The notes beneath the pieces are model-generated. The model saw nothing but the letters and a program-made list of their open reading frames with translations, ran no database searches and was not told the origin of the DNA. A program made the position numbers and the translations under genes. Source: Gammaproteobacteria bacterium (GTDB lineage: Bacteria > Pseudomonadota > Gammaproteobacteria > Chromatiales > Chromatiaceae). Taken from it: a stretch of 64,000 nt of DNA. Position 1 is the stretch's first letter. Each line of letters begins with the position of its first letter. The DNA lies in the NCBI GenBank assembly GCA_018812525.1, contig JAHJDE010000093.1:27288-91287 (forward strand), read 5' to 3'. Below are positions 1-64,000 of this stretch, one piece after another.

Positions 1-261
1 GATGGCGACCCGCGTCAATGCCAGGGGATGGCACAGGGGGACCAAGTCACTAGTCTTCTTGGCCGCCATGATGCCGGCGATACGCGCGATGCCCAGGACA
101 TCGCCCTTTTTGTGCCCACCCTGCTCAATCAATTCCAGGGTCCCAGGCTCCATGCGGATGCGACCCTCGGCAACGGCAATACGGTGCGTAACGGACTTGG
201 CGCTCACATCAACCATGTGAGCCTGGCCATCGGCATCGAAATGGGTCAGTTCGTTCATCAT
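1..261 (-). CDS. moaC: cyclic pyranopterin monophosphate synthase MoaC, N-terminal part (gene continues past window start)
   Basis: Not in ORF track because it runs off the edge. My translation of the minus strand from ATG at 261: [87 protein letters not shown]. This carries the MoaC signature KGDVL..ARIAGI.AAK.T..L.PLCHPL. ATGA start/stop overlap with the upstream gene. Confidence 0.9.
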
Positions 262-806
262 CCCGCCAACTCGCTGTAGCCCTGTTCCAGTAATTTGGAG
301 ACCTCACGGATCTCAAAGGTCATGCCTTCCAGATCGGCGAGGATATAAGTGGCAGGTGTCCTGCCTACCCCGCCGATGGTTCCGGGGTTGACCAGCATGG
401 TGACTCCGTCGTTGACATTGGTGATCTGTTCGATGCTTGTCTTATGGGTGTGGCCGAAACAGACCAGATCCCAATCGCCCGTCGCCGCCATGGCACGCGC
501 GTAATGGGGATAATGCACAAGGAAGATGCGCTTACCGTTTAGTGTAATACCAGCGTCCATGCCGTGGTATTGGATGATGCTCTCTGGCCGGTTCGCCATG
601 GTAGCGAGGGTGAAGAGATCGCCGCTGTTATTGCCGTGAATGACATGCACAGGAAGACCATATTTCTCCAGGCAACGCAGGGTACTAGGCGCTACCAGGT
701 CACCGCAATGGAGCACCACTTCAGCCCCTGCCTCCTTTGCGGCAGCGACAGCTGCATCCAGAAGCGGGATATGATCATGACTGTCAGAGAGGATGCAGGC
801 CTTCAT
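258..806 (-). CDS. metallophosphoesterase, YfcE/MJ0936 family
   Basis: ORF track 182 aa. Motifs SDSHD, HCGD, GNNSGD and GHTH are typical of calcineurin-like phosphoesterases. Stop overlaps the moaC start. Confidence 0.85.
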
Positions 807-1024
807 GATCAGAAATGCGGGAGTTCGGGCGCATTGTTCTGTGACAGTACAACGTCCATGACGTTGATCTCGTCGGGAAAATCACAATTGGTGCTGACTC
901 TTTCCAGATCCATTCGGCTGTCTCCAAGGGGGGGTTGGATTTTTAGAGCTAATGAACGACAATAGGCCGGTGAAACCGGCCTAACGGCAAGATACCCGCA
1001 TGCCGCATCGGTTACAAGGCGGAA

Positions 1025-1231
1025 TTAGCACTGACCGGCAAGGAATGTATCGACCGGGGTTTGCGCCAGATCCGGCGGCATGGACATTTCAGAAAATGTA
1101 GGTCGGACGATGGAAATCTCTCCAGGACCCAACTCCAGCCTGCTCTGTTCGAGGGGAGGATGGTCCGCAAGGGGTTCATTACGCCCTATCTCGGCGATAT
1201 CGCCGGTCGTCATGTTAATTATGGTCTTCAT
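1025..1231 (-). CDS. hypothetical small protein (68 aa)
   Basis: Internal ATG of the 81-aa ORF is preceded by a perfect Shine-Dalgarno sequence (GAAGGAGGttgtgATG on the minus strand). Product MKTIINMTTGDIAEIG...FLAGQC matches no family I recognise. Confidence 0.5.
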   Translation of the reverse strand: MKTIINMTTGDIAEIGRNEPLADHPPLEQSRLELGPGEISIVRPTFSEMSMPPDLAQTPVDTFLAGQC

Positions 1232-1371
1232 CACAACCTCCTTCATGGGGTTCATCCAGATTTTGGCCATTCCCGAAAATCTCTGGGTTCGGCTACGGCT
1301 CCCTGGAACCCAGTGTCAACAAGGGACAACTGTCACCGAAAACGCGCCCTCCATGGCATTCCTAACAACTA

Positions 1372-1523
1372 GAGGTTCTTGCAAAACTGCAAGAACCACT
1401 TGCGGTTCAGGGATGAACCGCCATTTTCAATGACCTAAGCCATTGAAAATGAAGAAAACGAAAAATCGCATTTTTCGTTTTCGCCTTGCAAAATGGCCAG
1501 GATGGCCATTTTGCAAGTTCCTC
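1372..1523 (+). mobile_element. MITE-like five-hairpin repeat, copy 1
   Basis: About 96% identical to 19902-20049 by manual alignment. Imperfect terminal inverted repeats GAGGTTCTTGCAAAA / TTTTGCAAGTTCCTC. Flanked by direct ACTA at 1368-1371 and 1524-1527. Contains five perfect stem-loops. Confidence 0.8.
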
Positions 1524-1585
1524 ACTATAGAGATAGGTTTGTTGGTAAATTGTTCAAGGGAGCGCTTTGGGAATTGCCAACTTCA

Positions 1586-3199
1586 TCACAACTTATTCTC
1601 AACGGAATTGGTTTGTGATGAAAATAGCCCCGACAGCCGATTGGGGTCGAAATCCTCTGGAGGCGGCATCAGTCCGGTAATTCGTTGCTGCCCTTCGAGC
1701 AAAGCTCTGTGTTCACTTGCTAGGGAATCCCATACTCTTTCAAAGGCCCGTCTCAGCGCCTCGCTGCCCTTTGGGATCCCAGCCTTCAGGCCGCGTCGAA
1801 CGATGGAGACCGGTGAGGGTTTCAGGTGCCGATGCAGAAACCAGGGTATTGCCCAGGCCAGTGTGATCAACAGGATGCTGTGAACGGCAAAATCTATACC
1901 CAGAAAGGAAGCCTTGGACTGTAGCGCGTCGGAATAGACTCGGACCAGATGCTGTGCAGCCCAGCCCGCCGCGGACAGGGGCATAAGCCACTCCAAAAAC
2001 CCGCACAGCCAATGAAGGCTGCGTTGCAGCCACGAGCCTGGATGCGCCAGGGAGTTGTCGAGGGAGGACCTCAGAACCTGTCGATACAGATCGTCGCTGG
2101 CCACAGCATTTCCCTGGAGAAGGCGTTGCATAGGCTTGACCGGCAATGAGCGGGAGCGAAGCCCCTCAAGGAGCAGACTGTTCCATTGCTCCAGCAAGAC
2201 CGATTCCGTTTCCGTCCATAAGGCGTCAGCAAGCCCTGGCAGGCGATCCGGTAGTGATTCCTCGTCTATCCGGCTGGTGCGGAGGCTCTCCGTCAATCTA
2301 AGCGCGCGGTCCCCAAGCCGCCTTTCCAGTCGCCTCAGCCGAGGAACAATAACTTCTCCCCAGTTCCCCCTGGCCTGGTCCCAGAGAACCGTCGCACCGG
2401 TCCGAGCAATGAGGCGTTCAGCTTCCTTGGCCAATTCATCCTGGCGTACCCGGAGACCGAGCCGCTGCAATAGTTCCAGGCCATAATTCTGGATGGCCCG
2501 TTTGAGGATGTCCTCAAGTTGCAGGAAATCGTCCTCGATCCCCTCACCGAAACAGGAAGTGCGCAGGATACGGGGTGCCTTAAAACCCTCGGCCTCCAGC
2601 CTGAGGCGGAAATCGTTCAGTTGCTCGCTACGGCCCCGGTCCCATTGGTTCATGACGAACAACCAGGCGTGCCGGCGGCCGCGTTGCTGGAGAAAACGCC
2701 AACCGAGATCGTCCTGATAGCGCTCCGGGCTGACCACGTAGACTATCCAGTCCAGGTAGGGAAGCCAGGCCACGACCAGATCGCGGTTGCGGGCCTCCGT
2801 GCTATCCATGTCCGGCATGTCGAGCCAGGCCAGGAGGCCGCGTTCGGGGATGTCGTGGTAGGCAAGCCGGGTTTGATCCACGGGCAACTCGGGCGGCAGC
2901 AGACTCAGCCTGAAATCTCTGTGCAAGTAGAGGGTAACCTCGTGGGAGGTGGGGCGTTCGATCCCGACGCGGGCGATGGATTTCCCGGCCAAGCGGTTGA
3001 GCAGGCTGCTCTTGCCAACCCCGGTGCCGCCGAACAGCCCGACGAGCAGGGGGCGATGGTGCTTGTTTTCAAACAAGGCAGCGGCCTGCTGGTGTTCGAT
3101 CCTCTCGATTCCCCTCAGGTCATCACCCTCAAGCCAGCCTGCGCTTTGCGCCTCGCGGGCCCACGCCAGGATCGCTTGATGAAGGGTCGCAAGGTCCAT
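1586..3199 (-). CDS. P-loop GTPase, dynamin-like/MMR_HSR1-type, hydrophobic C-terminus (paralog B)
   Basis: 537 aa. G1 GGTGVGKSS, switch motif LDMPDMDS, G4-like NQWD. C-terminal hydrophobic stretch FLGIDFAVHSILLITLAWAIPWFL. Start overlaps the stop of the upstream GTPase by 1 nt (TGATG). Confidence 0.75.
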   Translation of the reverse strand: MDLATLHQAILAWAREAQSAGWLEGDDLRGIERIEHQQAAALFENKHHRPLLVGLFGGTGVGKSSLLNRLAGKSIARVGIERPTSHEVTLYLHRDFRLSLLPPELPVDQTRLAYHDIPERGLLAWLDMPDMDSTEARNRDLVVAWLPYLDWIVYVVSPERYQDDLGWRFLQQRGRRHAWLFVMNQWDRGRSEQLNDFRLRLEAEGFKAPRILRTSCFGEGIEDDFLQLEDILKRAIQNYGLELLQRLGLRVRQDELAKEAERLIARTGATVLWDQARGNWGEVIVPRLRRLERRLGDRALRLTESLRTSRIDEESLPDRLPGLADALWTETESVLLEQWNSLLLEGLRSRSLPVKPMQRLLQGNAVASDDLYRQVLRSSLDNSLAHPGSWLQRSLHWLCGFLEWLMPLSAAGWAAQHLVRVYSDALQSKASFLGIDFAVHSILLITLAWAIPWFLHRHLKPSPVSIVRRGLKAGIPKGSEALRRAFERVWDSLASEHRALLEGQQRITGLMPPPEDFDPNRLSGLFSSQTNSVENKL

Positions 3200-4944
3200 C
3201 AGGGAGACAATTCCTCTAGAGCAGACTCGGCCCGCGCCAGCTCTTCAGATGTTATGCTGAATAGACCCGCTCTCGGCATCTCTCTTGGCGCGTCGGCAAG
3301 CAGTTGCGCCAGGGGTTGCAGCAGATGGGTCTTTACCGATGCGGCCTGGGCCCGTTTCAGCTCTCTCTCAACGCCATGCATGTATTGCCCTACCGCCCCC
3401 TCGGTCAACATGGCGGTGAAGGAGAGCATGGCTGGGGTGAGAAGGAGGTCGTTCAGGCCGATCCCTCCGGTTTTCAAGGCCAGGATCACCGCTGCGGCAT
3501 CGGCGGTTACCCGTGCTACGCGGAGGGAATTGAGTAGGGCCGGATGATCTTCGAGGTGGCGATAGAGGCTTCTTGCGGCAGCTTCAATCTCCGGCAGGAA
3601 GGCGGCCCTGTGTCCGGCAATCAGTTCAGCGCCAGCCGCCCGCAAGACCGCCTCACGGTCGTGAAGGTGGCGCCAGAGGTGATGCCACCAAAGCCGATCC
3701 TCTGGCGCCCCTTCCCCGGCGCGCTCTCCGGCGATACGCTGGAGCCTGAGGAGGAGCTGGTCGATAGCCTCACCCAGTACCAGCACCTCCGAGGAGCTTT
3801 CCTCTGTGTCGTCACGCGGGACCGTCCTCAGCCATCGCCCGAGCCGGCGTGCGGGCCAAGTCAAGAGGTGACGCGCCCGTGCCATCGGCACGGCCAGCCC
3901 AGGCACCTCAAGCAGCCCGAGGAGTTGGACGACCGCGCGGTCGAGGGTCTCCCGGTAGTCGGGATTGCGAAGGTAGCTTCGCTCGAAATACTCACCCGCT
4001 GCGGCCAGCATCTTTTCCACCGCATCTTCCCAATGGCAGGCGGATTCCTGCTCCCGGCGAACAGGGGCGGTCCAGAGTGGCCAGTGGAGATCGAGCAAGG
4101 GCTTCAATAATGGCGGTGAATTGGACGGGCTGCGAGTCAACTCCCCCAGGAAACCAGACCGTAGTTGCACCACAGCCTCGCTGGCGCCCATTGAACCCCA
4201 GTCGGCCTCGGTCACATAAGGGATGGGCTGAATCACTGGGCAGGCCATGCCTTCCTGTTCGAATTTGAGTTGCAGCGCTGCTACCAGGTGCGGCCTGGAC
4301 TCCTCGTCAATCTTGTTGAGCACTACCAGCAATTGGATTCCAGCGGGGGAGAGCAGCCGTAGCAGCTCCCATACGGTTCGGTCGGCGTATTTCTCCTTGC
4401 TTACCACTAGAACCAAGAGATCGGCCAGGGCACAGAACAAAGGAACAGTGAAGCGGTAGTCGCGAGAGCTTACCGAATCGAAATCGGGTGTATCCCAGAG
4501 AATCAGCGGCTGTTCGATGCCTAAGGCCCCAGCTGCACCAGCTTCGGTGAGGGAGTAACGGTCAAACCGATCCGGGGTGAGCCGCTCGGGGGCAGCGCGC
4601 TCCATGTGGGGCAGCAGCTTGGCGGTTGTCCTTGCCATCGCTTCCGCCAGGGATGGCAGGCAAAACCCCTGGGCATGGCGGGTATAGCCTGCAAGGGCGC
4701 TGACCCCCGCGTAATCACCATCGAGCAAGAGGTTCACGAGGGTGCTTTTGCCGACTTGGGTGGGGCCGATGATAACGACCTGGAGCGGCGTTTCGTCAGT
4801 TTCCCCGCGCAAAAGCCCCTTACGCAGCAATCCCTCGGCAAGGAGCAGGGATTGCCGCTCCAGGCCCTGCCCCTTTTGCTCCCTAAAGCCGGCTTGGAGG
4901 TGGACGATGAAAGTCAGTAGGGTTTCCATCGCTATGCTGTTCAT
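3199..4944 (-). CDS. P-loop GTPase, dynamin-like/MMR_HSR1-type (paralog A)
   Basis: 581 aa. G1 GPTQVGKST, switch motif WDTPDFDS, G4 NKID. Long helical C-terminal half. First gene of a two-gene operon. Confidence 0.75.
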   Translation of the reverse strand: MNSIAMETLLTFIVHLQAGFREQKGQGLERQSLLLAEGLLRKGLLRGETDETPLQVVIIGPTQVGKSTLVNLLLDGDYAGVSALAGYTRHAQGFCLPSLAEAMARTTAKLLPHMERAAPERLTPDRFDRYSLTEAGAAGALGIEQPLILWDTPDFDSVSSRDYRFTVPLFCALADLLVLVVSKEKYADRTVWELLRLLSPAGIQLLVVLNKIDEESRPHLVAALQLKFEQEGMACPVIQPIPYVTEADWGSMGASEAVVQLRSGFLGELTRSPSNSPPLLKPLLDLHWPLWTAPVRREQESACHWEDAVEKMLAAAGEYFERSYLRNPDYRETLDRAVVQLLGLLEVPGLAVPMARARHLLTWPARRLGRWLRTVPRDDTEESSSEVLVLGEAIDQLLLRLQRIAGERAGEGAPEDRLWWHHLWRHLHDREAVLRAAGAELIAGHRAAFLPEIEAAARSLYRHLEDHPALLNSLRVARVTADAAAVILALKTGGIGLNDLLLTPAMLSFTAMLTEGAVGQYMHGVERELKRAQAASVKTHLLQPLAQLLADAPREMPRAGLFSITSEELARAESALEELSP

Positions 4945-5015
4945 CTGTAAACTTTACCCTGACTGCATCCTCATCTGAAGTGAATTGATCTGAAGTAAAC
5001 TGCATCGGAGTCTCC

Positions 5016-5291
5016 TTGAACGACAAAGCCACCCCCTGTTGGATCTACCGCAGCCCGAGGCAGTCGGAGATGTATCTCTATCTGTCCGAGAAGGACGACT
5101 TCGATCGGCTGCCCGAGGCGCTGATGGTCCGCTTCGGAAGGCCCGAACCGGTCATGGAGCTCTTGCTGCACACCGGCAGGAAGCTGGCCAGGGCCGATGC
5201 GGGGCTTGTGCTGCAGGAGCTTGCCGTGCGTGGCTTCTATCTCCAGATGCCGCCTGAGATTCAGGCAGACCTCTACGACGCCGAGGCCTGA
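5016..5291 (+). CDS. ycgL: YcgL domain-containing protein
   Basis: 91 aa with a TTG start 5 nt after GGAG. WIYRS...EMYLYL...DDF.R.PE.L...FG.P..VM.L.L...RKLARAD...V...L...GFYLQ.PP matches the YcgL/DUF709 pattern from memory. Confidence 0.8.
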   Translation: MNDKATPCWIYRSPRQSEMYLYLSEKDDFDRLPEALMVRFGRPEPVMELLLHTGRKLARADAGLVLQELAVRGFYLQMPPEIQADLYDAEA

Positions 5292-5358
5292 TCCTGCAGG
5301 CCCCCATAATTTCGTATCCTCTCCTGAATTCGTCGCCAAGGATAATAAAGGACCACTC

Positions 5359-6045
5359 ATGAAAAAATTTTTGATCATAACGGCCGGAATCGGCCTGCTA
5401 TTGGCTGCCACCTGGATCCTGGCACCCAGGCCGGAACAGCCGACGCGACTGACCGAGATGCCCTGGCAGATCGAAATCTTCGAGGATGGCACTTCCAGGG
5501 TGATGGGCATCCATATCGGCAAGGCGACTCTTTCAGATGTGGTAGAACGCTATGGAAGGCCGCAAGGAATAGCCCTCTTTATGAACCAGGGAGGGAGCAT
5601 GTCACTGGAGGCCTACTTCGATAGCATCAAGAACGGTCCCTTTTCAGCCAAGTTGATTGTGACCCTGGTGGCCGAGCACCCTGAGATGCAGGCATTGGCC
5701 GAGCGCGCCATAGGCCGGGAGGGTGGCCCGAGCGGAGATCAACGCCTGTTATTGGCGGAGCAGGACAAGCCCCTCCAGACCCATCGCCTGATCTCTGGCC
5801 TGACCTATATCCCTGCCTATGGTCAACTCGATGCGGACTTTTTTCGTAGCCGTTTTGGAGAACCCAAGGCCTGGCGGCGTAACAACGAGAACAGTGTGAG
5901 CTGGTTTTACCCGGAGAGGGGGTTGAGCATTCTCCTCGATTCCAAGGGGAAGGAAGTGCTGCAATACGAGGCGCCCAGGGACTATCCTGGACCTGAGGAA
6001 CTCCCTTCGGATGATGAGAACAAAGGGACGGGCCATGCTCAATAA
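5359..6045 (+). CDS. hypothetical exported/membrane-anchored protein
   Basis: Internal ATG of the 282-aa ORF gives MKKFLIITAGIGLLLAATWILA, a signal-anchor-like N-terminus. The upstream extension overlaps ycgL. Confidence 0.6.
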   Translation: MKKFLIITAGIGLLLAATWILAPRPEQPTRLTEMPWQIEIFEDGTSRVMGIHIGKATLSDVVERYGRPQGIALFMNQGGSMSLEAYFDSIKNGPFSAKLIVTLVAEHPEMQALAERAIGREGGPSGDQRLLLAEQDKPLQTHRLISGLTYIPAYGQLDADFFRSRFGEPKAWRRNNENSVSWFYPERGLSILLDSKGKEVLQYEAPRDYPGPEELPSDDENKGTGHAQ

Positions 6046-6233
6046 TGGGGGGGTGGCGGCTCCAATTCGACGGGAGAGAGGTTGAGTTCACGGATCAGGG
6101 TACTCATCCTGCTGACTTCCCCAGCCATTTTGATCATGGCCTTCTGATGCTCCACAAAGGATTCGCTCAGTGCATCTATGGCCACTTCCAGGAAGGCTAT
6201 CCGGCTCTCGATGTCTATTAATCTCTCATCCAC
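6039..6233 (-). CDS. slyX: SlyX family protein
   Basis: 64 aa coiled-coil protein ending in PPPPHY, as SlyX proteins do. Contains RIAFLE. Confidence 0.85.
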   Translation of the reverse strand: MDERLIDIESRIAFLEVAIDALSESFVEHQKAMIKMAGEVSRMSTLIRELNLSPVELEPPPPHY

Positions 6234-6305
6234 AAAATGGGTTTCTCCACTATCAGGTTTGGCTTTCCACTTCCCACACAGAATGCCACGATGTTTCCCT
6301 GAAAC

Positions 6306-7058
6306 CTATCGGTCAGTTTCCGAACCTTCCCTGAACCACAGCCTGACCGCAGGTAAGTAGCGGCGACTGACCTCCAGGCATTCGTCCGTACCGCGAATTT
6401 CCACGCAGGGATTGGCCCCGCCCTCCCGCTTGAGCCCCCCCAGGTAGTCCCGGTTGATCAGTGCATTACGGTGAATGCGCATGAAGCGACCGGCAAAGCG
6501 TTGTTCCAATGAACGCAGACTTTCATCGAGCAATGCCCCGCCGTCCCGGTGGCGCACCACCACATATTTGCTCTCTGCCCGGAAATAAAGGATTTGATCC
6601 ATCTCGATTCGATGCAGGTCGCCACGAAGACGCACACAGACGGATTGTCCAGACAACTCCTTGTCACGGCGCTCCTCGATCGCTTGCAACTGCACCCTGC
6701 TGAGGCTTCTGGCCTTGGCAAGGGCCTGTTGCAGGCGCTCCGATCGGACCGGCTTCAGCAAATAGTCGACGGCATGGTGATCGAAGGCATCCAGTGCGCG
6801 CTCAGGATAGGCGGTGGTGAAGATCACGGCAGGGGGCCGATCCAGCTCCAGCAGCTTCCGCGCCGCCGCCATGCCATCCATGCCAGGCATACGGATATCC
6901 AGCAGTACCAGATCGACCCCACCTTTTCGGCAGAATTCAACGGCTTCCCTTCCGTCCGAGGCCTCGGCCACGATGGAATCGCCCATGCCCAGATCGCCCA
7001 ATAGGGAGCGGAGTCGCGTCCGCGCCAGGGGCTCATCGTCTGCGATCAGAATCTTCAT
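6306..7058 (-). CDS. algR: LytR/AlgR family response regulator
   Basis: 250 aa. REC domain ([13 protein letters not shown]...DIRMPGMDG) plus a C-terminal LytTR region. Downstream of a LytS-type kinase and divergent from argH, as in Pseudomonas algZ-algR. Confidence 0.85.
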   Translation of the reverse strand: MKILIADDEPLARTRLRSLLGDLGMGDSIVAEASDGREAVEFCRKGGVDLVLLDIRMPGMDGMAAARKLLELDRPPAVIFTTAYPERALDAFDHHAVDYLLKPVRSERLQQALAKARSLSRVQLQAIEERRDKELSGQSVCVRLRGDLHRIEMDQILYFRAESKYVVVRHRDGGALLDESLRSLEQRFAGRFMRIHRNALINRDYLGGLKREGGANPCVEIRGTDECLEVSRRYLPAVRLWFREGSETDR

Positions 7059-8085
7059 CGGCCAACAAGGGGAATTCCAGTTGGATTTGATATCGGGCGG
7101 AGTCCTTGACTTCAGTCAATCTGGCGCATTCTCCGAATACCCCATGCAGCCTTTGACGCACATTTTCCAGCGCCATGCCCTGTCCCTTTTTTTGTTGCTC
7201 TGCATCCAGAGATGAAATGGGATTACTCAAGCTGATGACAATCCAATCCCCTTGCCGGTCCCCGATCACCCTGATGATCCCCCCCTCTGGCAACTTCTCG
7301 ATACCGTGATAGACAGCATTCTCCAGCAGGGGCTGGAGGGTCAATCGTGGCAAGGCTGCCTCCTCCGGCAACCCATCCACCGACCATTCCACACGGAGCC
7401 TCTTCCCCAGCCGAAGTCCCTCGATATCCAGGTAGTGCCTGACCAATCTCAACTCCTCCCCCAGGGTGCTGAGCTTATCGATTTCCAAGAGGCTTGCACG
7501 GAATAGATCCGCCAAATCCACGACAACTGTCTCGGCTAATTTAGGGTTGATACGCGTCAGGGTGGCAATGGTGTTCATGCTATTGAACAAAAAATGGGGC
7601 CGGATACGCGATTGCAATGCCTGGAGCCGGGCGCGCGCCTCTGCCGCAGCCTGGATGTGATGCAGGTACTGCACATAGAGATAGCGCAGCAACAGGCCAG
7701 TGAAAATCATGACCACAGCGAGGTTTCTGCCAAGGAACAGGAGATACTCCTCGGGTGGCATCATCAGGCGGTGGCTGATGTCACTCAGGGCCAGGCTCAC
7801 CATGGCCACAGCCATGAGCGTCGCAAGACTTTGCCCCTGAGGCCCGAAGCGACCGATGAGCCAAGGCCGTGTCGCACAGAGTATGGCCGCCGCCGTCAGC
7901 GCCAGCCATTGTGAGTAAAGAGAGCGCAAGCCAAGCCGCAGCCAGAAGTATTGATTTCCCGCATCAGCGATCAGCCCCATGGCTAATACCACCAACTCCG
8001 TGGCAAGGACCAGGAAAAACAGGATTCGAACGGAACATAGGTCCGGTAGCAACGGCTGTTCGCCTCTGATCGCTTTTCTCTCCAT
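7033..8085 (-). CDS. sensor histidine kinase, LytS/AlgZ(FimS) type
   Basis: Multi-TM N-terminus, then the His_kinase motif [17 protein letters not shown] and an HATPase region. Start trimmed to the internal ATG at 8085 ([10 protein letters not shown]) to avoid overlap with argH. Confidence 0.8.
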
Positions 8086-8158
8086 ACCTTTGGGTATAAT
8101 CCGGGATTGGCCTCTGAGTATTGCAGAGCCCCATGAACTTGAACAGGTACCAAGAACA

Positions 8159-9547
8159 ATGAACGATGCCGACAAACTCTGGGCCGGTCGTTTCAACGAA
8201 CCCACCGACGCCTTTGTTGAGGCCTTTACCGCCTCGGTGGAGTTTGACAAGCGCCTCTACCGTTATGACATTCAGGGTTCGATGGCCCACGCCACCATGC
8301 TGGCCCGTCAAGGGATACTCAGCGAACAGGAGCGCCAGGCCATATGCGAGGGCCTGACGGCCATAGGCGAGTGTATCGAACGGGGCGCGTTCCAATGGTC
8401 CATCGCCCGCGAGGATGTCCACATGAACATCGAGGCGGCGCTGACCGAGGCCATCGGTGACGCCGGCAAGAAGCTGCATACCGGCCGCTCCCGCAACGAC
8501 CAGGTCGCCACCGATGTGCGCCTCTGGCTGCGCGATGAGATCGATCAGGTCAACCGTGGAATAGCCCGGCTGCAAAGGGTCCTGCTGGACTTGGCCGAGC
8601 GGGAGGCCGATACGATCATGCCCGGCTTCACCCACTTGCAGACCGCCCAGCCGATCAGCTTCGGCCACCACCTGATGGCCTGGTTCGAGATGCTGGACCG
8701 GGATCATGACCGTTTCAGCGACTGTCTCAAGCGCACCAACGTTATGCCGCTCGGGGCCGCAGCCCTGGCCGGGACCAGCTATCCCATCGATCGCCACTAC
8801 ACGGCGGAGCTGCTCGGCTTTGAACGGCCTGCCGCCAATTCCCTGGATGCCGTCTCCGACCGGGACTTCGCCATCGAATTCGCCGCCGCCGCCAGCATCC
8901 TGATGATGCACCTCTCCCGCATGTCGGAGGAGCTGATCATCTGGTCCTCGGCCCAGTTCGGCTTCATCGAGCTTTCGGACGCCTTCTGCACCGGCTCCTC
9001 CATCATGCCGCAGAAGAAGAATCCCGACGTGCCTGAGCTGGTGCGCGGCAAGACCGGGCGGATCTACGGCCACCTCATGGCCCTCCTGACCTTGATGAAG
9101 TCCCAGCCCCTGGCCTACAACAAGGACAACCAGGAAGACAAGGAACCCCTGTTTGACACGGTCGATAACCTCAAGGGTTGCCTCAAGGTCTTCGCCGACA
9201 TGGTACCGGCCATTCGCCCCAAACGGGACGCTATGCGGGCCGCCGCCCTGAAGGGTTACGCCACGGCCACCGATCTGGCCGATTATCTGGCGCGCCGGGG
9301 GCTCCCTTTCCGCGATGCCCACGAGGCGGTGGGCAAAGCCGTCGCCCTATGCGTGGAAAAGGGTTGCGACCTGGCACAACTCTCCCTTGATGAGCTGCGC
9401 GGCTTTTCCGATCGGGTCGGGGATGATGTCTACGAGGTCCTGACCCTGGAAGGCTCCCTGGCCGCCCGCGACCATATCGGCGGCACCGCCCCGGCCCAGG
9501 TCCGCAAGGCCATCGAGCTGGCGCGCTGGCGCATCGACCAGAATTGA
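8159..9547 (+). CDS. argH: argininosuccinate lyase
   Basis: [17 protein letters not shown]... with the [12 protein letters not shown] signature. Start taken at the internal ATG of the 522-aa ORF. Confidence 0.95.
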
Positions 9548-9552
9548 TCCCG

Positions 9553-9924
9553 ATGGAGGGCATCGTGCCTCAAGACAATATCGACACGCTCAAGCAACGC
9601 CTGTTGCAGTTCGCCCGCGAACGTGACTGGGAACAGTTCCATTCGCCCAAGAACCTGGCCATGGCCCTGATCGCCGAGTGCGCCGAGCTGGTGGAGCATT
9701 TCCAATGGCTGAGCGAGGAGCAGAGCTATCTGACCGGTAGGCCCGACAAGCGGGAAGAGGTGGCCATGGAGCTGGCCGACATCTTCATCTTCCTGATCCG
9801 CTGCTCACAACGCCTTGACATAGACCTCATCGGCGCCGCCTGGCGCAAGATCGCGATCAACGAACAACGCTATCCCGCCGCACGGGTGCGCGGAGATGCG
9901 CGCCGGGCCGATGAATACGAGTGA
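9553..9924 (+). CDS. MazG-like nucleotide pyrophosphohydrolase
   Basis: F.RERDWEQFHSPKNLAMALIAECAELVEHFQW is typical of small MazG-family (YpjD/dCTPase-like) proteins. ATG at 9553, or TTG at 9544. Confidence 0.8.
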   Translation: MEGIVPQDNIDTLKQRLLQFARERDWEQFHSPKNLAMALIAECAELVEHFQWLSEEQSYLTGRPDKREEVAMELADIFIFLIRCSQRLDIDLIGAAWRKIAINEQRYPAARVRGDARRADEYE

Positions 9925-9990
9925 CAGGTTTTTCATCCCGGATCGGCATCAGAGTATACTCGACGGACATTCCGACCCTGAGGCATCGTC

Positions 9991-10125
9991 ATGAAGATTC
10001 GCCCCCTCCTCTTGCTTTGGATTTTGATCGCCACCACGGCCAGCAGCACCCTCTTGACCGCCTGCGGGCAAAAGGGAGATCTGTTCCAACCCGACGATCC
10101 CAGGGCATCCCGGTACAAAAAATAA
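9991..10125 (+). CDS. lptM: LPS-assembly lipoprotein LptM (YifL family)
   Basis: Below the ORF-track size cutoff. My translation: MKIRPLLLLWILIATTASSTLLTACGQKGDLFQPDDPRASRYKK. Lipobox LTAC followed by GQKG.L, immediately upstream of lysA-dapF, the conserved yifL/lptM position. Confidence 0.75.
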   Translation: MKIRPLLLLWILIATTASSTLLTACGQKGDLFQPDDPRASRYKK

Positions 10126-10128
10126 CCC

Positions 10129-11376
10129 ATGGATCACTTCAACTATCGGGGAGATGACCTCTTTGCCGAGGATGTCCCTTTGCAAGAGATCGCCGACCAT
10201 TTCGGCACCCCCTGCTTCGTCTACTCCAGGGCCACGCTCGAACGCCACTGGCACGCCTTCGACAAGGCCTTCGGCGATCATCCCCACCTGGTCTGTTACG
10301 CTGTCAAGGCTAACGCCAATATCGCAGTGCTCAATGTCTTGGCGCAGCTCGGATCGGGGTTCGACATCGTATCGGTAGGCGAGTTGGAGCGTGTCCTGGT
10401 TGCCGGCGGTGATCCAGGGAAGATCGTCTTTTCTGGTGTGGGCAAGCGGGCCGATGAAATGCGCCGCGCCTTGGAAGTCGGCATCCGCTGCTTCAATGTC
10501 GAATCCGAGGCGGAACTCGAACGGCTCAACCAAGCCGCCGCCGAGCTGGGTCAGAAGGCCCCCGTCTCTCTGCGGGTGAATCCCGATGTGGACGCCCAGA
10601 CCCACGCCTATATCTCGACGGGGCTGAAGGAAAACAAATTCGGCATCGATATCCATCGTTCGCTGCATGTCTATCGGCACGCCCTGCAACTCCCTAACAT
10701 AGAGGTCAAAGGGGTCGACTGCCATATCGGCTCTCAATTGACCGGCCTGACCCCTTTCGCCGACGCCCTTGAACGGGTCTTGAATCTGGTCGAGCTGTTG
10801 CGTCAGGAAGGCATCGCCATTCAGCATCTTGACCTGGGCGGAGGCTTGGGCGTTCGCTACATCGATGAAGCCCCGCCCGAGCCCTTCGACTACGCGGCCC
10901 GGCTGATCGACCGGCTTATGCATCTGCCCTACGAAATCCTGGTGGAACCCGGCCGTGCCATCGCAGGCAATGCCGGCATCCTCCTGACCCGTGTCGAATA
11001 TCTGAAATCCACGGAACACAAACACTTTGCCATCGCCGATGCCGCCATGAACGATCTGCTTCGCCCATCGCTCTATCAGGCCATCCAGGGCATAGTCCCT
11101 GTGCATCGGCACAATGCCGGCGTAGAGGCCGTCTACGACGTGGTCGGCCCGGTCTGCGAAACGGGGGATTTCCTCGGCAAGGGGCGCCGGCTCAATCTCA
11201 GACAGGGCGATCTCCTGGCCGTCCGCACCAGCGGCGCCTATGGATTCGCCATGAGCTCCAACTACAACTCCCGCCCCCGCGCCGCCGAGGTGATGGTGAG
11301 CGGCAACCAATGCCACCTTGTCCGCCGCCGCGAAACGGTTCAGGAATTGTTCGCCCTGGAAGCACCCTTGCCATGA
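10129..11376 (+). CDS. lysA: diaminopimelate decarboxylase
   Basis: 415 aa. [17 protein letters not shown] and CETGD motifs. Followed by dapF. Confidence 0.95.
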
Positions 11377-12203
11377 GGCTCGCCTTCACCAAGATGCAGG
11401 GGCTGGGAAACGATTTCATTGTCCTGGACGCCACCCGCGCCCCTATTGCCTTGACGCAGGAACAGATCCGTTTCCTGGCCGATCGCCGTTTTGGCATTGG
11501 TTGCGACCAGTTGTTGATGGTGGAGCCCCCCCGCAATACATTGACCGATTTCCACTACCGCATCTTTAACGCAGATGGCGGTGAGGTGGAACAATGCGGT
11601 AACGGTGCCCGTTGCTTCGCCCGTTTTGTGCGCGACCTTGGGCTGACGAAAAAGGATGTCATCGATGTTGGCACCGCCTCCGGCAATATCCGCCTTTATG
11701 TGGGGCAGGATGGCCAGGTGAGGGTCAACATGGGCAGCCCTGTGTTCTCTCCGGAAAAGATCCCTTTTCTGGCCGATAGCGAAGCCGAGTCCTACCCTCT
11801 GGAGATCAATGGGGCGACCTTCCGTATCGGAGCCGTCTCCATGGGCAATCCCCATGCCATTCTGCTGGTCGATGACTGTGCCACCGCTCCGGTCGAAACC
11901 CTTGGCCCTTTGATCGAGTCCCACCCCCATTTCCCGCAAAGGGTCAATGTCGGCTTTATGGCCGTGCGTTTTCGTGACCATATTGACCTACGGGTATTTG
12001 AGCGAGGGTCGGGGGAAACCCTTGCCTGCGGCACCGGCGCTTGTGCCGCCATGGTCATTGGCCATCATTGGGGACTGCTCGACGAACAGGCACGGGTCTC
12101 CCTGCCGGGCGGGGATCTTATGCTTGGCTGGTCCGGACCCGGAGAGCCCGTCTGGATGAAGGGGGCTGCGGAGAGGGTCTTTGATGGCATCATCGAGCTA
12201 TGA
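11373..12203 (+). CDS. dapF: diaminopimelate epimerase
   Basis: [19 protein letters not shown]... with [16 protein letters not shown] and ACGTGACA catalytic Cys motifs. ATGA overlap with lysA. Confidence 0.95.
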
Positions 12204-12895
12204 GCATTAAATCCAAACCCAAGCAGCCAATGGAAATGAGCAAGGCCGTTGCCGATTACTTGCTTGAAAACCCTGATTTCTTCGTACGCAACGAAGATCT
12301 GCTGAGCAGGCTTCGCATCCCGCACCCCAGCGGCCAGGCGGTCTCCCTTCTCGAACGACAGGTCCATGTCCTGCGAGAACAACTGGAAGGATGCAACCTG
12401 CGTCTCCACCAGATGATAGAGATTGCCCGTGAAAATGAAATTCTCGCCGATCGCATACAGCATCTGACCCTTGCCCTGATCCCCTGCCAAGGCTTAGAAG
12501 AGATGCTGTCCGCTCTGAATGACGAGCTATTCGACCACTTCCAGGCGGATGCCGTCGAACTCCGCCTTTTTTCACGGGGTGAATTGGACCCGCCGGCCTC
12601 CATGCCTTCGGACAAACAGGCCGTGATCGCCAAGTTGAAGGCATTCCTCGATGATGGACGGCCACTTTGCGGCAATCTCGATCCCAGCCAGCTCGCCTTT
12701 ATCTTCGGCCCCATCGCCGATAACGTCCGTTCAACCGCCTTGGTCCCTCTTCGCTGCAACGACGCATACGGCATTCTGGCCATCGGCAGCCGTTCCGATG
12801 AACGTTTCAATACAGGCAAGGGCACGCTTTTCCTGAGCCGGCTGTCGGAGCTCGTCAGCCGTTTTTTGCAAAAGGTTTCCTTGCCCGGTGTTTGA
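12200..12895 (+). CDS. DUF484 family protein (YigA-like)
   Basis: 231 aa. NPDFF...LL..L..PH..G.AVSL.ERQ pattern, in the conserved dapF-DUF484-xerC position. Confidence 0.85.
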
Positions 12896-13793
12896 GGAGC
12901 TGCAAGGCTTTCTCGATTATCTCCGCCATGAACGGCGCCTCTCCCCTCGCAGCCTTGAGGCTTACGAACGCGATCTCCTGGGAGTGAAGGACTGGGCCTC
13001 AGGACGCGGATTGCGGAGATGGCCGGAGCTCACTTCGCATCTAGTCCGCGCATACATTGCCGAGCGCCATCGCCAAGGGCTTTCAGGTTCCACCTTGCGA
13101 CGAGCGCTTTCTTCCCTGCGCGCCCTGTTTCGTTTTCTTCATCGGGAAGGCGTTGTTGGGCACAACCCCGCCGACAGCATTCGAGCACCAAAATCCGATC
13201 ACAGGCTCCCCTCCCACCTCGATCCAGAGACCTTAGGTCTATTGCTGGACGGTATCCCCTCGGATTCCCCCCTGGGCACCCGTGATAGCGCCATCATGGA
13301 GTTGTTCTACTCATCGGGCCTCCGTCTGGCGGAACTGGTATCCCTTGATCTCAACGACATTGTGTCTTCTGGTGAATTGTTGCGCGTGACCGGAAAGGGG
13401 GCAAAGATGCGCCAAGTCCCCATTGGAGCTGTAGCCCGACAGGCCGTTGATCGGTGGCTTTCGATCCGCTCGCGCCTGGCGAAGCCAGGCGAAACGGCCC
13501 TCTTCGTCAGCCAGCGCGGCAACCGGATATCTCCCCGCGCTGTACAGCAGCGTGTCGACCTACAAGCCCGCCGAGGAATGGCCCCCTGCCATGTCCATCC
13601 CCATATGCTGCGCCACTCCTTCGCCGGCCATCTGCTGGAGGGCTCGGGCGACCTGCGCGCCGTGCAGGAGTTGCTCGGTCACGCCGATATCGGGACCACG
13701 CAGATCTATACCCACCTTGATTTCCGCCACCTGGCAGAGGTCTATGACAATACCCATCCCAGGGCCAGGAAGAAGAAAGACCCCGGACAATAG
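12888..13793 (+). CDS. xerC: tyrosine recombinase XerC
   Basis: 301 aa with a GTG start. ERRLSPRSLEAYERDL N-terminal SAM-like domain. C-terminal HMLRHSFA...LLGHADIGTTQIYTH catalytic motifs. Confidence 0.9.
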   Translation: MFEELQGFLDYLRHERRLSPRSLEAYERDLLGVKDWASGRGLRRWPELTSHLVRAYIAERHRQGLSGSTLRRALSSLRALFRFLHREGVVGHNPADSIRAPKSDHRLPSHLDPETLGLLLDGIPSDSPLGTRDSAIMELFYSSGLRLAELVSLDLNDIVSSGELLRVTGKGAKMRQVPIGAVARQAVDRWLSIRSRLAKPGETALFVSQRGNRISPRAVQQRVDLQARRGMAPCHVHPHMLRHSFAGHLLEGSGDLRAVQELLGHADIGTTQIYTHLDFRHLAEVYDNTHPRARKKKDPGQ

Positions 13794-13842
13794 TCCGTTT
13801 CTTGGATAGAATCACCCGTTTCCCACGTCTAGAGAGCCCGGC

Positions 13843-14388
13843 ATGGAGACTTTTCACGGCACTACCATTCTATCCATTCGCCGCAACGGAAAGGTTGCTG
13901 TCGGCGGCGATGGGCAGGTCTCCCTCGGCAATACGGTGATGAAAGGCAACGCCCGCAAGGTTCGCCGTCTTTATAAAGAACAGGTGCTGGCGGGATTTGC
14001 CGGCGCCACCGCCGACGCCTTTACCCTCTTTGAGCGGTTCGAGGGGAAGCTGGAAAAGCATCATGGCAACCTGACCCGTGCCGCTGTTGAACTGGCCAAG
14101 GATTGGCGCACCGACCGGATGCTTCGGCGCCTGGAGGCCATGCTCTGCGTGGCCGATACCAAGGCATCCCTCATCATCTCCGGCACTGGCGACGTGCTCG
14201 AACCGGAGAACGGGCTGATGGCCATCGGCTCTGGTGGTGCCTTCGCCCAGGCCGCCGCTCGCGCCCTGATGGAGAACACGAACCTGGATGCCGTTCAGAT
14301 CGTCGAAAAGGGACTCGCCATTGCCGCCGATATATGTATCTACACCAATCACAATCGCACCATTGAAGAGCTGGATTCCGAAGCCTGA
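13843..14388 (+). CDS. hslV: ATP-dependent protease subunit HslV
   Basis: [37 protein letters not shown]. Confidence 0.95.
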
Positions 14389-15728
14389 TGTCCGATATCA
14401 CCCCACAAGAAATCGTCCTTGAGCTGGACAAGCACATCGTCGGCCAGCAGCAGGCCAAGCGTTCCGTGGCCATCGCCCTCCGCAACCGCCGCCGCCGCAT
14501 GCTGATCGATGAGCCCCTGCGGAGCGAGATCACGCCCAAGAATATCCTCATGATCGGGCCTACCGGTGTCGGCAAAACAGAAATTGCCAGGCGCCTTGCC
14601 CGGCTGGCCAACGCCCCTTTTATCAAGGTCGAGGCGACCAAGTTTACCGAGGTCGGCTATGTGGGCAAGGAGGTCGATTCCATCATCCGAGACCTGGCCG
14701 ACGTTGCCGTAAAGATGTTGCGCGAGCAGGAGCTGGACAAGGTCAAGCATGTAGCGGAGGAGATGGCGGAGGAGCGTGTGCTCGATACCCTATTACCGTC
14801 CCCCGCCCCCCGCAGCTTCGAGGAGGAGGGCCGGTCCGGAGCCGCTCCGGGGACGGCCACACGCGAAAAGTTTCGCGCCAAGCTGCGCAACGGCGAACTG
14901 GACGACAAGGAGATCGAGATCGAGGTCAGCTCCCCCCAGCTTGGGGTCGAGATTATGGCCCCGCCTGGTATGGAGGAAATGACCGGCCAACTGCAAAGCC
15001 TCTTTCAGAACCTGGGCAGCGGGCGCACCCGTCGTCGAAAACTGCGTGTCCGCGATGCCCTCGGCCTGATCGCAGATGAAGAAGCGGCCAAGCGCATCAA
15101 TGAAGAGGACCTGAAGTATCGTGCCCTTGAAAATGTCGAACAAAACGGCATTGTCTTTATCGACGAACTGGACAAGGTCACCAGCCGTTCAAGCCAGGGC
15201 GGCCCCGATGTCTCACGGGAGGGGGTTCAGCGGGATCTGCTGCCGTTGGTGGAGGGCTGCACCGTTTCAACCAAGCATGGCATGGTCAAAACCGACCACA
15301 TCCTCTTCATCGCATCTGGCGCCTTCCATCTCTCCAAACCCTCCGATCTGATCCCCGAGCTTCAGGGTCGTCTGCCGATCCGGGTAGAGCTGAGTGCCCT
15401 CACATCGGAGGACTTTACCCGTATCCTCACTGAACCCGATGCATCTCTGACCGACCAGTACCGAGCGCTGATGGCAACCGAAGGGCTGGATCTAGCGTTC
15501 ACCCAGAATGGTATTCGTCGCATTGCAGAAATCGCCTGGCAGGTCAATGAACGTACCGAGAATATCGGTGCACGGCGCCTGCATACTGTCCTTGAACGGC
15601 TGTTGGAGGAGGTCTCGTTCGCTGCTTCTCAAATGCAGGGAGAGACCATAACCATTGATGCGCACTATGTCGACAGCCACCTCGGAGAGTTGGCCCAGAA
15701 CGAGGATTTGAGCCGTTTCATTCTGTGA
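14388..15728 (+). CDS. hslU: ATP-dependent protease ATPase subunit HslU
   Basis: 446 aa. [40 protein letters not shown]. Confidence 0.95.
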
Positions 15729-15849
15729 ATTTCATCGCCGATCTCTCCGTTCCGAACCCGTGCGGCACATACCCCAGGGTTTGAGCGGAGAGCACAAGGG
15801 GCTTCAAGGGATTAGAATCACCCCTTTCTCCAATTCGAGGTAACAAGTC

Positions 15850-16215
15850 ATGAGCCATCCGATGCCTACCGAACTCAACCTGCATCGACTCTCCAAGGTA
15901 TTGGAAATCGCCTTCGAAGACGGCAGCCGTTTCAGCCTGCCCTGCGAATATCTCCGTGTCCATTCCCCTTCCGCCGAGGTCCAGGGTCACAGCCCGGAGC
16001 AGCGTCAACTCCAAATCGGCAAGGAGGATGTGAACATCGAGCGCATCGAGCCCACCGGCAATTACGGCGTCACCCTTCACTTCGACGACGGCCACAACAC
16101 CGGCATTTACTCCTGGGAGACCCTGTATACTCTGGGTCAAAATCATGACCGGCTGTGGCGGCAATATCTGCATGAATTGGAACAGGCGGGTCACAAACAC
16201 AGGGAGCCGTCTTGA
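15850..16215 (+). CDS. DUF971 (gamma-butyrobetaine hydroxylase-like N-terminal domain) protein
   Basis: 121 aa. L...F.DG..F.L.CEYLRV.SPSAEV...I..IEP.GNYGV.L.FDDGH.TGIY.W..L. Conserved position after hslU. Confidence 0.8.
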   Translation: MSHPMPTELNLHRLSKVLEIAFEDGSRFSLPCEYLRVHSPSAEVQGHSPEQRQLQIGKEDVNIERIEPTGNYGVTLHFDDGHNTGIYSWETLYTLGQNHDRLWRQYLHELEQAGHKHREPS

Positions 16216-16266
16216 TTCCTTGCCCTAATACTGCTCAAGCCCCCTGTGCCCCTAGTCAGGTGATCC

Positions 16267-17019
16267 ATGGCCATAGATCCCAACTCAACCCATTTCGGCT
16301 TTGAACAAGTACCTCTCGGCGAGAAGGCAAACCGTGTCCGCGCCGTATTCGACTCGGTTGCTGACCGCTATGATCTCATGAACGATCTGATGTCTCTCGG
16401 CGTCCATCGTCTATGGAAGCGCATGGCGGTGGATTTGGCTGGGATCAGGGCGGGACACTGCATTCTTGATCTAGCCTCTGGCACGGGTGACCTAGCCGAC
16501 CGCTTCGCAGGCCTGGCAGGCCCCGCAGGACGCGTGGTGATGACTGATATCAACAGCGCCATGCTGCAAAACGGTCGGGATCGCATGCTGAATGCCGGAC
16601 ATGCCGGCAATATCGAATTTGTTCTCGTCAACGCCGAGACCATACCCTTCGCCGACAACAGCTTCGACTCTGTCACCATTGCCTTCGGTCTGCGCAACGT
16701 AACGGACAAACAGAGCGCCCTGGTTGAAATGCATAGGGTATTGCGCCCCGGTGGCCGCGCCCTGGTGCTGGAGTTTTCCCATCCTACCGACAAGACCTTC
16801 AGCAAGATTTATGACCTTTACTCCTTTAAATTGCTCCCCCTCATTGGCAAGGTGATTGCGAAGGATGAGGCCAGCTATCGCTATTTGGCCGAGTCGATTC
16901 GCATGCATCCCGATCAGGAAACACTCCGGGGGATGATGGAGCAGGCTGGCTTCGAGCGTTGCGACTATCACAATTTGAGCCTCGGCATCGTAGCTGTTCA
17001 TCGCGGATTCAAGCTGTGA
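16267..17019 (+). CDS. ubiE: ubiquinone/menaquinone biosynthesis C-methyltransferase UbiE
   Basis: THFGF..V...K...V..VF.SVA.RYDLMNDLMS.G.HR.WK; ILDLASGTGD. Confidence 0.95.
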   Translation: MAIDPNSTHFGFEQVPLGEKANRVRAVFDSVADRYDLMNDLMSLGVHRLWKRMAVDLAGIRAGHCILDLASGTGDLADRFAGLAGPAGRVVMTDINSAMLQNGRDRMLNAGHAGNIEFVLVNAETIPFADNSFDSVTIAFGLRNVTDKQSALVEMHRVLRPGGRALVLEFSHPTDKTFSKIYDLYSFKLLPLIGKVIAKDEASYRYLAESIRMHPDQETLRGMMEQAGFERCDYHNLSLGIVAVHRGFKL

Positions 17020-17028
17020 GGCCCCCGC

Positions 17029-17652
17029 ATGCCACTGATTGACGCGGTATTCGCCCTTAGCGAGGAGGCGATACATCAATATTTGGCCCTTGATCCGCAT
17101 GTCCTGGGACAGCTTCGGCCCCTCCACGGCAAGGCGATTGCTTTCGAGATTGCCGGTTTTGAGCGACGGCTATTTTTTGTCCCCGCACCCAACAGACTCA
17201 TGCTCTTTGCCCGCCATGAGGGCAAACCCGACTGCGTCATCCGGGGATCGCTCCTTGCTTTGGCAAAACTTGGGCATGCCGTGGAGAAGAGTGGGGTGCT
17301 GTTTGGCGGCGATGTACAAATCAGCGGTGACGCTGCAATTGCCCAGCGTTTCGGACAGATTCTTGCCAAAGTGGATATCGATTGGGAAGAGCACCTGAGC
17401 CGTCTCATTGGAGATATCCCAGCCCATCAATTCGCCCGGTCCGGTCGTGAGTTGCGCCACTGGACCAGCCAGACACATCAGGCACTGGAGCAAGACCTTG
17501 GGGAATATCTTCAAGAAGAGGCGCTTCTCAGCCCGCATCCGGAGGAAGTTCGCTTATTCAATGCCGATGTCGACCGAATTCGTGATGATGTGGAGAGGCT
17601 GGAGGTCCGCGTCCATCGTCTTCTGCAAGCGTTAAACGGGGCAGCACCGTGA
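17029..17652 (+). CDS. ubiJ: ubiquinone biosynthesis accessory factor UbiJ (SCP2 domain)
   Basis: 207 aa between ubiE and ubiB, with 4-nt overlap with ubiB. Confidence 0.8.
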
Positions 17653-19295
17653 GGTCGCTGTTTCAGGCCTGGCGCCTGTTGCACATCGCCTGGGTCCTGC
17701 TGCGCAACGGACTCGACGAGGTTCTGCTTGCCACTCACCTCTTCCGCTCCTTGCGTTTTCTGACCGTTTTCGCCCCCTGGTATTGGCTGCCACGCAACAA
17801 AGAGCCCTTCGGTGTCCGCATCCGTCAGTCCTTGGAGCAACTCGGGCCGATTTTCGTTAAATTCGGTCAGGCAGTTTCCACCCGACGCGACCTGCTGCCC
17901 GAGGATATCGCCGATGAGTTGGCCAAGCTTCAAGACCGCGTCCCGCCCTTTCCCGCCAAGGATGCCATTGCCGTCATTGAGCGTGCATTTGGCCGCCCTC
18001 TTCGGGACATTTTCGCCAGCTTTTCCGAGGAGCCTCTGGCTTCTGCATCCATTGCCCAGGTGCATGTGGTTCGTTTGCAGGACAATCGAGAAGCCGTCGT
18101 AAAGGTTCTGCGTCCCGGCGTCGACCGTATCATTCGTCGTGATGTGGACCTTCTGTTCACCCTTGCCCGCTTCGGCGAACGCTTCTGGTCGGAAGGAAAG
18201 CGTCTTCGCCTCATCGAGGTGGTTCAGGAATACGAAAAGACGATTTTTGACGAGCTTGACCTACTGCGAGAGGCGGCCAATGCAGCCCTGGTCAGGCGTA
18301 ATTTTCAGAACAGCAAACAGCTCTATGTCCCCGAGATTTACTGGGACTACTGTCGTACCCCTGTGATGGTTATGGAGCGTGTTTTCGGGACACCGGTTTG
18401 TGATACTGCCGCGCTTCGCGCCCAGAACGTCGATATGAAACTGCTGGGCGAGCGTGGCGTCGAAATCTTTTTCACACAGGTATTCCGAGACAATTTCTTT
18501 CATGCGGACATGCATCCGGGCAATATCTTTGTCTCTCCCGAGGGCCAGTATATCGCCGTCGATTTCGGCATCATCGGTTCACTGACAAAGGATGATCAGC
18601 GTTATCTGGCCGAGAATCTGCTGGCCTTCTTCAATCGGGACTACAAAAGGGTTGCCGAGCTGCATGTGGAATCTGGCTGGGTGCCGAAAGAGACGCGCAT
18701 CGACGAGTTTGAGGCCGCCATTCGCACCGTCAGTGAGCCCATCTTCGAGAAGCCGATCAGTGAGATTTCCTTCGGCCATTTCCTGCTGCGGCTGTTCCAG
18801 ACCGCCCGGCGCTTCAACATGGAAGTTCAGCCTCAACTGGTCTTGCTGCAAAAGACCCTATTGAACGTAGAGGGCCTGGGCCGGCAGCTCTATCCCCAGT
18901 TGGACCTCTGGACCACCGCCAAACCCTTTCTGGAACGATGGGCCGACGAGCAGGTCGGTTTCCGTGCCTTTTTGCGCCGTACCCGGCAGAACCTGCCCTT
19001 GCTCTCGGAAACCTTGCCGGACTTGCCGATCAAGGCCAATAAGCTGCTTGAGGATGCTTTGCAGGGTCGGCTGACGATTCAGTGGCAATCGGAGGAGCTG
19101 CAACGGCTGCACGAATCGCTGCAAATACACAACCGTCGCGTTATCCAGGCCATCGGCGGAGGCTCCATGTTGATAGCCGGAGCCCTGTTACTGACCTTGA
19201 CCCCCGCAATCCTGAGCGTATCTGCTGCCTTCGCTTTTGGTGGGGCGCTGGGGTTCTCGGGTCTGATCCTCCTTGCTAATTCCGGCCGGTCTTGA
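17649..19295 (+). CDS. ubiB: ubiquinone biosynthesis regulatory protein kinase UbiB
   Basis: 548 aa. [24 protein letters not shown] and [10 protein letters not shown] motifs. C-terminal TM segments. Confidence 0.95.
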
Positions 19296-19311
19296 GTCTC
19301 ATCCCCAGGGT

Positions 19312-19863
19312 TCAGGGTCGAACCAAGGGCTCCTCAACCTGCTTGCGCTTCTCCGGGCCGACAAGCCTTTCGATCAGTTCGAGGGCGAAATCCATCGCTG
19401 TGCCTGGGCCTCGGGAGGTAATCACCTTGCCGTCACTGACGACCGGAAGCGGCATCAGGTCAACGCGCGGAAGATCCATGCTGTCGAGGACCCCCGGATA
19501 GGCCGTGGCCCGCTTTCCATCCAGCACCCCGGCATTGGCCAGGACCTTGGGGGCCGCACATATGGCAGCGACAAAGCCCCCGCTGGCCGCCAGCCTCTTG
19601 ATCAAGGCGTGGATACGCGGATCATTGTCGAGATGGTCCGAACCCGGAAGGCCACCCGGCAGCACCAGCATGTCAAAGGATTCATTCGCTATCGCATCAA
19701 GCGTTGTGTCGGGTAGGAGCACAACGCCTCGGCTGGCCCTGACTGGCCTATCATCCAAACCGGCCGTGACCACATCGATCTCGGCTCGCCGCAGCAGGTC
19801 GATGATCGTCACTGCCTCCATCTCTTCGCAACCTTGGGCCAAGGGAACTAGAACGCGGGTCAT
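19312..19863 (-). CDS. DJ-1/PfpI family protein (YajL-like)
   Basis: Start at internal ATG (MTRVLVPLAQGCEEMEAVTIIDLLRRA). AAICAAP nucleophile-elbow motif. Confidence 0.85.
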   Translation of the reverse strand: MTRVLVPLAQGCEEMEAVTIIDLLRRAEIDVVTAGLDDRPVRASRGVVLLPDTTLDAIANESFDMLVLPGGLPGSDHLDNDPRIHALIKRLAASGGFVAAICAAPKVLANAGVLDGKRATAYPGVLDSMDLPRVDLMPLPVVSDGKVITSRGPGTAMDFALELIERLVGPEKRKQVEEPLVRP

Positions 19864-19901
19864 GGTAATGTCTCCTAACCTGTTGAATAAACATTTGTTT
19901 A

Positions 19902-20049
19902 GAGGTTCTTGCAAAACTGCAAGAACCTCTTGCGGTTCAGGGATGAACCGCCACTTTCAATGGCCTAAGCCATTGAAAATGATGAAAACGAAAAATCGCA
20001 TTTTTGGCTTTCGCCTTGCAAAATGGCCAGGATGGCCATTTTGCTCCTC
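19902..20049 (+). mobile_element. MITE-like five-hairpin repeat, copy 2
   Basis: Same orientation as copy 1, with about 6 substitutions and a 4-nt deletion near the right end. Flanked by direct TTTA at 19898-19901 and 20050-20053. Confidence 0.8.
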
Positions 20050-20076
20050 TTTAGACTGGTGGTTTATCCTCGTCCC

Positions 20077-21453
20077 CTAATTCTTTACTCCGTCCCCATC
20101 CTTCACTGGAACCGCTTTTTTTTGCAAGATATGCAAACCCTTCAATAGATTGACAGCCTCGTTGAGGGCATAGTCCTGCACGGCCAATGTTGTCCCAGGC
20201 GCTCCATCCTTTTCCTTATCTCCTGCCTTTTTCTCTTTCGCCCCCTTATCCTCAGCCTTTTTTTGTTCCAGATGCCTGGCCAGATCCGATTCCTTGACCC
20301 GATGCATTCCATTGTTTTCGCTGGGTGTCACCTTGACTTCCTCTATGCTGATGTCGGGTGCGATGCCCTGGGCCTGAATGGACCGTCCAGAAGGTGTGTA
20401 GTAGCGTGCCGTTGTCAGTTTCAGCGCCCCGTGCTCTCCCACAGGAATTACAGTCTGCACTGATCCCTTGCCGAAGGTTTGTTCACCCATGATGATGGCA
20501 CGCTTTCTGTCCTGGAGGGCGCCGGCGACTATCTCCGATGCGGAAGCAGAACCGTCATTCACCAGCACGACCAGCGGGGCTCCTTGTAGGACATCACCGG
20601 GATTGGCTGAAAACTTGAGTTGAGAGTCTGGCAATCTTCCTTCGGTGTAAACGATCATTCCATCCTCGAGAAAGGCATCGCTTACATCGACGGCTCCATT
20701 GAGCACTCCGCCTGGATTATTTCGCAAGTCCAGGACCATTCCTTTCAAGTCGTTATTCGACTCTTTAAGTTGTTGCTCAATGGCCTTAACCATTTCATCC
20801 GCCGTATTCGCCTGGAAAGTCGTCAGGCGGACATAGGCGTATCCTGGCTCTAGGATGCGCGTCTTGACGCTCTTGACCTTGATGACGGCCCTTTCGATGG
20901 TGAATTCCAAGGGCTTATCCTTTCCTTTTCGCAACACCGTCAACCCGATCGACGTCCCCGGTTTTCCCCGCATATTCTTGACGGCGTCGTCCAGGCTCAT
21001 GCCTTTCACCGGTTTATCGTTCAGGCGGATGACCAGGTCTCCCGCCTCCAGCCCAGCCCGTTGCGCTGGGGTGTCATCTATAGGGGAAATGACCTTGACG
21101 AAGCCATCCTCCATCCCAACCTCAATCCCTAACCCACCAAACTCACCGCTGGTTCCCACCTGAAGCTCCTTATACTCCTCCTTGTTCAGGTAGCTGGAAT
21201 GGGGATCAAGCCCCTCTACCATGCCGCGGATGGCGTGCTCGATCAGCTTTCGATCAGTCACCTTCTCCACATAGTCGCTTTTGATCCGATCGAAGATCTC
21301 GGCGAAGGCCCGCAATTCCTCTATGGGCAATTTCTCTTCCTTGCTCGATTCCGTTGCTGTTTCTGCCGATATCAATGAAGGCAATACCATCAATGAAAGG
21401 CTGAAGGTAAGTGTGACAAAACGTTTTGAATTCATCTGTCGGTCCATTTCCAA
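20077..21453 (-). CDS. ctpA: carboxy-terminal processing protease, S41 family
   Basis: 458 aa. Signal peptide, PDZ region (GLEAGDLVIRLNDKPV), S41 motifs LDLRNNPGG and GSASASEI. Exact start among the N-terminal Met codons is uncertain. Confidence 0.9.
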   Translation of the reverse strand: MEMDRQMNSKRFVTLTFSLSLMVLPSLISAETATESSKEEKLPIEELRAFAEIFDRIKSDYVEKVTDRKLIEHAIRGMVEGLDPHSSYLNKEEYKELQVGTSGEFGGLGIEVGMEDGFVKVISPIDDTPAQRAGLEAGDLVIRLNDKPVKGMSLDDAVKNMRGKPGTSIGLTVLRKGKDKPLEFTIERAVIKVKSVKTRILEPGYAYVRLTTFQANTADEMVKAIEQQLKESNNDLKGMVLDLRNNPGGVLNGAVDVSDAFLEDGMIVYTEGRLPDSQLKFSANPGDVLQGAPLVVLVNDGSASASEIVAGALQDRKRAIIMGEQTFGKGSVQTVIPVGEHGALKLTTARYYTPSGRSIQAQGIAPDISIEEVKVTPSENNGMHRVKESDLARHLEQKKAEDKGAKEKKAGDKEKDGAPGTTLAVQDYALNEAVNLLKGLHILQKKAVPVKDGDGVKN

Positions 21454-21536
21454 AGGGCGGATCCCGTAAATCGGGGTGGCGATGGTATTGCGGCTACTCT
21501 ACACCCTGGCCGCGTTTGGTGGCAGTAATCGGATAA

Positions 21537-22721
21537 TTACACAATCTTGTTGCCCTTCATTGGCTTGCACCAGGATGTGGGATTGAGGGGCTTTCCCTTA
21601 TAGCGGACACCAAAATATACCCCGCTCTTACTCTGGCCTCCACTGCTGCCCGCCAGGGCAATGGCCTCCCCTGCCGCCACCCAGTCGCCGACCTCCTTCA
21701 GCAGGCCTTGGTTGTGTCCGTAGAGGCTCATATAGCCATTGCCGTGATCAATGATGAGCAGCAGCCCGAAGCCCCTTAACCATTCGGCGTAGGCTACGCG
21801 ACCACTGTGGATTGCTTTTACCTCGCGCCCTTCCGCTACCGAGATGAATACCCCATCCCATTCCAGGCCGGCCTCCCTGGGTGTGCCGAAATTCGCCACC
21901 ATCTCGCCGGATGCCGGCCAAGGCATTCGCCCCCTCGAGGCGTCGAAGGGTTTATTTTGTTCGGATTGTGCAGGAATGTCCGCCAAGGCGTCTTGCAGAC
22001 TGGCGATCAATTTCGTCAGTTCTTTTACATCGGTTTGCAACTGGGTGAGCTCCTTACCTTTATCTGAGATCTGTTTACGCAGCTCCTCCAGTAACCCTTC
22101 GCGCTCAGCCTTATCCTTCTCCAGCTCCATTTTCCTAGCCAATGCCTGGTCCCTCAGCTCATTCAGGCGGCTTTCCTCCTGGACGATCGCCTCCCTTGTC
22201 CCTTGCAATCGCTTCAATATTTCACGTATCCGCCCTATACGTCTGGCCCGCTCGTTACTCAGGTAGGTGTGATATTCCAGCATTCTGCCCAGTAGCGCCG
22301 GTTCCTCCTGATTCAAGAGCACCTTGATCCTTTCCTGTCTCCCCATGGCATATGTTGCCAGCATTTGCTTTGATAAAAGCTGGCGATGCCGCTCCAATTC
22401 AGTCGCTTGGCGCTGCTCCTGCGTCCGGAGCTCGCCGATCAAAACCTGTTGTCGCTGCAATTGGCCATCGATGGACCGGAGACGGGATATGGCCCCCCCC
22501 ATTCTGCTTTCGACATCACGCAACTCCCGACTGAACCGCCCCATCTTCCCCCGGTCATTGTCAAGCATCGTAGTGACATCCTTGATGCGGGCGCGCAACT
22601 CCTTTAGTTCGGCCTCATGACGGCCGACATCGCTTGCGGAACCTTCGTAGGAGAATATCAGCGCGAAGACTGCTGCAATGGCTGGAAGAACGATTTTAAT
22701 AGCCTGCCTAGGGGTGTTCAT
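21537..22721 (-). CDS. envC: murein hydrolase activator EnvC-like (coiled coil plus M23 peptidase domain)
   Basis: Long coiled-coil N-terminal half and a C-terminal LytM/M23 domain (GLLLIIDHGNGYMSLYGHN). Start placed at internal ATG MNTPRQ. Upstream of ctpA, as is common. Confidence 0.85.
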   Translation of the reverse strand: MNTPRQAIKIVLPAIAAVFALIFSYEGSASDVGRHEAELKELRARIKDVTTMLDNDRGKMGRFSRELRDVESRMGGAISRLRSIDGQLQRQQVLIGELRTQEQRQATELERHRQLLSKQMLATYAMGRQERIKVLLNQEEPALLGRMLEYHTYLSNERARRIGRIREILKRLQGTREAIVQEESRLNELRDQALARKMELEKDKAEREGLLEELRKQISDKGKELTQLQTDVKELTKLIASLQDALADIPAQSEQNKPFDASRGRMPWPASGEMVANFGTPREAGLEWDGVFISVAEGREVKAIHSGRVAYAEWLRGFGLLLIIDHGNGYMSLYGHNQGLLKEVGDWVAAGEAIALAGSSGGQSKSGVYFGVRYKGKPLNPTSWCKPMKGNKIV

Positions 22722-22865
22722 CAGTTTCTGGCCCAGGTTTTTGGATCTTGGTCCATATGCCCATTTCGGCATCAGTGTCCAAACCTGCACGGCAACCTTG
22801 TGGTTCTGCCATTTTTCAGATAAAACCGCATCACTTTATTACCATTCAGTTATGGAGGATGTTGG

Positions 22866-23222
22866 ATGATATCCGGCATTGATAATCTCAGCCGTTCCGT
22901 CTTGAGCCGTGATGACCTGGATGAACTACTTGAAGGCGACGAGGATATCGAGCGCGCTTCACGCTCCCTTAAGGCTATGTCTCATCCCCTGCGCCTCAAG
23001 ATCCTCTGCGTCCTTGGTGATCGCGAGGTGAGTGTTCAGGATATTGTCGACAATGTCGGTACATCTCAGAGTAATATCTCGCAACACTTGGCCATACTCC
23101 GAGACAAGGGCATCCTCTCTTCCAGAAAGGATGCCAACAGGGTCTACTACCGAGTGGGGGATGCAAGGACATTGCAACTAATCAGTATGATGAAACAGGT
23201 TTTTTGTTCACATGGCGGTTAA
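22866..23222 (+). CDS. ArsR/SmtB family transcriptional regulator
   Basis: LKAMSHPLRLKILCVLGDREVSVQDIV..VGTSQSNISQHLAILRDKGIL..RKDANRVYY is a winged-helix ArsR signature. Confidence 0.85.
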   Translation: MISGIDNLSRSVLSRDDLDELLEGDEDIERASRSLKAMSHPLRLKILCVLGDREVSVQDIVDNVGTSQSNISQHLAILRDKGILSSRKDANRVYYRVGDARTLQLISMMKQVFCSHGG

Positions 23223-23655
23223 ATTCATGGCTCAACTTATCGAATTTGCGGGAAATCATCTCTTGCTGGTGGGCGGGTTTGTCGCCGTCTCATTCCTTTT
23301 GATTCAAGATCTTCTCACGGGTGGTTTCGGCAAGGGCGCAGTCGACCCTAAGGGCGCCACCGAGCTGATTAACCAGCAAAATGCGGTGGTCTTGGATGTG
23401 CGGCCAAGCGCTGATTTCAGTAAAGGACACATCATTAATGCGGTCAACATCCCAATGAGCGGTTTCAGTGGTCAAATCGACAAGCTCCGCAAGCATCAGG
23501 ATCAGCCGATTATCGTCAGTTGCCGTTCCGGAGGTCAATCTAGCACGGCTTGCCGGATGTTGCGCAAGGAAGGCTTTGCCCAAGTCTTCAATCTCCAGGG
23601 AGGAATGCTGGCCTGGCAAAATGCCAATTTCCCCGTCAGCCGCAAAAGGAAATAG
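23212..23655 (+). CDS. rhodanese-like domain protein with N-terminal TM segment (YibN-like)
   Basis: 147 aa. Hydrophobic N-terminus, VVLDVRP..DF.KGHI..A.NIP, active-site loop CRSGGQS. Position before secB-gpsA matches E. coli yibN. Confidence 0.8.
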   Translation: MAVKFMAQLIEFAGNHLLLVGGFVAVSFLLIQDLLTGGFGKGAVDPKGATELINQQNAVVLDVRPSADFSKGHIINAVNIPMSGFSGQIDKLRKHQDQPIIVSCRSGGQSSTACRMLRKEGFAQVFNLQGGMLAWQNANFPVSRKRK

Positions 23656-23758
23656 TCGGTATACTGCGCCAGCCTGACCCCATTGCTTTTTTCGGGATTG
23701 AGTCATGGGGCATGCAATCCTTTCCATTCAATAAATCCGACCCGTAACGGAACCCATC

Positions 23759-24223
23759 ATGAGCGACGAAAATCAGTCTGAGGACAAGAGGAACTTTGAA
23801 CTTAAACGGATTTATCTCAAGGACGTTTCATTCGAGACCCCGAACTCACCTCGTATCTTCCTGGAAGACTGGACACCCAAGATTGAATTTCAACTCGGGA
23901 CTGAAACCCAGGCACTTGAGAACAACCACTTCGAGGTAGTGCTGAAGGTGACCGTAACCTGCACCATGGACGAGCGCACAGCCTTTCTAGTGGAGATACA
24001 TCAAGGCGGTATTTTCGTCCTGCAGGGATTCAGTGACCAGGAAATGACCTACCAGATTGGCAGTCATTGCCCTCAAATCCTCTTCCCCTATGCGCGTGAA
24101 GCTGTATCTGATCTCGTCAGCAAGGGGGGCTTCCCCCAGTTTCTTCTAACTCCCGTCAATTTCGATCATCTGTTGGCCCAGCATATGCGAAACATGCAAG
24201 CCCAACGAGACAATGGAAATTAA
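23759..24223 (+). CDS. secB: protein-export chaperone SecB
   Basis: F.L.RIYLKDVSFE.PNSP..F; LFPYAREAVSDLVSKGGFPQ..L.PVNFD.L. Confidence 0.9.
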   Translation: MSDENQSEDKRNFELKRIYLKDVSFETPNSPRIFLEDWTPKIEFQLGTETQALENNHFEVVLKVTVTCTMDERTAFLVEIHQGGIFVLQGFSDQEMTYQIGSHCPQILFPYAREAVSDLVSKGGFPQFLLTPVNFDHLLAQHMRNMQAQRDNGN

Positions 24224-24232
24224 GGCTGCCAT

Positions 24233-25246
24233 ATGAGCCGTATTGCTGTCCTAGGCGCCGGCTCTTGGGGGTCGGCGCTAGCTATACTCTTGGCCCGTAA
24301 CGGACATGCTGTGGCTTTGTGGGACCATTTCCCCGACCACATCGGAAACCTGATTGCGGATGGGGAAAACCGTCGTTTTCTTCCAGGCATTGCTTTCCCT
24401 GCGGGCATCGAACCTAGTGCCGAACTGGCATATGCCCTGAAAGCGGTCGAAATTGTCCTGATTGTCGTTCCAAGTCATGCCTTCCGTTCCATCCTCCTTC
24501 AGGCAGCCCCGCATCTGCCAGGACAGGCGATTATCAGTTGGGCCGCCAAGGGGCTTGAACCAGGTTGTGGCCGCCTCCTCAGCCAGGTAGCAATCGATGT
24601 GCTCGGCCCCAGGGATGTCGCCGTGGTTTCCGGCCCCACTTTCGCGGCGGAAGTCGCACGGGGCCTGCCAACCGCCATTACTGTTGCATCGACTGATGCG
24701 GGGCATGCCTCGCGAGTCGCCGGTTGTTTGCATGGTGAATCCTTTCGGGCCTATACCAGTACCGATGTCATTGGAGTTCAAATCGGGGGGGCGGTAAAGA
24801 ATGTGATGGCCATAGCCGCAGGGATCGCTGATGGTCTCGGATTTGGCGCCAATGCCCGCGCGGCACTGATTACCCGCGGCCTGGCCGAGATATTGCGACT
24901 TGGCTTGGCCCTTGGGGGTCATGCGGATACCTTCATGGGGCTTGCGGGGCTGGGCGATCTTGTCCTTACCTGCACGGATAACCAGTCACGCAATCGACGG
25001 ATGGGCCTAGCCCTGGCGGCAGGGAAAGGCATTGATCAGGCAAGGATGGAGATTGGCCAGGAGGTGGAGGGCGTCGGCACGACCCGTGAGGTGTATCGGC
25101 TGGCTAATTCGATGATTGTGGACATGCCGATTACAACCCAGGTCTATCGTGTTCTCTACCAGGGACTCTCACCAGACCAAGCCGTGCATAACCTGCTCGG
25201 CCGGAAACAAAAGGCCGAATCAGATCGAGAATCTTCTCGGGGTTAG
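24233..25246 (+). CDS. gpsA: NAD(P)H-dependent glycerol-3-phosphate dehydrogenase
   Basis: IAVLGAGSWG.ALA..LA.NGH.V.LW; GAVKNV.AIAAGI.DGLG.G.NA.AALITRGLAE. Confidence 0.95.
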   Translation: MSRIAVLGAGSWGSALAILLARNGHAVALWDHFPDHIGNLIADGENRRFLPGIAFPAGIEPSAELAYALKAVEIVLIVVPSHAFRSILLQAAPHLPGQAIISWAAKGLEPGCGRLLSQVAIDVLGPRDVAVVSGPTFAAEVARGLPTAITVASTDAGHASRVAGCLHGESFRAYTSTDVIGVQIGGAVKNVMAIAAGIADGLGFGANARAALITRGLAEILRLGLALGGHADTFMGLAGLGDLVLTCTDNQSRNRRMGLALAAGKGIDQARMEIGQEVEGVGTTREVYRLANSMIVDMPITTQVYRVLYQGLSPDQAVHNLLGRKQKAESDRESSRG

Positions 25247-25707
25247 GCCTTACCAGGAAAGCCCTGCTGACGCCAGGCCTCGTAAACCACCACTGCGACC
25301 GCGTTGGAGAGATTCAGGCTACGATTGTTTGGCAGCATGGGTATTCGAAGCCAAGTCTCCCTTGGGATTTTCTCCAGTACGGCTTCAGGCAGGCCGCGCG
25401 TTTCCGGTCCGAACAAGAGGCAATCCCCCCGCCGGAAGGCGATATCGGCGTAATTGGTACTGCCCTTTGTCGTGCAGGGGAATATTCTCTGCTCGGGGTA
25501 TTGCGCCAGAAATTCATCCAGATTCCCATGTACCGACATCTCGGCAAATTCCCGGTAATCCAGTCCGGCCCTGCGCATACGCCGGTCATCGAGCTCGAAC
25601 CCCAATGGCGCAACCAGATGGAGCCGGGCTCCCGTATTGGCGCATAGGCGTATAATGTTGCCCGTATTCGGCGGTATCTCCGGCTCAACTAGCACCACAT
25701 GACACAC
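25243..25707 (-). CDS. trmL: tRNA (cytidine/uridine-2'-O)-methyltransferase TrmL
   Basis: VVLVEPEIPPNTGNIIRLCANTGA.LHLV.PLGF..DD...RRAGLDY (SPOUT). The 207-aa ORF is about 50 aa too long. I place the start at an in-frame GTG (25707) giving about 154 aa; this is uncertain. Confidence 0.8.
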   Translation of the reverse strand: MCHVVLVEPEIPPNTGNIIRLCANTGARLHLVAPLGFELDDRRMRRAGLDYREFAEMSVHGNLDEFLAQYPEQRIFPCTTKGSTNYADIAFRRGDCLLFGPETRGLPEAVLEKIPRETWLRIPMLPNNRSLNLSNAVAVVVYEAWRQQGFPGKA

Positions 25708-25717
25708 AGGTTCCGAT

Positions 25718-26680
25718 ATGACTGAATCCTCTCCCCTCGCCCTGGAATTCTGCGGCATGCGGTTCAATACCCCTCTGGTGCTCTTGTCCGGTTGCGTTGG
25801 ATTCGGCGATGAGTATACGCGGGTGAAGGGCTTTTCCAACCGGGAGGTCGGAGCAGTTTGCCTCAAGGGGACAACACTCGAACCCCGCCTCGGTAATGCC
25901 CCCCATCGCGTTTACGAAACCGCCGCCGGGATGCTCAACGCCATAGGTCTGCAAAATCCTGGCGTAGATCGTGTCGTACGGGAAATCCTCCCCACACTCG
26001 ACCCTAGTGAGACCCGCTTCATCGCCAATGTCTCTGGTTCCTCCGTGGAGGAATACCAGGAGGTCACTCGCCGCTTCGACGACTCACCCGTAGATGCCAT
26101 CGAGATCAATATCTCTTGTCCTAATGTCAAGGAGGGGGGGGTCGCCTTTGGCAATGACCCCGGCATGTCCGCGCGCGTGGTGGAGGCCTGTCGCAAGGCG
26201 ACTCGAAAGCCACTGATTACGAAGCTCTCACCCAATCAAACCGATATTTCCCAAAATGCCAAGCGTTGCATCGACGCGGGAACCGATGCCTTCTCCGTCA
26301 TTAATACGTTGATGGGTATGGCGATTGACATCCAAAGCCGAAAGCCCTTTCTGGGCAACAATCAGGGCGGACTCTCCGGCCCCGCCATCAAGCCAGTTGC
26401 ATTGCTGAAGGTCCATCAGGTCTATCAGGTGGCGAAGGGACACAGCATTCCCATCATTGGGCAGGGCGGTGTTCGCTCTGCTGAAGATGCCATAGAGTTC
26501 TTGATTGCCGGCGCCAGCGCAGTAGGAGTGGGTACCGCCCTGTTTTACGATCCCTTGGTCTGCAACCGAATCAATCTTGGCATCAGGGATTACCTCGAAC
26601 GACAGGGGATCCCCTGTGTCAAAGAACTCACTGGAACCCTCCGCCTCCATCAGCCGGGTCCCATTCAATGCGGTTGCTGA
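25718..26680 (+). CDS. pyrD: dihydroorotate dehydrogenase, class 1 type (catalytic subunit-like)
   Basis: 320 aa, no N-terminal membrane anchor. F.TP..L.SG..GFG; MLNAIGLQNPG; catalytic-Cys motif EINISCPNV (class 2 enzymes have Ser here). Confidence 0.8.
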   Translation: MTESSPLALEFCGMRFNTPLVLLSGCVGFGDEYTRVKGFSNREVGAVCLKGTTLEPRLGNAPHRVYETAAGMLNAIGLQNPGVDRVVREILPTLDPSETRFIANVSGSSVEEYQEVTRRFDDSPVDAIEINISCPNVKEGGVAFGNDPGMSARVVEACRKATRKPLITKLSPNQTDISQNAKRCIDAGTDAFSVINTLMGMAIDIQSRKPFLGNNQGGLSGPAIKPVALLKVHQVYQVAKGHSIPIIGQGGVRSAEDAIEFLIAGASAVGVGTALFYDPLVCNRINLGIRDYLERQGIPCVKELTGTLRLHQPGPIQCGC

Positions 26681-26836
26681 GCCTTCATACCTCTTTTGAG
26701 ATATGAAAAAGGGGTGTCATGGCAAGGAGGCTGCTGATATATTAGCCAACCTTCAAGTAGCGGAATATTAAGACATCCGGCATGATCGGATGGAAACCGA
26801 ATTCGTTTAACCGCCGAGCCACTGGGGTATAGATAC

Positions 26837-27064
26837 ATGAGCGATAGAGCAGCACTCATCAGGGAAAAGCAAGATTTGATCAGCCAGATGCTGGATATGC
26901 AGAAGCAATTCATCGAGTATGAACATCAGCACGGCGTCTCAGGTAAGGACTATTGGGCTTCCAGCGATGGTCTACTGGCTGATTACCGCCAGAAGTATCT
27001 GGATATGGCAGATCGTGTCGTAGATCTGGCCCATCAGATCGTAGGTTCCAGGCGCGTCGACTGA
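26837..27064 (+). CDS. hypothetical protein (75 aa)
   Basis: ORF track only, no family recognised. Ends just before a strong terminator hairpin, which supports it as a transcription unit. Confidence 0.4.
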   Translation: MSDRAALIREKQDLISQMLDMQKQFIEYEHQHGVSGKDYWASSDGLLADYRQKYLDMADRVVDLAHQIVGSRRVD

Positions 27065-27086
27065 AAAATATCGCTCCCGCTAGCAC

Positions 27087-27119
27087 AAAAACCCCGGCCT
27101 TGAGCCGGGGTTTTTGTTT
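27087..27119. terminator. bidirectional Rho-independent terminator
   Basis: AAAAACCCCGGCcttgaGCCGGGGTTTTTG. Perfect 7-bp G/C core stem, extended to 12 bp by the flanking A and T runs, so it can terminate in both directions. Lies between convergent genes. Confidence 0.75.
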
Positions 27120-27259
27120 CATCAGCCATGCTGACTTTACCGTGAAAGTCGCGAAACGCGCGTTTGCCCCCTCCCCCATTTGGGGGGAGGGTTGGGGAGG
27201 GGGAGCGATCAGGACAGGCCTGATCGTTAGTCTCCCAGCACTAAAACAAGCCGTGCCCA

Positions 27260-28666
27260 TCATTCGTCTGTTATTGCCCGGCGTGACTCGATCATGGACT
27301 GGAAACCTGACTCGAAGAAGAATCGATCTTGCCCAAAGGCCGGCTCAAGCTGGTGAAGCCAAGTGGCCTTTTCATCGAATTTAGCGAAAAAAGGGCGATG
27401 AACCCAATCGGGGTCCCGCCCCTGAATGAAGTGCAATACGAAGACCTTTTCGCCGCGAATTCTGCTGACACCTTGGATCTCGATCTTTCCCGGGTCACTG
27501 CTCATGCCGGGACCACGGGCCGTCCTTCCAAGCCCCGAAACCCGTTTCTTGGCGTCTCGGCATATCTGCCAGGCCTGATATAACGGCACATCGAAATAGT
27601 TGCGTGCCCCCGTGTCCCGCTCGATAAACATATAGTAGGGAACAATGCCCAACTGTACCTGGGTGTTCCACATTTTTGCCCATACATCCGGATCATCATT
27701 GATGTTTCTAAGCAATGGACCCTGGCTCCGAATTTGCGCCCCGGTCTCACGAACTCTTTTAATGGCAATCCTCGCGATGTCTGTTTCGAGTTCTTTCCAA
27801 TGGTTGTAGTGGGCCATGATTGCCACATGCTTCCCACCAGACACCAGCCGACGCATGAGGGCCATCAACTCTTGTGAATCCTCATCCGTTACAAAGCGTT
27901 GAGGCCAGAAAGACAATGCCTTTGTTCCAATGCGTATTGTCTGGATATGCTCGAATTCGGGCTTCAGCAGGGGCTCCAAATATCGGGCCAGGTATTTTGT
28001 CTTCATTACCATGGGGTCCCCGCCGGTAACCAGCAGGTCGGTGACCTCTTCATGCCCTTTGAGGTATTTATGCAGTACGCTGGCCTCTGCCGAGGCCATG
28101 CGCAACTCCTTATCCCCTATGAATTGCGCCCAACGGAAACAAAAGCTGCAATAGCTGTGACAGGTCTGTCCCTGGCTTGGAAAGAACAGGACGGTCTCGC
28201 GGTATTTGTGCTGAATTCCTTGCAGCCGATTGCCATCCGCATTGATTGGGACATTCAACGCCAACTGACCTGCCGGGTGAGGATTGAGCTTGGTGCGCAA
28301 TGCCCCGGCAAGGGACTTGATCTCTTGCCTATCAGCCCCTTTTCGATGCAATGAAGCCATCCGGTCATACATCTCATCCTGTAGCATCGCCTTATGGGGA
28401 AAGGTCATCTGGAAAATGGGATCCTGCGGCACCCGTCGCCAGTCAATCAATTCATTGATGACGTATTCATTCACCCGGAAGGGCAAAACACTGGCAACCA
28501 CCTGCATCTCAAAGAGCTGTTCATCGGAGAGCCGCCGCAACGGCTCGATCCGATGCAGGTCGCGATCAGTGAATACCCTGAATATCGGGCTGCCGATTTG
28601 TTCATAATCGACATCTTTTGTCATGGATCTTAGAATTGCACTTTTATCCATTAGACTTTGCTCCAT
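27260..28666 (-). CDS. KamA family radical SAM protein (lysine 2,3-aminomutase-like)
   Basis: CHSYCSFCFRW (CxxxCxxC), TGGDPMVM and YMFIERDTGA are typical of the KamA/EpmB family. Larger (about 468 aa) than EpmB. Start at the internal ATG MEQSLMDK is uncertain (28651-28762 possible). Confidence 0.8.
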   Translation of the reverse strand: MEQSLMDKSAILRSMTKDVDYEQIGSPIFRVFTDRDLHRIEPLRRLSDEQLFEMQVVASVLPFRVNEYVINELIDWRRVPQDPIFQMTFPHKAMLQDEMYDRMASLHRKGADRQEIKSLAGALRTKLNPHPAGQLALNVPINADGNRLQGIQHKYRETVLFFPSQGQTCHSYCSFCFRWAQFIGDKELRMASAEASVLHKYLKGHEEVTDLLVTGGDPMVMKTKYLARYLEPLLKPEFEHIQTIRIGTKALSFWPQRFVTDEDSQELMALMRRLVSGGKHVAIMAHYNHWKELETDIARIAIKRVRETGAQIRSQGPLLRNINDDPDVWAKMWNTQVQLGIVPYYMFIERDTGARNYFDVPLYQAWQICRDAKKRVSGLGRTARGPGMSSDPGKIEIQGVSRIRGEKVFVLHFIQGRDPDWVHRPFFAKFDEKATWLHQLEPAFGQDRFFFESGFQSMIESRRAITDE

Positions 28667-28925
28667 TGTGATACTGATCGCATCACCATAGCATAAATAA
28701 AATAATGACGGCGATAAGCCACGCTTGTCGATGCCTGAATGGTTGTTTGACCTGACATCCACCTTTAATCTACCTTCTCACTCCCATATTGGTGCCAGGT
28801 GCCCTCATCGGGCGGATTGACCGTGCAAGCGGTACCACCGGGAATGCGTTTCAATGGCCATTCGCGGGCCCGACTGGCATGCCGCCCAGCAAAGGCGTAC
28901 GGGTGGTGCGCTGAGGAAAAATCAA

Positions 28926-29444
28926 ATGAAGACCCTGATCCTGGGTGGTGTGAAGTCCGGCAAGAGCCACCTCGCAGAAAGGTTGGCGGCTCAAGCCGGT
29001 CTGGAGGTTGTCTATATTGCCACGGCCACCGTCTGCGACGAGGAGATGGGGGCGCGCATCGCAGGCCATCGAGCCCGCCGCCCCGAACACTGGCGTCTGG
29101 TCGAGGAGTCGCTCGATCTGGCTAGGGTGCTGAAACGGGAGGCCACAGAAAACCGCTGCCTGCTGGTCGATTGTCTGACCCTGTGGCTGACGAATCTTCT
29201 CTGCGCTGAAGATGAGGTACGGATGACCGTCGCCCTGGAGGAGCTTCCGTTGCTGCTGCCGGAGCTTCCCGGCCATCTGATCTTTGTGAGCAACGAGACG
29301 GGCCTGGGCGTGGTGCCCGACAATCGCCTCTCGCGCCGATTTCTCGACCTGGCAGGGCATCTCCATCAAGGCATGGCTGCGCAATGTGATCGGGTGGTGC
29401 TAACCCTGGCCGGCCTTCCCTATCTGCTAAAAGGAGGTCTCTGA
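28926..29444 (+). CDS. cobU: bifunctional adenosylcobinamide kinase / adenosylcobinamide-phosphate guanylyltransferase
   Basis: Internal ATG gives [21 protein letters not shown] (P-loop); ...VDCLT.WL.N; VSNE.G.G.VP. Confidence 0.9.
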
Positions 29445-30499
29445 TGAAAGACCATTGGATACACAATCCTTGCCCTGCGACTGACAGCGTCGTGAGGGAA
29501 GCGGCGTTACGGCGGCAGGCTCAGTTAACCAAACCGGCCGGCTCCCTGGGCCGGCTGGAGGATCTGGCCGTTAGCCTCGCTGCCATGCAGGGGACGCAGC
29601 AACCTTCCCTTGATCGAGTACGTATTGCCGTCTTTGTCGCCGACCACGGAGTGGCGGCCAGGGGCGTATCTGCCTTTCCCCAGGCAGTGACGGGCGAGAT
29701 GGTCAAAAACTTCGCTGCTGGTGGCGCGGCCATTAGTGTTCTGGCAGGCAGTCTTGGGGCCGAATTGGAGGTGATCAACCTGGGAACGATTAATGACCCT
29801 GGCCCGCTGGCTGGTGTCGTTTACTCGCCGATCGCCCCCTCAACGGTAGACTTTACGCAAGTTGCCGCGATGTCTACCGAGCAGATGGAGCAGGCGCTTC
29901 TAGCGGGGGCGGCTGCAGTGGAGCGGGGCTTGGCCGCAGGGGCGCAACTCCTTATCGGCGGCGACATGGGTATCGGCAACACCACCGCAGCAACTGCCCT
30001 GGGATGCGCCCTTCTAAGGCAGGAGCCAATGGCTTTGGCCGGAGCGGGCACTGGCCTGGACGAGGTGGGAATATCACGCAAGGTTGCGGTCATCGCCGAG
30101 GGGCTTGTGTTGCATCGGCCCTATCTGGCAAATCCGCTTGAGGCATTACGTCGGCTGGGTGGCTTTGAGATTGCCGCCCTGGCCGGCTTTTACATCCGCT
30201 CCGCCCAAGCAGGGTTGCCCGTATTGGTGGACGGCTTCATCGCCACGTCCGCTGCCTTGGCAGCGGTAAGCATTAATCCAGGTTGCCGCGACCGGCTCTT
30301 GTTTGCCCATGCCTCTGCGGAACCGGGTCATAGATTCATGGTAGACGCCCTGGACGCACGGCCGCTGCTGGATTTGGGAATGCGCCTGGGCGAGGGCAGT
30401 GGCGCCGCCATTGCCTTGCCCTTGTTGCGCCTTGCCTGCAAGCTGCACAATGAGATGGCTACCTTCGCCGAGGCTGCCGTGTCGGGGAAGGAGCGATGA
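29444..30499 (+). CDS. cobT: nicotinate-nucleotide--dimethylbenzimidazole phosphoribosyltransferase
   Basis: LTKP.GSLGRLE.LA..LA..Q; [11 protein letters not shown]; [14 protein letters not shown] overlap with cobU. Confidence 0.95.
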
Positions 30500-31089
30500 G
30501 CCTGCTGATCGATCTCCTGCGCCACGGCGAGGTCGCGCGACCCGGGCGCTTTTACGGCACTACCGATGTCGCGCTTAGCGATAGGGGTTCCTGGCAGATG
30601 GAGTCTGCGACTCGTGGCGGCGCCTGGGATGCTGTTTATTGTTCACCGCTGCGCCGCTGCGCTGACTTTGCCCGGCGTCTGGCGGAGAGAAAGGACCTTC
30701 CGCTCATCTTTGATGCGCGTCTGGCCGAGATCGAATTCGGCAAGTGGGAGGGGCGCAATGCCGAGGAGATCATATCGGCGTACCCCGGCGTACTGGAAGG
30801 CTACTGGGCCGATCCCACTTCTCATACCCCGGAGGGCGCTGAATCCATCGGCGACCTGTTTGGGCGGGTGGTGGAGGCCGCCAGTGAAATCGCTGCATCC
30901 TGCCGGGGAAAGCATCTGCTGTTGATTACCCACGGCGGTGTCATCCGCACGCTGCTGGCCTGGACCCTGGACATGCCGCTTTCCGCCGTCCTCCGGATCG
31001 AGGTTGTGGAGGCCGGAATGAGCCGAATCCGCATCCCATCATCCGGGAAGCCCTCCCTGGTCTTTCATGATGGCGGGGCCATGTGTTGA
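30496..31089 (+). CDS. cobC: alpha-ribazole phosphatase (histidine phosphatase family)
   Basis: LLRHGE...G...G.TD..LS..G; ITHGGVIR. Lies between cobT and cobS. Confidence 0.85.
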
Positions 31090-31823
31090 GGCCCCTCTGG
31101 TTAGCGTTCGGGCTATTGACGCGCTTGCCCGTTCCTGACATCGGCGAGCCTGGGCCGGGGGAGCAAGGCCGTTCATTGCTCTGGTATCCCTTGGTCGGCC
31201 TCATCATCGGTCTCCTCTTGATGTTCATCGCATTATTGTTCAGGGCGATGGATCATCTGGTTGTCTCTGCCTTGTTGATCACGGTCTGGGTTGCGATTAC
31301 CGGCGCTCTCCACCTGGACGGACTGGCCGACAGTGCCGATGCCTGGCTTGGCAGCCACGGCGACAGGGAGCGGGCACTGAGAATCATGAAAGACCCCGCA
31401 TGCGGTCCAGCCGGGGTTGTCGCCATTTCGCTGATCCTGTTAACGAAATTTGCTGCTGTACAAGCCCTGCTGGGGCTGGGTGAGCTGCTTCCTCTGATTC
31501 TTGCGCCCCTGCTGGCGCGTACCATGCTGCCATTGCTCTTCACCACGACCGACTATGTCCGACAGGACGGGATGGCTGCATCGATGGCGGCAGAACTGCC
31601 GAAACAACCCCTTATATTGGTCCTGATTTTGCCGGTTATCGCAGTCCTAACGCTTGGGAGGGGGCAGGGTCTTGTTGCTCTTCTGGTGGCCCTTGCGGCC
31701 GGATGCTGGGTGCGACGGCTAATGATTCGCCATCTGGGCGGGACCACCGGGGATACGGCTGGGGCCATGGCGGAGATCATTGAGACAGCCGTGCTGCTCG
31801 GGCTTGTTTTCACCCCTGTATGA
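31083..31823 (+). CDS. cobS: adenosylcobinamide-GDP ribazoletransferase (cobalamin synthase)
   Basis: 246 aa polytopic membrane protein. F.LLTRLPVP; TG.LHLDGLADSADA. Confidence 0.9.
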   Translation: MLRPLWLAFGLLTRLPVPDIGEPGPGEQGRSLLWYPLVGLIIGLLLMFIALLFRAMDHLVVSALLITVWVAITGALHLDGLADSADAWLGSHGDRERALRIMKDPACGPAGVVAISLILLTKFAAVQALLGLGELLPLILAPLLARTMLPLLFTTTDYVRQDGMAASMAAELPKQPLILVLILPVIAVLTLGRGQGLVALLVALAAGCWVRRLMIRHLGGTTGDTAGAMAEIIETAVLLGLVFTPV

Positions 31824-31832
31824 CGATTTTTT

Positions 31833-32444
31833 TCAACCTTGCCGGACCTTTTTGGCCGAAGTGACACCAAGCTCAGTCACCACAAAATCCATCGGGATGT
31901 CCCAGGGCCGGGTTTCCAGGGCGTGGACCCGCTGGCATTCATGGGCAATGCCGATCAGGCGTGGCCTGCGCCAGCGACTCCAGGCATGCGATGCGAGGGT
32001 CCTGTCGTAAAACCCACCCCCCATGCCGAGGCGGTTCAAGCTGGCATCGAAGCCGACCAGAGGCATCAGGATGACATCAATGGCCCTCAGCCTTAGGGGA
32101 GGCTGTCTTCTCGTGTCGGGTTCCGGGATGCCGAAACGATTCAGATGGAGGGGTTTATCCGGCGCAAAGGGGGCGAACCAGAGCCGGTTGACCCTGCCAG
32201 GACGCAGCACCGGCAGACAGGGCCTTTTGCCGCTCTTCAAGAGGTGGCGCTGAAACAGGGTCAGATCCACCTCCCCGTCATCACTTTGGTAAAGCGCCAC
32301 CCAGCGGCTTCGTTGGATGATGGGGAGTCGGGCCAGGCTTTCGGCTATACGAATCTCATTGCTAAGACGTGTCCTTGGCGCAAGGGCCCTGCGCGCTTCT
32401 CGCAGGTGTTTTCTTAGAGAGAGTGAGGGAGAAATGGGGGGCAT
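31833..32444 (-). CDS. 5-formyltetrahydrofolate cyclo-ligase
   Basis: LR...R..R..L; D.ILMPLVGFD....RLG.GGG.YDR. Downstream of 6S RNA, as E. coli ygfA is. Start at internal ATG. Confidence 0.85.
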   Translation of the reverse strand: MPPISPSLSLRKHLREARRALAPRTRLSNEIRIAESLARLPIIQRSRWVALYQSDDGEVDLTLFQRHLLKSGKRPCLPVLRPGRVNRLWFAPFAPDKPLHLNRFGIPEPDTRRQPPLRLRAIDVILMPLVGFDASLNRLGMGGGFYDRTLASHAWSRWRRPRLIGIAHECQRVHALETRPWDIPMDFVVTELGVTSAKKVRQG

Positions 32445-32449
32445 ATAGG

Positions 32450-32645
32450 GAAAAAGGCGCCCCGCCAGTGCCGTTATCGACCTCGTTCCTGAACCGAATG
32501 GTTCAAGTGGAAACAACAGCGATGCTTCAGGCTTTCCGTCGTTAGACGAACATGCTCAACGGCGTCGGCGTTTTGCTCCCAAGGCACACTTTAAGGCTCA
32601 AGAAATACCCAGTCGAAACACGATCACGGCAGGAGCGCCTGAGAG
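32450..32645 (-). ncRNA. ssrS: 6S RNA
   Basis: The minus strand reads ...GAGCATGTTCGTCTAACGACGGAAAGCCTGAAGC...CCACTTGAACCATTCGGTTCAGGAAC... This resembles E. coli 6S segments (GAGCAUGCUCGG..CCGAGAAGCCUUAAA; CACCUUGAACCAAGGGUUCAAGG, from memory). Terminal closing helix AGGCGCTCCTGCCG / CGGCACTGGCGGGGCGCCT. Sits between zapA and the 5-FCL gene, exactly as in zapA-ssrS-ygfA. Ends are approximate. Confidence 0.8.
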
Positions 32646-32665
32646 TTACCATACCGCTAATGCTC

Positions 32666-32977
32666 TCAGACTTCCAGTTGAGAATTTTGGTGCAGGGCGA
32701 GTTCGATTTTTTCCTGGAGGCTACGCAGGCGTGACTCGATTACCTTGCGCCTGACGGAGCCTTCGCTGTCCTGCTGGAGATATTCATGGGAGATGTTCAA
32801 CGCAGCCATGACTGCGATCCGTTCACCACCAAGGACTTTGCCCATGCGGCGGATATCACGCATGCGCTCATCCAGGTGGCGAGCCGCGCGCAGTAGATTC
32901 TCCTGCTCGCCTTTTTCGCAGGCTACCCGGTATTCTTTGTCGAGGATTTTGACGGTGAAGAGATCGGCGTCGTTCAC
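32666..32977 (-). CDS. zapA: cell division protein ZapA
   Basis: V.ILDKEYRVAC...E...L..AA..LD..MR.IR......G.ERIAVMAALNI.HE. Confidence 0.9.
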   Translation of the reverse strand: MNDADLFTVKILDKEYRVACEKGEQENLLRAARHLDERMRDIRRMGKVLGGERIAVMAALNISHEYLQQDSEGSVRRKVIESRLRSLQEKIELALHQNSQLEV

Positions 32978-33207
32978 GAACCGGATTCCAACGCCTTAAG
33001 TCGGGTGATCATGGCCTCCACCCGGCCTCTCGCCAGTTCGGTTTTCTCGATCAGAGCCGCCCGCTCGGAAACCAGTTTTTCCTGCTGGGTCCGTAGGGAT
33101 CGATTCTCCTCTCCCAATTTGGAACACTGCTCAATCAATTCCGCCACGCGCGACTCAAGCATGCGCAGATCGAGTTCTGTCACTTCATTGTGGGCTGTCT
33201 TAATCAT
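32974..33207 (-). CDS. TIGR02449-type coiled-coil protein (ZapB-like)
   Basis: Internal ATG gives a 77-aa product with ...LE.RV..LIE.C..L..EN..LR.Q...L..ERA.LIEK..LAR.RVEAMI.RLKALE. Conserved partner upstream of zapA in pseudomonads (from memory). Confidence 0.7.
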   Translation of the reverse strand: MIKTAHNEVTELDLRMLESRVAELIEQCSKLGEENRSLRTQQEKLVSERAALIEKTELARGRVEAMITRLKALESGS

Positions 33208-33296
33208 GTGATGAATATAGAGTTTGCACTTTCCATGGTCAATGATCCGGTGCGCACATGGTAGCATTAAACTTTTCCGAATCTACTGTAAAAGAA

Positions 33297-33833
33297 ATGG
33301 CTACAACCTCAACTACCGATTTCGACCAATTAGGTGAACAACTTTCAGTAGTAGGCGTCGGGCCAGCCGAGGCCCAGGGCCTGCTTTGTGGTCTGCTGTG
33401 CGCTGGCACTGATGATGCCCTCGCCCTCTGGCTGCAGGAGCTTAACCCCGAGCAGACAGGAATGGACGATCCCTGCCGAAACGCCCTGAACCGGCTTTTC
33501 CAGGAGACCCTGGAGGCATTCGAGGGGCCTGGCGTCGGTTTCGAGCTGCTGTTGCCCGATGAGGACCAGCCCCTTAAACAACGCGCCTCTGCCTTGATCG
33601 ATTGGTGCCAGGGGTTTCTCTACGGCCTCGGTCTGACCAAGGCCCCCTTGGATGGCCTCAGCCAGGAGACTCAGGAGGGACTCAAGGATATCACTGAGGT
33701 CACCAAACTCGACCTGGACGCCCTCAGCGATAGCGAGGAGGAGGAGATTGATCTGACCGAGATTACGGAATTCATCTGGGTCGCCGCCATGCTGGTACGT
33801 GAGGAGCTGGTGCATCACCCGAGGGGTGAATAA
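33297..33833 (+). CDS. UPF0149 family protein (YgfB-like)
   Basis: AE..G.LCGLLCAG; I.WCQGFLYGLGL; acidic C-terminal half. Position before pepP matches E. coli ygfB-pepP-ubiH-visC. Confidence 0.8.
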   Translation: MATTSTTDFDQLGEQLSVVGVGPAEAQGLLCGLLCAGTDDALALWLQELNPEQTGMDDPCRNALNRLFQETLEAFEGPGVGFELLLPDEDQPLKQRASALIDWCQGFLYGLGLTKAPLDGLSQETQEGLKDITEVTKLDLDALSDSEEEEIDLTEITEFIWVAAMLVREELVHHPRGE

Positions 33834-33838
33834 GGGCC

Positions 33839-35142
<1,304 letters not shown>

Positions 35143-35146
<4 letters not shown>

Positions 35147-36357
35147 CCCGGCAGGAGTTCGATATCGCCATCGTCGGCGGCGGCATGAATGGCGCCGCGC
35201 TGGCCCTGGCCCTGAGCGGCAGCGGCCTGAGCGTCGCCATGATCGAGACCCTGGCGCTGGACGCCGGATATCGCCCCAGCTACGACGACCGGGGCATCGC
35301 CCTGGCCCATGGCACGGCGCGAATCCTCAAGAATATCGGCGTATGGGATCACCTGAGGCCGAATGCCGAACCGATCCGGCGCATCCATGTCTCCGACCGG
35401 GGCCATTTCGGCTTTACCCACCTGGACGCGGCAGAGGAGGGCGTCGCTGCCCTGGGTTATGTCGCCACCGCGCACGCCATCGGCGCCGCACTGGCCACTG
35501 GGTTAAAGTCGACCGAAGGCCTGCGTCTCTTCTGCCCCGCCACCCTGGAGCGCTTTACCATCGGCGCGGACAGGGTCGAGCTGAGCCTACGCCAGCAGGG
35601 ACAATCCCTCCCGATGGGGGCACGGCTCCTGGTCGCCGCCGATGGCGCCGAATCGCCCATCCGCTCGCAACTGGCCATTCCGGTAAGGGAATGGAATTAT
35701 GGCCATCACGCCCTGATCGCCAACCTCACCCCCGCCCTTCCGCACCGGGGCGTTGCCTACGAGCGTTTCACCGACAGCGGCCCCCTTGCCGCCCTGCCCC
35801 TGCCGGGTAACCGTTGCGCCATCGTCTGGACCGCGCTCGACCAGCAAGTCGACGAGATCATGGGCTTGGACGACGAAGCCTTCTTGGCCCGGTTAGAGCA
35901 GCGCTTCGGTCAGCGTCTTGGCCGGTTTGGCAAGTTGGGCGCGCGGGCGGCCTACCCCCTGAAGATGCGTCAGGTCCGTGAACACTACCGCCCACGGGCA
36001 CTCATCATCGGCAACGCCGCCCATACGGTCCACCCCATCGCCGGCCAGGGATTCAACCTGGGCATCCGCGACGTGGCCCTCCTGGCCGAACTCCTGATCG
36101 ACGCGGCCCGTGCCGGGAGCGATCCTGGCGCCGAGGCCCTCTTGCAGGCCTACGCGGCAGGCCGTGACAGGGACCAGCAGGCCGTCACCCTGGCCACCGA
36201 TCTGCTAGCACGGCTTTTCAGCAATCCCTTGCCGCCCCTGCGGATCGCCCGCGACCTGGGCATGCTCGCCATCGATCTCTTGCCCGGTGCCACGCACCTG
36301 CTGGCACGGAGAGCAATGGGCCTGGGCGGGCGCCTACCGCGGCTGGCGCGAACATGA
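35143..36357 (+). CDS. ubiH: 2-octaprenyl-6-methoxyphenol hydroxylase (UbiH family FAD monooxygenase)
   Basis: FDIAIVGGGMNGAALALAL; GNAAHT.HPIAGQGFNLG.RD. After pepP. Confidence 0.85.
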
Positions 36358-37586
36358 CCCAAGACTCACCTTTGAATTTTGATCTCATCATCGTAGGAGG
36401 CGGCATGGTGGGTGCGGCCCTGGCCTGCGCCCTGGGCAGGGAGGGCTTTCGCATCGCCCTGATAGAGGGCAGGGAACCCCAACGGCAATGGCCCTCCGGC
36501 GAGATCGACCAGCGCGTATCGGCCCTGACGCGCGCCTCGCAAAACATCCTGACCAATCTCGGCGCCTGGCCCCGCATGGCCGGGATGCGCCTCAGCCCTT
36601 ACCAGCGCATGGAGGTCTGGGATGCCGGCAGCAACGGCTGCATCCATTTCGACTGCGCCGAGATCGGTGAACCGAACCTGGGCCATATCGTGGAAAACCG
36701 CGTCACCCAGTTGGCGCTCTGGCAGGAGATGGCTGGTATGGCTGCCATCGAACGCTTCTGTCCCGCACACGCCGAATCGATCGATCTGGCTGCGCGGACC
36801 CTGACCTTGGCCGATGGCCGGATACTCCATGCCGGCCTGATCATCGCCGCCGATGGCCGGGATTCGCACATCCGGCACATGGCCGGGATCGCGGTGCGCG
36901 GCTGGGCCTATGACCAGCACGCCTTGGTCGCCACCCTTACGCCCGCCGGCGATCACCGGCAAACGGCCTGGCAACGCTTCCTGCCCACGGGCCCGCTGGC
37001 CCTCCTTCCCCTCGATGACGGTCGCTGTTCCATCGTCTGGTCCAGCTCGCCAGAGGAATCGGCGCGATTGATGGAATTGGAGGAAAAAGAGTTTCTGCGT
37101 CTCTTGACAAAGGCTAGCGAGGGGCGCCTGGGTGAGATGCTGGCCACGGGGCCAAGGGCCGTCTTTCCGTTGCGGCTGCAACACGCGCTGTCCTATGTGC
37201 GACCAGGCCTGGCTCTGGTGGGTGACGCCGCCCACGCCATTCACCCCCTGGCCGGCCAGGGGGTCAATCTCGGTCTGCTTGATGCCGCCACCCTGGCCCA
37301 GTGCCTGATCAAGGGCCGTAGCGCCGGACGCCAGCCCGGCGTTATCCGGGACCTGCGCCGCTACGAGCGCAGTCGCAAGGGCGATAACATGGCCATGCTG
37401 GCCGCCATGGACGCCTTCAAGCGACTCTTCAGCAACCGCGACAGGCTGCTGGGGCTGATGCGCGGCCTGGGCCTGAACTTGGCCGACCGAGTCCCCTTCC
37501 TCAATCGTTTCTTCATGCGACAGGCGCTCGGGCTGGAGGGTGAGCTTCCACCACTTGCCAAACGCCTCCAGGGCCTGGACCTATGA
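36354..37586 (+). CDS. ubiI: UbiH/UbiF/VisC/COQ6 family ubiquinone biosynthesis hydroxylase
   Basis: FDLIIVGGGMVGAALACAL; GDAAHAIHPLAGQGVNLGL.D. Second paralog after ubiH, in the visC/ubiI position. Confidence 0.8.
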   Translation: MTQDSPLNFDLIIVGGGMVGAALACALGREGFRIALIEGREPQRQWPSGEIDQRVSALTRASQNILTNLGAWPRMAGMRLSPYQRMEVWDAGSNGCIHFDCAEIGEPNLGHIVENRVTQLALWQEMAGMAAIERFCPAHAESIDLAARTLTLADGRILHAGLIIAADGRDSHIRHMAGIAVRGWAYDQHALVATLTPAGDHRQTAWQRFLPTGPLALLPLDDGRCSIVWSSSPEESARLMELEEKEFLRLLTKASEGRLGEMLATGPRAVFPLRLQHALSYVRPGLALVGDAAHAIHPLAGQGVNLGLLDAATLAQCLIKGRSAGRQPGVIRDLRRYERSRKGDNMAMLAAMDAFKRLFSNRDRLLGLMRGLGLNLADRVPFLNRFFMRQALGLEGELPPLAKRLQGLDL

Positions 37587-38390
37587 GCCTTGCTGATCAG
37601 GCGGGCCTTCCACCAAACGCAGCAACCGGCAGGCATTACGGGTTGTGGCCGCGGCGATGCACCGGGGTTCCTCGTCCCGAACCTCCACCAGGGCCGCCAG
37701 GCAAAAGGGGAGATATTCAGGACTGTTACGCTCCCCGCGATGCTGGCGGGGGCTCATGTCGGGGGCATCGGTCTCCAGCACCAATGCATCCAAGGGCAGG
37801 GACTGGGCCAAGGCCCGCAGCTTGCGCGAATGCGCGTAGGTCAGCATGCCGCCGAAACCCAGCAGAAAGCCCTGTTCCCTATATTGCCGAGCCTGCTCCA
37901 GGCTGCCATTGAAGGCATGGGCGATGCCGTTGCGGATACCCATCCGCCGCAGGGTCGCCAACACCTGGTCGTGGGCCTTTCTCACATGGAGGATGACCGG
38001 CAGGCGGGCCTCACGGGCGATGATCAATTGCCGTTCGAAGAGCTGCTGCTGCCGCTCCCGGTCCGGTTCGGGGATGAAGAAGTCGAGGCCGATCTCACCG
38101 ATGGCCGCCGGCCGTTCCCGCTCCACCAGTTCGACGAGGCGATCCAGGTCCCCATCGGCATGCCGGTCCAGATAGATCGGGTGCAGCCCCAGTGCGGGGA
38201 AGAGATCATCCTCGGCCGAGCAGAGGTCCAGCAGTCCCCGCCATCCCGCCGCATCCACGGCGGGGACCAGCATGCCCTGGACCCCGCAACGGCGCGCGCC
38301 AGCCAGGACCTCGAAGCGATCGGCGTCGAACTCCTCCACATCCAGGTGGCAATGGGTATCAAAGATCGGCGGCAGGGGATTGCTGTTCAT
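37581..38390 (-). CDS. TatD family metal-dependent hydrolase
   Basis: IFDTHCHLD...F..D; GEIGLD; HVRKAHD; ETDAPDM. Confidence 0.85.
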   Translation of the reverse strand: MNSNPLPPIFDTHCHLDVEEFDADRFEVLAGARRCGVQGMLVPAVDAAGWRGLLDLCSAEDDLFPALGLHPIYLDRHADGDLDRLVELVERERPAAIGEIGLDFFIPEPDRERQQQLFERQLIIAREARLPVILHVRKAHDQVLATLRRMGIRNGIAHAFNGSLEQARQYREQGFLLGFGGMLTYAHSRKLRALAQSLPLDALVLETDAPDMSPRQHRGERNSPEYLPFCLAALVEVRDEEPRCIAAATTRNACRLLRLVEGPPDQQGS

Positions 38391-39112
38391 TGCCCAGAGA
38401 TTCGAGAGGGGTGGCTGCCAACGGAGGCCACCTCATCCGGGGTCAAGGGACGATAGGCACCGGGGGCCAGGGCCGGATCGAGGCTGATGGCGCCTATGCG
38501 TTCCCGCTCAAGGGAAATCACGCGGTTGCCCACCGCCGCCAGCATCCGCTTCACTTGGTGGTACTTGCCTTCCTGAAGGGTCAGGCGAATCTCCCGCGCG
38601 CCAAGGACCTCCACCTCGGCAGGCAGAGTCGGCCGCCGCTCGCCGCGCAATTCAACCCCCTGCTCCAAGGCCCTCCGCGCCGATTCGGGCAGGGGCTCCG
38701 CCAGCCCCACCCGGTAGACCTTGGCGCATTCCCCGCGCGGGGAGGTGACGCGGTGTGACCAGGCCCCGTCATCGGTCAGGAGGACCAGACCGGTGGTGTC
38801 CTTGTCGAGCCGGCCCGCCGGATGCAACCCGCCACGCTCCCCGCCGGGGATCAGGTCCAGCACGGTCCGGTGCTCCCCATCACGGGTAGCGCAGACCAAG
38901 CCAGCCGGTTTGTTCAGCATGAGGTAGCATAACCGGCGCCTTCCCAATTCGGCGCCCTCGAAGCGTACCGAGGACTCCTCGCCGACCCTCCAGGCGGGAT
39001 CGGTCACTGTCGCTTCATCCACCGACACCCGTCCTGTCCGAATGGCACGTTGCGCCTCGGACCGGGTCAAAGAGGCGTTGTTGGAGATAAAGCGATCAAG
39101 CCGGATGCTCAT
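38387..39112 (-). CDS. rsuA: 16S rRNA pseudouridine synthase, RsuA family
   Basis: Internal ATG gives MSIRLDRFISNNASLTRSEAQRAI..G.V.V (S4 domain). Also GRLDKDTTGLVLLTDDG and QEGKYHQVKRM. Confidence 0.8.
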   Translation of the reverse strand: MSIRLDRFISNNASLTRSEAQRAIRTGRVSVDEATVTDPAWRVGEESSVRFEGAELGRRRLCYLMLNKPAGLVCATRDGEHRTVLDLIPGGERGGLHPAGRLDKDTTGLVLLTDDGAWSHRVTSPRGECAKVYRVGLAEPLPESARRALEQGVELRGERRPTLPAEVEVLGAREIRLTLQEGKYHQVKRMLAAVGNRVISLERERIGAISLDPALAPGAYRPLTPDEVASVGSHPSRISGQ

Positions 39113-39227
39113 GGGGGACCTAACTGGTTTCCCTGGATCAGCGGGTCCCTTTATGATGGCCAATCCGTTAATCCTGTCCAGGGTTATGACAAGGATTCTG
39201 GACGACATGCATGGCCAAGACAAACCC

Positions 39228-39572
39228 ATGAAATTTCACCTGCTCCCCATCGGCACCCATTTTGACTGGAAAGGCGAGGCCTACGCCAAACACAGCCCCA
39301 TTGCCGCCCAGCGCATCAGTGACGGCAAGCAAGTCATTGTGCCGCGCTCGGCGGAGGTCGGCACGTCCGCCGCCTCACAGACCACCGGACCGGAGCCCGC
39401 CGACAGCCGCGGCCTGATTGATGCGGTAATCCGCGACTATTGCCACCGCTGCGACCAAGGCATGCAGCGGATTGCCGATCTCCTTCCACCCGAGGTCCTG
39501 GCCCCCCTTCTCGCGGAGCTTGAACAGGCCAGGACGGCACTGTTCGAGGCCCTGGCAAAAGAGCAGGCCTAA
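39228..39572 (+). CDS. hypothetical protein (about 114 aa)
   Basis: Internal ATG (MKFHLLPIGTHFDWKGEAYAK...) chosen to avoid overlap with the rsuA start region. No family recognised. Confidence 0.45.
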   Translation: MKFHLLPIGTHFDWKGEAYAKHSPIAAQRISDGKQVIVPRSAEVGTSAASQTTGPEPADSRGLIDAVIRDYCHRCDQGMQRIADLLPPEVLAPLLAELEQARTALFEALAKEQA

Positions 39573-39577
39573 TCCCG

Positions 39578-40729
39578 ATGGAGCTGCAACTGACCCTGGT
39601 GCGCCAGAAATACACCCCCTTCGGCGGGGCCGAGCGCTTCGTCAGCCGCGCCCTGGAGGCGCTGGCCGCCAAGGGGGTGGATATCCGCGTCGTCGCCCGG
39701 AGCTGGAGCGGCGAAAGCCGTTTCACCCTGGAACGCTGCGCCCCCTTCCATATCGGCCGCCTCTGGCGCGATGCCAGCTTCGGCCGGGCCGCGTGCCGGC
39801 GGCTTTCGCGGCAGACAAGTGGCTTGGTCCAATCCCACGAGCGCATCCCCTGCTGCGACATCTACCGGGCCGGCGACGGGGTCCACCGCGAATGGCTGCG
39901 GCAACGCGCCCGCCTGCGGGGCGACTGGTCGGACAGGCTGACCCGGCTCAGCCCCTATCACCGCTTCCTTCTCAGGGCCGAGGAGAGGCTCTTTGCCAGC
40001 CCCCGGCTGAAGGCGGTGATCTGCAACTCCCGCATGGTCCGCGCCGAGATCCAGGAGTGGTTCGGGCTGGCGGAGGAGCGGTTGCCGGTCATCCACAACG
40101 GGGTCGATACCGGCCGATACCATCCGAGGCTGAAGGAGGAGTACCGGGTGCCACTGCGCCGGCAATGGGGAATCGCCGAGGACGCCCCCCTCTTCCTCTT
40201 CGTCGGCTCGGGCTTCGAGCGCAAGGGCCTAGACGCGGCCCTGCGGGCCATGACCTGCCTGGATGAACCCCTCAGTCGGTTGCTGGTGGTAGGCAAGGAC
40301 AGCCGGACCCGCCATTACCGAAATTTCAGTATCCGCCTCGGATTGGAAGGGCGCGTCATCTTCGCCGGACCCCAAAAGGACGTTCGCCCTTTCTATGGCG
40401 CCGCCGATGCCTTTCTGCTGCCAACCCTTTACGACCCCTTCCCCAACGTGGTGCTGGAGGCCATGGCCTCGGGCCTGCCGGTGATCACCAGTTACAAAAG
40501 CGGTTCCCGCGACATCATCAACGAAGGCATCAACGGCTATTGTTGCGATGCGCTCAATGTCGATGCCCTGGCGGGTCGCATGACCGCCCTGCTCGATCCC
40601 GGCACCCGTGACCGCCTGGGCCGGGAGGCACGGAAGACCGTGGAACCCCTGACCCTCGACCGCATGGCCGATGAATATCTGGCGCTCTATCACAGGCTGT
40701 TGGGCCTGAACGATCAGACCTCCTTGTAG
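39578..40729 (+). CDS. glycosyltransferase family 4, WaaG (LPS core glucosyltransferase I)-like
   Basis: N-terminal KYTPFGGAERF resembles the WaaG KYFPFGGLQRDF. The C-terminal GT-B motif has PT.YDPFPNVVLEAMASGLPVI. The last 6 codons lie inside the duplicated thiC-end repeat. Confidence 0.8.
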   Translation: MELQLTLVRQKYTPFGGAERFVSRALEALAAKGVDIRVVARSWSGESRFTLERCAPFHIGRLWRDASFGRAACRRLSRQTSGLVQSHERIPCCDIYRAGDGVHREWLRQRARLRGDWSDRLTRLSPYHRFLLRAEERLFASPRLKAVICNSRMVRAEIQEWFGLAEERLPVIHNGVDTGRYHPRLKEEYRVPLRRQWGIAEDAPLFLFVGSGFERKGLDAALRAMTCLDEPLSRLLVVGKDSRTRHYRNFSIRLGLEGRVIFAGPQKDVRPFYGAADAFLLPTLYDPFPNVVLEAMASGLPVITSYKSGSRDIINEGINGYCCDALNVDALAGRMTALLDPGTRDRLGREARKTVEPLTLDRMADEYLALYHRLLGLNDQTSL

Positions 40730-40811
40730 ATCTCGGCCCCCTGGCGCCGGAACTCCTCGGACTTCTGCCGCATGCCCTCTTCCACCGATTTGGCGTAATC
40801 CCTCACGTCCT
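40711..40811 (-). pseudogene. orphan duplicate of the thiC 3' end (last 31 codons plus stop), repeat copy A
   Basis: 99/101 identical to 43789-43889. The minus strand still reads [31 protein letters not shown]-stop. No upstream thiC body. Confidence 0.9.
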
Positions 40812-41029
40812 AAATCCGTATTTCTGGTTGAAGTTTGTCTCGGACGCTGATGTCATGGCGCCGTAACCTCATGATTCTTAGATGAATACCCCGCCACAAG
40901 AGGGGCTGTGGTTACATTTTAGATGGTTCATGGATCGTGAACAAACGTACAATGTAAAGTGCCACATATGAAAGTATTGTATTGTGCGCTTAGTTCCTTC
41001 TTTTCAAATCTCATACAGAGAATAATCGC

Positions 41030-42010
41030 ATGAAACTAATAAACAGCGCGCTAATTCGTGTATCCAGAAAAATCCACTCCAATGGAGTATTGGGATACCC
41101 AGAGAAGATACTATTTGAACCAACTAACGCCTGCAACCTAAAATGTCCATTATGCCCAACAGGAATAAACGCTTTAGGCCGTCCAACGGGTCAAATGCGC
41201 ATCGATCAGTTCAGTCCCATCATTGACGAAATACAATCACGCACAAAGCATGTTGAATTTGCTGGTTATGGCGAGCCGTTTATTGCCAAGGATATTTTCA
41301 GGATGATCCGTTACGCTGCCGAAAAAGGCTTGCATACGCATGTGTACTCAAATCTGCTCATGTTAAATACAGAGGAGAAAATGGACGAATTGATTTCCTC
41401 CGGCTTGAATAGGCTGACCGTTTCTATAGATGGAGCAACACAAGAAACGTACGAAAAATACCGTATTGGAGGAAACATCGACGTATTATTTGACGTTCTT
41501 GGCAAAATTATTGAGAGGAAGAAAGTCCATAACATAAATAGTATGGAGATTGTAGGACAAATGCTCGTTACCAAGCAAAATGAGCACGAAGTACATCTGA
41601 TGAAGAAACGAACTCAGGCCTTGGGCCTTGATCGAATAATCACAAAAACAGCTAATTTAGCGTTAACAAAACCGATGGAAAATTCGTCTATTGATCCCCT
41701 TCTCACTAGCAACTTTTATCCTACACGCAATGAGTTTCAGCGTTATCGAGCCAACTCGGCAATTCTCCGGAATGGTTGCTCATGGCTATATAAAGAATGT
41801 GTAATTTTTTGGAACGGAGATGTTACCACGTGCTGCCATGATCCGTCTGGCATTAACATACTCGGCAATGTCTTCTCCTCCGGGTCGGTGTGGTCGGTAT
41901 GGAATGGCGATAACTATAAGAAACTCAGAAAACAGGTCAATCACGACATCAGTTCCGCCCACCCATTATGTTCGCAGTGTCCAGATAGATCACAAAATAT
42001 CAATTCCTGA
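41030..42010 (+). CDS. radical SAM/SPASM domain protein
   Basis: 326 aa. FEPTNACNLKCPLCPTG (CxxxCxxC), YGEPF, and a C-terminal Cys cluster CSWLYKEC...WNGDVTTCCHDPSG...CSQCPD, consistent with a SPASM/twitch auxiliary cluster domain. AT-rich codon usage compared with neighbours. Confidence 0.85.
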   Translation: MKLINSALIRVSRKIHSNGVLGYPEKILFEPTNACNLKCPLCPTGINALGRPTGQMRIDQFSPIIDEIQSRTKHVEFAGYGEPFIAKDIFRMIRYAAEKGLHTHVYSNLLMLNTEEKMDELISSGLNRLTVSIDGATQETYEKYRIGGNIDVLFDVLGKIIERKKVHNINSMEIVGQMLVTKQNEHEVHLMKKRTQALGLDRIITKTANLALTKPMENSSIDPLLTSNFYPTRNEFQRYRANSAILRNGCSWLYKECVIFWNGDVTTCCHDPSGINILGNVFSSGSVWSVWNGDNYKKLRKQVNHDISSAHPLCSQCPDRSQNINS

Positions 42011-42038
42011 ATTGAACACAACTCATCAGGCAGCATTA

Positions 42039-42836
42039 ATGAACAAGCAACATAGGACTGTGATTACCCCCCTACTGCTAAACCCAAGATCAGGATGGTT
42101 GGGCATATGGCCTGGCTGGAGGGCAATTTTGGATCCAGAAAACGGCCGCATCCGCCGTTTTCTGGAGGAACAGGCGGCCCAACTAGACTCCGGCGCCCGG
42201 ATGCTTGATGCCAGCGCCGGCAATCGGCCCTACCAACCGATCTTCGGCAAGCAGCTCTATGAATCCTGTGACATGCCCAACGGCTTCTATCACTGCAAGC
42301 ACGATTTCGAGTGCTTCCTTGATGAGATACTCCGGCCCGATGGGTATTACGACGCAGTAGTGATGACCCAGGTACTGGAACACGTACCCAATCCGGAACA
42401 AGTGCTTCGGGAACTGGCGCGGGTGACCCGGCCGAGGGGGAAGCTGCTGTTGTCGGTCCCCCTGAATGGGCCGCTGCACGGTGAGCCCTGGCACTTCTAC
42501 CAATACACCCACCACGGCCTCGGCCACCTCGCCCAGGCGAGCGGATGGCGCATGACCGAGGGGGAGAAGATCGGCGGCGCCTTCTGGCTGCTGGGCAAAC
42601 GTCTTGCCTACCTGCCGCGCGGTCTCATGAAGGCTGTCGACCCGTTCCGCGCCCGCAAGCGAGGCCTGTCACCGGCAGTTTGCCTCGGATTGAGCCTGGC
42701 CTTCCTTCCATTCTGGCTACTGGCGATCCCACTGCTCGGTTTCCTGGTCCGACCCGCCTGCTACTGGCTAGATCGGCTGGATCTGGATAAATCCTTTACC
42801 TCAGGCTACACCGCTGTATTCGAACGGGTCGCCTAA
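42039..42836 (+). CDS. class I SAM-dependent methyltransferase with hydrophobic C-terminus
   Basis: Internal ATG (MNKQHRTV...). MLDASAGNRPY; VVMTQVLEHVPNPEQVLRELARVTRPRGKLLLSVP. C-terminal LGLSLAFLPFWLLAIPLLGFL. Confidence 0.8.
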   Translation: MNKQHRTVITPLLLNPRSGWLGIWPGWRAILDPENGRIRRFLEEQAAQLDSGARMLDASAGNRPYQPIFGKQLYESCDMPNGFYHCKHDFECFLDEILRPDGYYDAVVMTQVLEHVPNPEQVLRELARVTRPRGKLLLSVPLNGPLHGEPWHFYQYTHHGLGHLAQASGWRMTEGEKIGGAFWLLGKRLAYLPRGLMKAVDPFRARKRGLSPAVCLGLSLAFLPFWLLAIPLLGFLVRPACYWLDRLDLDKSFTSGYTAVFERVA

Positions 42837-43465
42837 TCTGGCTTGCGTAGCAGCACCCAAACTGTCTGGCTGTAGCGGTTCAGGTACTTCTCGCCGGGAT
42901 AGCGCAACTTGCGTAGGAAACGTTTCAAGGCCGGGCGTTGCTGTTCGGTGGCGAAGATTTCCACCACTTCCAGACCTAGACGGCTGGCATTCTCCAGAAG
43001 GAAGTCACGCGCCTGAGTGTGGCTGAAGAACCAGCGGTGGCGGTCCTGGGGCTTTTCAACCGGCAGTCCGTAGTGGGCGAAATGGCCGCGCCCTCGATCA
43101 ATGGGCTGGCGCGCATCGCGCCAGCAGTTGGGCAGGGAGACAATGACGTGGCGGCGGCTGACGCGGACCAGCTCATGGAACATGTGGTGCAGGTTTTCCA
43201 GATGCTCCAGCACCTCGATGCACAACACGCAATCTTGGGAACCATCGGGAAAGGGCAGCGCGTCCACGGAATCCAGGTTCAACACCCGGTCCGGATTGCC
43301 GGCGATGTCGACGCCGCAATACTCGCAATCCTGAAGGATTTCCCGCAGCGGAGCTTCATAGCAACCAACGTCCAGCACCTTGCCCCGTAATACCGGCGCA
43401 AACCGTCGGGCGACAAATTCGCTACGGGCCCGACGTGATGAAAAGCTGGCTTCCTCAAGTTTCAT
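42833..43465 (-). CDS. class I SAM-dependent methyltransferase
   Basis: 210 aa. VLDVGCYEAPL; D.VLCIEVLEHLENLHHMFHELVRVSRRHVIVSLPN. 4-nt convergent overlap with the previous methyltransferase. Confidence 0.8.
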   Translation of the reverse strand: MKLEEASFSSRRARSEFVARRFAPVLRGKVLDVGCYEAPLREILQDCEYCGVDIAGNPDRVLNLDSVDALPFPDGSQDCVLCIEVLEHLENLHHMFHELVRVSRRHVIVSLPNCWRDARQPIDRGRGHFAHYGLPVEKPQDRHRWFFSHTQARDFLLENASRLGLEVVEIFATEQQRPALKRFLRKLRYPGEKYLNRYSQTVWVLLRKPD

Positions 43466-43788
43466 AAAGCAGAATTCCTATGTCAGTTCAATGATTAACG
43501 GGGCGCACGTCACTATTGGACAGGCTATTGGTTCCATTTATCGATCATTAGTCAATCCCAGCTTCTTTACGCAAGAAATATACGAAAGGCGTTGGACGTG
43601 GCTATGGCCGGCATGGCAATACAATATCGTTTGAGGCCGCTACCAGCCGAGCACAAGCACACAACATCATGAATTTTCTGCCACCGACCAAATGCACTCG
43701 GCCTTGAAGCGTTTTCCGCTCAAACTGTGGCTATTCTGGCGGCAAATATTTGAGGCTGCTACAGCCAAACGTTTCACAACCCCCCCAG

Positions 43789-45681
<1,893 letters not shown>

Positions 45682-45758
45682 TTAGACCCGAATCATGGAT
45701 CTCGATGAAAAGGCGCCGGGAAGCCATCCGGTTTATCCGGATGCGAGAGGAGGTTGAG

Positions 45759-45848
45759 CCAGCTTCCCTTCGCCGGCATAACCCGGATCAGGTTCAAAGA
45801 GTCAATCTCAGCCCAAGGCCATTAAGAAGGCCAGGGCGCCCCCAGCTG
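45759..45848 (-). promoter_or_regulatory. TPP (THI-box) riboswitch upstream of thiC
   Basis: Minus strand: CAGCTGGGGGCGCCCTGGCC...TTGGGCTGAGATTGACTCTTTGAACCTGATCCGGGTTATGCCGGCGAAGGGAAGCTG. It contains the conserved GGGG.GCC, CUGAGA and ACC.UUUGAACCUGAUCCGG.UAAUGCCGGCG.AGGGA elements and a P1 helix (CAGCT/AGCTG). Confidence 0.9.
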
Positions 45849-45901
45849 ATGGAATCACGTTATAAGATGGGCAACCTGATTGCAACAATACCTCAGCGAT
45901 C

Positions 45902-46060
45902 GGGTGCGTTTGAAAGTGTTGGTCGTGCCCCGGTCACCGTTCGCCCTGAGCTTGTCGAAGGGCAGCAGTGGCAAGGAAAAGCGGTTCGACAGGGCTCTCC
46001 TGAGCGAAGACGAAGGGCTCACCGCGAACGGGGAAACTCCCAACACTTTCAAACGCACCC
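45902..46060. mobile_element. MITE-like element with perfect 21-bp terminal inverted repeats
   Basis: GGGTGCGTTTGAAAGTGTTGG (45902-45922) is the exact reverse complement of 46040-46060. Flanked by CAGCGATC at 45894-45901 and 46062-46069. The interior carries the widespread CCTGAGC..GTCGAAGGGC type motif, which translates as VRPELVEG / SLSKG in spurious ORFs. Confidence 0.75.
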
Positions 46061-46172
46061 CCAGCGATCATGGAGATTTCCCCTCGGCGCCCCGGTACCC
46101 AAGGCTTGTCATCAAACCACAAAGTTCGTAGTCTCTCCACCATCGGCCCGGCACTTATCGAGAACCCTGAAC

Positions 46173-46832
46173 ATGCACGAAAACAGCGAAAATCTGGCAC
46201 GTTTCAACATGATCCATCAGCAGATCCGGCCTTGGAACGTCAGCGACAGCCGGGTATTGGATATCCTCGGGGAGATACCGCGCGAGGCATTCGTTCCCGC
46301 GGCCTATCGTGGGGTGGCCTTCGCCGACATAGAGATTCCCTTGCCCAGCGGGCATTCCATGATGGCGCCGAAACTGGTTGCAAGGCTACTGCAAGGGCTC
46401 GCCATCCGCCCCAAGGACAATATCCTGGAGATCGGCACCGGAAGCGGCTATCTCACCGCCTGCCTGGCCAGGCTGGGCGGCTATGTGACCAGCATCGACC
46501 TGGATGCGGATTCCATCGAAGCAGCAAGCAAACGCCTGATCGAGCTGGGTATCCGTAATGTCTCCCTCAAGGTCAGCGATGCCATGGAGTCCATTCCCGG
46601 CGGCTCCTACGACGTGATCCTGGTCACCGGTTCCCTTCCCCAGCGCATCGATCGTTTCGAAACGGCATTAAGCATCGGGGGGAGGCTGTTTGCCGTGATC
46701 GGGCAATCGCCCCTCATGGAGGCCTGTTTCATCACCCGGCTCGGCGAGAGGGATTGGAGCTGCGAGCCCCGTTTCGAGACGGATCTTGCGCCCCTGGAAC
46801 ACCGCCTGCCGGCCCAGTCCTTCGTTTTCTGA
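46173..46832 (+). CDS. protein-L-isoaspartate O-methyltransferase family protein
   Basis: Internal ATG of the 388-aa ORF. R..M...Q.R.W.V.D..VL......PRE.FVP......A.AD..IP...G..M..P...A..LQ.L......ILEIGTGSGY.TA.LA. The upstream part of the ORF runs through the riboswitch and MITE and is not coding. Confidence 0.8.
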   Translation: MHENSENLARFNMIHQQIRPWNVSDSRVLDILGEIPREAFVPAAYRGVAFADIEIPLPSGHSMMAPKLVARLLQGLAIRPKDNILEIGTGSGYLTACLARLGGYVTSIDLDADSIEAASKRLIELGIRNVSLKVSDAMESIPGGSYDVILVTGSLPQRIDRFETALSIGGRLFAVIGQSPLMEACFITRLGERDWSCEPRFETDLAPLEHRLPAQSFVF

Positions 46833-46848
46833 AAACCCAGGGGAACCC

Positions 46849-47433
46849 ATGACGCAAGGCACGCAGGAATTTCGGCTCGAACTCTGCCAGGCACCAAAGT
46901 CACAGTTGCTGGTGATCGATGTGCAGGACCGCTTGTGCGCCGCCATGCCCCATGATTGCCTTGAATTGGCCTTTTCCAATATCCACCGCCTCATCCTTTC
47001 GGCGCGGGAGCTGGAGATACCCCTCATCGGCACCGAGCAGTATCCCAAGGGACTCGGCCCGACGCGGGAGACGATAACCACCAGCCTGCCCGAGGGATTC
47101 AGCTTCTGTAACAAGACCAGCTTTTCGAGCTGCGGGGCATCGGGTTTCGAAGGCCGGCTGCAAGGCAAGGAGTCACGCCCGCAAATCATTCTGGCTGGGC
47201 TGGAGGCCCATATCTGCGTGCTGCAAACCGCCGCCGGCCTGCAACACTGGGGCTACCATGTATTCGTGGTCTCGGACGCCATCTGCTCGCGCAGTCCGCA
47301 AAACCGGGAAAACGCCATCAGCCGCATGCGTCAGTGCGGCATCACGGTGACCAACACGGAATCGGTGGTTTTCGAGTGGCTGGGTAACTCGGAACACCCC
47401 AAATTCAGGGAGATCTCCAGGTTATTTCGCTGA
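46849..47433 (+). CDS. isochorismatase family hydrolase
   Basis: Internal ATG MTQGTQEF... LLVIDVQDRL; Q.PKGLG; GLEAHICVLQTA; VSDA..SR. Confidence 0.8.
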   Translation: MTQGTQEFRLELCQAPKSQLLVIDVQDRLCAAMPHDCLELAFSNIHRLILSARELEIPLIGTEQYPKGLGPTRETITTSLPEGFSFCNKTSFSSCGASGFEGRLQGKESRPQIILAGLEAHICVLQTAAGLQHWGYHVFVVSDAICSRSPQNRENAISRMRQCGITVTNTESVVFEWLGNSEHPKFREISRLFR

Positions 47434-47449
47434 TCCGGCCGCGCCTGCA

Positions 47450-48709
47450 TCAGCGGAGCATCCGGGTCATCAAGGCCAACAGCTTCTCCCTGGCCCCCCG
47501 GTTCCTTGCAACCAATTCCCGCCCCCTCTCCCCTACCCGGCTCCGCTCCCCGGCATTATTGAGCCAACGCATCATCACGCTGGCCAATGCCTCGGGGCTA
47601 TCGGCCTCCACTGCCGCCCCTTTCTCCAGAAACATGCGGCTGATGGCGGAGAAGTTGAACATATGGGGCCCGAAGCTGACCGGCACCCCCATGGCGGCGG
47701 CCTCAAGAAAATTGTGCCCGCCGAGTTTCACCAGACTACCGCCGAAAAACGCGGCGTCCGAGGCCGCCAGAAAGAGGGACAACTCCCCCATGCTGTCGCC
47801 CAGATAGATTTCGGTTCGTGGGGCGCATAACTCCCCTTCCGACCGCCGCACCGTGGAGAACCCCTGACGCTTGCACAACTGGGCCACGCTGTTGAATCGC
47901 TCAGGATGTCTCGGCACAAGGAGCAGGAGCGCGCCGGGAACGACCCGGAGTATCCGCCGATGCGCCTTCAGGATCAGGTCCTCCTCCCCATCCCTGGTGC
48001 TGGCTGCGATCCAGACCGGGCGGTGGCCAAAGCCGCGCCGAACCACTTCTGCCTGCTCGAAAAGGCTGGCGGGGAGACGCACATCGAATTTCAGGCTGCC
48101 CGTGACTTCCAACCTCTCGGCAGGCACCCCCAAGGCCAGAAAACGTTTGGCGTCCTCCTCCGACTGGGCCGCGACCTGATCGATAGTGCCAAAGACCTCT
48201 CTCGTGAATGCGCCGAGGCGGGCATAGCCCTTGGCCGATTTTGCCGAGAGCCGGGCATTCGCCAGCAACGTGGGAATTCCCCGCGAGGCACATTCGGCCA
48301 GGAGGTTGGGCCATATTTCCGTCTCCATCATCAGCATCAGGCGGGGCCTGACCTGATCAAGGAAGCGACAGATCGCAAAAGGCACGTCCAGAGGAAAGTA
48401 GCGGTGACTGACCGCGGCGGCGTAAAGCTTACCCACATGGTCGGCACCGGTCGGCGTGGTCGTGGTCATCAGGATGGGCAGATCGGGAAACGCCAGTTGC
48501 AACTGCCTGATCAGGGGCTCGGCCGCCTGAGATTCGCCCACGGAAACCGCATGGATCCAGATGGCGCCGGAAGGCACTCCATCGCAATAGCCCAGACGCT
48601 CGCGCCAACGGCTGCGATAGGCGGGATTCCGCCGGCTACGCCAGAGCAGACGCATGAATATGAACGGCAAGGCCAGGTGAACGAGGATGTTATAGAGGCG
48701 GCGGGTCAT
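47450..48709 (-). CDS. waaA: 3-deoxy-D-manno-octulosonic acid (Kdo) transferase
   Basis: 419 aa. YN.L..L..P....RL.WR......Y...W.ER.G; WIHAVSVGE; GGSL...GGHN.LEAAA. Confidence 0.9.
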   Translation of the reverse strand: MTRRLYNILVHLALPFIFMRLLWRSRRNPAYRSRWRERLGYCDGVPSGAIWIHAVSVGESQAAEPLIRQLQLAFPDLPILMTTTTPTGADHVGKLYAAAVSHRYFPLDVPFAICRFLDQVRPRLMLMMETEIWPNLLAECASRGIPTLLANARLSAKSAKGYARLGAFTREVFGTIDQVAAQSEEDAKRFLALGVPAERLEVTGSLKFDVRLPASLFEQAEVVRRGFGHRPVWIAASTRDGEEDLILKAHRRILRVVPGALLLLVPRHPERFNSVAQLCKRQGFSTVRRSEGELCAPRTEIYLGDSMGELSLFLAASDAAFFGGSLVKLGGHNFLEAAAMGVPVSFGPHMFNFSAISRMFLEKGAAVEADSPEALASVMMRWLNNAGERSRVGERGRELVARNRGAREKLLALMTRMLR

Positions 48710-49485
48710 GATGCGAGGACGCTCAACAGTGCCCTGACATTGCTACGGAGATGATCGGGATTGATGGTACCTACGATCATCCCCGTCACGCCCGGCTGGG
48801 AAAAGACAAAGCGCATAGACTCGATCACCCCCGCCTCGCCAGGGATATGGCCGCTCTGCAACCCCTTTTTGATCAAGACACCCTTGCTCAACCGCTCGGC
48901 CGCCTGCATGACCGGCAACTCATCGTTGTAGGAGAGATTGCAGGTCACCATGACCACATCCATGTGTTCGGCCGCCATCAAACCGCCGTCAAGGGTCTTG
49001 CCGGACAAGCCATGGGCGCGGATCAGGCCGCGCTCCTTCAAGCTTTCAAGGGCATCCCCGGCCCCTTCCTGTTGCAGGATACGGAGATCGTCTCCATCGG
49101 AATGGATCAGGACCACATCCAGGTAATCGGTCTTCAGGGCACGCAGACTCTCTTCGACCGTCCGGACCGTGGTTTGATAGCTGAAGTCAAAGCGTGATTC
49201 GCCGCTCTCGAAGAACTCACCCACCTTCGAGACGATCACCCAGTCCCCGCGCGGCCCAGGCAATAACTTGCCCAAACGCTCCTGGCTGCTGCCATAGGCC
49301 GGCGCCGAATCCAACATATTGATCCCCAGGTCATGTGTCAGGCTCAGCAGATCACGGACGGCCTTGTCATCGGGAATGGTGAATGGCCTCGGGTATTTCA
49401 CCTGCTGGTTCCGGCCGAATTTCACCGTCCCCAGACCGAGCGGGCTGACTTGAATCCCCGTATTGCCGAGGGGCCTCAGATCCAT
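48706..49485 (-). CDS. aldo/keto reductase
   Basis: LG.TG..VS.LGLGT.....; D.A..YG.S.E.LG; overlaps both neighbours (operon). Confidence 0.85.
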   Translation of the reverse strand: MDLRPLGNTGIQVSPLGLGTVKFGRNQQVKYPRPFTIPDDKAVRDLLSLTHDLGINMLDSAPAYGSSQERLGKLLPGPRGDWVIVSKVGEFFESGESRFDFSYQTTVRTVEESLRALKTDYLDVVLIHSDGDDLRILQQEGAGDALESLKERGLIRAHGLSGKTLDGGLMAAEHMDVVMVTCNLSYNDELPVMQAAERLSKGVLIKKGLQSGHIPGEAGVIESMRFVFSQPGVTGMIVGTINPDHLRSNVRALLSVLAS

Positions 49486-50651
49486 TGCAGCGTCCTTTCC
49501 CAGGGAGGGGAGGTAAGCCCAGCCGCCGGCAGGGGGATATGCGCCAATTCACAGCCCGATGGGGCGATACCCTGGTCCCGTAGCGCATCAAGGAGCCGAT
49601 CCGCCAGCAGCGGGGCAAAGGCCAGCTTGGTCGGCCAGAGGGTGATGATGCCCTCCCTGGCATCGATGAAACTATTTTCAGGGCGCTTACCGCCTGGTTG
49701 CTCCGGCTCTGCGCGGTCCACCCGGAAACTCGCCCACTCCACGTCTGATAAATCCAGCCATGGCAACACCGCCGCCAACTCCTGCCGCCCGGCTGCAACC
49801 TGTTCCGCGCCCCCCCTTGTCACACCCGCCTCTGCCTGCTGCCCACCCAGGTACCAAATCATGCGGCCCTGTCGGTCCAGATGGCTGGTAATGGTGAGAC
49901 GGGGGTTGGCACTGGCACCCAGGCAATGTCCATGAAGAGGGGGCAAGGGACCTCTGGCCATCAGCATGTGCAATGGCCTTCGCTGCATGGCGGGGGTTGT
50001 CCGGCCGAACCGCAGCAACAGCGATTGATTGCCCGCGCCGGCCGTCAGTACCAGTGCCCTGCCCAACACTTCGCCCCCATCCCGCAAGCGAATCCCCCAC
50101 CCTTGATCAAGCAGCTCCCAGTCCTCTGCCCCCAGTCGATAACAATGGCCTGCGGATTTTTCGGACAAGACCCCGATGAGCGACGGGATGTCCAATACCG
50201 GCTCGTCCAGCCGATAGAGCCTCCCTTTGAAGGCCGATGTTTGAAATATCTCCGGACCTTCTTCGACCCCCAAGGCTTGCATCCGGCTCTGCATCAACTT
50301 ACCCGCGAAGAACCCCGCCAATTTTGAGGCGAGACCCTCCGTGGACCAGAGATACTGGTGTTCGGCACTGACCCGGACCCCACGCAAATCGATATCGCCT
50401 TGCCCCGTCAGACAGGCCCGCCAACGACCCGGCATGGCGCCGATCGCCTGTGCCGAATCGCTGAGGTTACCGCTCAGGGCATATTTGGTCCCCCCATGGA
50501 TGATGCCTTGGGAGGCAATGGTCTGGACACCGCCAAGGCCCTCCGACTCCAACAGTACGGCCGAATAACCGGTCTGAAGCAGGCGATTCAGTGCCCAGAG
50601 GCCCGCGATGCCGCCGCCGAAGAGAATGATGTCGGTCTGAATTCGTGCCAC
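49476..50651 (-). CDS. FAD-dependent oxidoreductase (DAO family)
   Basis: DIILFGGGIAGLWALNRL dinucleotide-binding fold close to the N-terminus if the in-frame GTG at 50651 is used. The 434-aa ATG-start version has a 43-aa non-homologous leader. Start uncertain. Confidence 0.7.
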   Translation of the reverse strand: MARIQTDIILFGGGIAGLWALNRLLQTGYSAVLLESEGLGGVQTIASQGIIHGGTKYALSGNLSDSAQAIGAMPGRWRACLTGQGDIDLRGVRVSAEHQYLWSTEGLASKLAGFFAGKLMQSRMQALGVEEGPEIFQTSAFKGRLYRLDEPVLDIPSLIGVLSEKSAGHCYRLGAEDWELLDQGWGIRLRDGGEVLGRALVLTAGAGNQSLLLRFGRTTPAMQRRPLHMLMARGPLPPLHGHCLGASANPRLTITSHLDRQGRMIWYLGGQQAEAGVTRGGAEQVAAGRQELAAVLPWLDLSDVEWASFRVDRAEPEQPGGKRPENSFIDAREGIITLWPTKLAFAPLLADRLLDALRDQGIAPSGCELAHIPLPAAGLTSPPWERTLQWI

Positions 50652-50786
50652 TGGCCCTCTGCGGTCTTGGACGGGAAGTGGCGCCAATATTAGCACGCAT
50701 GGGTTTGTGCCCGAACGGCTCGATGCGTCAATGGAAGATGGGGATCGGGAAGAAAGGGTGAGGCGCACATCCCTGTGCAAGTATTC

Positions 50787-51077
50787 CTATTTCTTCGGTG
50801 CGGCCACCTTGGAATCGGTCAGGAGGATGTCGTCCCGATTCTTCTTCAGAATCGCGGGGCCGATACCTTTGACCTTGAGCAGGTCATCCACAGTTTTGAA
50901 GGGACCGTTGGCCTGCCGATAATCGACAATCGCCTGTGCCTTCGCTGGTCCAACGCCCAGGAGGGCTTGGGAAATGGCCTCGGCATCGGCGCTGTTGACA
51001 TTGATTGGCGCGGCGACGGCTATGGAGAAAAATAATGAAGAGAGCACAAAAAAGAGAACGGAAAGCCCCTTTTTCAT
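50787..51077 (-). CDS. comEA: ComEA family helix-hairpin-helix DNA-binding protein
   Basis: Signal peptide, then PINVNSADAEAISQALLGVGPAKAQAIVDYRQANGPFKTVDDLLKVKGIGPAILKKN. Confidence 0.8.
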   Translation of the reverse strand: MKKGLSVLFFVLSSLFFSIAVAAPINVNSADAEAISQALLGVGPAKAQAIVDYRQANGPFKTVDDLLKVKGIGPAILKKNRDDILLTDSKVAAPKK

Positions 51078-51217
51078 GGATGACCTCCTTAAATCTAGTA
51101 AGGTTAAAAGGAGACTGAAATATATCCGAGGCAGGGCAGTATGGCTATCAGGAACTTCTGAAAATGTTGTAAGAATTTTCTGAAATTAGCATCCCAGGCA
51201 GTACAGATCGCCGAAGG

Positions 51218-52636
51218 TTATTTTTCGCGAATTGAGCGAACGATTTGGGTAGTAGACACGCCATTGACGTAAGTCAGCGCAAGCACCTGTCCGCCGGCCT
51301 CGCGCACGCAGGCCGCGCCGGGAATCATTTCCGGATCGTTATCGCCGCCCTTGACCAGGAAATCGGGCTTGAGTCGGCAGATCAACCGTTCCGGGGTCTC
51401 TTCCGCGAAGGGAACAACCCAATCGACACAGCCCAGGGCCGCCAGCACCCGCATGCGTTGCGAGACTGAATTGACGGGGCGATCCTTACCCTTCAACGCA
51501 CGCACGGTCTCATCCACATTGACAGCCACCACGAGGCGCTCGCCCAATTTGCCGGCCTCTTCCAGGTAGGTCACATGGCCTGCATGCAGGATATCGAAGC
51601 AACCGTTGGTGAGGACAATGGTTTCACCCCGTGCCTTGGCCGCGACCAAGGCCTTGACCAAATGCTCTTCATCCACCACGCCCCGGTGGACGGCTTCTTC
51701 ATCATGCAGCGCCTTATAGAGCTCGTCGCTACTAACCGTGGCTGTGCCCAGCTTGCCCACCACTACCCCGGCAGCGGCATTGGCCATGTGGGTCGCGGCC
51801 TCTAACGGCATGCCGGTGGCAAGTCCGGCAGCAAGGGTTGCAATGACAGTGTCGCCAGCACCTGTTACATCGAAGACCTCGCGTGCGCGGGTCGGCATAT
51901 GACGTGCCAGCCGCCCCTTTTCCAGCAGGGTCATGCCCTGCTCGCCACGGGTGATCAAGAGGCCATCAAGCCCGTACTCAGCAACCATGCGCTCACCCCG
52001 TTCCTCCAACTCCTTCTCAGTCTCGCAAGCACCGGCAACGGTCTCGAACTCATGCAGGTTAGGGGTAATAAGGGTTGCACCCGCGTATTTACCAAAGTCT
52101 TTTCCCTTTGGATCGACCAGCACCGGCTTGCCTGCTTCGCGGGCAGCCTGGATGAATGCCTGGGGATTGTGCAGAGTCCCTTTGCCGTAGTCGGACAGGA
52201 TTACCACATCAAAGGCAGGCAGCAGCCGTAAAAAATTTTCCAACAATGAAGCGGCATCGTATCCGGGAAAGCCATCCTCGAAATCCAGCCGGATCAATTG
52301 CTGGTGACGGCTGAGGATCCGCAACTTGGTGATGGTCGAAAAAGCCGCGAGACGCTCGAACCGACAATCCACACCGTATTCCTGAAGACGACTGTCGAGG
52401 GCCCGGGCCATCTCGTCATCCCCGGTCAGGCCCATCAACAGACACAGCCCCCCCAGGGCCGTAATATTGAGCGCCACGTTGCCCGCGCCCCCCGGCCGAA
52501 ACTCCTCCTGCTCGACGCGCACCACGGGCACAGGCGCCTCCGGTGAGATCCTGGAGGCCGGACCGTGCCAATAGCGGTCCATCATGACATCGCCGAGCAC
52601 CAGGACCCGACCGGTAGAGAAATCAGGGAGTTCTTT
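51218..52636 (-). CDS. hldE: bifunctional D-beta-D-heptose 7-phosphate kinase / D-beta-D-heptose 1-phosphate adenylyltransferase
   Basis: Internal ATG MKELPDF... VLVLGDVMMDRYW.G...RISPEAPVPVV; DVTGAGDTV; C-terminal cytidylyltransferase NGCFDILHAGH..YL. Confidence 0.9.
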   Translation of the reverse strand, partial: KELPDFSTGRVLVLGDVMMDRYWHGPASRISPEAPVPVVRVEQEEFRPGGAGNVALNITALGGLCLLMGLTGDDEMARALDSRLQEYGVDCRFERLAAFSTITKLRILSRHQQLIRLDFEDGFPGYDAASLLENFLRLLPAFDVVILSDYGKGTLHNPQAFIQAAREAGKPVLVDPKGKDFGKYAGATLITPNLHEFETVAGACETEKELEERGERMVAEYGLDGLLITRGEQGMTLLEKGRLARHMPTRAREVFDVTGAGDTVIATLAAGLATGMPLEAATHMANAAAGVVVGKLGTATVSSDELYKALHDEEAVHRGVVDEEHLVKALVAAKARGETIVLTNGCFDILHAGHVTYLEEAGKLGERLVVAVNVDETVRALKGKDRPVNSVSQRMRVLAALGCVDWVVPFAEETPERLICRLKPDFLVKGGDNDPEMIPGAACVREAGGQVLALTYVNGVSTTQIVRSIREK

Positions 52637-52738
52637 CATCAAAGTGTGCTTCGCGGGTACGGGAATAACATACATATTACCGATAGGGCAGGGAGGTGTT
52701 TTCTTGGTATGACTAATGCCCGCTGAAAACGGGGCTTA

Positions 52739-54013
52739 TCACAGCACCCAGACAGGCCTCTCTCCGAAGGCGTTATGCCCGAACAACCCCTTGACATCAA
52801 TGACGCCAGCGCTTGATGCCAGTTTGGTGAGGATCTGACCGGCCCCTAGCTGCCGGTAGGCACTATGGGCCACGGCGATCACGATAGCGTCCGCTATCGG
52901 CAGCTCGTTCCAGGGCCTGAGGGCAATGCCGTATTCGTGTTGCGCCTCGGTAACATCGCCCAGTGGATCATGCACCGACACCTGGATGCCGTAACTTTCC
53001 AACTCACGAATGATATCCGGCACCTTGGAGTTGCGCAGATCAGGGCAATCCTCTTTGAAGGTGAGTCCCAACACATTGACCCTTGCGCCCTTGATCGGCT
53101 GGCCCGCCAGAGCCATCAGCTTAACAGTCTTCTCGGCGATAAACTTGCCCATGCCATCGTTGATACGGCGGCCTGCAAGGATGACTTGGGGATGGTAGCC
53201 AAGCATCTCGGCCTTGTATGTGAGGTAATAGGGATCCACGCCAATGCAATGCCCGCCCACCAGTCCAGGGCGGAACGGGAGAAAATTCCATTTGGTGCCG
53301 GCCGCTTCCAGTACCTCATGGGTGTCAATATCCATGCGGTCAAAGATCACGGCGAGTTCGTTCATCAGCGCGATGTTTAGATCGCGCTGGGTGTTTTCAA
53401 TGACCTTGGCCGCTTCGGCCACCTTGATGCTGGAGGCCCGATGGACACCCGCCTCAATCACAGTTTCATAGAGTGCGGCAACCCTTTCCAGTGTTTCGCC
53501 ATCATCGCCGGATACCACTTTGACGATGGTCTCCAGCCGATGGACCCTGTCGCCCGGATTGATGCGTTCAGGGGAATAGCCAGCGTGAAAATCATGCCTC
53601 CACTTCAGTCCGGAATGCGTCTCTAGCTCCGGAATACAGACCTCTTCGGTGGCGCCGGGGTAGACCGTTGATTCAAAAACCACGATGGCGCCCCTTTTCA
53701 TGTATCGCCCGGCGATCCGGCTGGCCCCAATAAGTGGGCGCAGATCAGGACGATGCGCTTGATCTATAGGGGTTGGCACGGCGACAATCAGATAGTCAGC
53801 TTCTGCCAGTGCCGCCGGGTCATTGGTCACGAACAACTTGGTGGAGGCCTTCAGTTCTGCTTCGGAAACCTCGCCTGTGGGGTCGCAATGATGGCGATAA
53901 TTCTGGATCTTGGCCTCATCCAGATCGAATCCAATGGTTTTGAAATGCTTACCGAAGGCAACAGCCAGCGGCAAGCCGACGTATCCCAGGCCGATAACTG
54001 CAACGGTCGTCAT
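52739..54013 (-). CDS. nucleotide sugar dehydrogenase (UDP-N-acetylhexosamine 6-dehydrogenase, TviB/WbpO-like)
   Basis: 424 aa. VAVIGLGYVGLPLAVAFGK; GYSPERINPGD; GLVGGHCIGVDPYYL. Confidence 0.85.
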   Translation of the reverse strand: MTTVAVIGLGYVGLPLAVAFGKHFKTIGFDLDEAKIQNYRHHCDPTGEVSEAELKASTKLFVTNDPAALAEADYLIVAVPTPIDQAHRPDLRPLIGASRIAGRYMKRGAIVVFESTVYPGATEEVCIPELETHSGLKWRHDFHAGYSPERINPGDRVHRLETIVKVVSGDDGETLERVAALYETVIEAGVHRASSIKVAEAAKVIENTQRDLNIALMNELAVIFDRMDIDTHEVLEAAGTKWNFLPFRPGLVGGHCIGVDPYYLTYKAEMLGYHPQVILAGRRINDGMGKFIAEKTVKLMALAGQPIKGARVNVLGLTFKEDCPDLRNSKVPDIIRELESYGIQVSVHDPLGDVTEAQHEYGIALRPWNELPIADAIVIAVAHSAYRQLGAGQILTKLASSAGVIDVKGLFGHNAFGERPVWVL

Positions 54014-54350
54014 AAAGCAATACCTCTAAAAATTTATCGCAAAAAAACCAAAGCCAAGGCGGACTCAAGTTGTAACTGTACCAGGGCGCGAAAGACAATG
54101 GCGTAAAGGGGCAGCTGGTAGGCTACCCACTTTCACTTTCCGGTCAGGGGATAAAAGTCCCGGTTCATCACGGAAGCGGTGTGATGGTTGCCGGCAGGAC
54201 GATACATCCGCCAGGCTCGGCGTTCAAATCAAGAACGCCACCATAGTGGCCGTCTCAGCGAATCAGTTTGACGATACCGGCCGATGCCTAGACAATTCCA
54301 TCGAAACCAGGGATACCTGGATCATCTGGCCCGCAACAAGAGGAATTTCA

Positions 54351-55631
54351 ATGGAAGACAGGACTGCTGTGGCATCAGAGGTCAGGACCGCCCACAGAAT
54401 TCTCGCTGGAATGTCCCCTGCAGCCCTGCTGATCGCCGCTCTTGCACTCTCGATGCCTTTTTCACGCGCAGCCATCAGCTTGCTGACGGCCATGATTCTC
54501 ATTCTCTGGATTGCAAAGTCCAAACCCTGGAAAGGCTGTTCCTTATCAAATACGCCGAAGCTGATTCTCGCGATGGCTGCTTACGTTGCATTTGGTTTGA
54601 TTTCGCTGCTCTGGTCGGAGGACATTCCTTGGGGACTGGACATACTCGGCATGTATCTCTACTGGTTAGTGATCCCCGCCATTGCATTCTTGCTCAGGAA
54701 AGAAGATATCAATCCTGTAATTTCCGCCTTCCTCATTGGAATGGCAATCAGCCAGATACTGTTCTGGGGCAGGCATTTTGGACTCTGGGAGCTGAAACAT
54801 GGCCTAACACCCTTCATGAACACCATTGAATATGGTGTCTACCTTTGTGTAACCATTCTTGTGCTTATCACTCGAGCCATGAGCAGCAAGTATAGGCTGC
54901 GTACAAGATTTTTATATGGTGCTTATCTCACTATTACAACTGTAGCGCTTTTTACCTCTCCAGGACTGACGGGTCAAGTCGCCTTCGTCGCCGCGGTACC
55001 CTTTGCCTTCATTCTTTACACTAAGGCTACCTCAAAGAAGCCAGTATTTTCTTCCTTTGCGGTCGTGCTCCTGGTCGCCAGCGTTTTTGCGGCAACCTGG
55101 AAACTCAGCCCGGTCTTTCAGACGAATATTGACGAGTTTGAACAGGTAAGATCTGTACTTGCCGGCGAAAACATTTCAGAATCCTTAACGCAAAGCAGTG
55201 TTGGTCAACGCACGGCCATGATTATCATAGGCTGCGAAATCTTTGTAAAGCAACCGCTGTTAGGCACCGGCTTCGGCGATACAATGCATGATTTTCAGCG
55301 CATCCTCAAGGAACGCCATCAGGAGATGGCGTCTCTTGATGGCTTCAGCAATACCCATTTGCATACCATGTATATCGAGGTAGCGACCAGAATAGGAATC
55401 GTCGGTCTCATCCTGTTTGGCATCGTTTTCTATTACTATTTTACCTTGGCTGTTAGTGACAAAGAAACAAACAAGTTGCGCACCCTGTTCGCGATTGCCT
55501 TTTTGGCCGCATTTATCGGTGAGCCCCTATGGCATAAGCAATTTTCCATGGCGCTTTTTTCCCTGTTTACGGCCCTCTTCGTTCTTGCATCTAAACAAGA
55601 CGAGAATGCCGAGATGGCTTCACCAGACTGA
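54351..55631 (+). CDS. O-antigen ligase family membrane protein (WaaL-like)
   Basis: Polytopic. Wzy_C-type motif NTHLHTMYIEVATRIGIVGL. AT-rich. Start at internal ATG MEDRT is uncertain. Confidence 0.7.
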   Translation: MEDRTAVASEVRTAHRILAGMSPAALLIAALALSMPFSRAAISLLTAMILILWIAKSKPWKGCSLSNTPKLILAMAAYVAFGLISLLWSEDIPWGLDILGMYLYWLVIPAIAFLLRKEDINPVISAFLIGMAISQILFWGRHFGLWELKHGLTPFMNTIEYGVYLCVTILVLITRAMSSKYRLRTRFLYGAYLTITTVALFTSPGLTGQVAFVAAVPFAFILYTKATSKKPVFSSFAVVLLVASVFAATWKLSPVFQTNIDEFEQVRSVLAGENISESLTQSSVGQRTAMIIIGCEIFVKQPLLGTGFGDTMHDFQRILKERHQEMASLDGFSNTHLHTMYIEVATRIGIVGLILFGIVFYYYFTLAVSDKETNKLRTLFAIAFLAAFIGEPLWHKQFSMALFSLFTALFVLASKQDENAEMASPD

Positions 55632-55651
55632 CTATTTTGTCTTATTTACCT

Positions 55652-57397
55652 ATGCAATCCATTCCTCCTGACAACAAGGGGCTTTATCTGCGGCTGCTCG
55701 ATCTCGTGCGCCCCTATTCAAGATTTTTTGCCCTAGCCGTATTCTTTCTTATTATCTTCTCTTCCACGCAAGCCGCCATCCCCGCCTTGCTTCAGCCACT
55801 ATTGGATGGGACATTTGTTCATCGGGACGAAAGGTTCTTGTTATGGGCACCTCTCGGGATCATCATTCTCTCGCTGGTGCGAGGGACATCCAATTTTATA
55901 AGCCAGTATCTATTTTCATGGATATCAACCAAAGTTGTGCATGATATACGCGATCAGATATTTAATCGTTATCTTACGCTTCCCACGCACTTTTACGATA
56001 CCCATACTGCGGGTAGCTTGATTTCAAAAATCACTTATGATGCTACAAGGGTCTCGGATTCTGGCACTACTGTCCTCATATCTTTGATCAAGGATTCATT
56101 TACCGCAGCAGGACTTATTGCGTATATTGTCTATCTCAACTGGAAGCTCAGCTTTCTGATTTTTATTCTTGCTCTCATCGTCGCCTACCTGATTAAGGTG
56201 CTGGGAAAACGTCTGCGTCAATTGCACAGAAAGCTGCAAAAGGACTACAGCGATATGACCCATGTATTGGAAGAGGCAATCAAGGGGAATAAGGTAATCA
56301 AGATATTTGGGGGGCAAGCAAAGGAAAATAAACGCTTCACGCAATCGTCAAACTGGGTGCGGCGTATGCAGATGAAGACCCAGGTTGCCTCCTCAATTGG
56401 CTCACCCATCATTGAGATTATTGGCGCAATTATCATGGCGTTTATCATTTATATCAGCGCCAAGCCAGGAGATGATGCCCTCACCGTTGGTGGTTTCATG
56501 GCGTTTCTAACCGCCCTGGTGCTTTTGATCTCTCCGATCAAGAATCTCACCAAGATCAATGACCAAATCCAAAAGGGTATTGCAGCCGCAGAAAGCCTCT
56601 TTTCCATCATAGATGAACAAGCCGAACCGGATCTTGGCACTATTTCATCCGGCAAACTTACCGGCAAAATTCAGTTCCATAATGTCACCTTCTACTACCC
56701 TGGTACTCAGCAAAGGATCTTTGATAACCTAAGCCTTGAAATACCAGCCGGCTCATCCCTTGCACTTGTAGGTGCATCCGGCAGCGGTAAAAGTACCATC
56801 GCCAATCTTATTCCTCGGTTCTATACCCTCACCTCCGGTTTTATTACAGTAGATGGCATTGACATAACCTCTATTCATCTTGCTGAATATCGGGACAACA
56901 TTTCCTATGTTAGCCAGGACATAACATTATTTAATGACAGCATAGCCAACAATATTGCCTATGGATTGCCAGAGCGCCCAGAGGATTCCGCAATTATTGC
57001 TGCTGCGCGAGCGGCTTATGCCATTGACTTTATTGAACAGTTACCCAGTGGCTTTGAAACCCTAATTGGGGACAATGGGTTGCGTTTATCAGGAGGTCAG
57101 CGCCAACGGATTGCCATCGCGCGCGCTCTACTGAAGGATGCCCCAATTCTTATCCTTGATGAGGCCACATCTGCGCTCGATACAGAATCTGAGCGTTTTG
57201 TACAGGCTGCGCTTGAGAATTTACGTAGGAACCGTACAACCATTATCATTGCCCATAGGCTTTCCACAGTAGAGAGCGCCGATCGAATCCTCGTTCTTGA
57301 CAGGGGAAAGATCATAGAGTCTGGGTCACATGCGGATTTATTGCACCAAAATGGCTGCTACGCTTCCCTGTATAAGACCCAAGATGTTCAGGGCTAA
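55652..57397 (+). CDS. msbA: lipid A export ATP-binding/permease protein MsbA
   Basis: Six-TM domain plus an NBD with GASGSGKST, LSGGQRQRIAIARALL and ILILDEATSALD. ATG at 55652 (ORF-track TTG at 55637 also possible). AT-rich. Confidence 0.9.
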   Translation: MQSIPPDNKGLYLRLLDLVRPYSRFFALAVFFLIIFSSTQAAIPALLQPLLDGTFVHRDERFLLWAPLGIIILSLVRGTSNFISQYLFSWISTKVVHDIRDQIFNRYLTLPTHFYDTHTAGSLISKITYDATRVSDSGTTVLISLIKDSFTAAGLIAYIVYLNWKLSFLIFILALIVAYLIKVLGKRLRQLHRKLQKDYSDMTHVLEEAIKGNKVIKIFGGQAKENKRFTQSSNWVRRMQMKTQVASSIGSPIIEIIGAIIMAFIIYISAKPGDDALTVGGFMAFLTALVLLISPIKNLTKINDQIQKGIAAAESLFSIIDEQAEPDLGTISSGKLTGKIQFHNVTFYYPGTQQRIFDNLSLEIPAGSSLALVGASGSGKSTIANLIPRFYTLTSGFITVDGIDITSIHLAEYRDNISYVSQDITLFNDSIANNIAYGLPERPEDSAIIAAARAAYAIDFIEQLPSGFETLIGDNGLRLSGGQRQRIAIARALLKDAPILILDEATSALDTESERFVQAALENLRRNRTTIIIAHRLSTVESADRILVLDRGKIIESGSHADLLHQNGCYASLYKTQDVQG

Positions 57398-57885
57398 TTT
57401 CCGGTATTCCGCTGCCATCCATTCCTGTTCCCCGTGACTGTGGCTACGGGTACATGGACATAGGGCTCAGGATGAATACCACCAGACGTTATCCATCACC
57501 AAAACGGCCATAGTAAAACAATGCGTTAACGCGCCGCGAGTTACGACACTGGCGAACAAGTGAGGTGAAGTGTACACAGGGTATGTCATAGGCAGGCTGG
57601 TGTCGCTTCGAAAAGCCGTTCCGGATTGGTCAGCGTTGTAACCTGCGTGAAACCTAAACGAGCCAGGCGTTATGGTAAGCCTGGTTAGCGCCGGCGGAGT
57701 TCTCAAGCTACGGCATGTGACAAGAGATGCGTCTTGAACGCGGGAGACCCCTTGGGTTCCTTGTCGGAACCGGCGGGAGGGACGAGGTATACAGGTATTG
57801 AGACACAGATAGGAAACCTGGTGACTGTCCCATTTTCACGAACAGCTTGAACCCGAGCCCCCCGACCCTTATCTTCTGCACTCAT

Positions 57886-58806
57886 ATGGATACCCTGATT
57901 CAAGCCACCAATCTATTTCGCCGCTTTGGCCGCCGTCCTGCCGTGGACGGGCTCGACATCGAACTCGCGCGGGGCGATATCCTCGGCTTTCTCGGCCCCA
58001 ACGGCGCCGGCAAGTCCACCACCATGCGCATGCTCACCGGCAATCTGGCCCCGCAGGGCGGGACGATTAAAGTCAATGGCGTGGACTTGTTGGAGCATCC
58101 CCTTGAAGCGAAGCGCAGTCTTGGCTATCTGCCCGAGGCCCCGCCGCTCTACCGCGACATGACGGTGGATGAATACCTGAGCTTCGCCGCCCGCCTGAAC
58201 GCCGTTCCCAAGGGTCAGCAGCTTGATGCCGTGCTGCGTGCCAAGGAGCGTTGCGGCCTGTCCGATGTGGGACATCGCTTGATCGGGAATCTCTCCAGGG
58301 GTTTTCAGCAACGGGTGGGTATTGCCCAGGCCATTGTCCACAACCCCACCCTGGTGGTGCTGGATGAGCCGACGGTGGGGCTCGACCCCAACCAGATCCG
58401 CGAGATCCGCCAGTTGATCCGCGAGCTGGGGGAGCAGCACGCCGTCATCCTCTCTACCCATATCCTGCCCGAGGTGCAGACTGTCTGTAACCGGGTCCAG
58501 ATCATCCACAAGGGCAGGACGGTTTATTCCGCCAAGGTGGCCGATGAAGAGGCTGCTGCCGAGATCCTCCTGGTTGCCTTCGACCGGGAACCCTCCCTTG
58601 ACGACCTGGTGTCGCTGGAAGCTGTGCAGGAGGCGGATCGGCTGGATAACGGGCGTTTCCAGTTGCGGCCATACCCTGATACGCCAATCAGTGCCCTGGC
58701 CGAGCGCTTGGTGGCCAGCGGCTGGGGGTTGCGGGAGCTGACGCCGCAACGCCGTACCCTGGAACAGATCTTCGTCGAACTCACCACCAGAGAGCCCGTA
58801 GCATGA
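57886..58806 (+). CDS. ABC transporter ATP-binding protein (ABC-2/GldA-like)
   Basis: Internal ATG MDTLIQATNL... GPNGAGKSTT, LSRGFQQRVGIAQA, VVLDEPTVGLDP. Confidence 0.9.
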   Translation: MDTLIQATNLFRRFGRRPAVDGLDIELARGDILGFLGPNGAGKSTTMRMLTGNLAPQGGTIKVNGVDLLEHPLEAKRSLGYLPEAPPLYRDMTVDEYLSFAARLNAVPKGQQLDAVLRAKERCGLSDVGHRLIGNLSRGFQQRVGIAQAIVHNPTLVVLDEPTVGLDPNQIREIRQLIRELGEQHAVILSTHILPEVQTVCNRVQIIHKGRTVYSAKVADEEAAAEILLVAFDREPSLDDLVSLEAVQEADRLDNGRFQLRPYPDTPISALAERLVASGWGLRELTPQRRTLEQIFVELTTREPVA

Positions 58807-59555
58807 TCGGCGTGATTGCTTCCCGCGAATGGAAGAGCCTCTTTCTGTCGCCCCTTGCCTGGAGCGTGCTGGGGGTAATACAGTTGATCCTGGCCTGGAT
58901 CTTTCTGGCCCAGACCGATACCTTTTTGCAGGTGCAGCCGCGTCTCGCCGGCATGGCAGGTGCGCCTGGCCTGACCGACCTGATCGCCACGCCCCTGTTC
59001 GGCGCAGCAGCTACCTTTCTCATGCTGCTGACCCCGTTGCTGAGCATGCGTCTGATCAGCGACGAGCTGCGCAACGGCACTTTCAGCCTGCTGCTGACGG
59101 CGCCGGTCTCCATGACCCAGATCGTGCTCGGCAAATACCTGGGGTTCATGGGTTTCATCGCTGTCTCCCTCGGTCTGACCCTGCTGATGCCGCTGTCGCT
59201 GCTGCTCGGCGGCAGCCTCGATTTCGGCAAGCTGGCGGCGTGCCTCATGGGGCTGTTTCTGACGACGGCGACCTTCGCCGCCATAGGCATCTTCATCTCC
59301 AGCCTGACCGCACAGCCCGCCATTGCCGCCATCGGTACCTACGGTGTACTGCTCTTCTTATGGATCATCAACCTGGCGGCAGAAACCGGCGAGCAGAGCG
59401 GCCGGCTTTTCAACTGGCTCTCCCTCCAGTCCCATTACGAGTTCATGATGCAGGGACTGATGCGCTCCAGCGACCTGATCTACTACCTTCTACTGATCGC
59501 GGTCTTTCTCCTGCTGACCATCCGTCGGCTGGATAACCGGCGCAGGGAGGACTGA
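58803..59555 (+). CDS. ABC-2 type transporter permease (GldF-like)
   Basis: 250 aa, about 6 TM segments. E.....F.LLLTAP. 4-nt overlap with the ATPase gene. Confidence 0.85.
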   Translation: MIGVIASREWKSLFLSPLAWSVLGVIQLILAWIFLAQTDTFLQVQPRLAGMAGAPGLTDLIATPLFGAAATFLMLLTPLLSMRLISDELRNGTFSLLLTAPVSMTQIVLGKYLGFMGFIAVSLGLTLLMPLSLLLGGSLDFGKLAACLMGLFLTTATFAAIGIFISSLTAQPAIAAIGTYGVLLFLWIINLAAETGEQSGRLFNWLSLQSHYEFMMQGLMRSSDLIYYLLLIAVFLLLTIRRLDNRRRED

Positions 59556-59558
59556 ACC

Positions 59559-60902
59559 ATGTCTCAAACGCAGGGCCTCTTCGTTCGCCGGATCAACAAC
59601 CTCGCCTTCTATCTCCTCTTCGTGGCCGCCGTCGGATTGATCGGCTGGCTCAGCACCCGTTACGAGGCTCAGTGGGACTGGACCGCCGGCGGACGCAACA
59701 GCCTCTCCGAACCCTCCATCAGCCTGCTGCAAAGATTGGAGGGGCCGCTCAGCATCAAATGCTTCGCCCCGGAAAACGCCCTGCTGCGGGATCCCATCCG
59801 TGAGCTTATCGGCCGCTACCGGCGCTATAGCGACAAGGTCGAACTCGCCTTTATCAACCCCGATCTAGAGCCTGATCTGGCACGTAAGCTCGGCATCACC
59901 GTCGCCGGTGAGCTGATGCTGGAATACCAGGGCCGTAGCGAGACCCTCACCGACCTGAACGAGGAATCCATCACCAACGCCATCCAGCGCCTGGCCCTGG
60001 GCGGCGAACGCTGGGTCGGCTTTCTCGCCGGTCACGGGGAGCGTGCCGTCGAAGGACAGGCCAATTTCGACCTGGGCGATTTCGGCCGGGAACTGGAGCG
60101 CAAGGGTTATCATGTGCGCCCCCTGAATCTGGCCGAGACCCCCGATATCCCGGCCAACATCAACCTGCTGGTCATCCCCGGCCCCCGTGCCGAACTCATG
60201 GCGGGCGAGGTTGCAATCCTCAATAGATACCTGGAGCAGGGCGGAAACCTGCTCTGGCTGCTCGACCCTGGCCCCCTGTACGGACTGGAACCTCTGGCAG
60301 ACGCCCTTGGGCTGAAGGTCCTGCCGGGGACCGTCGTCGATGTGAATGCCTACGCCCTCGGCATCAAGGACCCGGCGGTAGCCCTGATCACCGCCTATCC
60401 TGAACATCCCGCCGTCGGCTCCCTGAGCCAGGTCAGCCTCTTTCCCCATGCCGCCGGACTGGAGGCAAAGGCCCCTGAAGGCTGGGAAAGCACAGCGCTG
60501 CTTGAGACCCTGGATCGCACCTGGAACGAGACCGGCCCCCTCAGCGGCCAGATCCAGCACGACGAAGGCACGGGCGAGAAGGCCGGCCCCCTGGCCATCG
60601 CCTATCTCTTCGACCGCCACGTCAAGGAGAAGGGCCAAAGGGTCCTGGCGATTGGTGACGGGGACTTCCTCTCCAATGCCTTTCTCGGCAACGGCGGCAA
60701 TCTCAATCTGGGTGTAAACCTTATCCGCTGGCTGACCGGCGACGAGCGTCTGCTCAATATACCGGCCAAGACCGCGCCCGACCTCAGCCTGGAGATATCC
60801 CAGATCGCCGGCGCGATCCTCGCCTTCGGTTTTCTCATGGTCATGCCGCTGGCCCTGTTCGGCACCGGTTTCCTGATCTGGTGGCGACGCCGTAACCGCT
60901 GA
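59559..60902 (+). CDS. GldG family ABC-transporter auxiliary protein
   Basis: 447 aa. N- and C-terminal TM anchors around a large periplasmic domain. GG.LLWL.DP; GD.DF.SN.FL...GN..L..N...WL. Confidence 0.8.
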   Translation: MSQTQGLFVRRINNLAFYLLFVAAVGLIGWLSTRYEAQWDWTAGGRNSLSEPSISLLQRLEGPLSIKCFAPENALLRDPIRELIGRYRRYSDKVELAFINPDLEPDLARKLGITVAGELMLEYQGRSETLTDLNEESITNAIQRLALGGERWVGFLAGHGERAVEGQANFDLGDFGRELERKGYHVRPLNLAETPDIPANINLLVIPGPRAELMAGEVAILNRYLEQGGNLLWLLDPGPLYGLEPLADALGLKVLPGTVVDVNAYALGIKDPAVALITAYPEHPAVGSLSQVSLFPHAAGLEAKAPEGWESTALLETLDRTWNETGPLSGQIQHDEGTGEKAGPLAIAYLFDRHVKEKGQRVLAIGDGDFLSNAFLGNGGNLNLGVNLIRWLTGDERLLNIPAKTAPDLSLEISQIAGAILAFGFLMVMPLALFGTGFLIWWRRRNR

Positions 60903-60910
60903 GCCCGCCC

Positions 60911-61792
60911 GTGAACCGCAAGCTCCTCATCAATCTCCTGTTGCTGCTTCTGGTCTCCGTCATGGGGGTATTCGTCTGGCTGGAACACGGCAGGGAACCC
61001 GAGCGGCTGGACCGGCTGACTGCTCAGTCTCCCGATGAGGCGCAAACCCTTCACATCGAGCACCCCGACGGTAAGCTGATCGCATTCGAAAAACGAGGCG
61101 GCGACTGGCACATGCTCCGCCCCTACGACATGCCGGCCAACCGCATCCGGCTTATCGCCTTGGCAAGGGTTGTGCAGGCCCCCATCATCAGCAGCTTTCC
61201 CCTGCCGAAGGAGGGCCTGGGGCAATTCGGACTCGACAGGCCGATCCGGCTCCAGGTGGATAAGGAGCGCTTCCTCTTCGGCGCCAGCAATCCCGTCAAC
61301 AATCAGCGCTACGTAGAGCATGGTGGGCGCTTGCACCTGATTGTCGACCGCTTTTACCACCACCTTGGCGCCTTGCCGGAGCAGCTCCTAAGCCCCAATC
61401 TCCTACCCGAGGGCATCCGGCTCAAGGAGATCAAGACCACCCAATACCGCCTCTTCAAGACTGACATGGGCTGGGCCATGGAGCCCGCGAATCCCAACCT
61501 CAGCTCGGACGATCTGAATCGGCGAGTGCAGGACTGGCTACGTGCCCAGTCGCTGCAAATCGTCGCCCTGGACAGGATCGAGGCTGGGGAAGAGGTCGTG
61601 CTGAGGCGGGAAGATGACCGGGCCGACCATTTTCTGATTCAGCAGCGGGATGGACAGGTCTGGCTGATCCGATCCGATCTCAAAATCGGTTACCTCCTGC
61701 CCGGCGGCTCCGGTCTGCTGACCCCGCCAGGGAGCGGCAAACCACAGTCTCCGGCAGATTCCAGCCCCTTACCCGAAACGCCTGTCAACTGA
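60911..61792 (+). CDS. DUF4340 domain-containing protein
   Basis: 293 aa with a GTG start and an N-terminal anchor. The usual fourth gene after GldG-type genes. Family assignment is from context and memory, not a search. Confidence 0.65.
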   Translation: MNRKLLINLLLLLLVSVMGVFVWLEHGREPERLDRLTAQSPDEAQTLHIEHPDGKLIAFEKRGGDWHMLRPYDMPANRIRLIALARVVQAPIISSFPLPKEGLGQFGLDRPIRLQVDKERFLFGASNPVNNQRYVEHGGRLHLIVDRFYHHLGALPEQLLSPNLLPEGIRLKEIKTTQYRLFKTDMGWAMEPANPNLSSDDLNRRVQDWLRAQSLQIVALDRIEAGEEVVLRREDDRADHFLIQQRDGQVWLIRSDLKIGYLLPGGSGLLTPPGSGKPQSPADSSPLPETPVN

Positions 61793-62604
61793 TGCCTGAA
61801 CTGCCTGAGGTCGAGACCACCCGGCGCGGTATCGCTCCCCATCTCGTCGGGCGGGTCATAGACCAGGCGGTCATCCGCGATTCACGGCTTCGCTGGCCCA
61901 TACCCACCGATTTGCCCGATCACGTCCAGGGCCGCTGCATCAGGGCGGTGGAGCGCCGTGCCAAATATCTGCTGCTTCGAACCGATGGCGGGACCCTGAT
62001 CATCCACCTGGGCATGTCCGGCAGCCTGCGCATTCTTCCCGCGCAAACCCCGCCTGGCAAACATGACCCTGTGGACATCTGTGTTGGCGGAGATTGCCTG
62101 CGGCTGCGTGACCCGAGGCGATTCGGTGCCCTGCTCTGGACCGAGGGCGATCCCCTGGCCCACCCCCTGCTCAAGGGGTTGGGCCCCGAGCCATTGGACG
62201 ACTCCTTCGACGGAGATTACTTGCACGGCTGTGCCAAGGGGCGCCGCTCGGCCGTCAAGGTGTTTCTGATGGACGGTCGTATCCTGGCGGGTGTCGGCAA
62301 CATCTACGCTAACGAGGCTCTATTCATGGCCGGTATCCACCCGGCGCGCAAGGCAGGCAAGGTTGGCTGGGAGCGCTACCAACGCCTGGCCGCGGCCATC
62401 AAGGAAGTCCTGCTCCGCTCCATCGAACAGGGGGGCACCAGTCTGCGTGACTTCATCCGCGAAGATGGCCGCCCCGGCTATTTTGCGCAAGAACTCAGGG
62501 TCTACGGCCGCACCGACCTGCCTTGTCTCCGATGCGGCGAGCCCATCCGCGAGACCCGCCTTGGGCAGCGCTCCACCTTCCATTGCGCACGCTGTCAACG
62601 CTGA
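61792..62604 (+). CDS. mutM: formamidopyrimidine-DNA glycosylase
   Basis: MPELPEVETTRRGI...; C-terminal zinc finger CLRCG....R.....RST..C.RCQ. Confidence 0.95.
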   Translation: MPELPEVETTRRGIAPHLVGRVIDQAVIRDSRLRWPIPTDLPDHVQGRCIRAVERRAKYLLLRTDGGTLIIHLGMSGSLRILPAQTPPGKHDPVDICVGGDCLRLRDPRRFGALLWTEGDPLAHPLLKGLGPEPLDDSFDGDYLHGCAKGRRSAVKVFLMDGRILAGVGNIYANEALFMAGIHPARKAGKVGWERYQRLAAAIKEVLLRSIEQGGTSLRDFIREDGRPGYFAQELRVYGRTDLPCLRCGEPIRETRLGQRSTFHCARCQR

Positions 62605-62636
62605 ATCGACCCCTCGGCCTGATGTCCAGTGCCCAG

Positions 62637-63668
62637 TCACGCAGAGGGTAAGCCACGGGCGCAAAGCCTGAACAGGAGACGCAGGGTGCGATCCTGGTGC
62701 GTGAAGAGGTTCGTCACGGCAATGGTGGCGTAGAGGCTGGACCTTGGCACCTTGACGTCCCTGCCGCTGGCATAGTGGGGGTTGCTGTGAATGCGTCGCA
62801 GGGTCAGCACTGCAAGGCCGATGGCCCATAGGCAGAATCTACGGATGCCGGTTTCCTGCCCCGGAATCAGCAGGCTGTAATTCAGGGCATTGCGCAAATG
62901 GCCGTGCCCAATGGCGATGAGCTTCCTCAGCCCCGAATTGAAGAGGTCGCGGTTCTCCACCGGGTCTAGCGCGACGAGATCGTACCCAACTTTCCGGAAA
63001 AGGTCCTGAGGAAGCCAGCAACTCCCCCCGGCACGGTCCTCCCAGATATCCTTCAGGATATTCGTCATCTGAAGCCCTTGACCGAATGAAACCGCAAGGG
63101 GCTCCAGCTCACAGCGGCGCAAGGCAATTTCCGGCGAATAGTCGCAGAACATGCGGGTCAGCATTTCTCCGACGACGCCAGCAACGTAATAGCAATAGCG
63201 ATCAAGCTCCCCGAGGTTACGCAAACCAAAGGATTTGTCGGATTTTTGAAATTCGGCCATGCCCTGGCACATCTTGGTAACACAAATCCTGATGGCCTCC
63301 GCCTGCACAGCAGTAAACGTCCCGGTTAGGGCGGTGACTTGGTGGGCTGCTGCAACAAGCCCCCTTTCGTCGGAGGGGACTGCCAGGCTGAGGGCGGAAT
63401 GGGCTGCCCGGCTGAAGGTCTTGCCGTCGATTCTCCCCTCCAGGACGGCGATTAGCAGTTCATGTAGGGAGCGCTTCTTCTCGCAGTCGAGGCCGGGATC
63501 ATCCTCGATGGTATCGGCGATGCGGCAAAGCAGGTAGGCGTTGGTGACGGCCAGGTCCAAGGGCGCTGGCAACAGGGGGATGGTCAGGGCAAAGGTGCGG
63601 GATACCTTTGGCAGCCAATGGCGCTGGAAGTCTGAACCCTCATCGATATCGTTAGCGGGATTATTCAT
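62637..63668 (-). CDS. sqs: squalene synthase (farnesyl-diphosphate farnesyltransferase), SQS type
   Basis: SRTFAL.I; RIADTIEDD (DTxED); YCYYVAGVVGEMLTRMF; second motif TNILKDIWED matches the NIIRDYLED motif of eukaryote-type SQS. Start at the internal ATG (63668) is uncertain. Confidence 0.75.
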   Translation of the reverse strand: MNNPANDIDEGSDFQRHWLPKVSRTFALTIPLLPAPLDLAVTNAYLLCRIADTIEDDPGLDCEKKRSLHELLIAVLEGRIDGKTFSRAAHSALSLAVPSDERGLVAAAHQVTALTGTFTAVQAEAIRICVTKMCQGMAEFQKSDKSFGLRNLGELDRYCYYVAGVVGEMLTRMFCDYSPEIALRRCELEPLAVSFGQGLQMTNILKDIWEDRAGGSCWLPQDLFRKVGYDLVALDPVENRDLFNSGLRKLIAIGHGHLRNALNYSLLIPGQETGIRRFCLWAIGLAVLTLRRIHSNPHYASGRDVKVPRSSLYATIAVTNLFTHQDRTLRLLFRLCARGLPSA

Positions 63669-63781
63669 TTGATCCAAGAGATGATCCCATAAATCAGGAA
63701 TTTCTAATTCAGGGGATGATACTGCAAAATCCCCTGTTATCCTGATCCATCGAATGCATGCCAAGGGGCCACTTTCAAGTG

Positions 63782-64000
63782 ATGTTCGCCCGACTGACGA
63801 CCCTAATCCTCGATCATGCCAGGACCGCAGCGGTCTTGTTGGCCACACTGGTGATCCTGGTTGCGGCAGGGGGCCGGCTCCTTGAATTCGACTTCAACGT
63901 GGCGCGGTTCTTTGCCGCAAACGACCCCGCGACAGGCCATCTGCAAGAGCACCTGGCCCGCTGGAATGAGGAGAACCTGCTGGTCCTGGTGGTCGATGGC
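63782..64000 (+). CDS. MMPL/RND family transporter, HpnN-like, N-terminal part (continues past window end)
   Basis: Not in ORF track (no stop). My translation: MFARLTTLILDHARTAAVLLATLVILVAAGGRLLEFDFNVARFFAANDPATGHLQEHLARWNEENLLVLVVDG. An N-terminal TM followed by a periplasmic loop is typical of MMPL exporters. Divergent from squalene synthase. Confidence 0.65.
   Translation, partial: MFARLTTLILDHARTAAVLLATLVILVAAGGRLLEFDFNVARFFAANDPATGHLQEHLARWNEENLLVLVVDG

Follow-up and report, generated by a model that had tools for sequence, protein, structure and literature searches.

The 152-bp element at positions 1372-1523 of a 64,000-nucleotide stretch of gammaproteobacterial DNA (the window) consists of five back-to-back hairpins, and we find that it is a true MITE, which has spread through the genome that contains the window (G000) by transposition. 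The explanation that best accounts for the whole of the evidence, and that we consider very probable, is that the element is moved by a transposase of the IS1182/IS5 group and carries an old, conserved hairpin core. MITEs of this kind, derived from IS1182-family insertion sequences (IS) and flanked by 4-bp repeats, are known (PMC11578231, PMC3852290). The architecture and evolutionary pattern of the present element are unusual and previously undescribed, in that its core covaries throughout a bacterial family and its termini are matched to those of local IS.

Structure, copy number and insertion sites

Two copies lie in the window, with the following features and neighbors:

1025-1270, minus strand: small ORF downstream of copy 1, which lies between two minus-strand genes
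1368-1371, no strand: left target-site duplication ACTA of copy 1, identical to 1524-1527
1372-1386, plus strand: left terminal inverted repeat GAGGTTCTTGCAAAA, the presumed transposase-binding end, matching IS1182/IS5-type IS termini
1374-1383/1388-1397, no strand: hairpin 1, 10 bp, formed by the left terminus and an inverted inner copy of the same terminus
1402-1409/1414-1421, no strand: hairpin 2, GCGGTTCA-GGGA-TGAACCGC, 8 bp
1422-1432/1441-1451, no strand: hairpin 3, 11 bp, with lower stem CATTTTCA/TGAAAATG
1454-1466/1470-1482, no strand: hairpin 4, GAAAACGAAAAAT-CGC-ATTTTTCGTTTTC, 13 bp, the site of a 42-nt insert in the 194-bp subfamily
1485-1499/1503-1517, no strand: hairpin 5, 15 bp with a GGA loop, formed by an inner inverted terminus copy and the right terminus
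1509-1523, minus strand: right terminal inverted repeat TTTTGCAAGTTCCTC (reverse complement GAGGAACTTGCAAAA)
1524-1527, no strand: right target-site duplication ACTA of copy 1, identical to 1368-1371
1586-3199, minus strand: gene upstream of copy 1, 537 aa, unknown family, with its stop codon 63 nt from the element
19898-20053, plus strand: copy 2 including its TTTA duplications (element 19902-20049), 96% identical to copy 1

The five consecutive hairpins described for copy 1 in the initial annotation are all present where it had placed them, except that hairpin 5 is 15 bp long, not 12 bp. The ends, which it had called imperfect inverted repeats, are complementary at 13 of their 15 positions (87%; 1372-1386 with 1509-1523), and the direct ACTA reported on either side is found at 1368-1371 and 1524-1527. 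Copy 1 encodes nothing and differs from the genome-wide consensus by two substitutions; the consensus has a 12-bp hairpin 1 and a 13-bp hairpin 3, each longer than in copy 1. Its predicted DNA fold has an energy of -58.1 kcal/mol, compared with -18.5 +/- 3.1 kcal/mol for dinucleotide shuffles (z = -12.6, equaled by 0 of 200 shuffles), and the RNA fold of the transcribed minus strand reaches z = -12.1.

Copy 2, at 19902-20049, does carry the different 4-bp duplication noted for it, TTTA. It is decayed: its right terminus is short by 4 nt, and its hairpin 4 is broken by two substitutions. In a congener (G001), the orthologous spacer is without the element and is too diverged for a base-exact empty site to be read from it. 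Both window copies lie shortly past a stop codon between minus-strand genes, in agreement with the gene layout first proposed. As regards the neighborhood of copy 1, the two genes upstream of it (537 and 581 aa, window 1586-4944) gave no NCBIfam family above cut-off, a P-loop GTPase N terminus being the only part recognized, and their relatives are widespread in Chromatiaceae and Methylococcaceae MAGs. Elsewhere in the window, a 101-nt direct repeat (40711-40811 and 43789-43889) is 98% identical over two copies 3078 bp apart.

G000 is a 3.5-Mb assembly, in 215 contigs, from an uncultured gammaproteobacterium and has 61% G+C, as against 43% for the element; among named protein matches, the nearest (62% identity) comes from the Rifle MAG "Gammaproteobacteria bacterium RIFOXYD12_FULL_61_37". 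The genome-wide BLASTN count that had been suggested as a check returned 187 loci of at least 60 nt in G000, 82 of them full length, with 97-98% identity and ends that are consistent across all 82. Since BLASTN also placed 70 partial copies at contig ends, the repeat breaks the G000 assembly, where it causes at least 70 of ~430 contig ends. A search for the termini found 371 ends, which correspond to ~185 elements. Adjacent end pairs fall into nested size classes of 45 bp (n = 7), 89 bp (n = 15), 151-153 bp (n = 73) and 193-194 bp (n = 18), to which mini-elements of 28 bp, made of hairpin 1 alone, are to be added. The 45-bp class consists of hairpin 5, prolonged as far as both termini; hairpins 1, 2 and 5 make up the 89-bp class, and the 194-bp class carries a 42-nt insert in hairpin 4. 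Because each end is a hairpin formed by a terminus and its inner inverted copy, the 28-, 45- and 89-bp sub-elements would carry two usable ends.

Among the 79 full copies for which both flanks are available, 54 have an exact 4-bp target duplication, in 42 different, AT-rich sequences, while duplications of 2, 3, 5, 6, 7 or 8 bp fit just 0-7 of the 79; an exact 4-bp duplication is absent in ~30% of copies. Of these 54 copies, 31 have C at -5 and 34 have G at +5, so that the preferred insertion context is C-NNNN-G. We conclude from the ~185 copies, the consistent ends and the variable 4-bp duplications that the element is a true MITE, and the earlier suggestion of transposition rather than local duplication thereby stands. 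Copies in G000 lie on average 3.4 nt (~2%) from the consensus, indicating a recent burst.

The element is palindromic, intergenic and high in copy number, and G000 contains seven Y1_Tnp genes, so one could think of a REP/BIME-like palindromic unit spread by a RAYT (tyrosine transposase) instead of a DDE transposase. REPs, however, have neither terminal inverted repeats nor 4-bp duplications, both of which are present here; the termini equal those of DDE-type IS; and none of the seven Y1_Tnp genes adjoins a copy of the element in G000. We regard this reading as extremely improbable, and the dissimilarity from REP/BIME pointed out in the initial annotation is borne out on each of these grounds. 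The Y1_Tnp (IS200/RAYT-type) genes themselves are found at seven loci, for example C57:16866-17198 and C175:166857-167177.

Relative to genes, 103 elements of G000 could be placed and nearly all are intergenic, the 12 apparent overlaps lying at the margins of ORF calls that are crude, since ORFs were scored by a codon model trained on G000 itself. A lower substitution rate in stems than outside them (1.2 vs 2.6 substitutions per position) was considered as a sign of stem constraint after insertion and set aside, because it is driven by a few shared subfamily sites. We also observed two 99-bp elements (G000:C21:594-692 and G000:C75:5494-5592) with ends GAGGCTCTTGCAACA or GAGGCACTTGCAAAA / GAGCCTCTTGCAAAA; these may belong to a second family of small MITEs that has the same IS as its source.

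Insertion sequences with matching ends

The termini of the MITE follow the pattern GAG-NNN-CTTGCAAAA, which is that of IS1182/IS5-type insertion sequences, and the search for a cognate transposase gene with matching inverted repeats, another check proposed at the outset, led to IS of this type. A long element bounded by the MITE termini was sought in G000, and no end pair lies more than 194 bp apart. One contig, however, ends inside a DDE transposase gene (G000:C164:39156-39627; DDE_Tnp_1_6 / DDE_Tnp_1), and the 210 bp downstream of this gene finish with GAGCCTCTTGCAAAAC, in which 14 of 16 positions agree with the MITE terminus. The contig of the window starts with a second copy of this IS end (G000:C175:1-154), and a third contig starts within a 5′-truncated copy of the same transposase gene (G000:C168:1-276); the latter IS copy is fused to a remnant of an IS1595-like transposase gene. 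The partner IS of G000 is thus known from fragments only, one copy being 5′-truncated and the others cut by contig ends, and since no intact copy is assembled in G000, we infer rather than observe that this particular IS mobilizes the MITE.

Full-length relatives of the IS were found on metagenome contigs (L127-L138), with 80-87% protein identity and lengths of 1.48-1.6 kb. Their 3′ ends align to the whole of the C164 end. The transposase of the L127 type has 390-413 aa, with DUF772, DDE_Tnp_1 and DDE_Tnp_1_6 domains, and scores highest on the IS1182 model, yet below the cut-off of that model. The IS termini read GAG(C/G)CTCTTGCAAAAC and the 4-bp duplications (ACAG, ACAA) are preceded by C. 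The nearest annotated plasmid homologues are named IS1182 family and end in GAGGCACTTGCAAAA or GAGCCTCTTGCAAAA; the GAGGCACTTGCAAAA variant, which closes an Acinetobacter IS1182-family element, is also found letter for letter at the termini of some MITE copies, and ISUnCu17 begins GAGAGCCTCTTGCAAAAGG. MITE and IS have the same 15-16-nt termini and the same 4-bp duplication, the MITE differing from IS5/IS1182-family IS in being without a transposase gene. As the two share no sequence past the 16-nt termini, the MITE did not arise from the IS by simple internal deletion.

Other candidate partners were rejected: a DDE_Tnp_1 match on contig C71 of G000 is an unrelated degenerate fragment, and the IS1182-like genes of G001 and G012 are GC-rich and without matching termini. 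Within the IS copies themselves (L127-L130 and G000:C164), a subterminal CCCTTGC motif, a partial inner copy of the terminus, is kept ~150 nt from the right end, and the same copies have a covarying hairpin, TCGCACC-n5-GGTGCGA, near the right end; the motif and the hairpin may be accessory transposase-binding or regulatory sites.

A hairpin core shared across the family and its exchangeable ends

Related elements, ~72-74% identical, are present in other genera of the same bacterial family, and the elements of these lineages each fold independently into the same five hairpins despite differing stem sequences. Compared with G000, 133 pair positions are changed on both sides and still Watson-Crick, 22 are G-T and 41 are unpaired, some of these 41 being register artefacts. 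With a covariance model, the core (hairpins 2-4) was found in 66 of 151 sampled genomes and in 45 of 83 genera, many of the genomes having at least 30 scored core candidates.

The compensatory changes whose search had been recommended are abundant. In a set of 37 sequences from ~30 genomes, aligned by fitting to the model, which favors pairing, 94.7% of the core cells are paired, vs 79.8% in shuffles and 36-49% with slid partners. Changes on both sides affect 22 of the 34 core pairs (190 cells), and 0 of 500 shuffles reach any of these measures. Across genera, such double changes are seen at 7 of the 8 pairs of hairpin 2 and 10 of the 13 pairs of hairpin 4; hairpin 3 covaries in its upper stem, whereas its lower stem, CATTTTCA/TGAAAATG, has a sequence that does not vary. 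A MAFFT alignment of the whole element was discarded for pair counts, as it shifts the register in some stems, and the independent folds and the model-based core alignment were used instead.

Perfect hairpins could also be a mutational by-product. Arm-to-arm correction of quasi-palindromes is an established mechanism, in which intrastrand template switching copies one arm onto the other with no selection involved, and it would account for the strict Watson-Crick pairing of the stems on both strands and for the scarcity of intermediates. It likewise agrees with the count within G000, where 8 compensated pairs stand against 131 single mismatches, as expected if a recent burst was followed by slow correction. 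Template switching nevertheless leaves unexplained why five hairpins of fixed length, order and loop sequence are found in 45 genera, and gives no reason for the invariance of the loops and of the hairpin 3 lower stem beside freely varying pairs. We therefore consider it unlikely as the full explanation of the hairpins, while giving it more credence than the other alternatives discussed in this paper.

In every lineage, hairpin 1 is a terminus followed by its inverted copy and hairpin 5 is an inverted copy followed by the terminus, and the target duplication in the other lineages is mostly 4 bp. The termini are lineage specific and include GGGCACCTTGAAAAA, CAGGCTGTTGAAAAA, GAGGCTGTCGCAAAA, GGGAAACGCTGATT, GGGAACCCCTGATT and TAGTGTCCG. 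In two genomes, G114 and G051, MITE ends match those of intact IS exactly. G114 contains two intact 1303-bp IS whose ends, CAGGGTGTTGAAAAA, are identical to those of its MITEs and whose duplications are TTAA and TTAG. G051 has a 1194-bp IS with ends GGGCACCTTGAAAAA and the duplication TTGA, and a second IS of 1216 bp with ends GGAAACGCTGATC. The transposases of the G114 IS and of both G051 IS score above the NCBIfam IS5-family cut-off. The transposases of G114 and of the L127 type are 22% identical, whereas the adjoining cores are at least 75% identical, which argues that the core has not co-diverged with the transposase and that the ends have been exchanged or re-matched.

A further group of five-hairpin elements (L160-L167, L184 and L194, from G015, G008, G146 and G152) has quite different termini, TAGTGTCCGTCCGGAAAC ... 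GGATGCTAAC; no matching IS was found for them, and an IS in G146 (L210:1315-2916) ends in GATACTGTTGAAAAACTC, unlike them. In G051, an old IS1182-like transposase gene, rich in GC, carries in its 3′ end a five-hairpin MITE (positions 1694-1844 of L211, G051:C1:2281000-2284194) flanked by a TTAA duplication. The reading frame (...LVCLAWNL|KRMAVL...) is interrupted by the element and continues beyond it, a clean case of insertion. The transposase fragment that abuts the core in G051 had been a candidate for a parental configuration, and this was dismissed, the MITE having instead inserted into the old transposase gene with the TTAA duplication.

Possible roles, known relatives and proposed mode of propagation

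The proposal in the initial annotation that the hairpins could act as terminators or mRNA stabilizers found no support. On such a reading, copies would be kept as RNA elements serving the host, by terminating transcription or stabilizing mRNA 3′ ends. Terminator-like sites do occur, at hairpin 2 of the plus strand and at hairpins 4 and 1 of the minus strand, which makes three where shuffles would yield 0.8; the RNA fold of the element is very stable, and both window copies lie directly past the stop codon of a gene. The genome-wide distribution, however, shows no enrichment at gene 3′ ends: tandem, convergent and divergent spacers hold 40, 16 and 16 elements in G000 and 43, 18 and 14 in seven other genomes, in both cases approximately as spacer lengths predict. 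The orientation within tandem spacers shows no consistent bias, with 13 co-oriented vs 27 opposite elements in G000 (p = 0.04), 20 vs 23 in the seven other genomes (p = 0.76) and 33 vs 50 combined (p = 0.08); a bias among genomes of terminus type A (19 vs 42) comes from a post hoc grouping by terminus type and is not relied on. In addition, hairpins 3 and 4 have AT-rich stems, and the strict Watson-Crick pairing (133 both-side changes vs 22 G-T) is not required by a constraint acting on RNA only. As neither gene-end enrichment nor a consistent orientation bias is seen, a terminator or stabilizer role is unsupported, and we judge it improbable. Spread over the spacer classes, nearly always intergenic and without a consistent orientation bias, the element shows the pattern of a selfish one.

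A second possible role concerns CsrA. The forward transcript would display two GGA loops, in hairpins 2 and 5, that could bind CsrA and so place neighboring genes under Csr control or titrate the protein. Of 104 copies, which represent ~30 genomes and every terminus type, 98 have GGA in the hairpin 2 loop and 96 in the hairpin 5 loop; the stems that bear these loops covary, and the extended loop pattern CA-n-GGA-uG is kept in 95 and 92 of the 104 copies, respectively. CsrA is encoded in G000, and the best Rfam match of the element is rsmX, far below threshold (15.2 bits vs a gathering score of 56). Measured against the CsrA SELEX consensus, RUACARGGAUGU (PMC7652899), hairpin 2 agrees at all 12 of 12 positions in 18 copies, and 17 further copies score 11 of 12; on the opposite strand no score exceeds 9. 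On the other hand, the high-affinity SELEX hairpins have at most 4 contiguous pairs (PMC7652899), whereas the stems of the element have 8-15 bp. A strand-specific RNA role would predict an orientation bias, and none is consistent (20 vs 23 in the other genomes, and 13 vs 27, in the wrong direction, in G000). No promoter-like site lies within or beside the element, and there are just two GGA sites, ~90 nt apart; the sequestering RNAs CsrB and RsmX/Y/Z differ in having many GGA loops and their own promoter and terminator. G-rich loops, moreover, stabilize DNA hairpins as well. The unbiased orientation, the lack of a promoter and the long stems thus disfavor CsrA binding as the main driver, and we give this role only a slim chance.

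As to known repeats, high-copy, intergenic, structured elements with terminal inverted repeats and short duplications include the Correia elements of Neisseria, ERIC and RUP/BOX, whose size variants arise by internal deletion; Correia duplicates TA. Their termini and duplications are unlike those of the present element, and to our knowledge none of them consists of five consecutive perfect hairpins, nor do we know of one that keeps its core while exchanging its termini. REP/BIME share the clusters of high-copy intergenic palindromes and differ in being RAYT dependent, without terminal inverted repeats or duplications.

Closer relatives are found among IS1182-derived MITEs. MITEPye1 of Paracoccus yeei has 4-bp direct repeats and termini resembling those of ISPye18 (PMC11578231); like our element, it is non-coding and intergenic, with IS1182-type termini, and it is predicted to fold into a stem-loop. 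Going by its description, it is set apart by a copy number of 1-3 per chromosome, as against ~185, and by one long stem-loop instead of five hairpins; the present element is further distinguished by its nested size classes and its multi-genus core with exchangeable termini. The ISMac2 MITEs of Methanosarcina acetivorans (IS1182 family, 160 bp, 14 copies, IR 26, DR 4; PMC3852290) are alike in size (~160 bp), 4-bp duplication and IS1182-family partner; they differ in their archaeal host and low copy number, and no multi-hairpin architecture or cross-genus core is reported for them. Some IS1182-family members target palindromes, and IS1272 transposes by replacing a stem-loop (PMC5678879). IS1272 has in common with the present system the IS family and a link to palindromic DNA, and offers a possible route for the replacement of terminal hairpins; it differs in that it replaces its target hairpin and leaves no target duplication, whereas our copies have 4-bp duplications.

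No description of this particular five-hairpin family was found in the literature, in Rfam or in the plasmid collection. In the Rfam check that had been advised, neither the window copy nor the elements of seven other lineages came near a threshold. No match was obtained from the plasmid collection at the DNA level or from genome contigs scanned for an exact 26-mer, and a literature search on motifs of the element returned chance primer matches only. Regarding the earlier caveat that the element might belong to an already described repeat family, we found no description of such a family, and the kind to which the element belongs is a described one (PMC11578231, PMC3852290).

We propose the following mode of propagation for a MITE moved by an IS1182/IS5-group transposase. 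A DDE transposase of this group, supplied by an IS elsewhere in the genome, would bind the 15-16-nt termini and insert the element at AT-rich 4-bp targets within C-NNNN-G, duplicating those 4 bp; termini, target duplications and partner elements are the grounds on which we infer these binding and insertion steps. A recent burst would have produced the ~185 copies of G000. The three central hairpins would be an old conserved core, common to the MITEs of at least 45 genera and bounded in each lineage by termini that match a resident IS, and selection, or hairpin-templated repair, would keep all stems Watson-Crick paired. Most likely, the folded form is needed for the propagation of the element or for its harmless persistence, and not for a service to the host.

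Several features hint at a function of some unspecified kind: the invariant lower stem of hairpin 3, the GGA loops on one strand, and the identity of the core despite transposases that are 22% identical. It is conceivable, if improbable, that the three-hairpin core is a functional cargo, repeatedly picked up by different IS5/IS1182 transposases through exchange of the terminal hairpins, and that it spreads CsrA-type GGA hairpins, or the site of another single-strand-specific protein, across the family. If this were true, neighboring genes would be wired into a global post-transcriptional network, or the regulator would be buffered.

The practical uses of this MITE family are as strain-typing markers and, with the covariance model, in the masking and annotation of these repeats in genomes of the family. 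MITEs are usually seen as decaying remnants of one IS, whereas here one core persists in at least 45 genera, its ends re-matched to transposases that are ~22% identical while its stems are kept by compensatory change. This raises the questions of whether secondary structure is required for the mobilization or the tolerance of a MITE, and of how a non-autonomous element switches partner.

Follow-up and report, generated by a model that had tools for sequence, protein, structure and literature searches.

The window, a 64,000-nt stretch of DNA from a gammaproteobacterium of the Chromatiaceae (contig JAHJDE010000093.1, positions 27,288 to 91,287), carries between waaG and thiC a gene for a radical SAM (rSAM) enzyme and two methyltransferase genes (MT1 and MT2). 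We read these genes as a horizontally acquired module of mosaic structure whose three products modify a sugar in the core or outer core of the lipopolysaccharide (LPS), or in a closely related glycan of the envelope, and put the probability of this reading at about 0.6. The substrate would be a core sugar and the three proteins would act on the same molecule; for the rSAM enzyme we favor, by analogy, epimerization through an invariant extra cysteine over dehydrogenation. Because the rSAM family has no characterized member, both substrate and reaction rest on analogy.

Results

Gene content and setting of the cassette

All three genes were confirmed within 41030-43465 in the ORF list of the window, beside a WaaG-type glycosyltransferase gene. 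The rSAM gene (41030..42010, + strand) encodes a 326-aa protein that was assigned to the twitch-type radical SAM enzymes from its Pfam matches, cysteine conservation, profile match to BtrN and an AF2/Foldseek comparison. MT1 (42039..42836, + strand) encodes a class I SAM methyltransferase of 265 aa with a predicted C-terminal membrane anchor (Methyltransf_23, 3.8e-15), and MT2 (42833..43465, − strand) a soluble class I SAM methyltransferase of 210 aa (Methyltransf_23, 4.3e-11; Methyltransf_11); the two genes are convergent and share 4 nt where they overlap. The resident gene to the left of the insertion encodes a WaaG-type GT4 glycosyltransferase of the LPS core (39578..40729, + strand; Pfam Glycos_transf_1, 3e-32, and Glyco_transf_4), whose relatives carry the JGI name UDP-glucose:(heptosyl)LPS alpha-1,3-glucosyltransferase, and the resident gene to the right is thiC (43792..45657, − strand), recognized from its ORF translation. 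A TPP riboswitch lies upstream of thiC, at 45748-45853. WaaA, HldE, Ugd, a WaaL-like protein and MsbA are encoded within 17 kb of the cassette, and their linkage to the WaaG-type GT4 marks an LPS core biosynthesis locus in the window. The same linkage is seen in relatives, where the loci L002, L008, L094 and L095 carry GT9, GT4, WaaL or MsbA. Promoter and terminator scans of the locus performed no better than chance. A first-pass annotation had described an rSAM gene followed by two methyltransferase genes, the second convergent, and our coordinates and Pfam matches agree; the LPS-core glycosyltransferase that it placed beside the cassette is the gene at 39578-40729, which is WaaG-type both by Pfam and by its JGI-named relatives.

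The MT1 start common to the orthologs is at 42039, and the listed ORF opens earlier, at 41820. A hydrophobic tail had been noted on this protein; it maps to approximately residues 209-241 (Kyte-Doolittle 19-residue maximum, 2.2) and is kept in one ortholog. Orthologs of MT1 were found in the LPS-core cluster L094 (64% identity) and near an rSAM homolog in L005 (50%). Those of MT2 occur in L094 (80%) and in the GT9/WaaL cluster L095 (70%), both LPS-core clusters, as well as near an rSAM homolog in L002 (54%) and, in L088, as part of a TylF fusion adjoining the rSAM gene (53%). In L094 the two genes form a convergent pair (64%/80%) within an MsbA-WaaL-GT4 cluster that has no rSAM gene.

A repeat-flanked insertion with a nested high-GC core

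The cassette is part of a 2977-nt insert between 101-nt direct repeats that duplicate the waaG/thiC junction. Repeat copy 1 (40711..40811) combines the true 3′ end of waaG with the final ~98 nt of thiC as a dead duplicate, and its reverse strand translates to the ThiC C-terminus; it is identical to copy 2 at 99 of 101 positions. In copy 2 (43789..43889), thiC has its true 3′ end and the final 19 nt of waaG are the dead duplicate. Excision of the insert together with one repeat (3078 nt) restores a 16-nt waaG/thiC overlap, as in L090, and the empty site is present in two relatives, L090 and L096, in which waaG and thiC adjoin. One syntenic relative is a TARA ocean contig, and the WaaG relatives suggest an uncultured, gammaproteobacterium-like lineage. 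The ORF list contains no integrase or transposase ORF in the insert, and no tRNA was found within 30-55 kb.

The left end of the insert, 5′ of the rSAM gene (40812..41029), has a GC content of 0.417; it is unique within the window and also present in the independent contig L001. Along the locus, whose GC content is about 65%, the profile falls to 0.41-0.44 over the rSAM gene, against 0.62-0.70 in the flanks. By gene, GC content is 0.423 for rSAM (GC3 0.44), 0.62 for MT1, 0.59 for MT2 and 0.66 for waaG (GC3 0.84), so that a low-GC frame surrounds a high-GC MT1-MT2 pair and the cassette is internally mosaic. The AT-rich rSAM gene and the mosaic character had both been pointed out in the first-pass annotation, and the repeats with their nested high-GC core strengthen that description. 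The GC3 of the rSAM gene, 0.44 against about 0.8 in the host, was counted against our best explanation, and expression of the gene is thus putative. The right part of the insert contains the C-terminal ~40 codons of a third methyltransferase gene (43504..43619, + strand). Its counterpart is a 205-aa methyltransferase encoded after the rSAM homolog in L005, to which the remnant aligns at residues 154-192, with 75% identity over 28 aa and a further 13 aa.

The C-terminal domain of the rSAM protein is predicted to be of the twitch type

The rSAM protein bears the cluster motif C35-x3-C39-x2-C42 (CNLKCPLC), as had been reported. It matches Pfam Radical_SAM (PF04055; 6.1e-17, 62.7 bits against a gathering cut-off of 29.5) and, over residues 250-318, Pfam SPASM (PF13186; 1.1e-10, 42.1 bits against 21.5). 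The protein belongs to the radical SAM superfamily, with a CX3CX2C motif that is kept in at least 262 of 266 relatives; its start codon agrees in position with those of the nearest homologs, and the intact ORF retains all invariant residues of the family (266 members sampled). Five C-terminal cysteines (C250, C268, C269, C314 and C317) are conserved, each in 258-263 of the 266 relatives: the four predicted auxiliary-ligand columns are each kept in 259-263, and C269, which adjoins the predicted ligand C268, in 258. Position 257 varies, with Ala, Ser, Thr or Pro in the relatives, and the C-x7-C spacing given earlier is in fact C250-x6-C257. Because C257 is variable, the conserved set consists of the five cysteines named above, a twitch pattern and not a seven-cysteine SPASM pattern. 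A search for the latter (CX2CX5CX3C and a final Cys, forming AuxII) recovered only the CX2C of C314 and C317. The protein stops 9 residues past C317, and 251 of 267 aligned sequences (the 266 relatives and the window protein) have no Cys within the 40 residues that follow the CxxC. From these sequence features we assign the C-terminal domain to the twitch type, with one predicted auxiliary cluster, and not to full SPASM; the earlier label "SPASM/twitch type" was right in outline and resolves to twitch, the AuxII motif of a full SPASM domain being missing. Cys269 could be an alternative cluster ligand instead of a free thiol.

None of the NCBIfam models reached its cut-off on the rSAM protein (best, TIGR04317, 108 bits against 380); the matches fell far short and were limited to the radical SAM core. 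A role as a prokaryotic viperin (pVip) in anti-phage defense was considered and rejected, since the PADLOC pVip match covers only residues 31-144, the generic radical SAM core; the NCBIfam viperin model scored 40.7 bits against a cut-off of 180. PADLOC gave no match on either methyltransferase, and PHROGs returned only generic radical SAM and methyltransferase families for the cassette.

Sugar-modifying enzymes are the closest solved matches

Among solved structures, the family profile matched BtrN best (9.4e-23) and BlsE second (8e-17). BtrN is the 2-deoxy-scyllo-inosamine dehydrogenase of the butirosin pathway (PDB 4M7T), and its radical SAM core precedes a twitch domain that binds a single auxiliary [4Fe-4S] cluster, an architecture also predicted here. 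The four family Cys columns fall on BtrN residues C169, C187, C232 and C235, which are its auxiliary-cluster ligands, with the same spacing (x17, x44, x2). The C-terminal region proposed earlier as SPASM/twitch passes the gathering cut-off of the Pfam SPASM model and shows the four-cysteine twitch pattern of BtrN, with four conserved cysteines at BtrN ligand positions. Foldseek comparison of the AF2 model (pLDDT 92.5) ranked BtrN first (4e-13), followed by BlsE and DesII, ahead of the peptide maturases; the gap in E-value between the sugar enzymes and the maturases SuiB and CteB is under two orders of magnitude.

The likeness to BtrN extends to a carbohydrate-type substrate on the BtrN side, but identity is ~16% over the fold alignment, BtrN is shorter (about 250 aa), it has a Phe at the place of the second, invariant Cys in the CC pair of the rSAM family, and it belongs to an aminoglycoside cluster rather than an LPS/glycan cluster. 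We rejected the rSAM protein as a BtrN ortholog (DOIA dehydrogenase) because of the 16% identity and of the LPS/glycan genes that neighbor it in the contexts read; the alcohol-to-ketone reaction of BtrN can be carried over to the rSAM family by analogy at most. BlsE (cytosylglucuronate decarboxylase) and DesII (TDP-sugar deaminase/dehydrogenase) are likewise sugar-modifying radical SAM enzymes, with a likeness that lies mostly in the radical SAM core (profile positions 41-223), and the NCBIfam BlsE model scored 47.5 bits against a cut-off of 400. AlbA, PqqE, anSME, MftC and SuiB resemble the rSAM family in the radical SAM core and in the first half of their C-terminal Fe-S domain, whereas the CX2CX5CX3C...C motif of AuxII, the RRE, the precursor gene and the protease/exporter context of such SPASM maturases are absent here.

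A hydrogen-donating role for the fifth conserved cysteine would have precedents in enzymes with a single auxiliary cluster. In EpeE, C223 is a free Cys that donates hydrogen beside the twitch cluster (PMC13012085), as is C249 in NeoN (PMC10991966); for HygY, a paper title cited in this literature (PMC10991966/PMC13012085) points the same way. As far as these sources go, NeoN, HygY and EpeE/YydG each have, besides a single auxiliary cluster, a conserved Cys that is not a ligand and gives hydrogen back to the substrate radical, NeoN and HygY acting on aminoglycoside sugars and EpeE/YydG on a peptide. The rSAM family has its invariant fifth Cys directly beside a predicted ligand, and EpeE is among the fold matches; the likeness to NeoN and HygY is drawn from their published mechanism. 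EpeE differs in having a peptide substrate and a dedicated precursor gene, which the cassette lacks.

Relatives are encoded among glycan genes

The closest rSAM homologs (45-55% identity), at L002, L004, L005, L088 and L008, lie in LPS-core-like or glycan clusters. The neighborhood in L002 holds GT4, GT2, GT9, five methyltransferases and a DegT aminotransferase; those in L004 and L005, glycosyltransferases, methyltransferases and a hexapeptide acetyltransferase; that in L088, GT4, methyltransferases and the TylF-MT2 fusion adjoining rSAM; and that in L008, GT9, a WaaG-like GT4, an MsbA-like protein, Ugd, DegT and four methyltransferases. On a Solidesulfovibrio plasmid, a homolog belongs to a DegT-rSAM-MT-WbqC cluster. 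At L089 a sulfotransferase is the sole glycan gene near a close homolog and MT1/MT2 orthologs are absent, a setting that was counted against our best explanation; most distant family loci also carry rSAM without MT1 or MT2.

In a census of 73 loci (259 neighbors, 133 at ±1 and 126 at ±2), GT2-type glycosyltransferases were the top families and GT2 made up 33 of the 133 immediately flanking proteins. Natural fusions join rSAM to a class I methyltransferase (P0380, P0416) or GT2 to rSAM (P0387, P0467, P0489). In the distant part of the family, a GT2/GT21-like glycosyltransferase is a tight partner and LPG_synthase_TM and PMT_2 membrane proteins are nearby. Judged from these sequences, the conserved partners of the rSAM family appear to be glycosyltransferases and class I methyltransferases. 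At E≤1e-30, a library clustered at 50% identity contains 9,820 clusters of the family, from bacteria and DPANN archaea. The survey of homolog neighborhoods yielded glycan/LPS clusters and GT2 partners.

The family includes rSAM genes in four places on the 36-kb plasmid pBHWA1 of Brachyspira hyodysenteriae (27-29% identity over 91% of the query). They sit among rfbC, rfbF, glycosyltransferase and rhamnan-synthesis genes in a LOS/rhamnose cluster, and differ from the window gene in being distant paralogs in a tandem array on a plasmid; strain comparison correlated them with virulence (PMC4267127). In the literature we found this correlation study and reviews, and no characterized radical SAM enzyme in O-antigen, LPS or polysaccharide clusters.

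Discussion

The first-pass annotation had left the role of the cassette between LPS or glycan decoration and peptide modification. The former is now well supported by the clusters around homologs, the occurrence of MT1-MT2 in LPS-core clusters, the fusions with GT2 and methyltransferase and the matches to BtrN, BlsE and DesII; the latter is unsupported. In the chemistry that we propose, the CX3CX2C cluster would cleave SAM, and the 5′-deoxyadenosyl radical would take hydrogen from a C-H of the sugar. The invariant Cys269, presumably a non-ligand next to the auxiliary cluster, could then donate hydrogen to the substrate radical from the opposite face and give the epimer, as in NeoN, HygY and EpeE; alternatively, the auxiliary cluster could oxidize this radical, which would yield a keto-sugar in the manner of BtrN. 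MT1 at the membrane and soluble MT2 would O-methylate the same glycan. The three proteins need not act together, because MT1-MT2 occurs without rSAM, and rSAM occurs without MT1/MT2 at L089 and at distant loci.

A minimal RiPP cassette, in which a small peptide, whether its gene lies nearby or elsewhere, is cross-linked or epimerized by the rSAM enzyme and decorated by the methyltransferases, is extremely unlikely. The Pfam SPASM match, the partial NCBIfam similarity to the peptide maturases StsB, WgkB and PqqE and the presence of SuiB and CteB among the fold matches point toward it, but the NCBIfam matches, limited to the radical SAM core, all fall far short of threshold, and the protein has no motif for a second auxiliary cluster. 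The 47-aa Trp-rich ORF at 43501-43634 was considered as a candidate precursor; we rejected it because it matches the C-terminus of the L005 methyltransferase after the rSAM homolog and is itself the methyltransferase remnant. Of the ORFs of 20 aa or longer in the two intergenic regions, none qualified as a precursor peptide gene next to rSAM, this remnant being the sole sizeable small ORF. The cluster motif begins at residue 35, which leaves no room for an N-terminal RRE domain, and no Pfam match precedes residue 30, although an RRE is likewise missing from some radical SAM enzymes of RiPP pathways. Neither at the window locus nor among the 259 neighbors of the 73 loci were peptidases or exporters enriched, and the search for protease, exporter and immunity genes gave nothing in favor of a peptide. 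The original remark that no precursor, transporter or protease gene accompanies the cassette is consistent with both the small-ORF list and the census.

Within the same glycan/LPS context, the rSAM protein may instead be a BtrN-like dehydrogenase that acts on an activated or lipid-linked sugar and turns a hydroxyl of that sugar into a ketone; the ketone would feed transamination, C-methylation or reduction, not epimerization. We consider this rather unlikely: BtrN is the best match by sequence and fold, with all four auxiliary ligands aligned, and DegT aminotransferases, the family of the BtrN partner BtrS, occur near the homologs in L002, L008 and the Solidesulfovibrio plasmid, but the cassette has neither an aminotransferase nor a reductase, and BtrN has Phe at the position of the invariant second Cys. 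Improbable is a role on a glycolipid rather than LPS, with remodeling of a lipid-linked sugar head group after GT2 action, for example by ring contraction or carbocycle formation. The GT2/GT21-like partner, sometimes fused, and the LPG_synthase_TM and PMT_2 proteins near distant family members fit this scheme, which recalls the glycosyltransferase-then-radical-SAM logic proposed for calditol synthase Cds and hopanoid HpnJ (PMC13459092), enzymes compared here on their published description; however, the close clade and the window lie in clusters of the LPS-core type (heptosyltransferases, WaaG, MsbA, WaaL), and the cassette has no GT2. It is also quite improbable that rSAM is a recent passenger, silent or non-functional in this host, with only the proteobacterial MT1-MT2 pair at work: against its codon and GC mismatch (GC3 0.44 versus about 0.8), the existence of the MT pair as a unit without rSAM elsewhere and the decay of the neighboring methyltransferase to a remnant stand an intact ORF with all family-invariant residues (266 members) and a start that agrees with the closest homologs. 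Finally, the integration would be an assembly artefact if the 3078-nt unit were really a small circle, or came from another strain, and had been joined through the shared ~90-nt sequence. L001, an independent contig from short reads, corresponds precisely to 40777-43825 and has both of its ends 30 nt within the core that the two repeat copies share, as a k=31 graph loop predicts; yet the protein is also encoded on two contigs of 50-200 kb, the repeat copies differ at two positions and are therefore distinguishable, assemblers with k >89 or long reads resolve such a repeat, and the insert has no replication gene, which together make this very unlikely.

For the preferred reading, a module that tailors an LPS-core sugar or related glycan, a wider interpretation is possible, if tentative: the family may be a new class of glycan-editing radical SAM enzymes that invert or oxidize an unactivated sugar carbon after transfer by a partner glycosyltransferase, together with a methyltransferase, here giving a rare LPS-core stereoisomer. 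This could be one that nucleotide-sugar pathways do not supply. To our knowledge, twitch radical SAM enzymes that act on sugars have been described almost exclusively from pathways for aminoglycoside and nucleoside antibiotics, and the locus points to a very large, unstudied twitch branch tied to cell-envelope glycans. It also offers a clean, datable case of LPS-core diversification, with a small insertion, a duplicated target and a nested mosaic. Epimerization or oxidation at the level of the glycan, if true, would open a new way of making rare sugars for LPS, for capsules and for the surface glycans of archaea, and would be relevant to phage receptors, serotype variation and virulence, with which the Brachyspira plasmid genes are already correlated.

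Structure and acquisition of the cassette

The three genes called by the first-pass annotation, which lie between waaG and thiC, were confirmed by ORF listing and domain scans. The radical SAM (rSAM) gene (41030–42010, + strand) encodes a 326-aa protein with the motif C35-x3-C39-x2-C42 and is followed by two genes for class I SAM methyltransferases (Methyltransf_23/11), MT1 (42039–42836, + strand, 265 aa) and MT2 (42833–43465, − strand, 210 aa), which are convergent and overlap by 4 nt. The hydrophobic tail noticed in MT1 corresponds to residues ~209–241 (Kyte-Doolittle 19-residue maximum, 2.2) and was also found in an orthologue. The cassette had been placed beside an LPS-core glycosyltransferase, and the upstream GT4 is indeed WaaG-type; since WaaA, HldE, Ugd, a WaaL-like ligase and MsbA are also encoded in the window, this is an LPS-core region. 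The thiC gene is preceded by a TPP riboswitch (RF00059, 67.5 bits) at 45748–45853 (− strand), and ~45930–46060 holds an intergenic palindromic repeat-like element whose translations give the recurrent motifs 'RPELVEGQ / FALSLSKG / LRQAQGER', familiar from spurious ORFs across many environmental genomes. This element inflates the ORF at 45666–46832, upstream of a PCMT-like gene.

The cassette is exactly flanked by a 101-nt direct repeat (40711–40811 and 43789–43889; 99/101 identical) that holds the 3′ ends of both waaG and thiC, which overlap each other and are thereby duplicated. Removal of the 2977-nt insert (40812–43788) together with one repeat copy restores a 16-nt convergent waaG/thiC overlap. 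The identical overlap is present in the relative L090 (WaaG 62% identical), and a TARA contig (WaaG 67% identical) carries waaG, thiC and a PCMT gene with the cassette absent. An assembly graph loop could mimic such an arrangement, and L001, an independent k-mer contig, runs precisely from 40777 to 43825, 30 nt within each repeat core, as a loop would; the gene is, however, also found on two contigs of 50–200 kb, and we consider an assembly artefact very improbable.

GC content is 0.41–0.44 across the rSAM gene versus 0.62–0.70 in the flanks, and its GC3 is 0.44 versus 0.84 for waaG. The rSAM gene had been described as AT-rich relative to the methyltransferases and the cassette as mosaic, and both descriptions held: the left end (0.417), the rSAM gene (0.423) and the right end (0.483) enclose an MT1–MT2 core of ~0.60, the low-GC ends being related to a cluster like that of L005, a locus with an rSAM homologue, and the core to proteobacterial LPS clusters. 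Judged from its sequence, the cassette is an insertion with a nested mosaic structure. ORF listing revealed neither an integrase nor a transposase in the insert, and there is no tRNA nearby; a single crossover of circular DNA bearing the waaG/thiC junction sequence could produce such a structure.

The rSAM protein has a twitch-type Cys pattern

The 326-aa protein had been assigned to the SPASM/twitch type. It passed both the Radical_SAM and SPASM Pfam gathering scores, and the twitch assignment stood, but the motif of a second cluster was lacking. Eight Cys were invariant across an alignment of 40 sequences (C35, C39, C42, C250, C268, C269, C314 and C317), and each is kept in 258–263 of the 266 relatives that were aligned to the HMM of the family; the C257 position in these relatives is Ala, Ser, Thr or Pro. 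Because 251 of 267 aligned sequences (the window protein and its 266 relatives) contain no Cys in the 40 residues past the CxxC, the family lacks the CX2CX5CX3C...C motif by which full SPASM domains bind their second cluster. The Fe-S domain, as read from this alignment, is therefore twitch and not full SPASM. The best solved protein for the family profile was BtrN, a twitch dehydrogenase (9.4e-23). Counted along the profile alignment, four family Cys fall on BtrN residues 169, 187, 232 and 235, reported as its four auxiliary ligands by Goldman et al. 2013. The AF2 model (pLDDT 92.5, pTM 0.91) matched best the folds of BtrN, BlsE and DesII, all of which act on sugars or cyclitols, with the peptide maturases SuiB and CteB close behind. 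No NCBIfam subfamily model came near its cut-off. Full SPASM, RiPP-maturase and viperin membership were rejected, the protein failing all three tests.

Relatives of the cassette genes in glycan clusters

The closest homologue of the rSAM protein is merely 55% identical. At one genome per species we found 591 relatives, all ≤46% identical and mainly from uncultured Woesearchaeota, Cloacimonadota, Latescibacterota, Calditrichota, Gemmatimonadota and Omnitrophota; an exhaustive HMM search (E≤1e-30) extended the family to 9,820 50%-identity clusters. Within the close clade (45–55% identity), the rSAM gene of L002 (Nitrospirae) is accompanied by DegT, Bac_transf, a dehydratase, five methyltransferases, GT4, GT2, GT4 and GT9. 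L005–7 carry GT4, methyltransferases and an acetyltransferase; L088 carries GT4 and methyltransferases, with a TylF-methyltransferase fusion immediately upstream of rSAM; and L008 (Verrucomicrobiia) carries a WaaG-like GT4, a heptosyltransferase, four methyltransferases, MsbA-like, Ugd and DegT genes. The exception is L089, where a sulfotransferase alone is nearby. L004 encodes three rSAM paralogues, six methyltransferases, GT2, a hexapeptide acetyltransferase and GT4; this single metagenomic glycan cluster (L004 6806–15141) suggests a heavily modified, methylated polysaccharide.

Among distant relatives, GT2/GT21-type glycosyltransferases made up 33 of 133 immediate flanking proteins, dropping to 8 of 126 at the second position out. 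In the top 150 representatives, natural fusions attach the rSAM domain to class I methyltransferases (P0380, P0416) or to GT2 (P0387, P0467 and P0489, the last with a cupin too). Further fusions, in P0364, P0378, P0469 and P0489, comprise tandem radical SAM proteins (674, 1143 aa), an AAA_17 kinase-like domain plus rSAM, and GT2+rSAM+cupin. Among cultured organisms, a Solidesulfovibrio plasmid has the order DegT-rSAM-methyltransferase-WbqC, and tblastn located four stretches with homology to the window enzyme on Brachyspira hyodysenteriae plasmid pBHWA1, within an rfb/rhamnan/glycosyltransferase block. The pBHWA1 region 7270–20028 (L092) holds seven radical SAM/SPASM genes, of which five form a tandem series (10855–16105), amid rfbC, rfbF, rhamnan-synthesis and glycosyltransferase genes. 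The plasmid block correlates with virulence and is partly missing in low-virulence strains (PMC4267127).

MT2 has far closer relatives than the rSAM protein, at ≤80% identity in Proteobacteria. The cluster on contig L094 runs from MsbA through WaaL, GT4 and an unknown gene to an MT2-like gene (80%), with an MT1-like gene (64%) convergent on it; the 4-nt overlap is kept, the DNA is 68% identical across 42093–43465, and the cluster has no radical SAM gene. L095 has an MT2-like gene (70%) with a GT4 gene on one side and a heptosyltransferase gene on the other. The occurrence of the pair without rSAM, and of MT2 in a core cluster, indicates that MT1–MT2 is an LPS-core module of its own. MT1 or MT2 orthologues (50–54% identity) also lie near close rSAM homologues; the association is recurrent, not obligate. 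A second low-GC stretch in the window (~54300–57400; 0.45–0.48 versus ~0.62 around) covers the WaaL-like ligase and an MsbA 48% identical to that of L094, and is possibly another acquired LPS segment.

Discussion

The role of the cassette had been left between LPS or glycan decoration and peptide modification. The annotation had reported no known precursor, transporter or protease gene alongside, and a listing of small ORFs in both intergenic regions gave a single sizeable one, Trp-rich and 47 aa long (43501–43634). It was rejected as a RiPP precursor: over 28 residues it is 75% identical to the C-terminal end of a 205-aa methyltransferase encoded after the rSAM homologue of L005, and it marks a third-methyltransferase pseudogene reduced to its C-terminal ~40 codons (43504–43619, + strand). 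With its cluster motif beginning at residue 35, the rSAM protein has too short an N-terminal stretch to hold an RRE domain, and neither peptidases nor exporters were enriched among the 133 immediate and 126 next-out neighbours of distant relatives. Peptide modification thus found no support, and the LPS-core and glycan contexts of relatives, with the fusions to GT2 and methyltransferases, make glycan or LPS tailoring the strongly favoured role.

Our literature search turned up neither a characterised member of the family nor a description of any radical SAM step in the assembly of the LPS core. We likened the enzyme to BtrN, NeoN and HygY, twitch enzymes that modify sugars, though it is an orthologue of none. 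Beside a predicted cluster ligand the family has an invariant extra Cys, C269, where the dehydrogenase BtrN has Phe. This Cys parallels the H-donor Cys of twitch epimerases, namely C223 of EpeE (PMC13012085), C249 of NeoN (PMC10991966) and, going by a title cited in PMC10991966, that of HygY. On both grounds epimerisation is favoured over dehydrogenation, although by this analogy it can be proposed only tentatively as the specific reaction. The enzyme would remove an H atom from a sugar C-H of the LPS core or of a lipid- or nucleotide-linked precursor, the radical would then be resolved, after which MT1, at the membrane, and MT2 would add O-methyl groups. The architecture, genomic context, fusions and acquisition described here are observed features of the family and the cassette; with a probability of roughly 0.6, we propose that the cassette is an acquired module that tailors an LPS-core sugar or a related envelope glycan.
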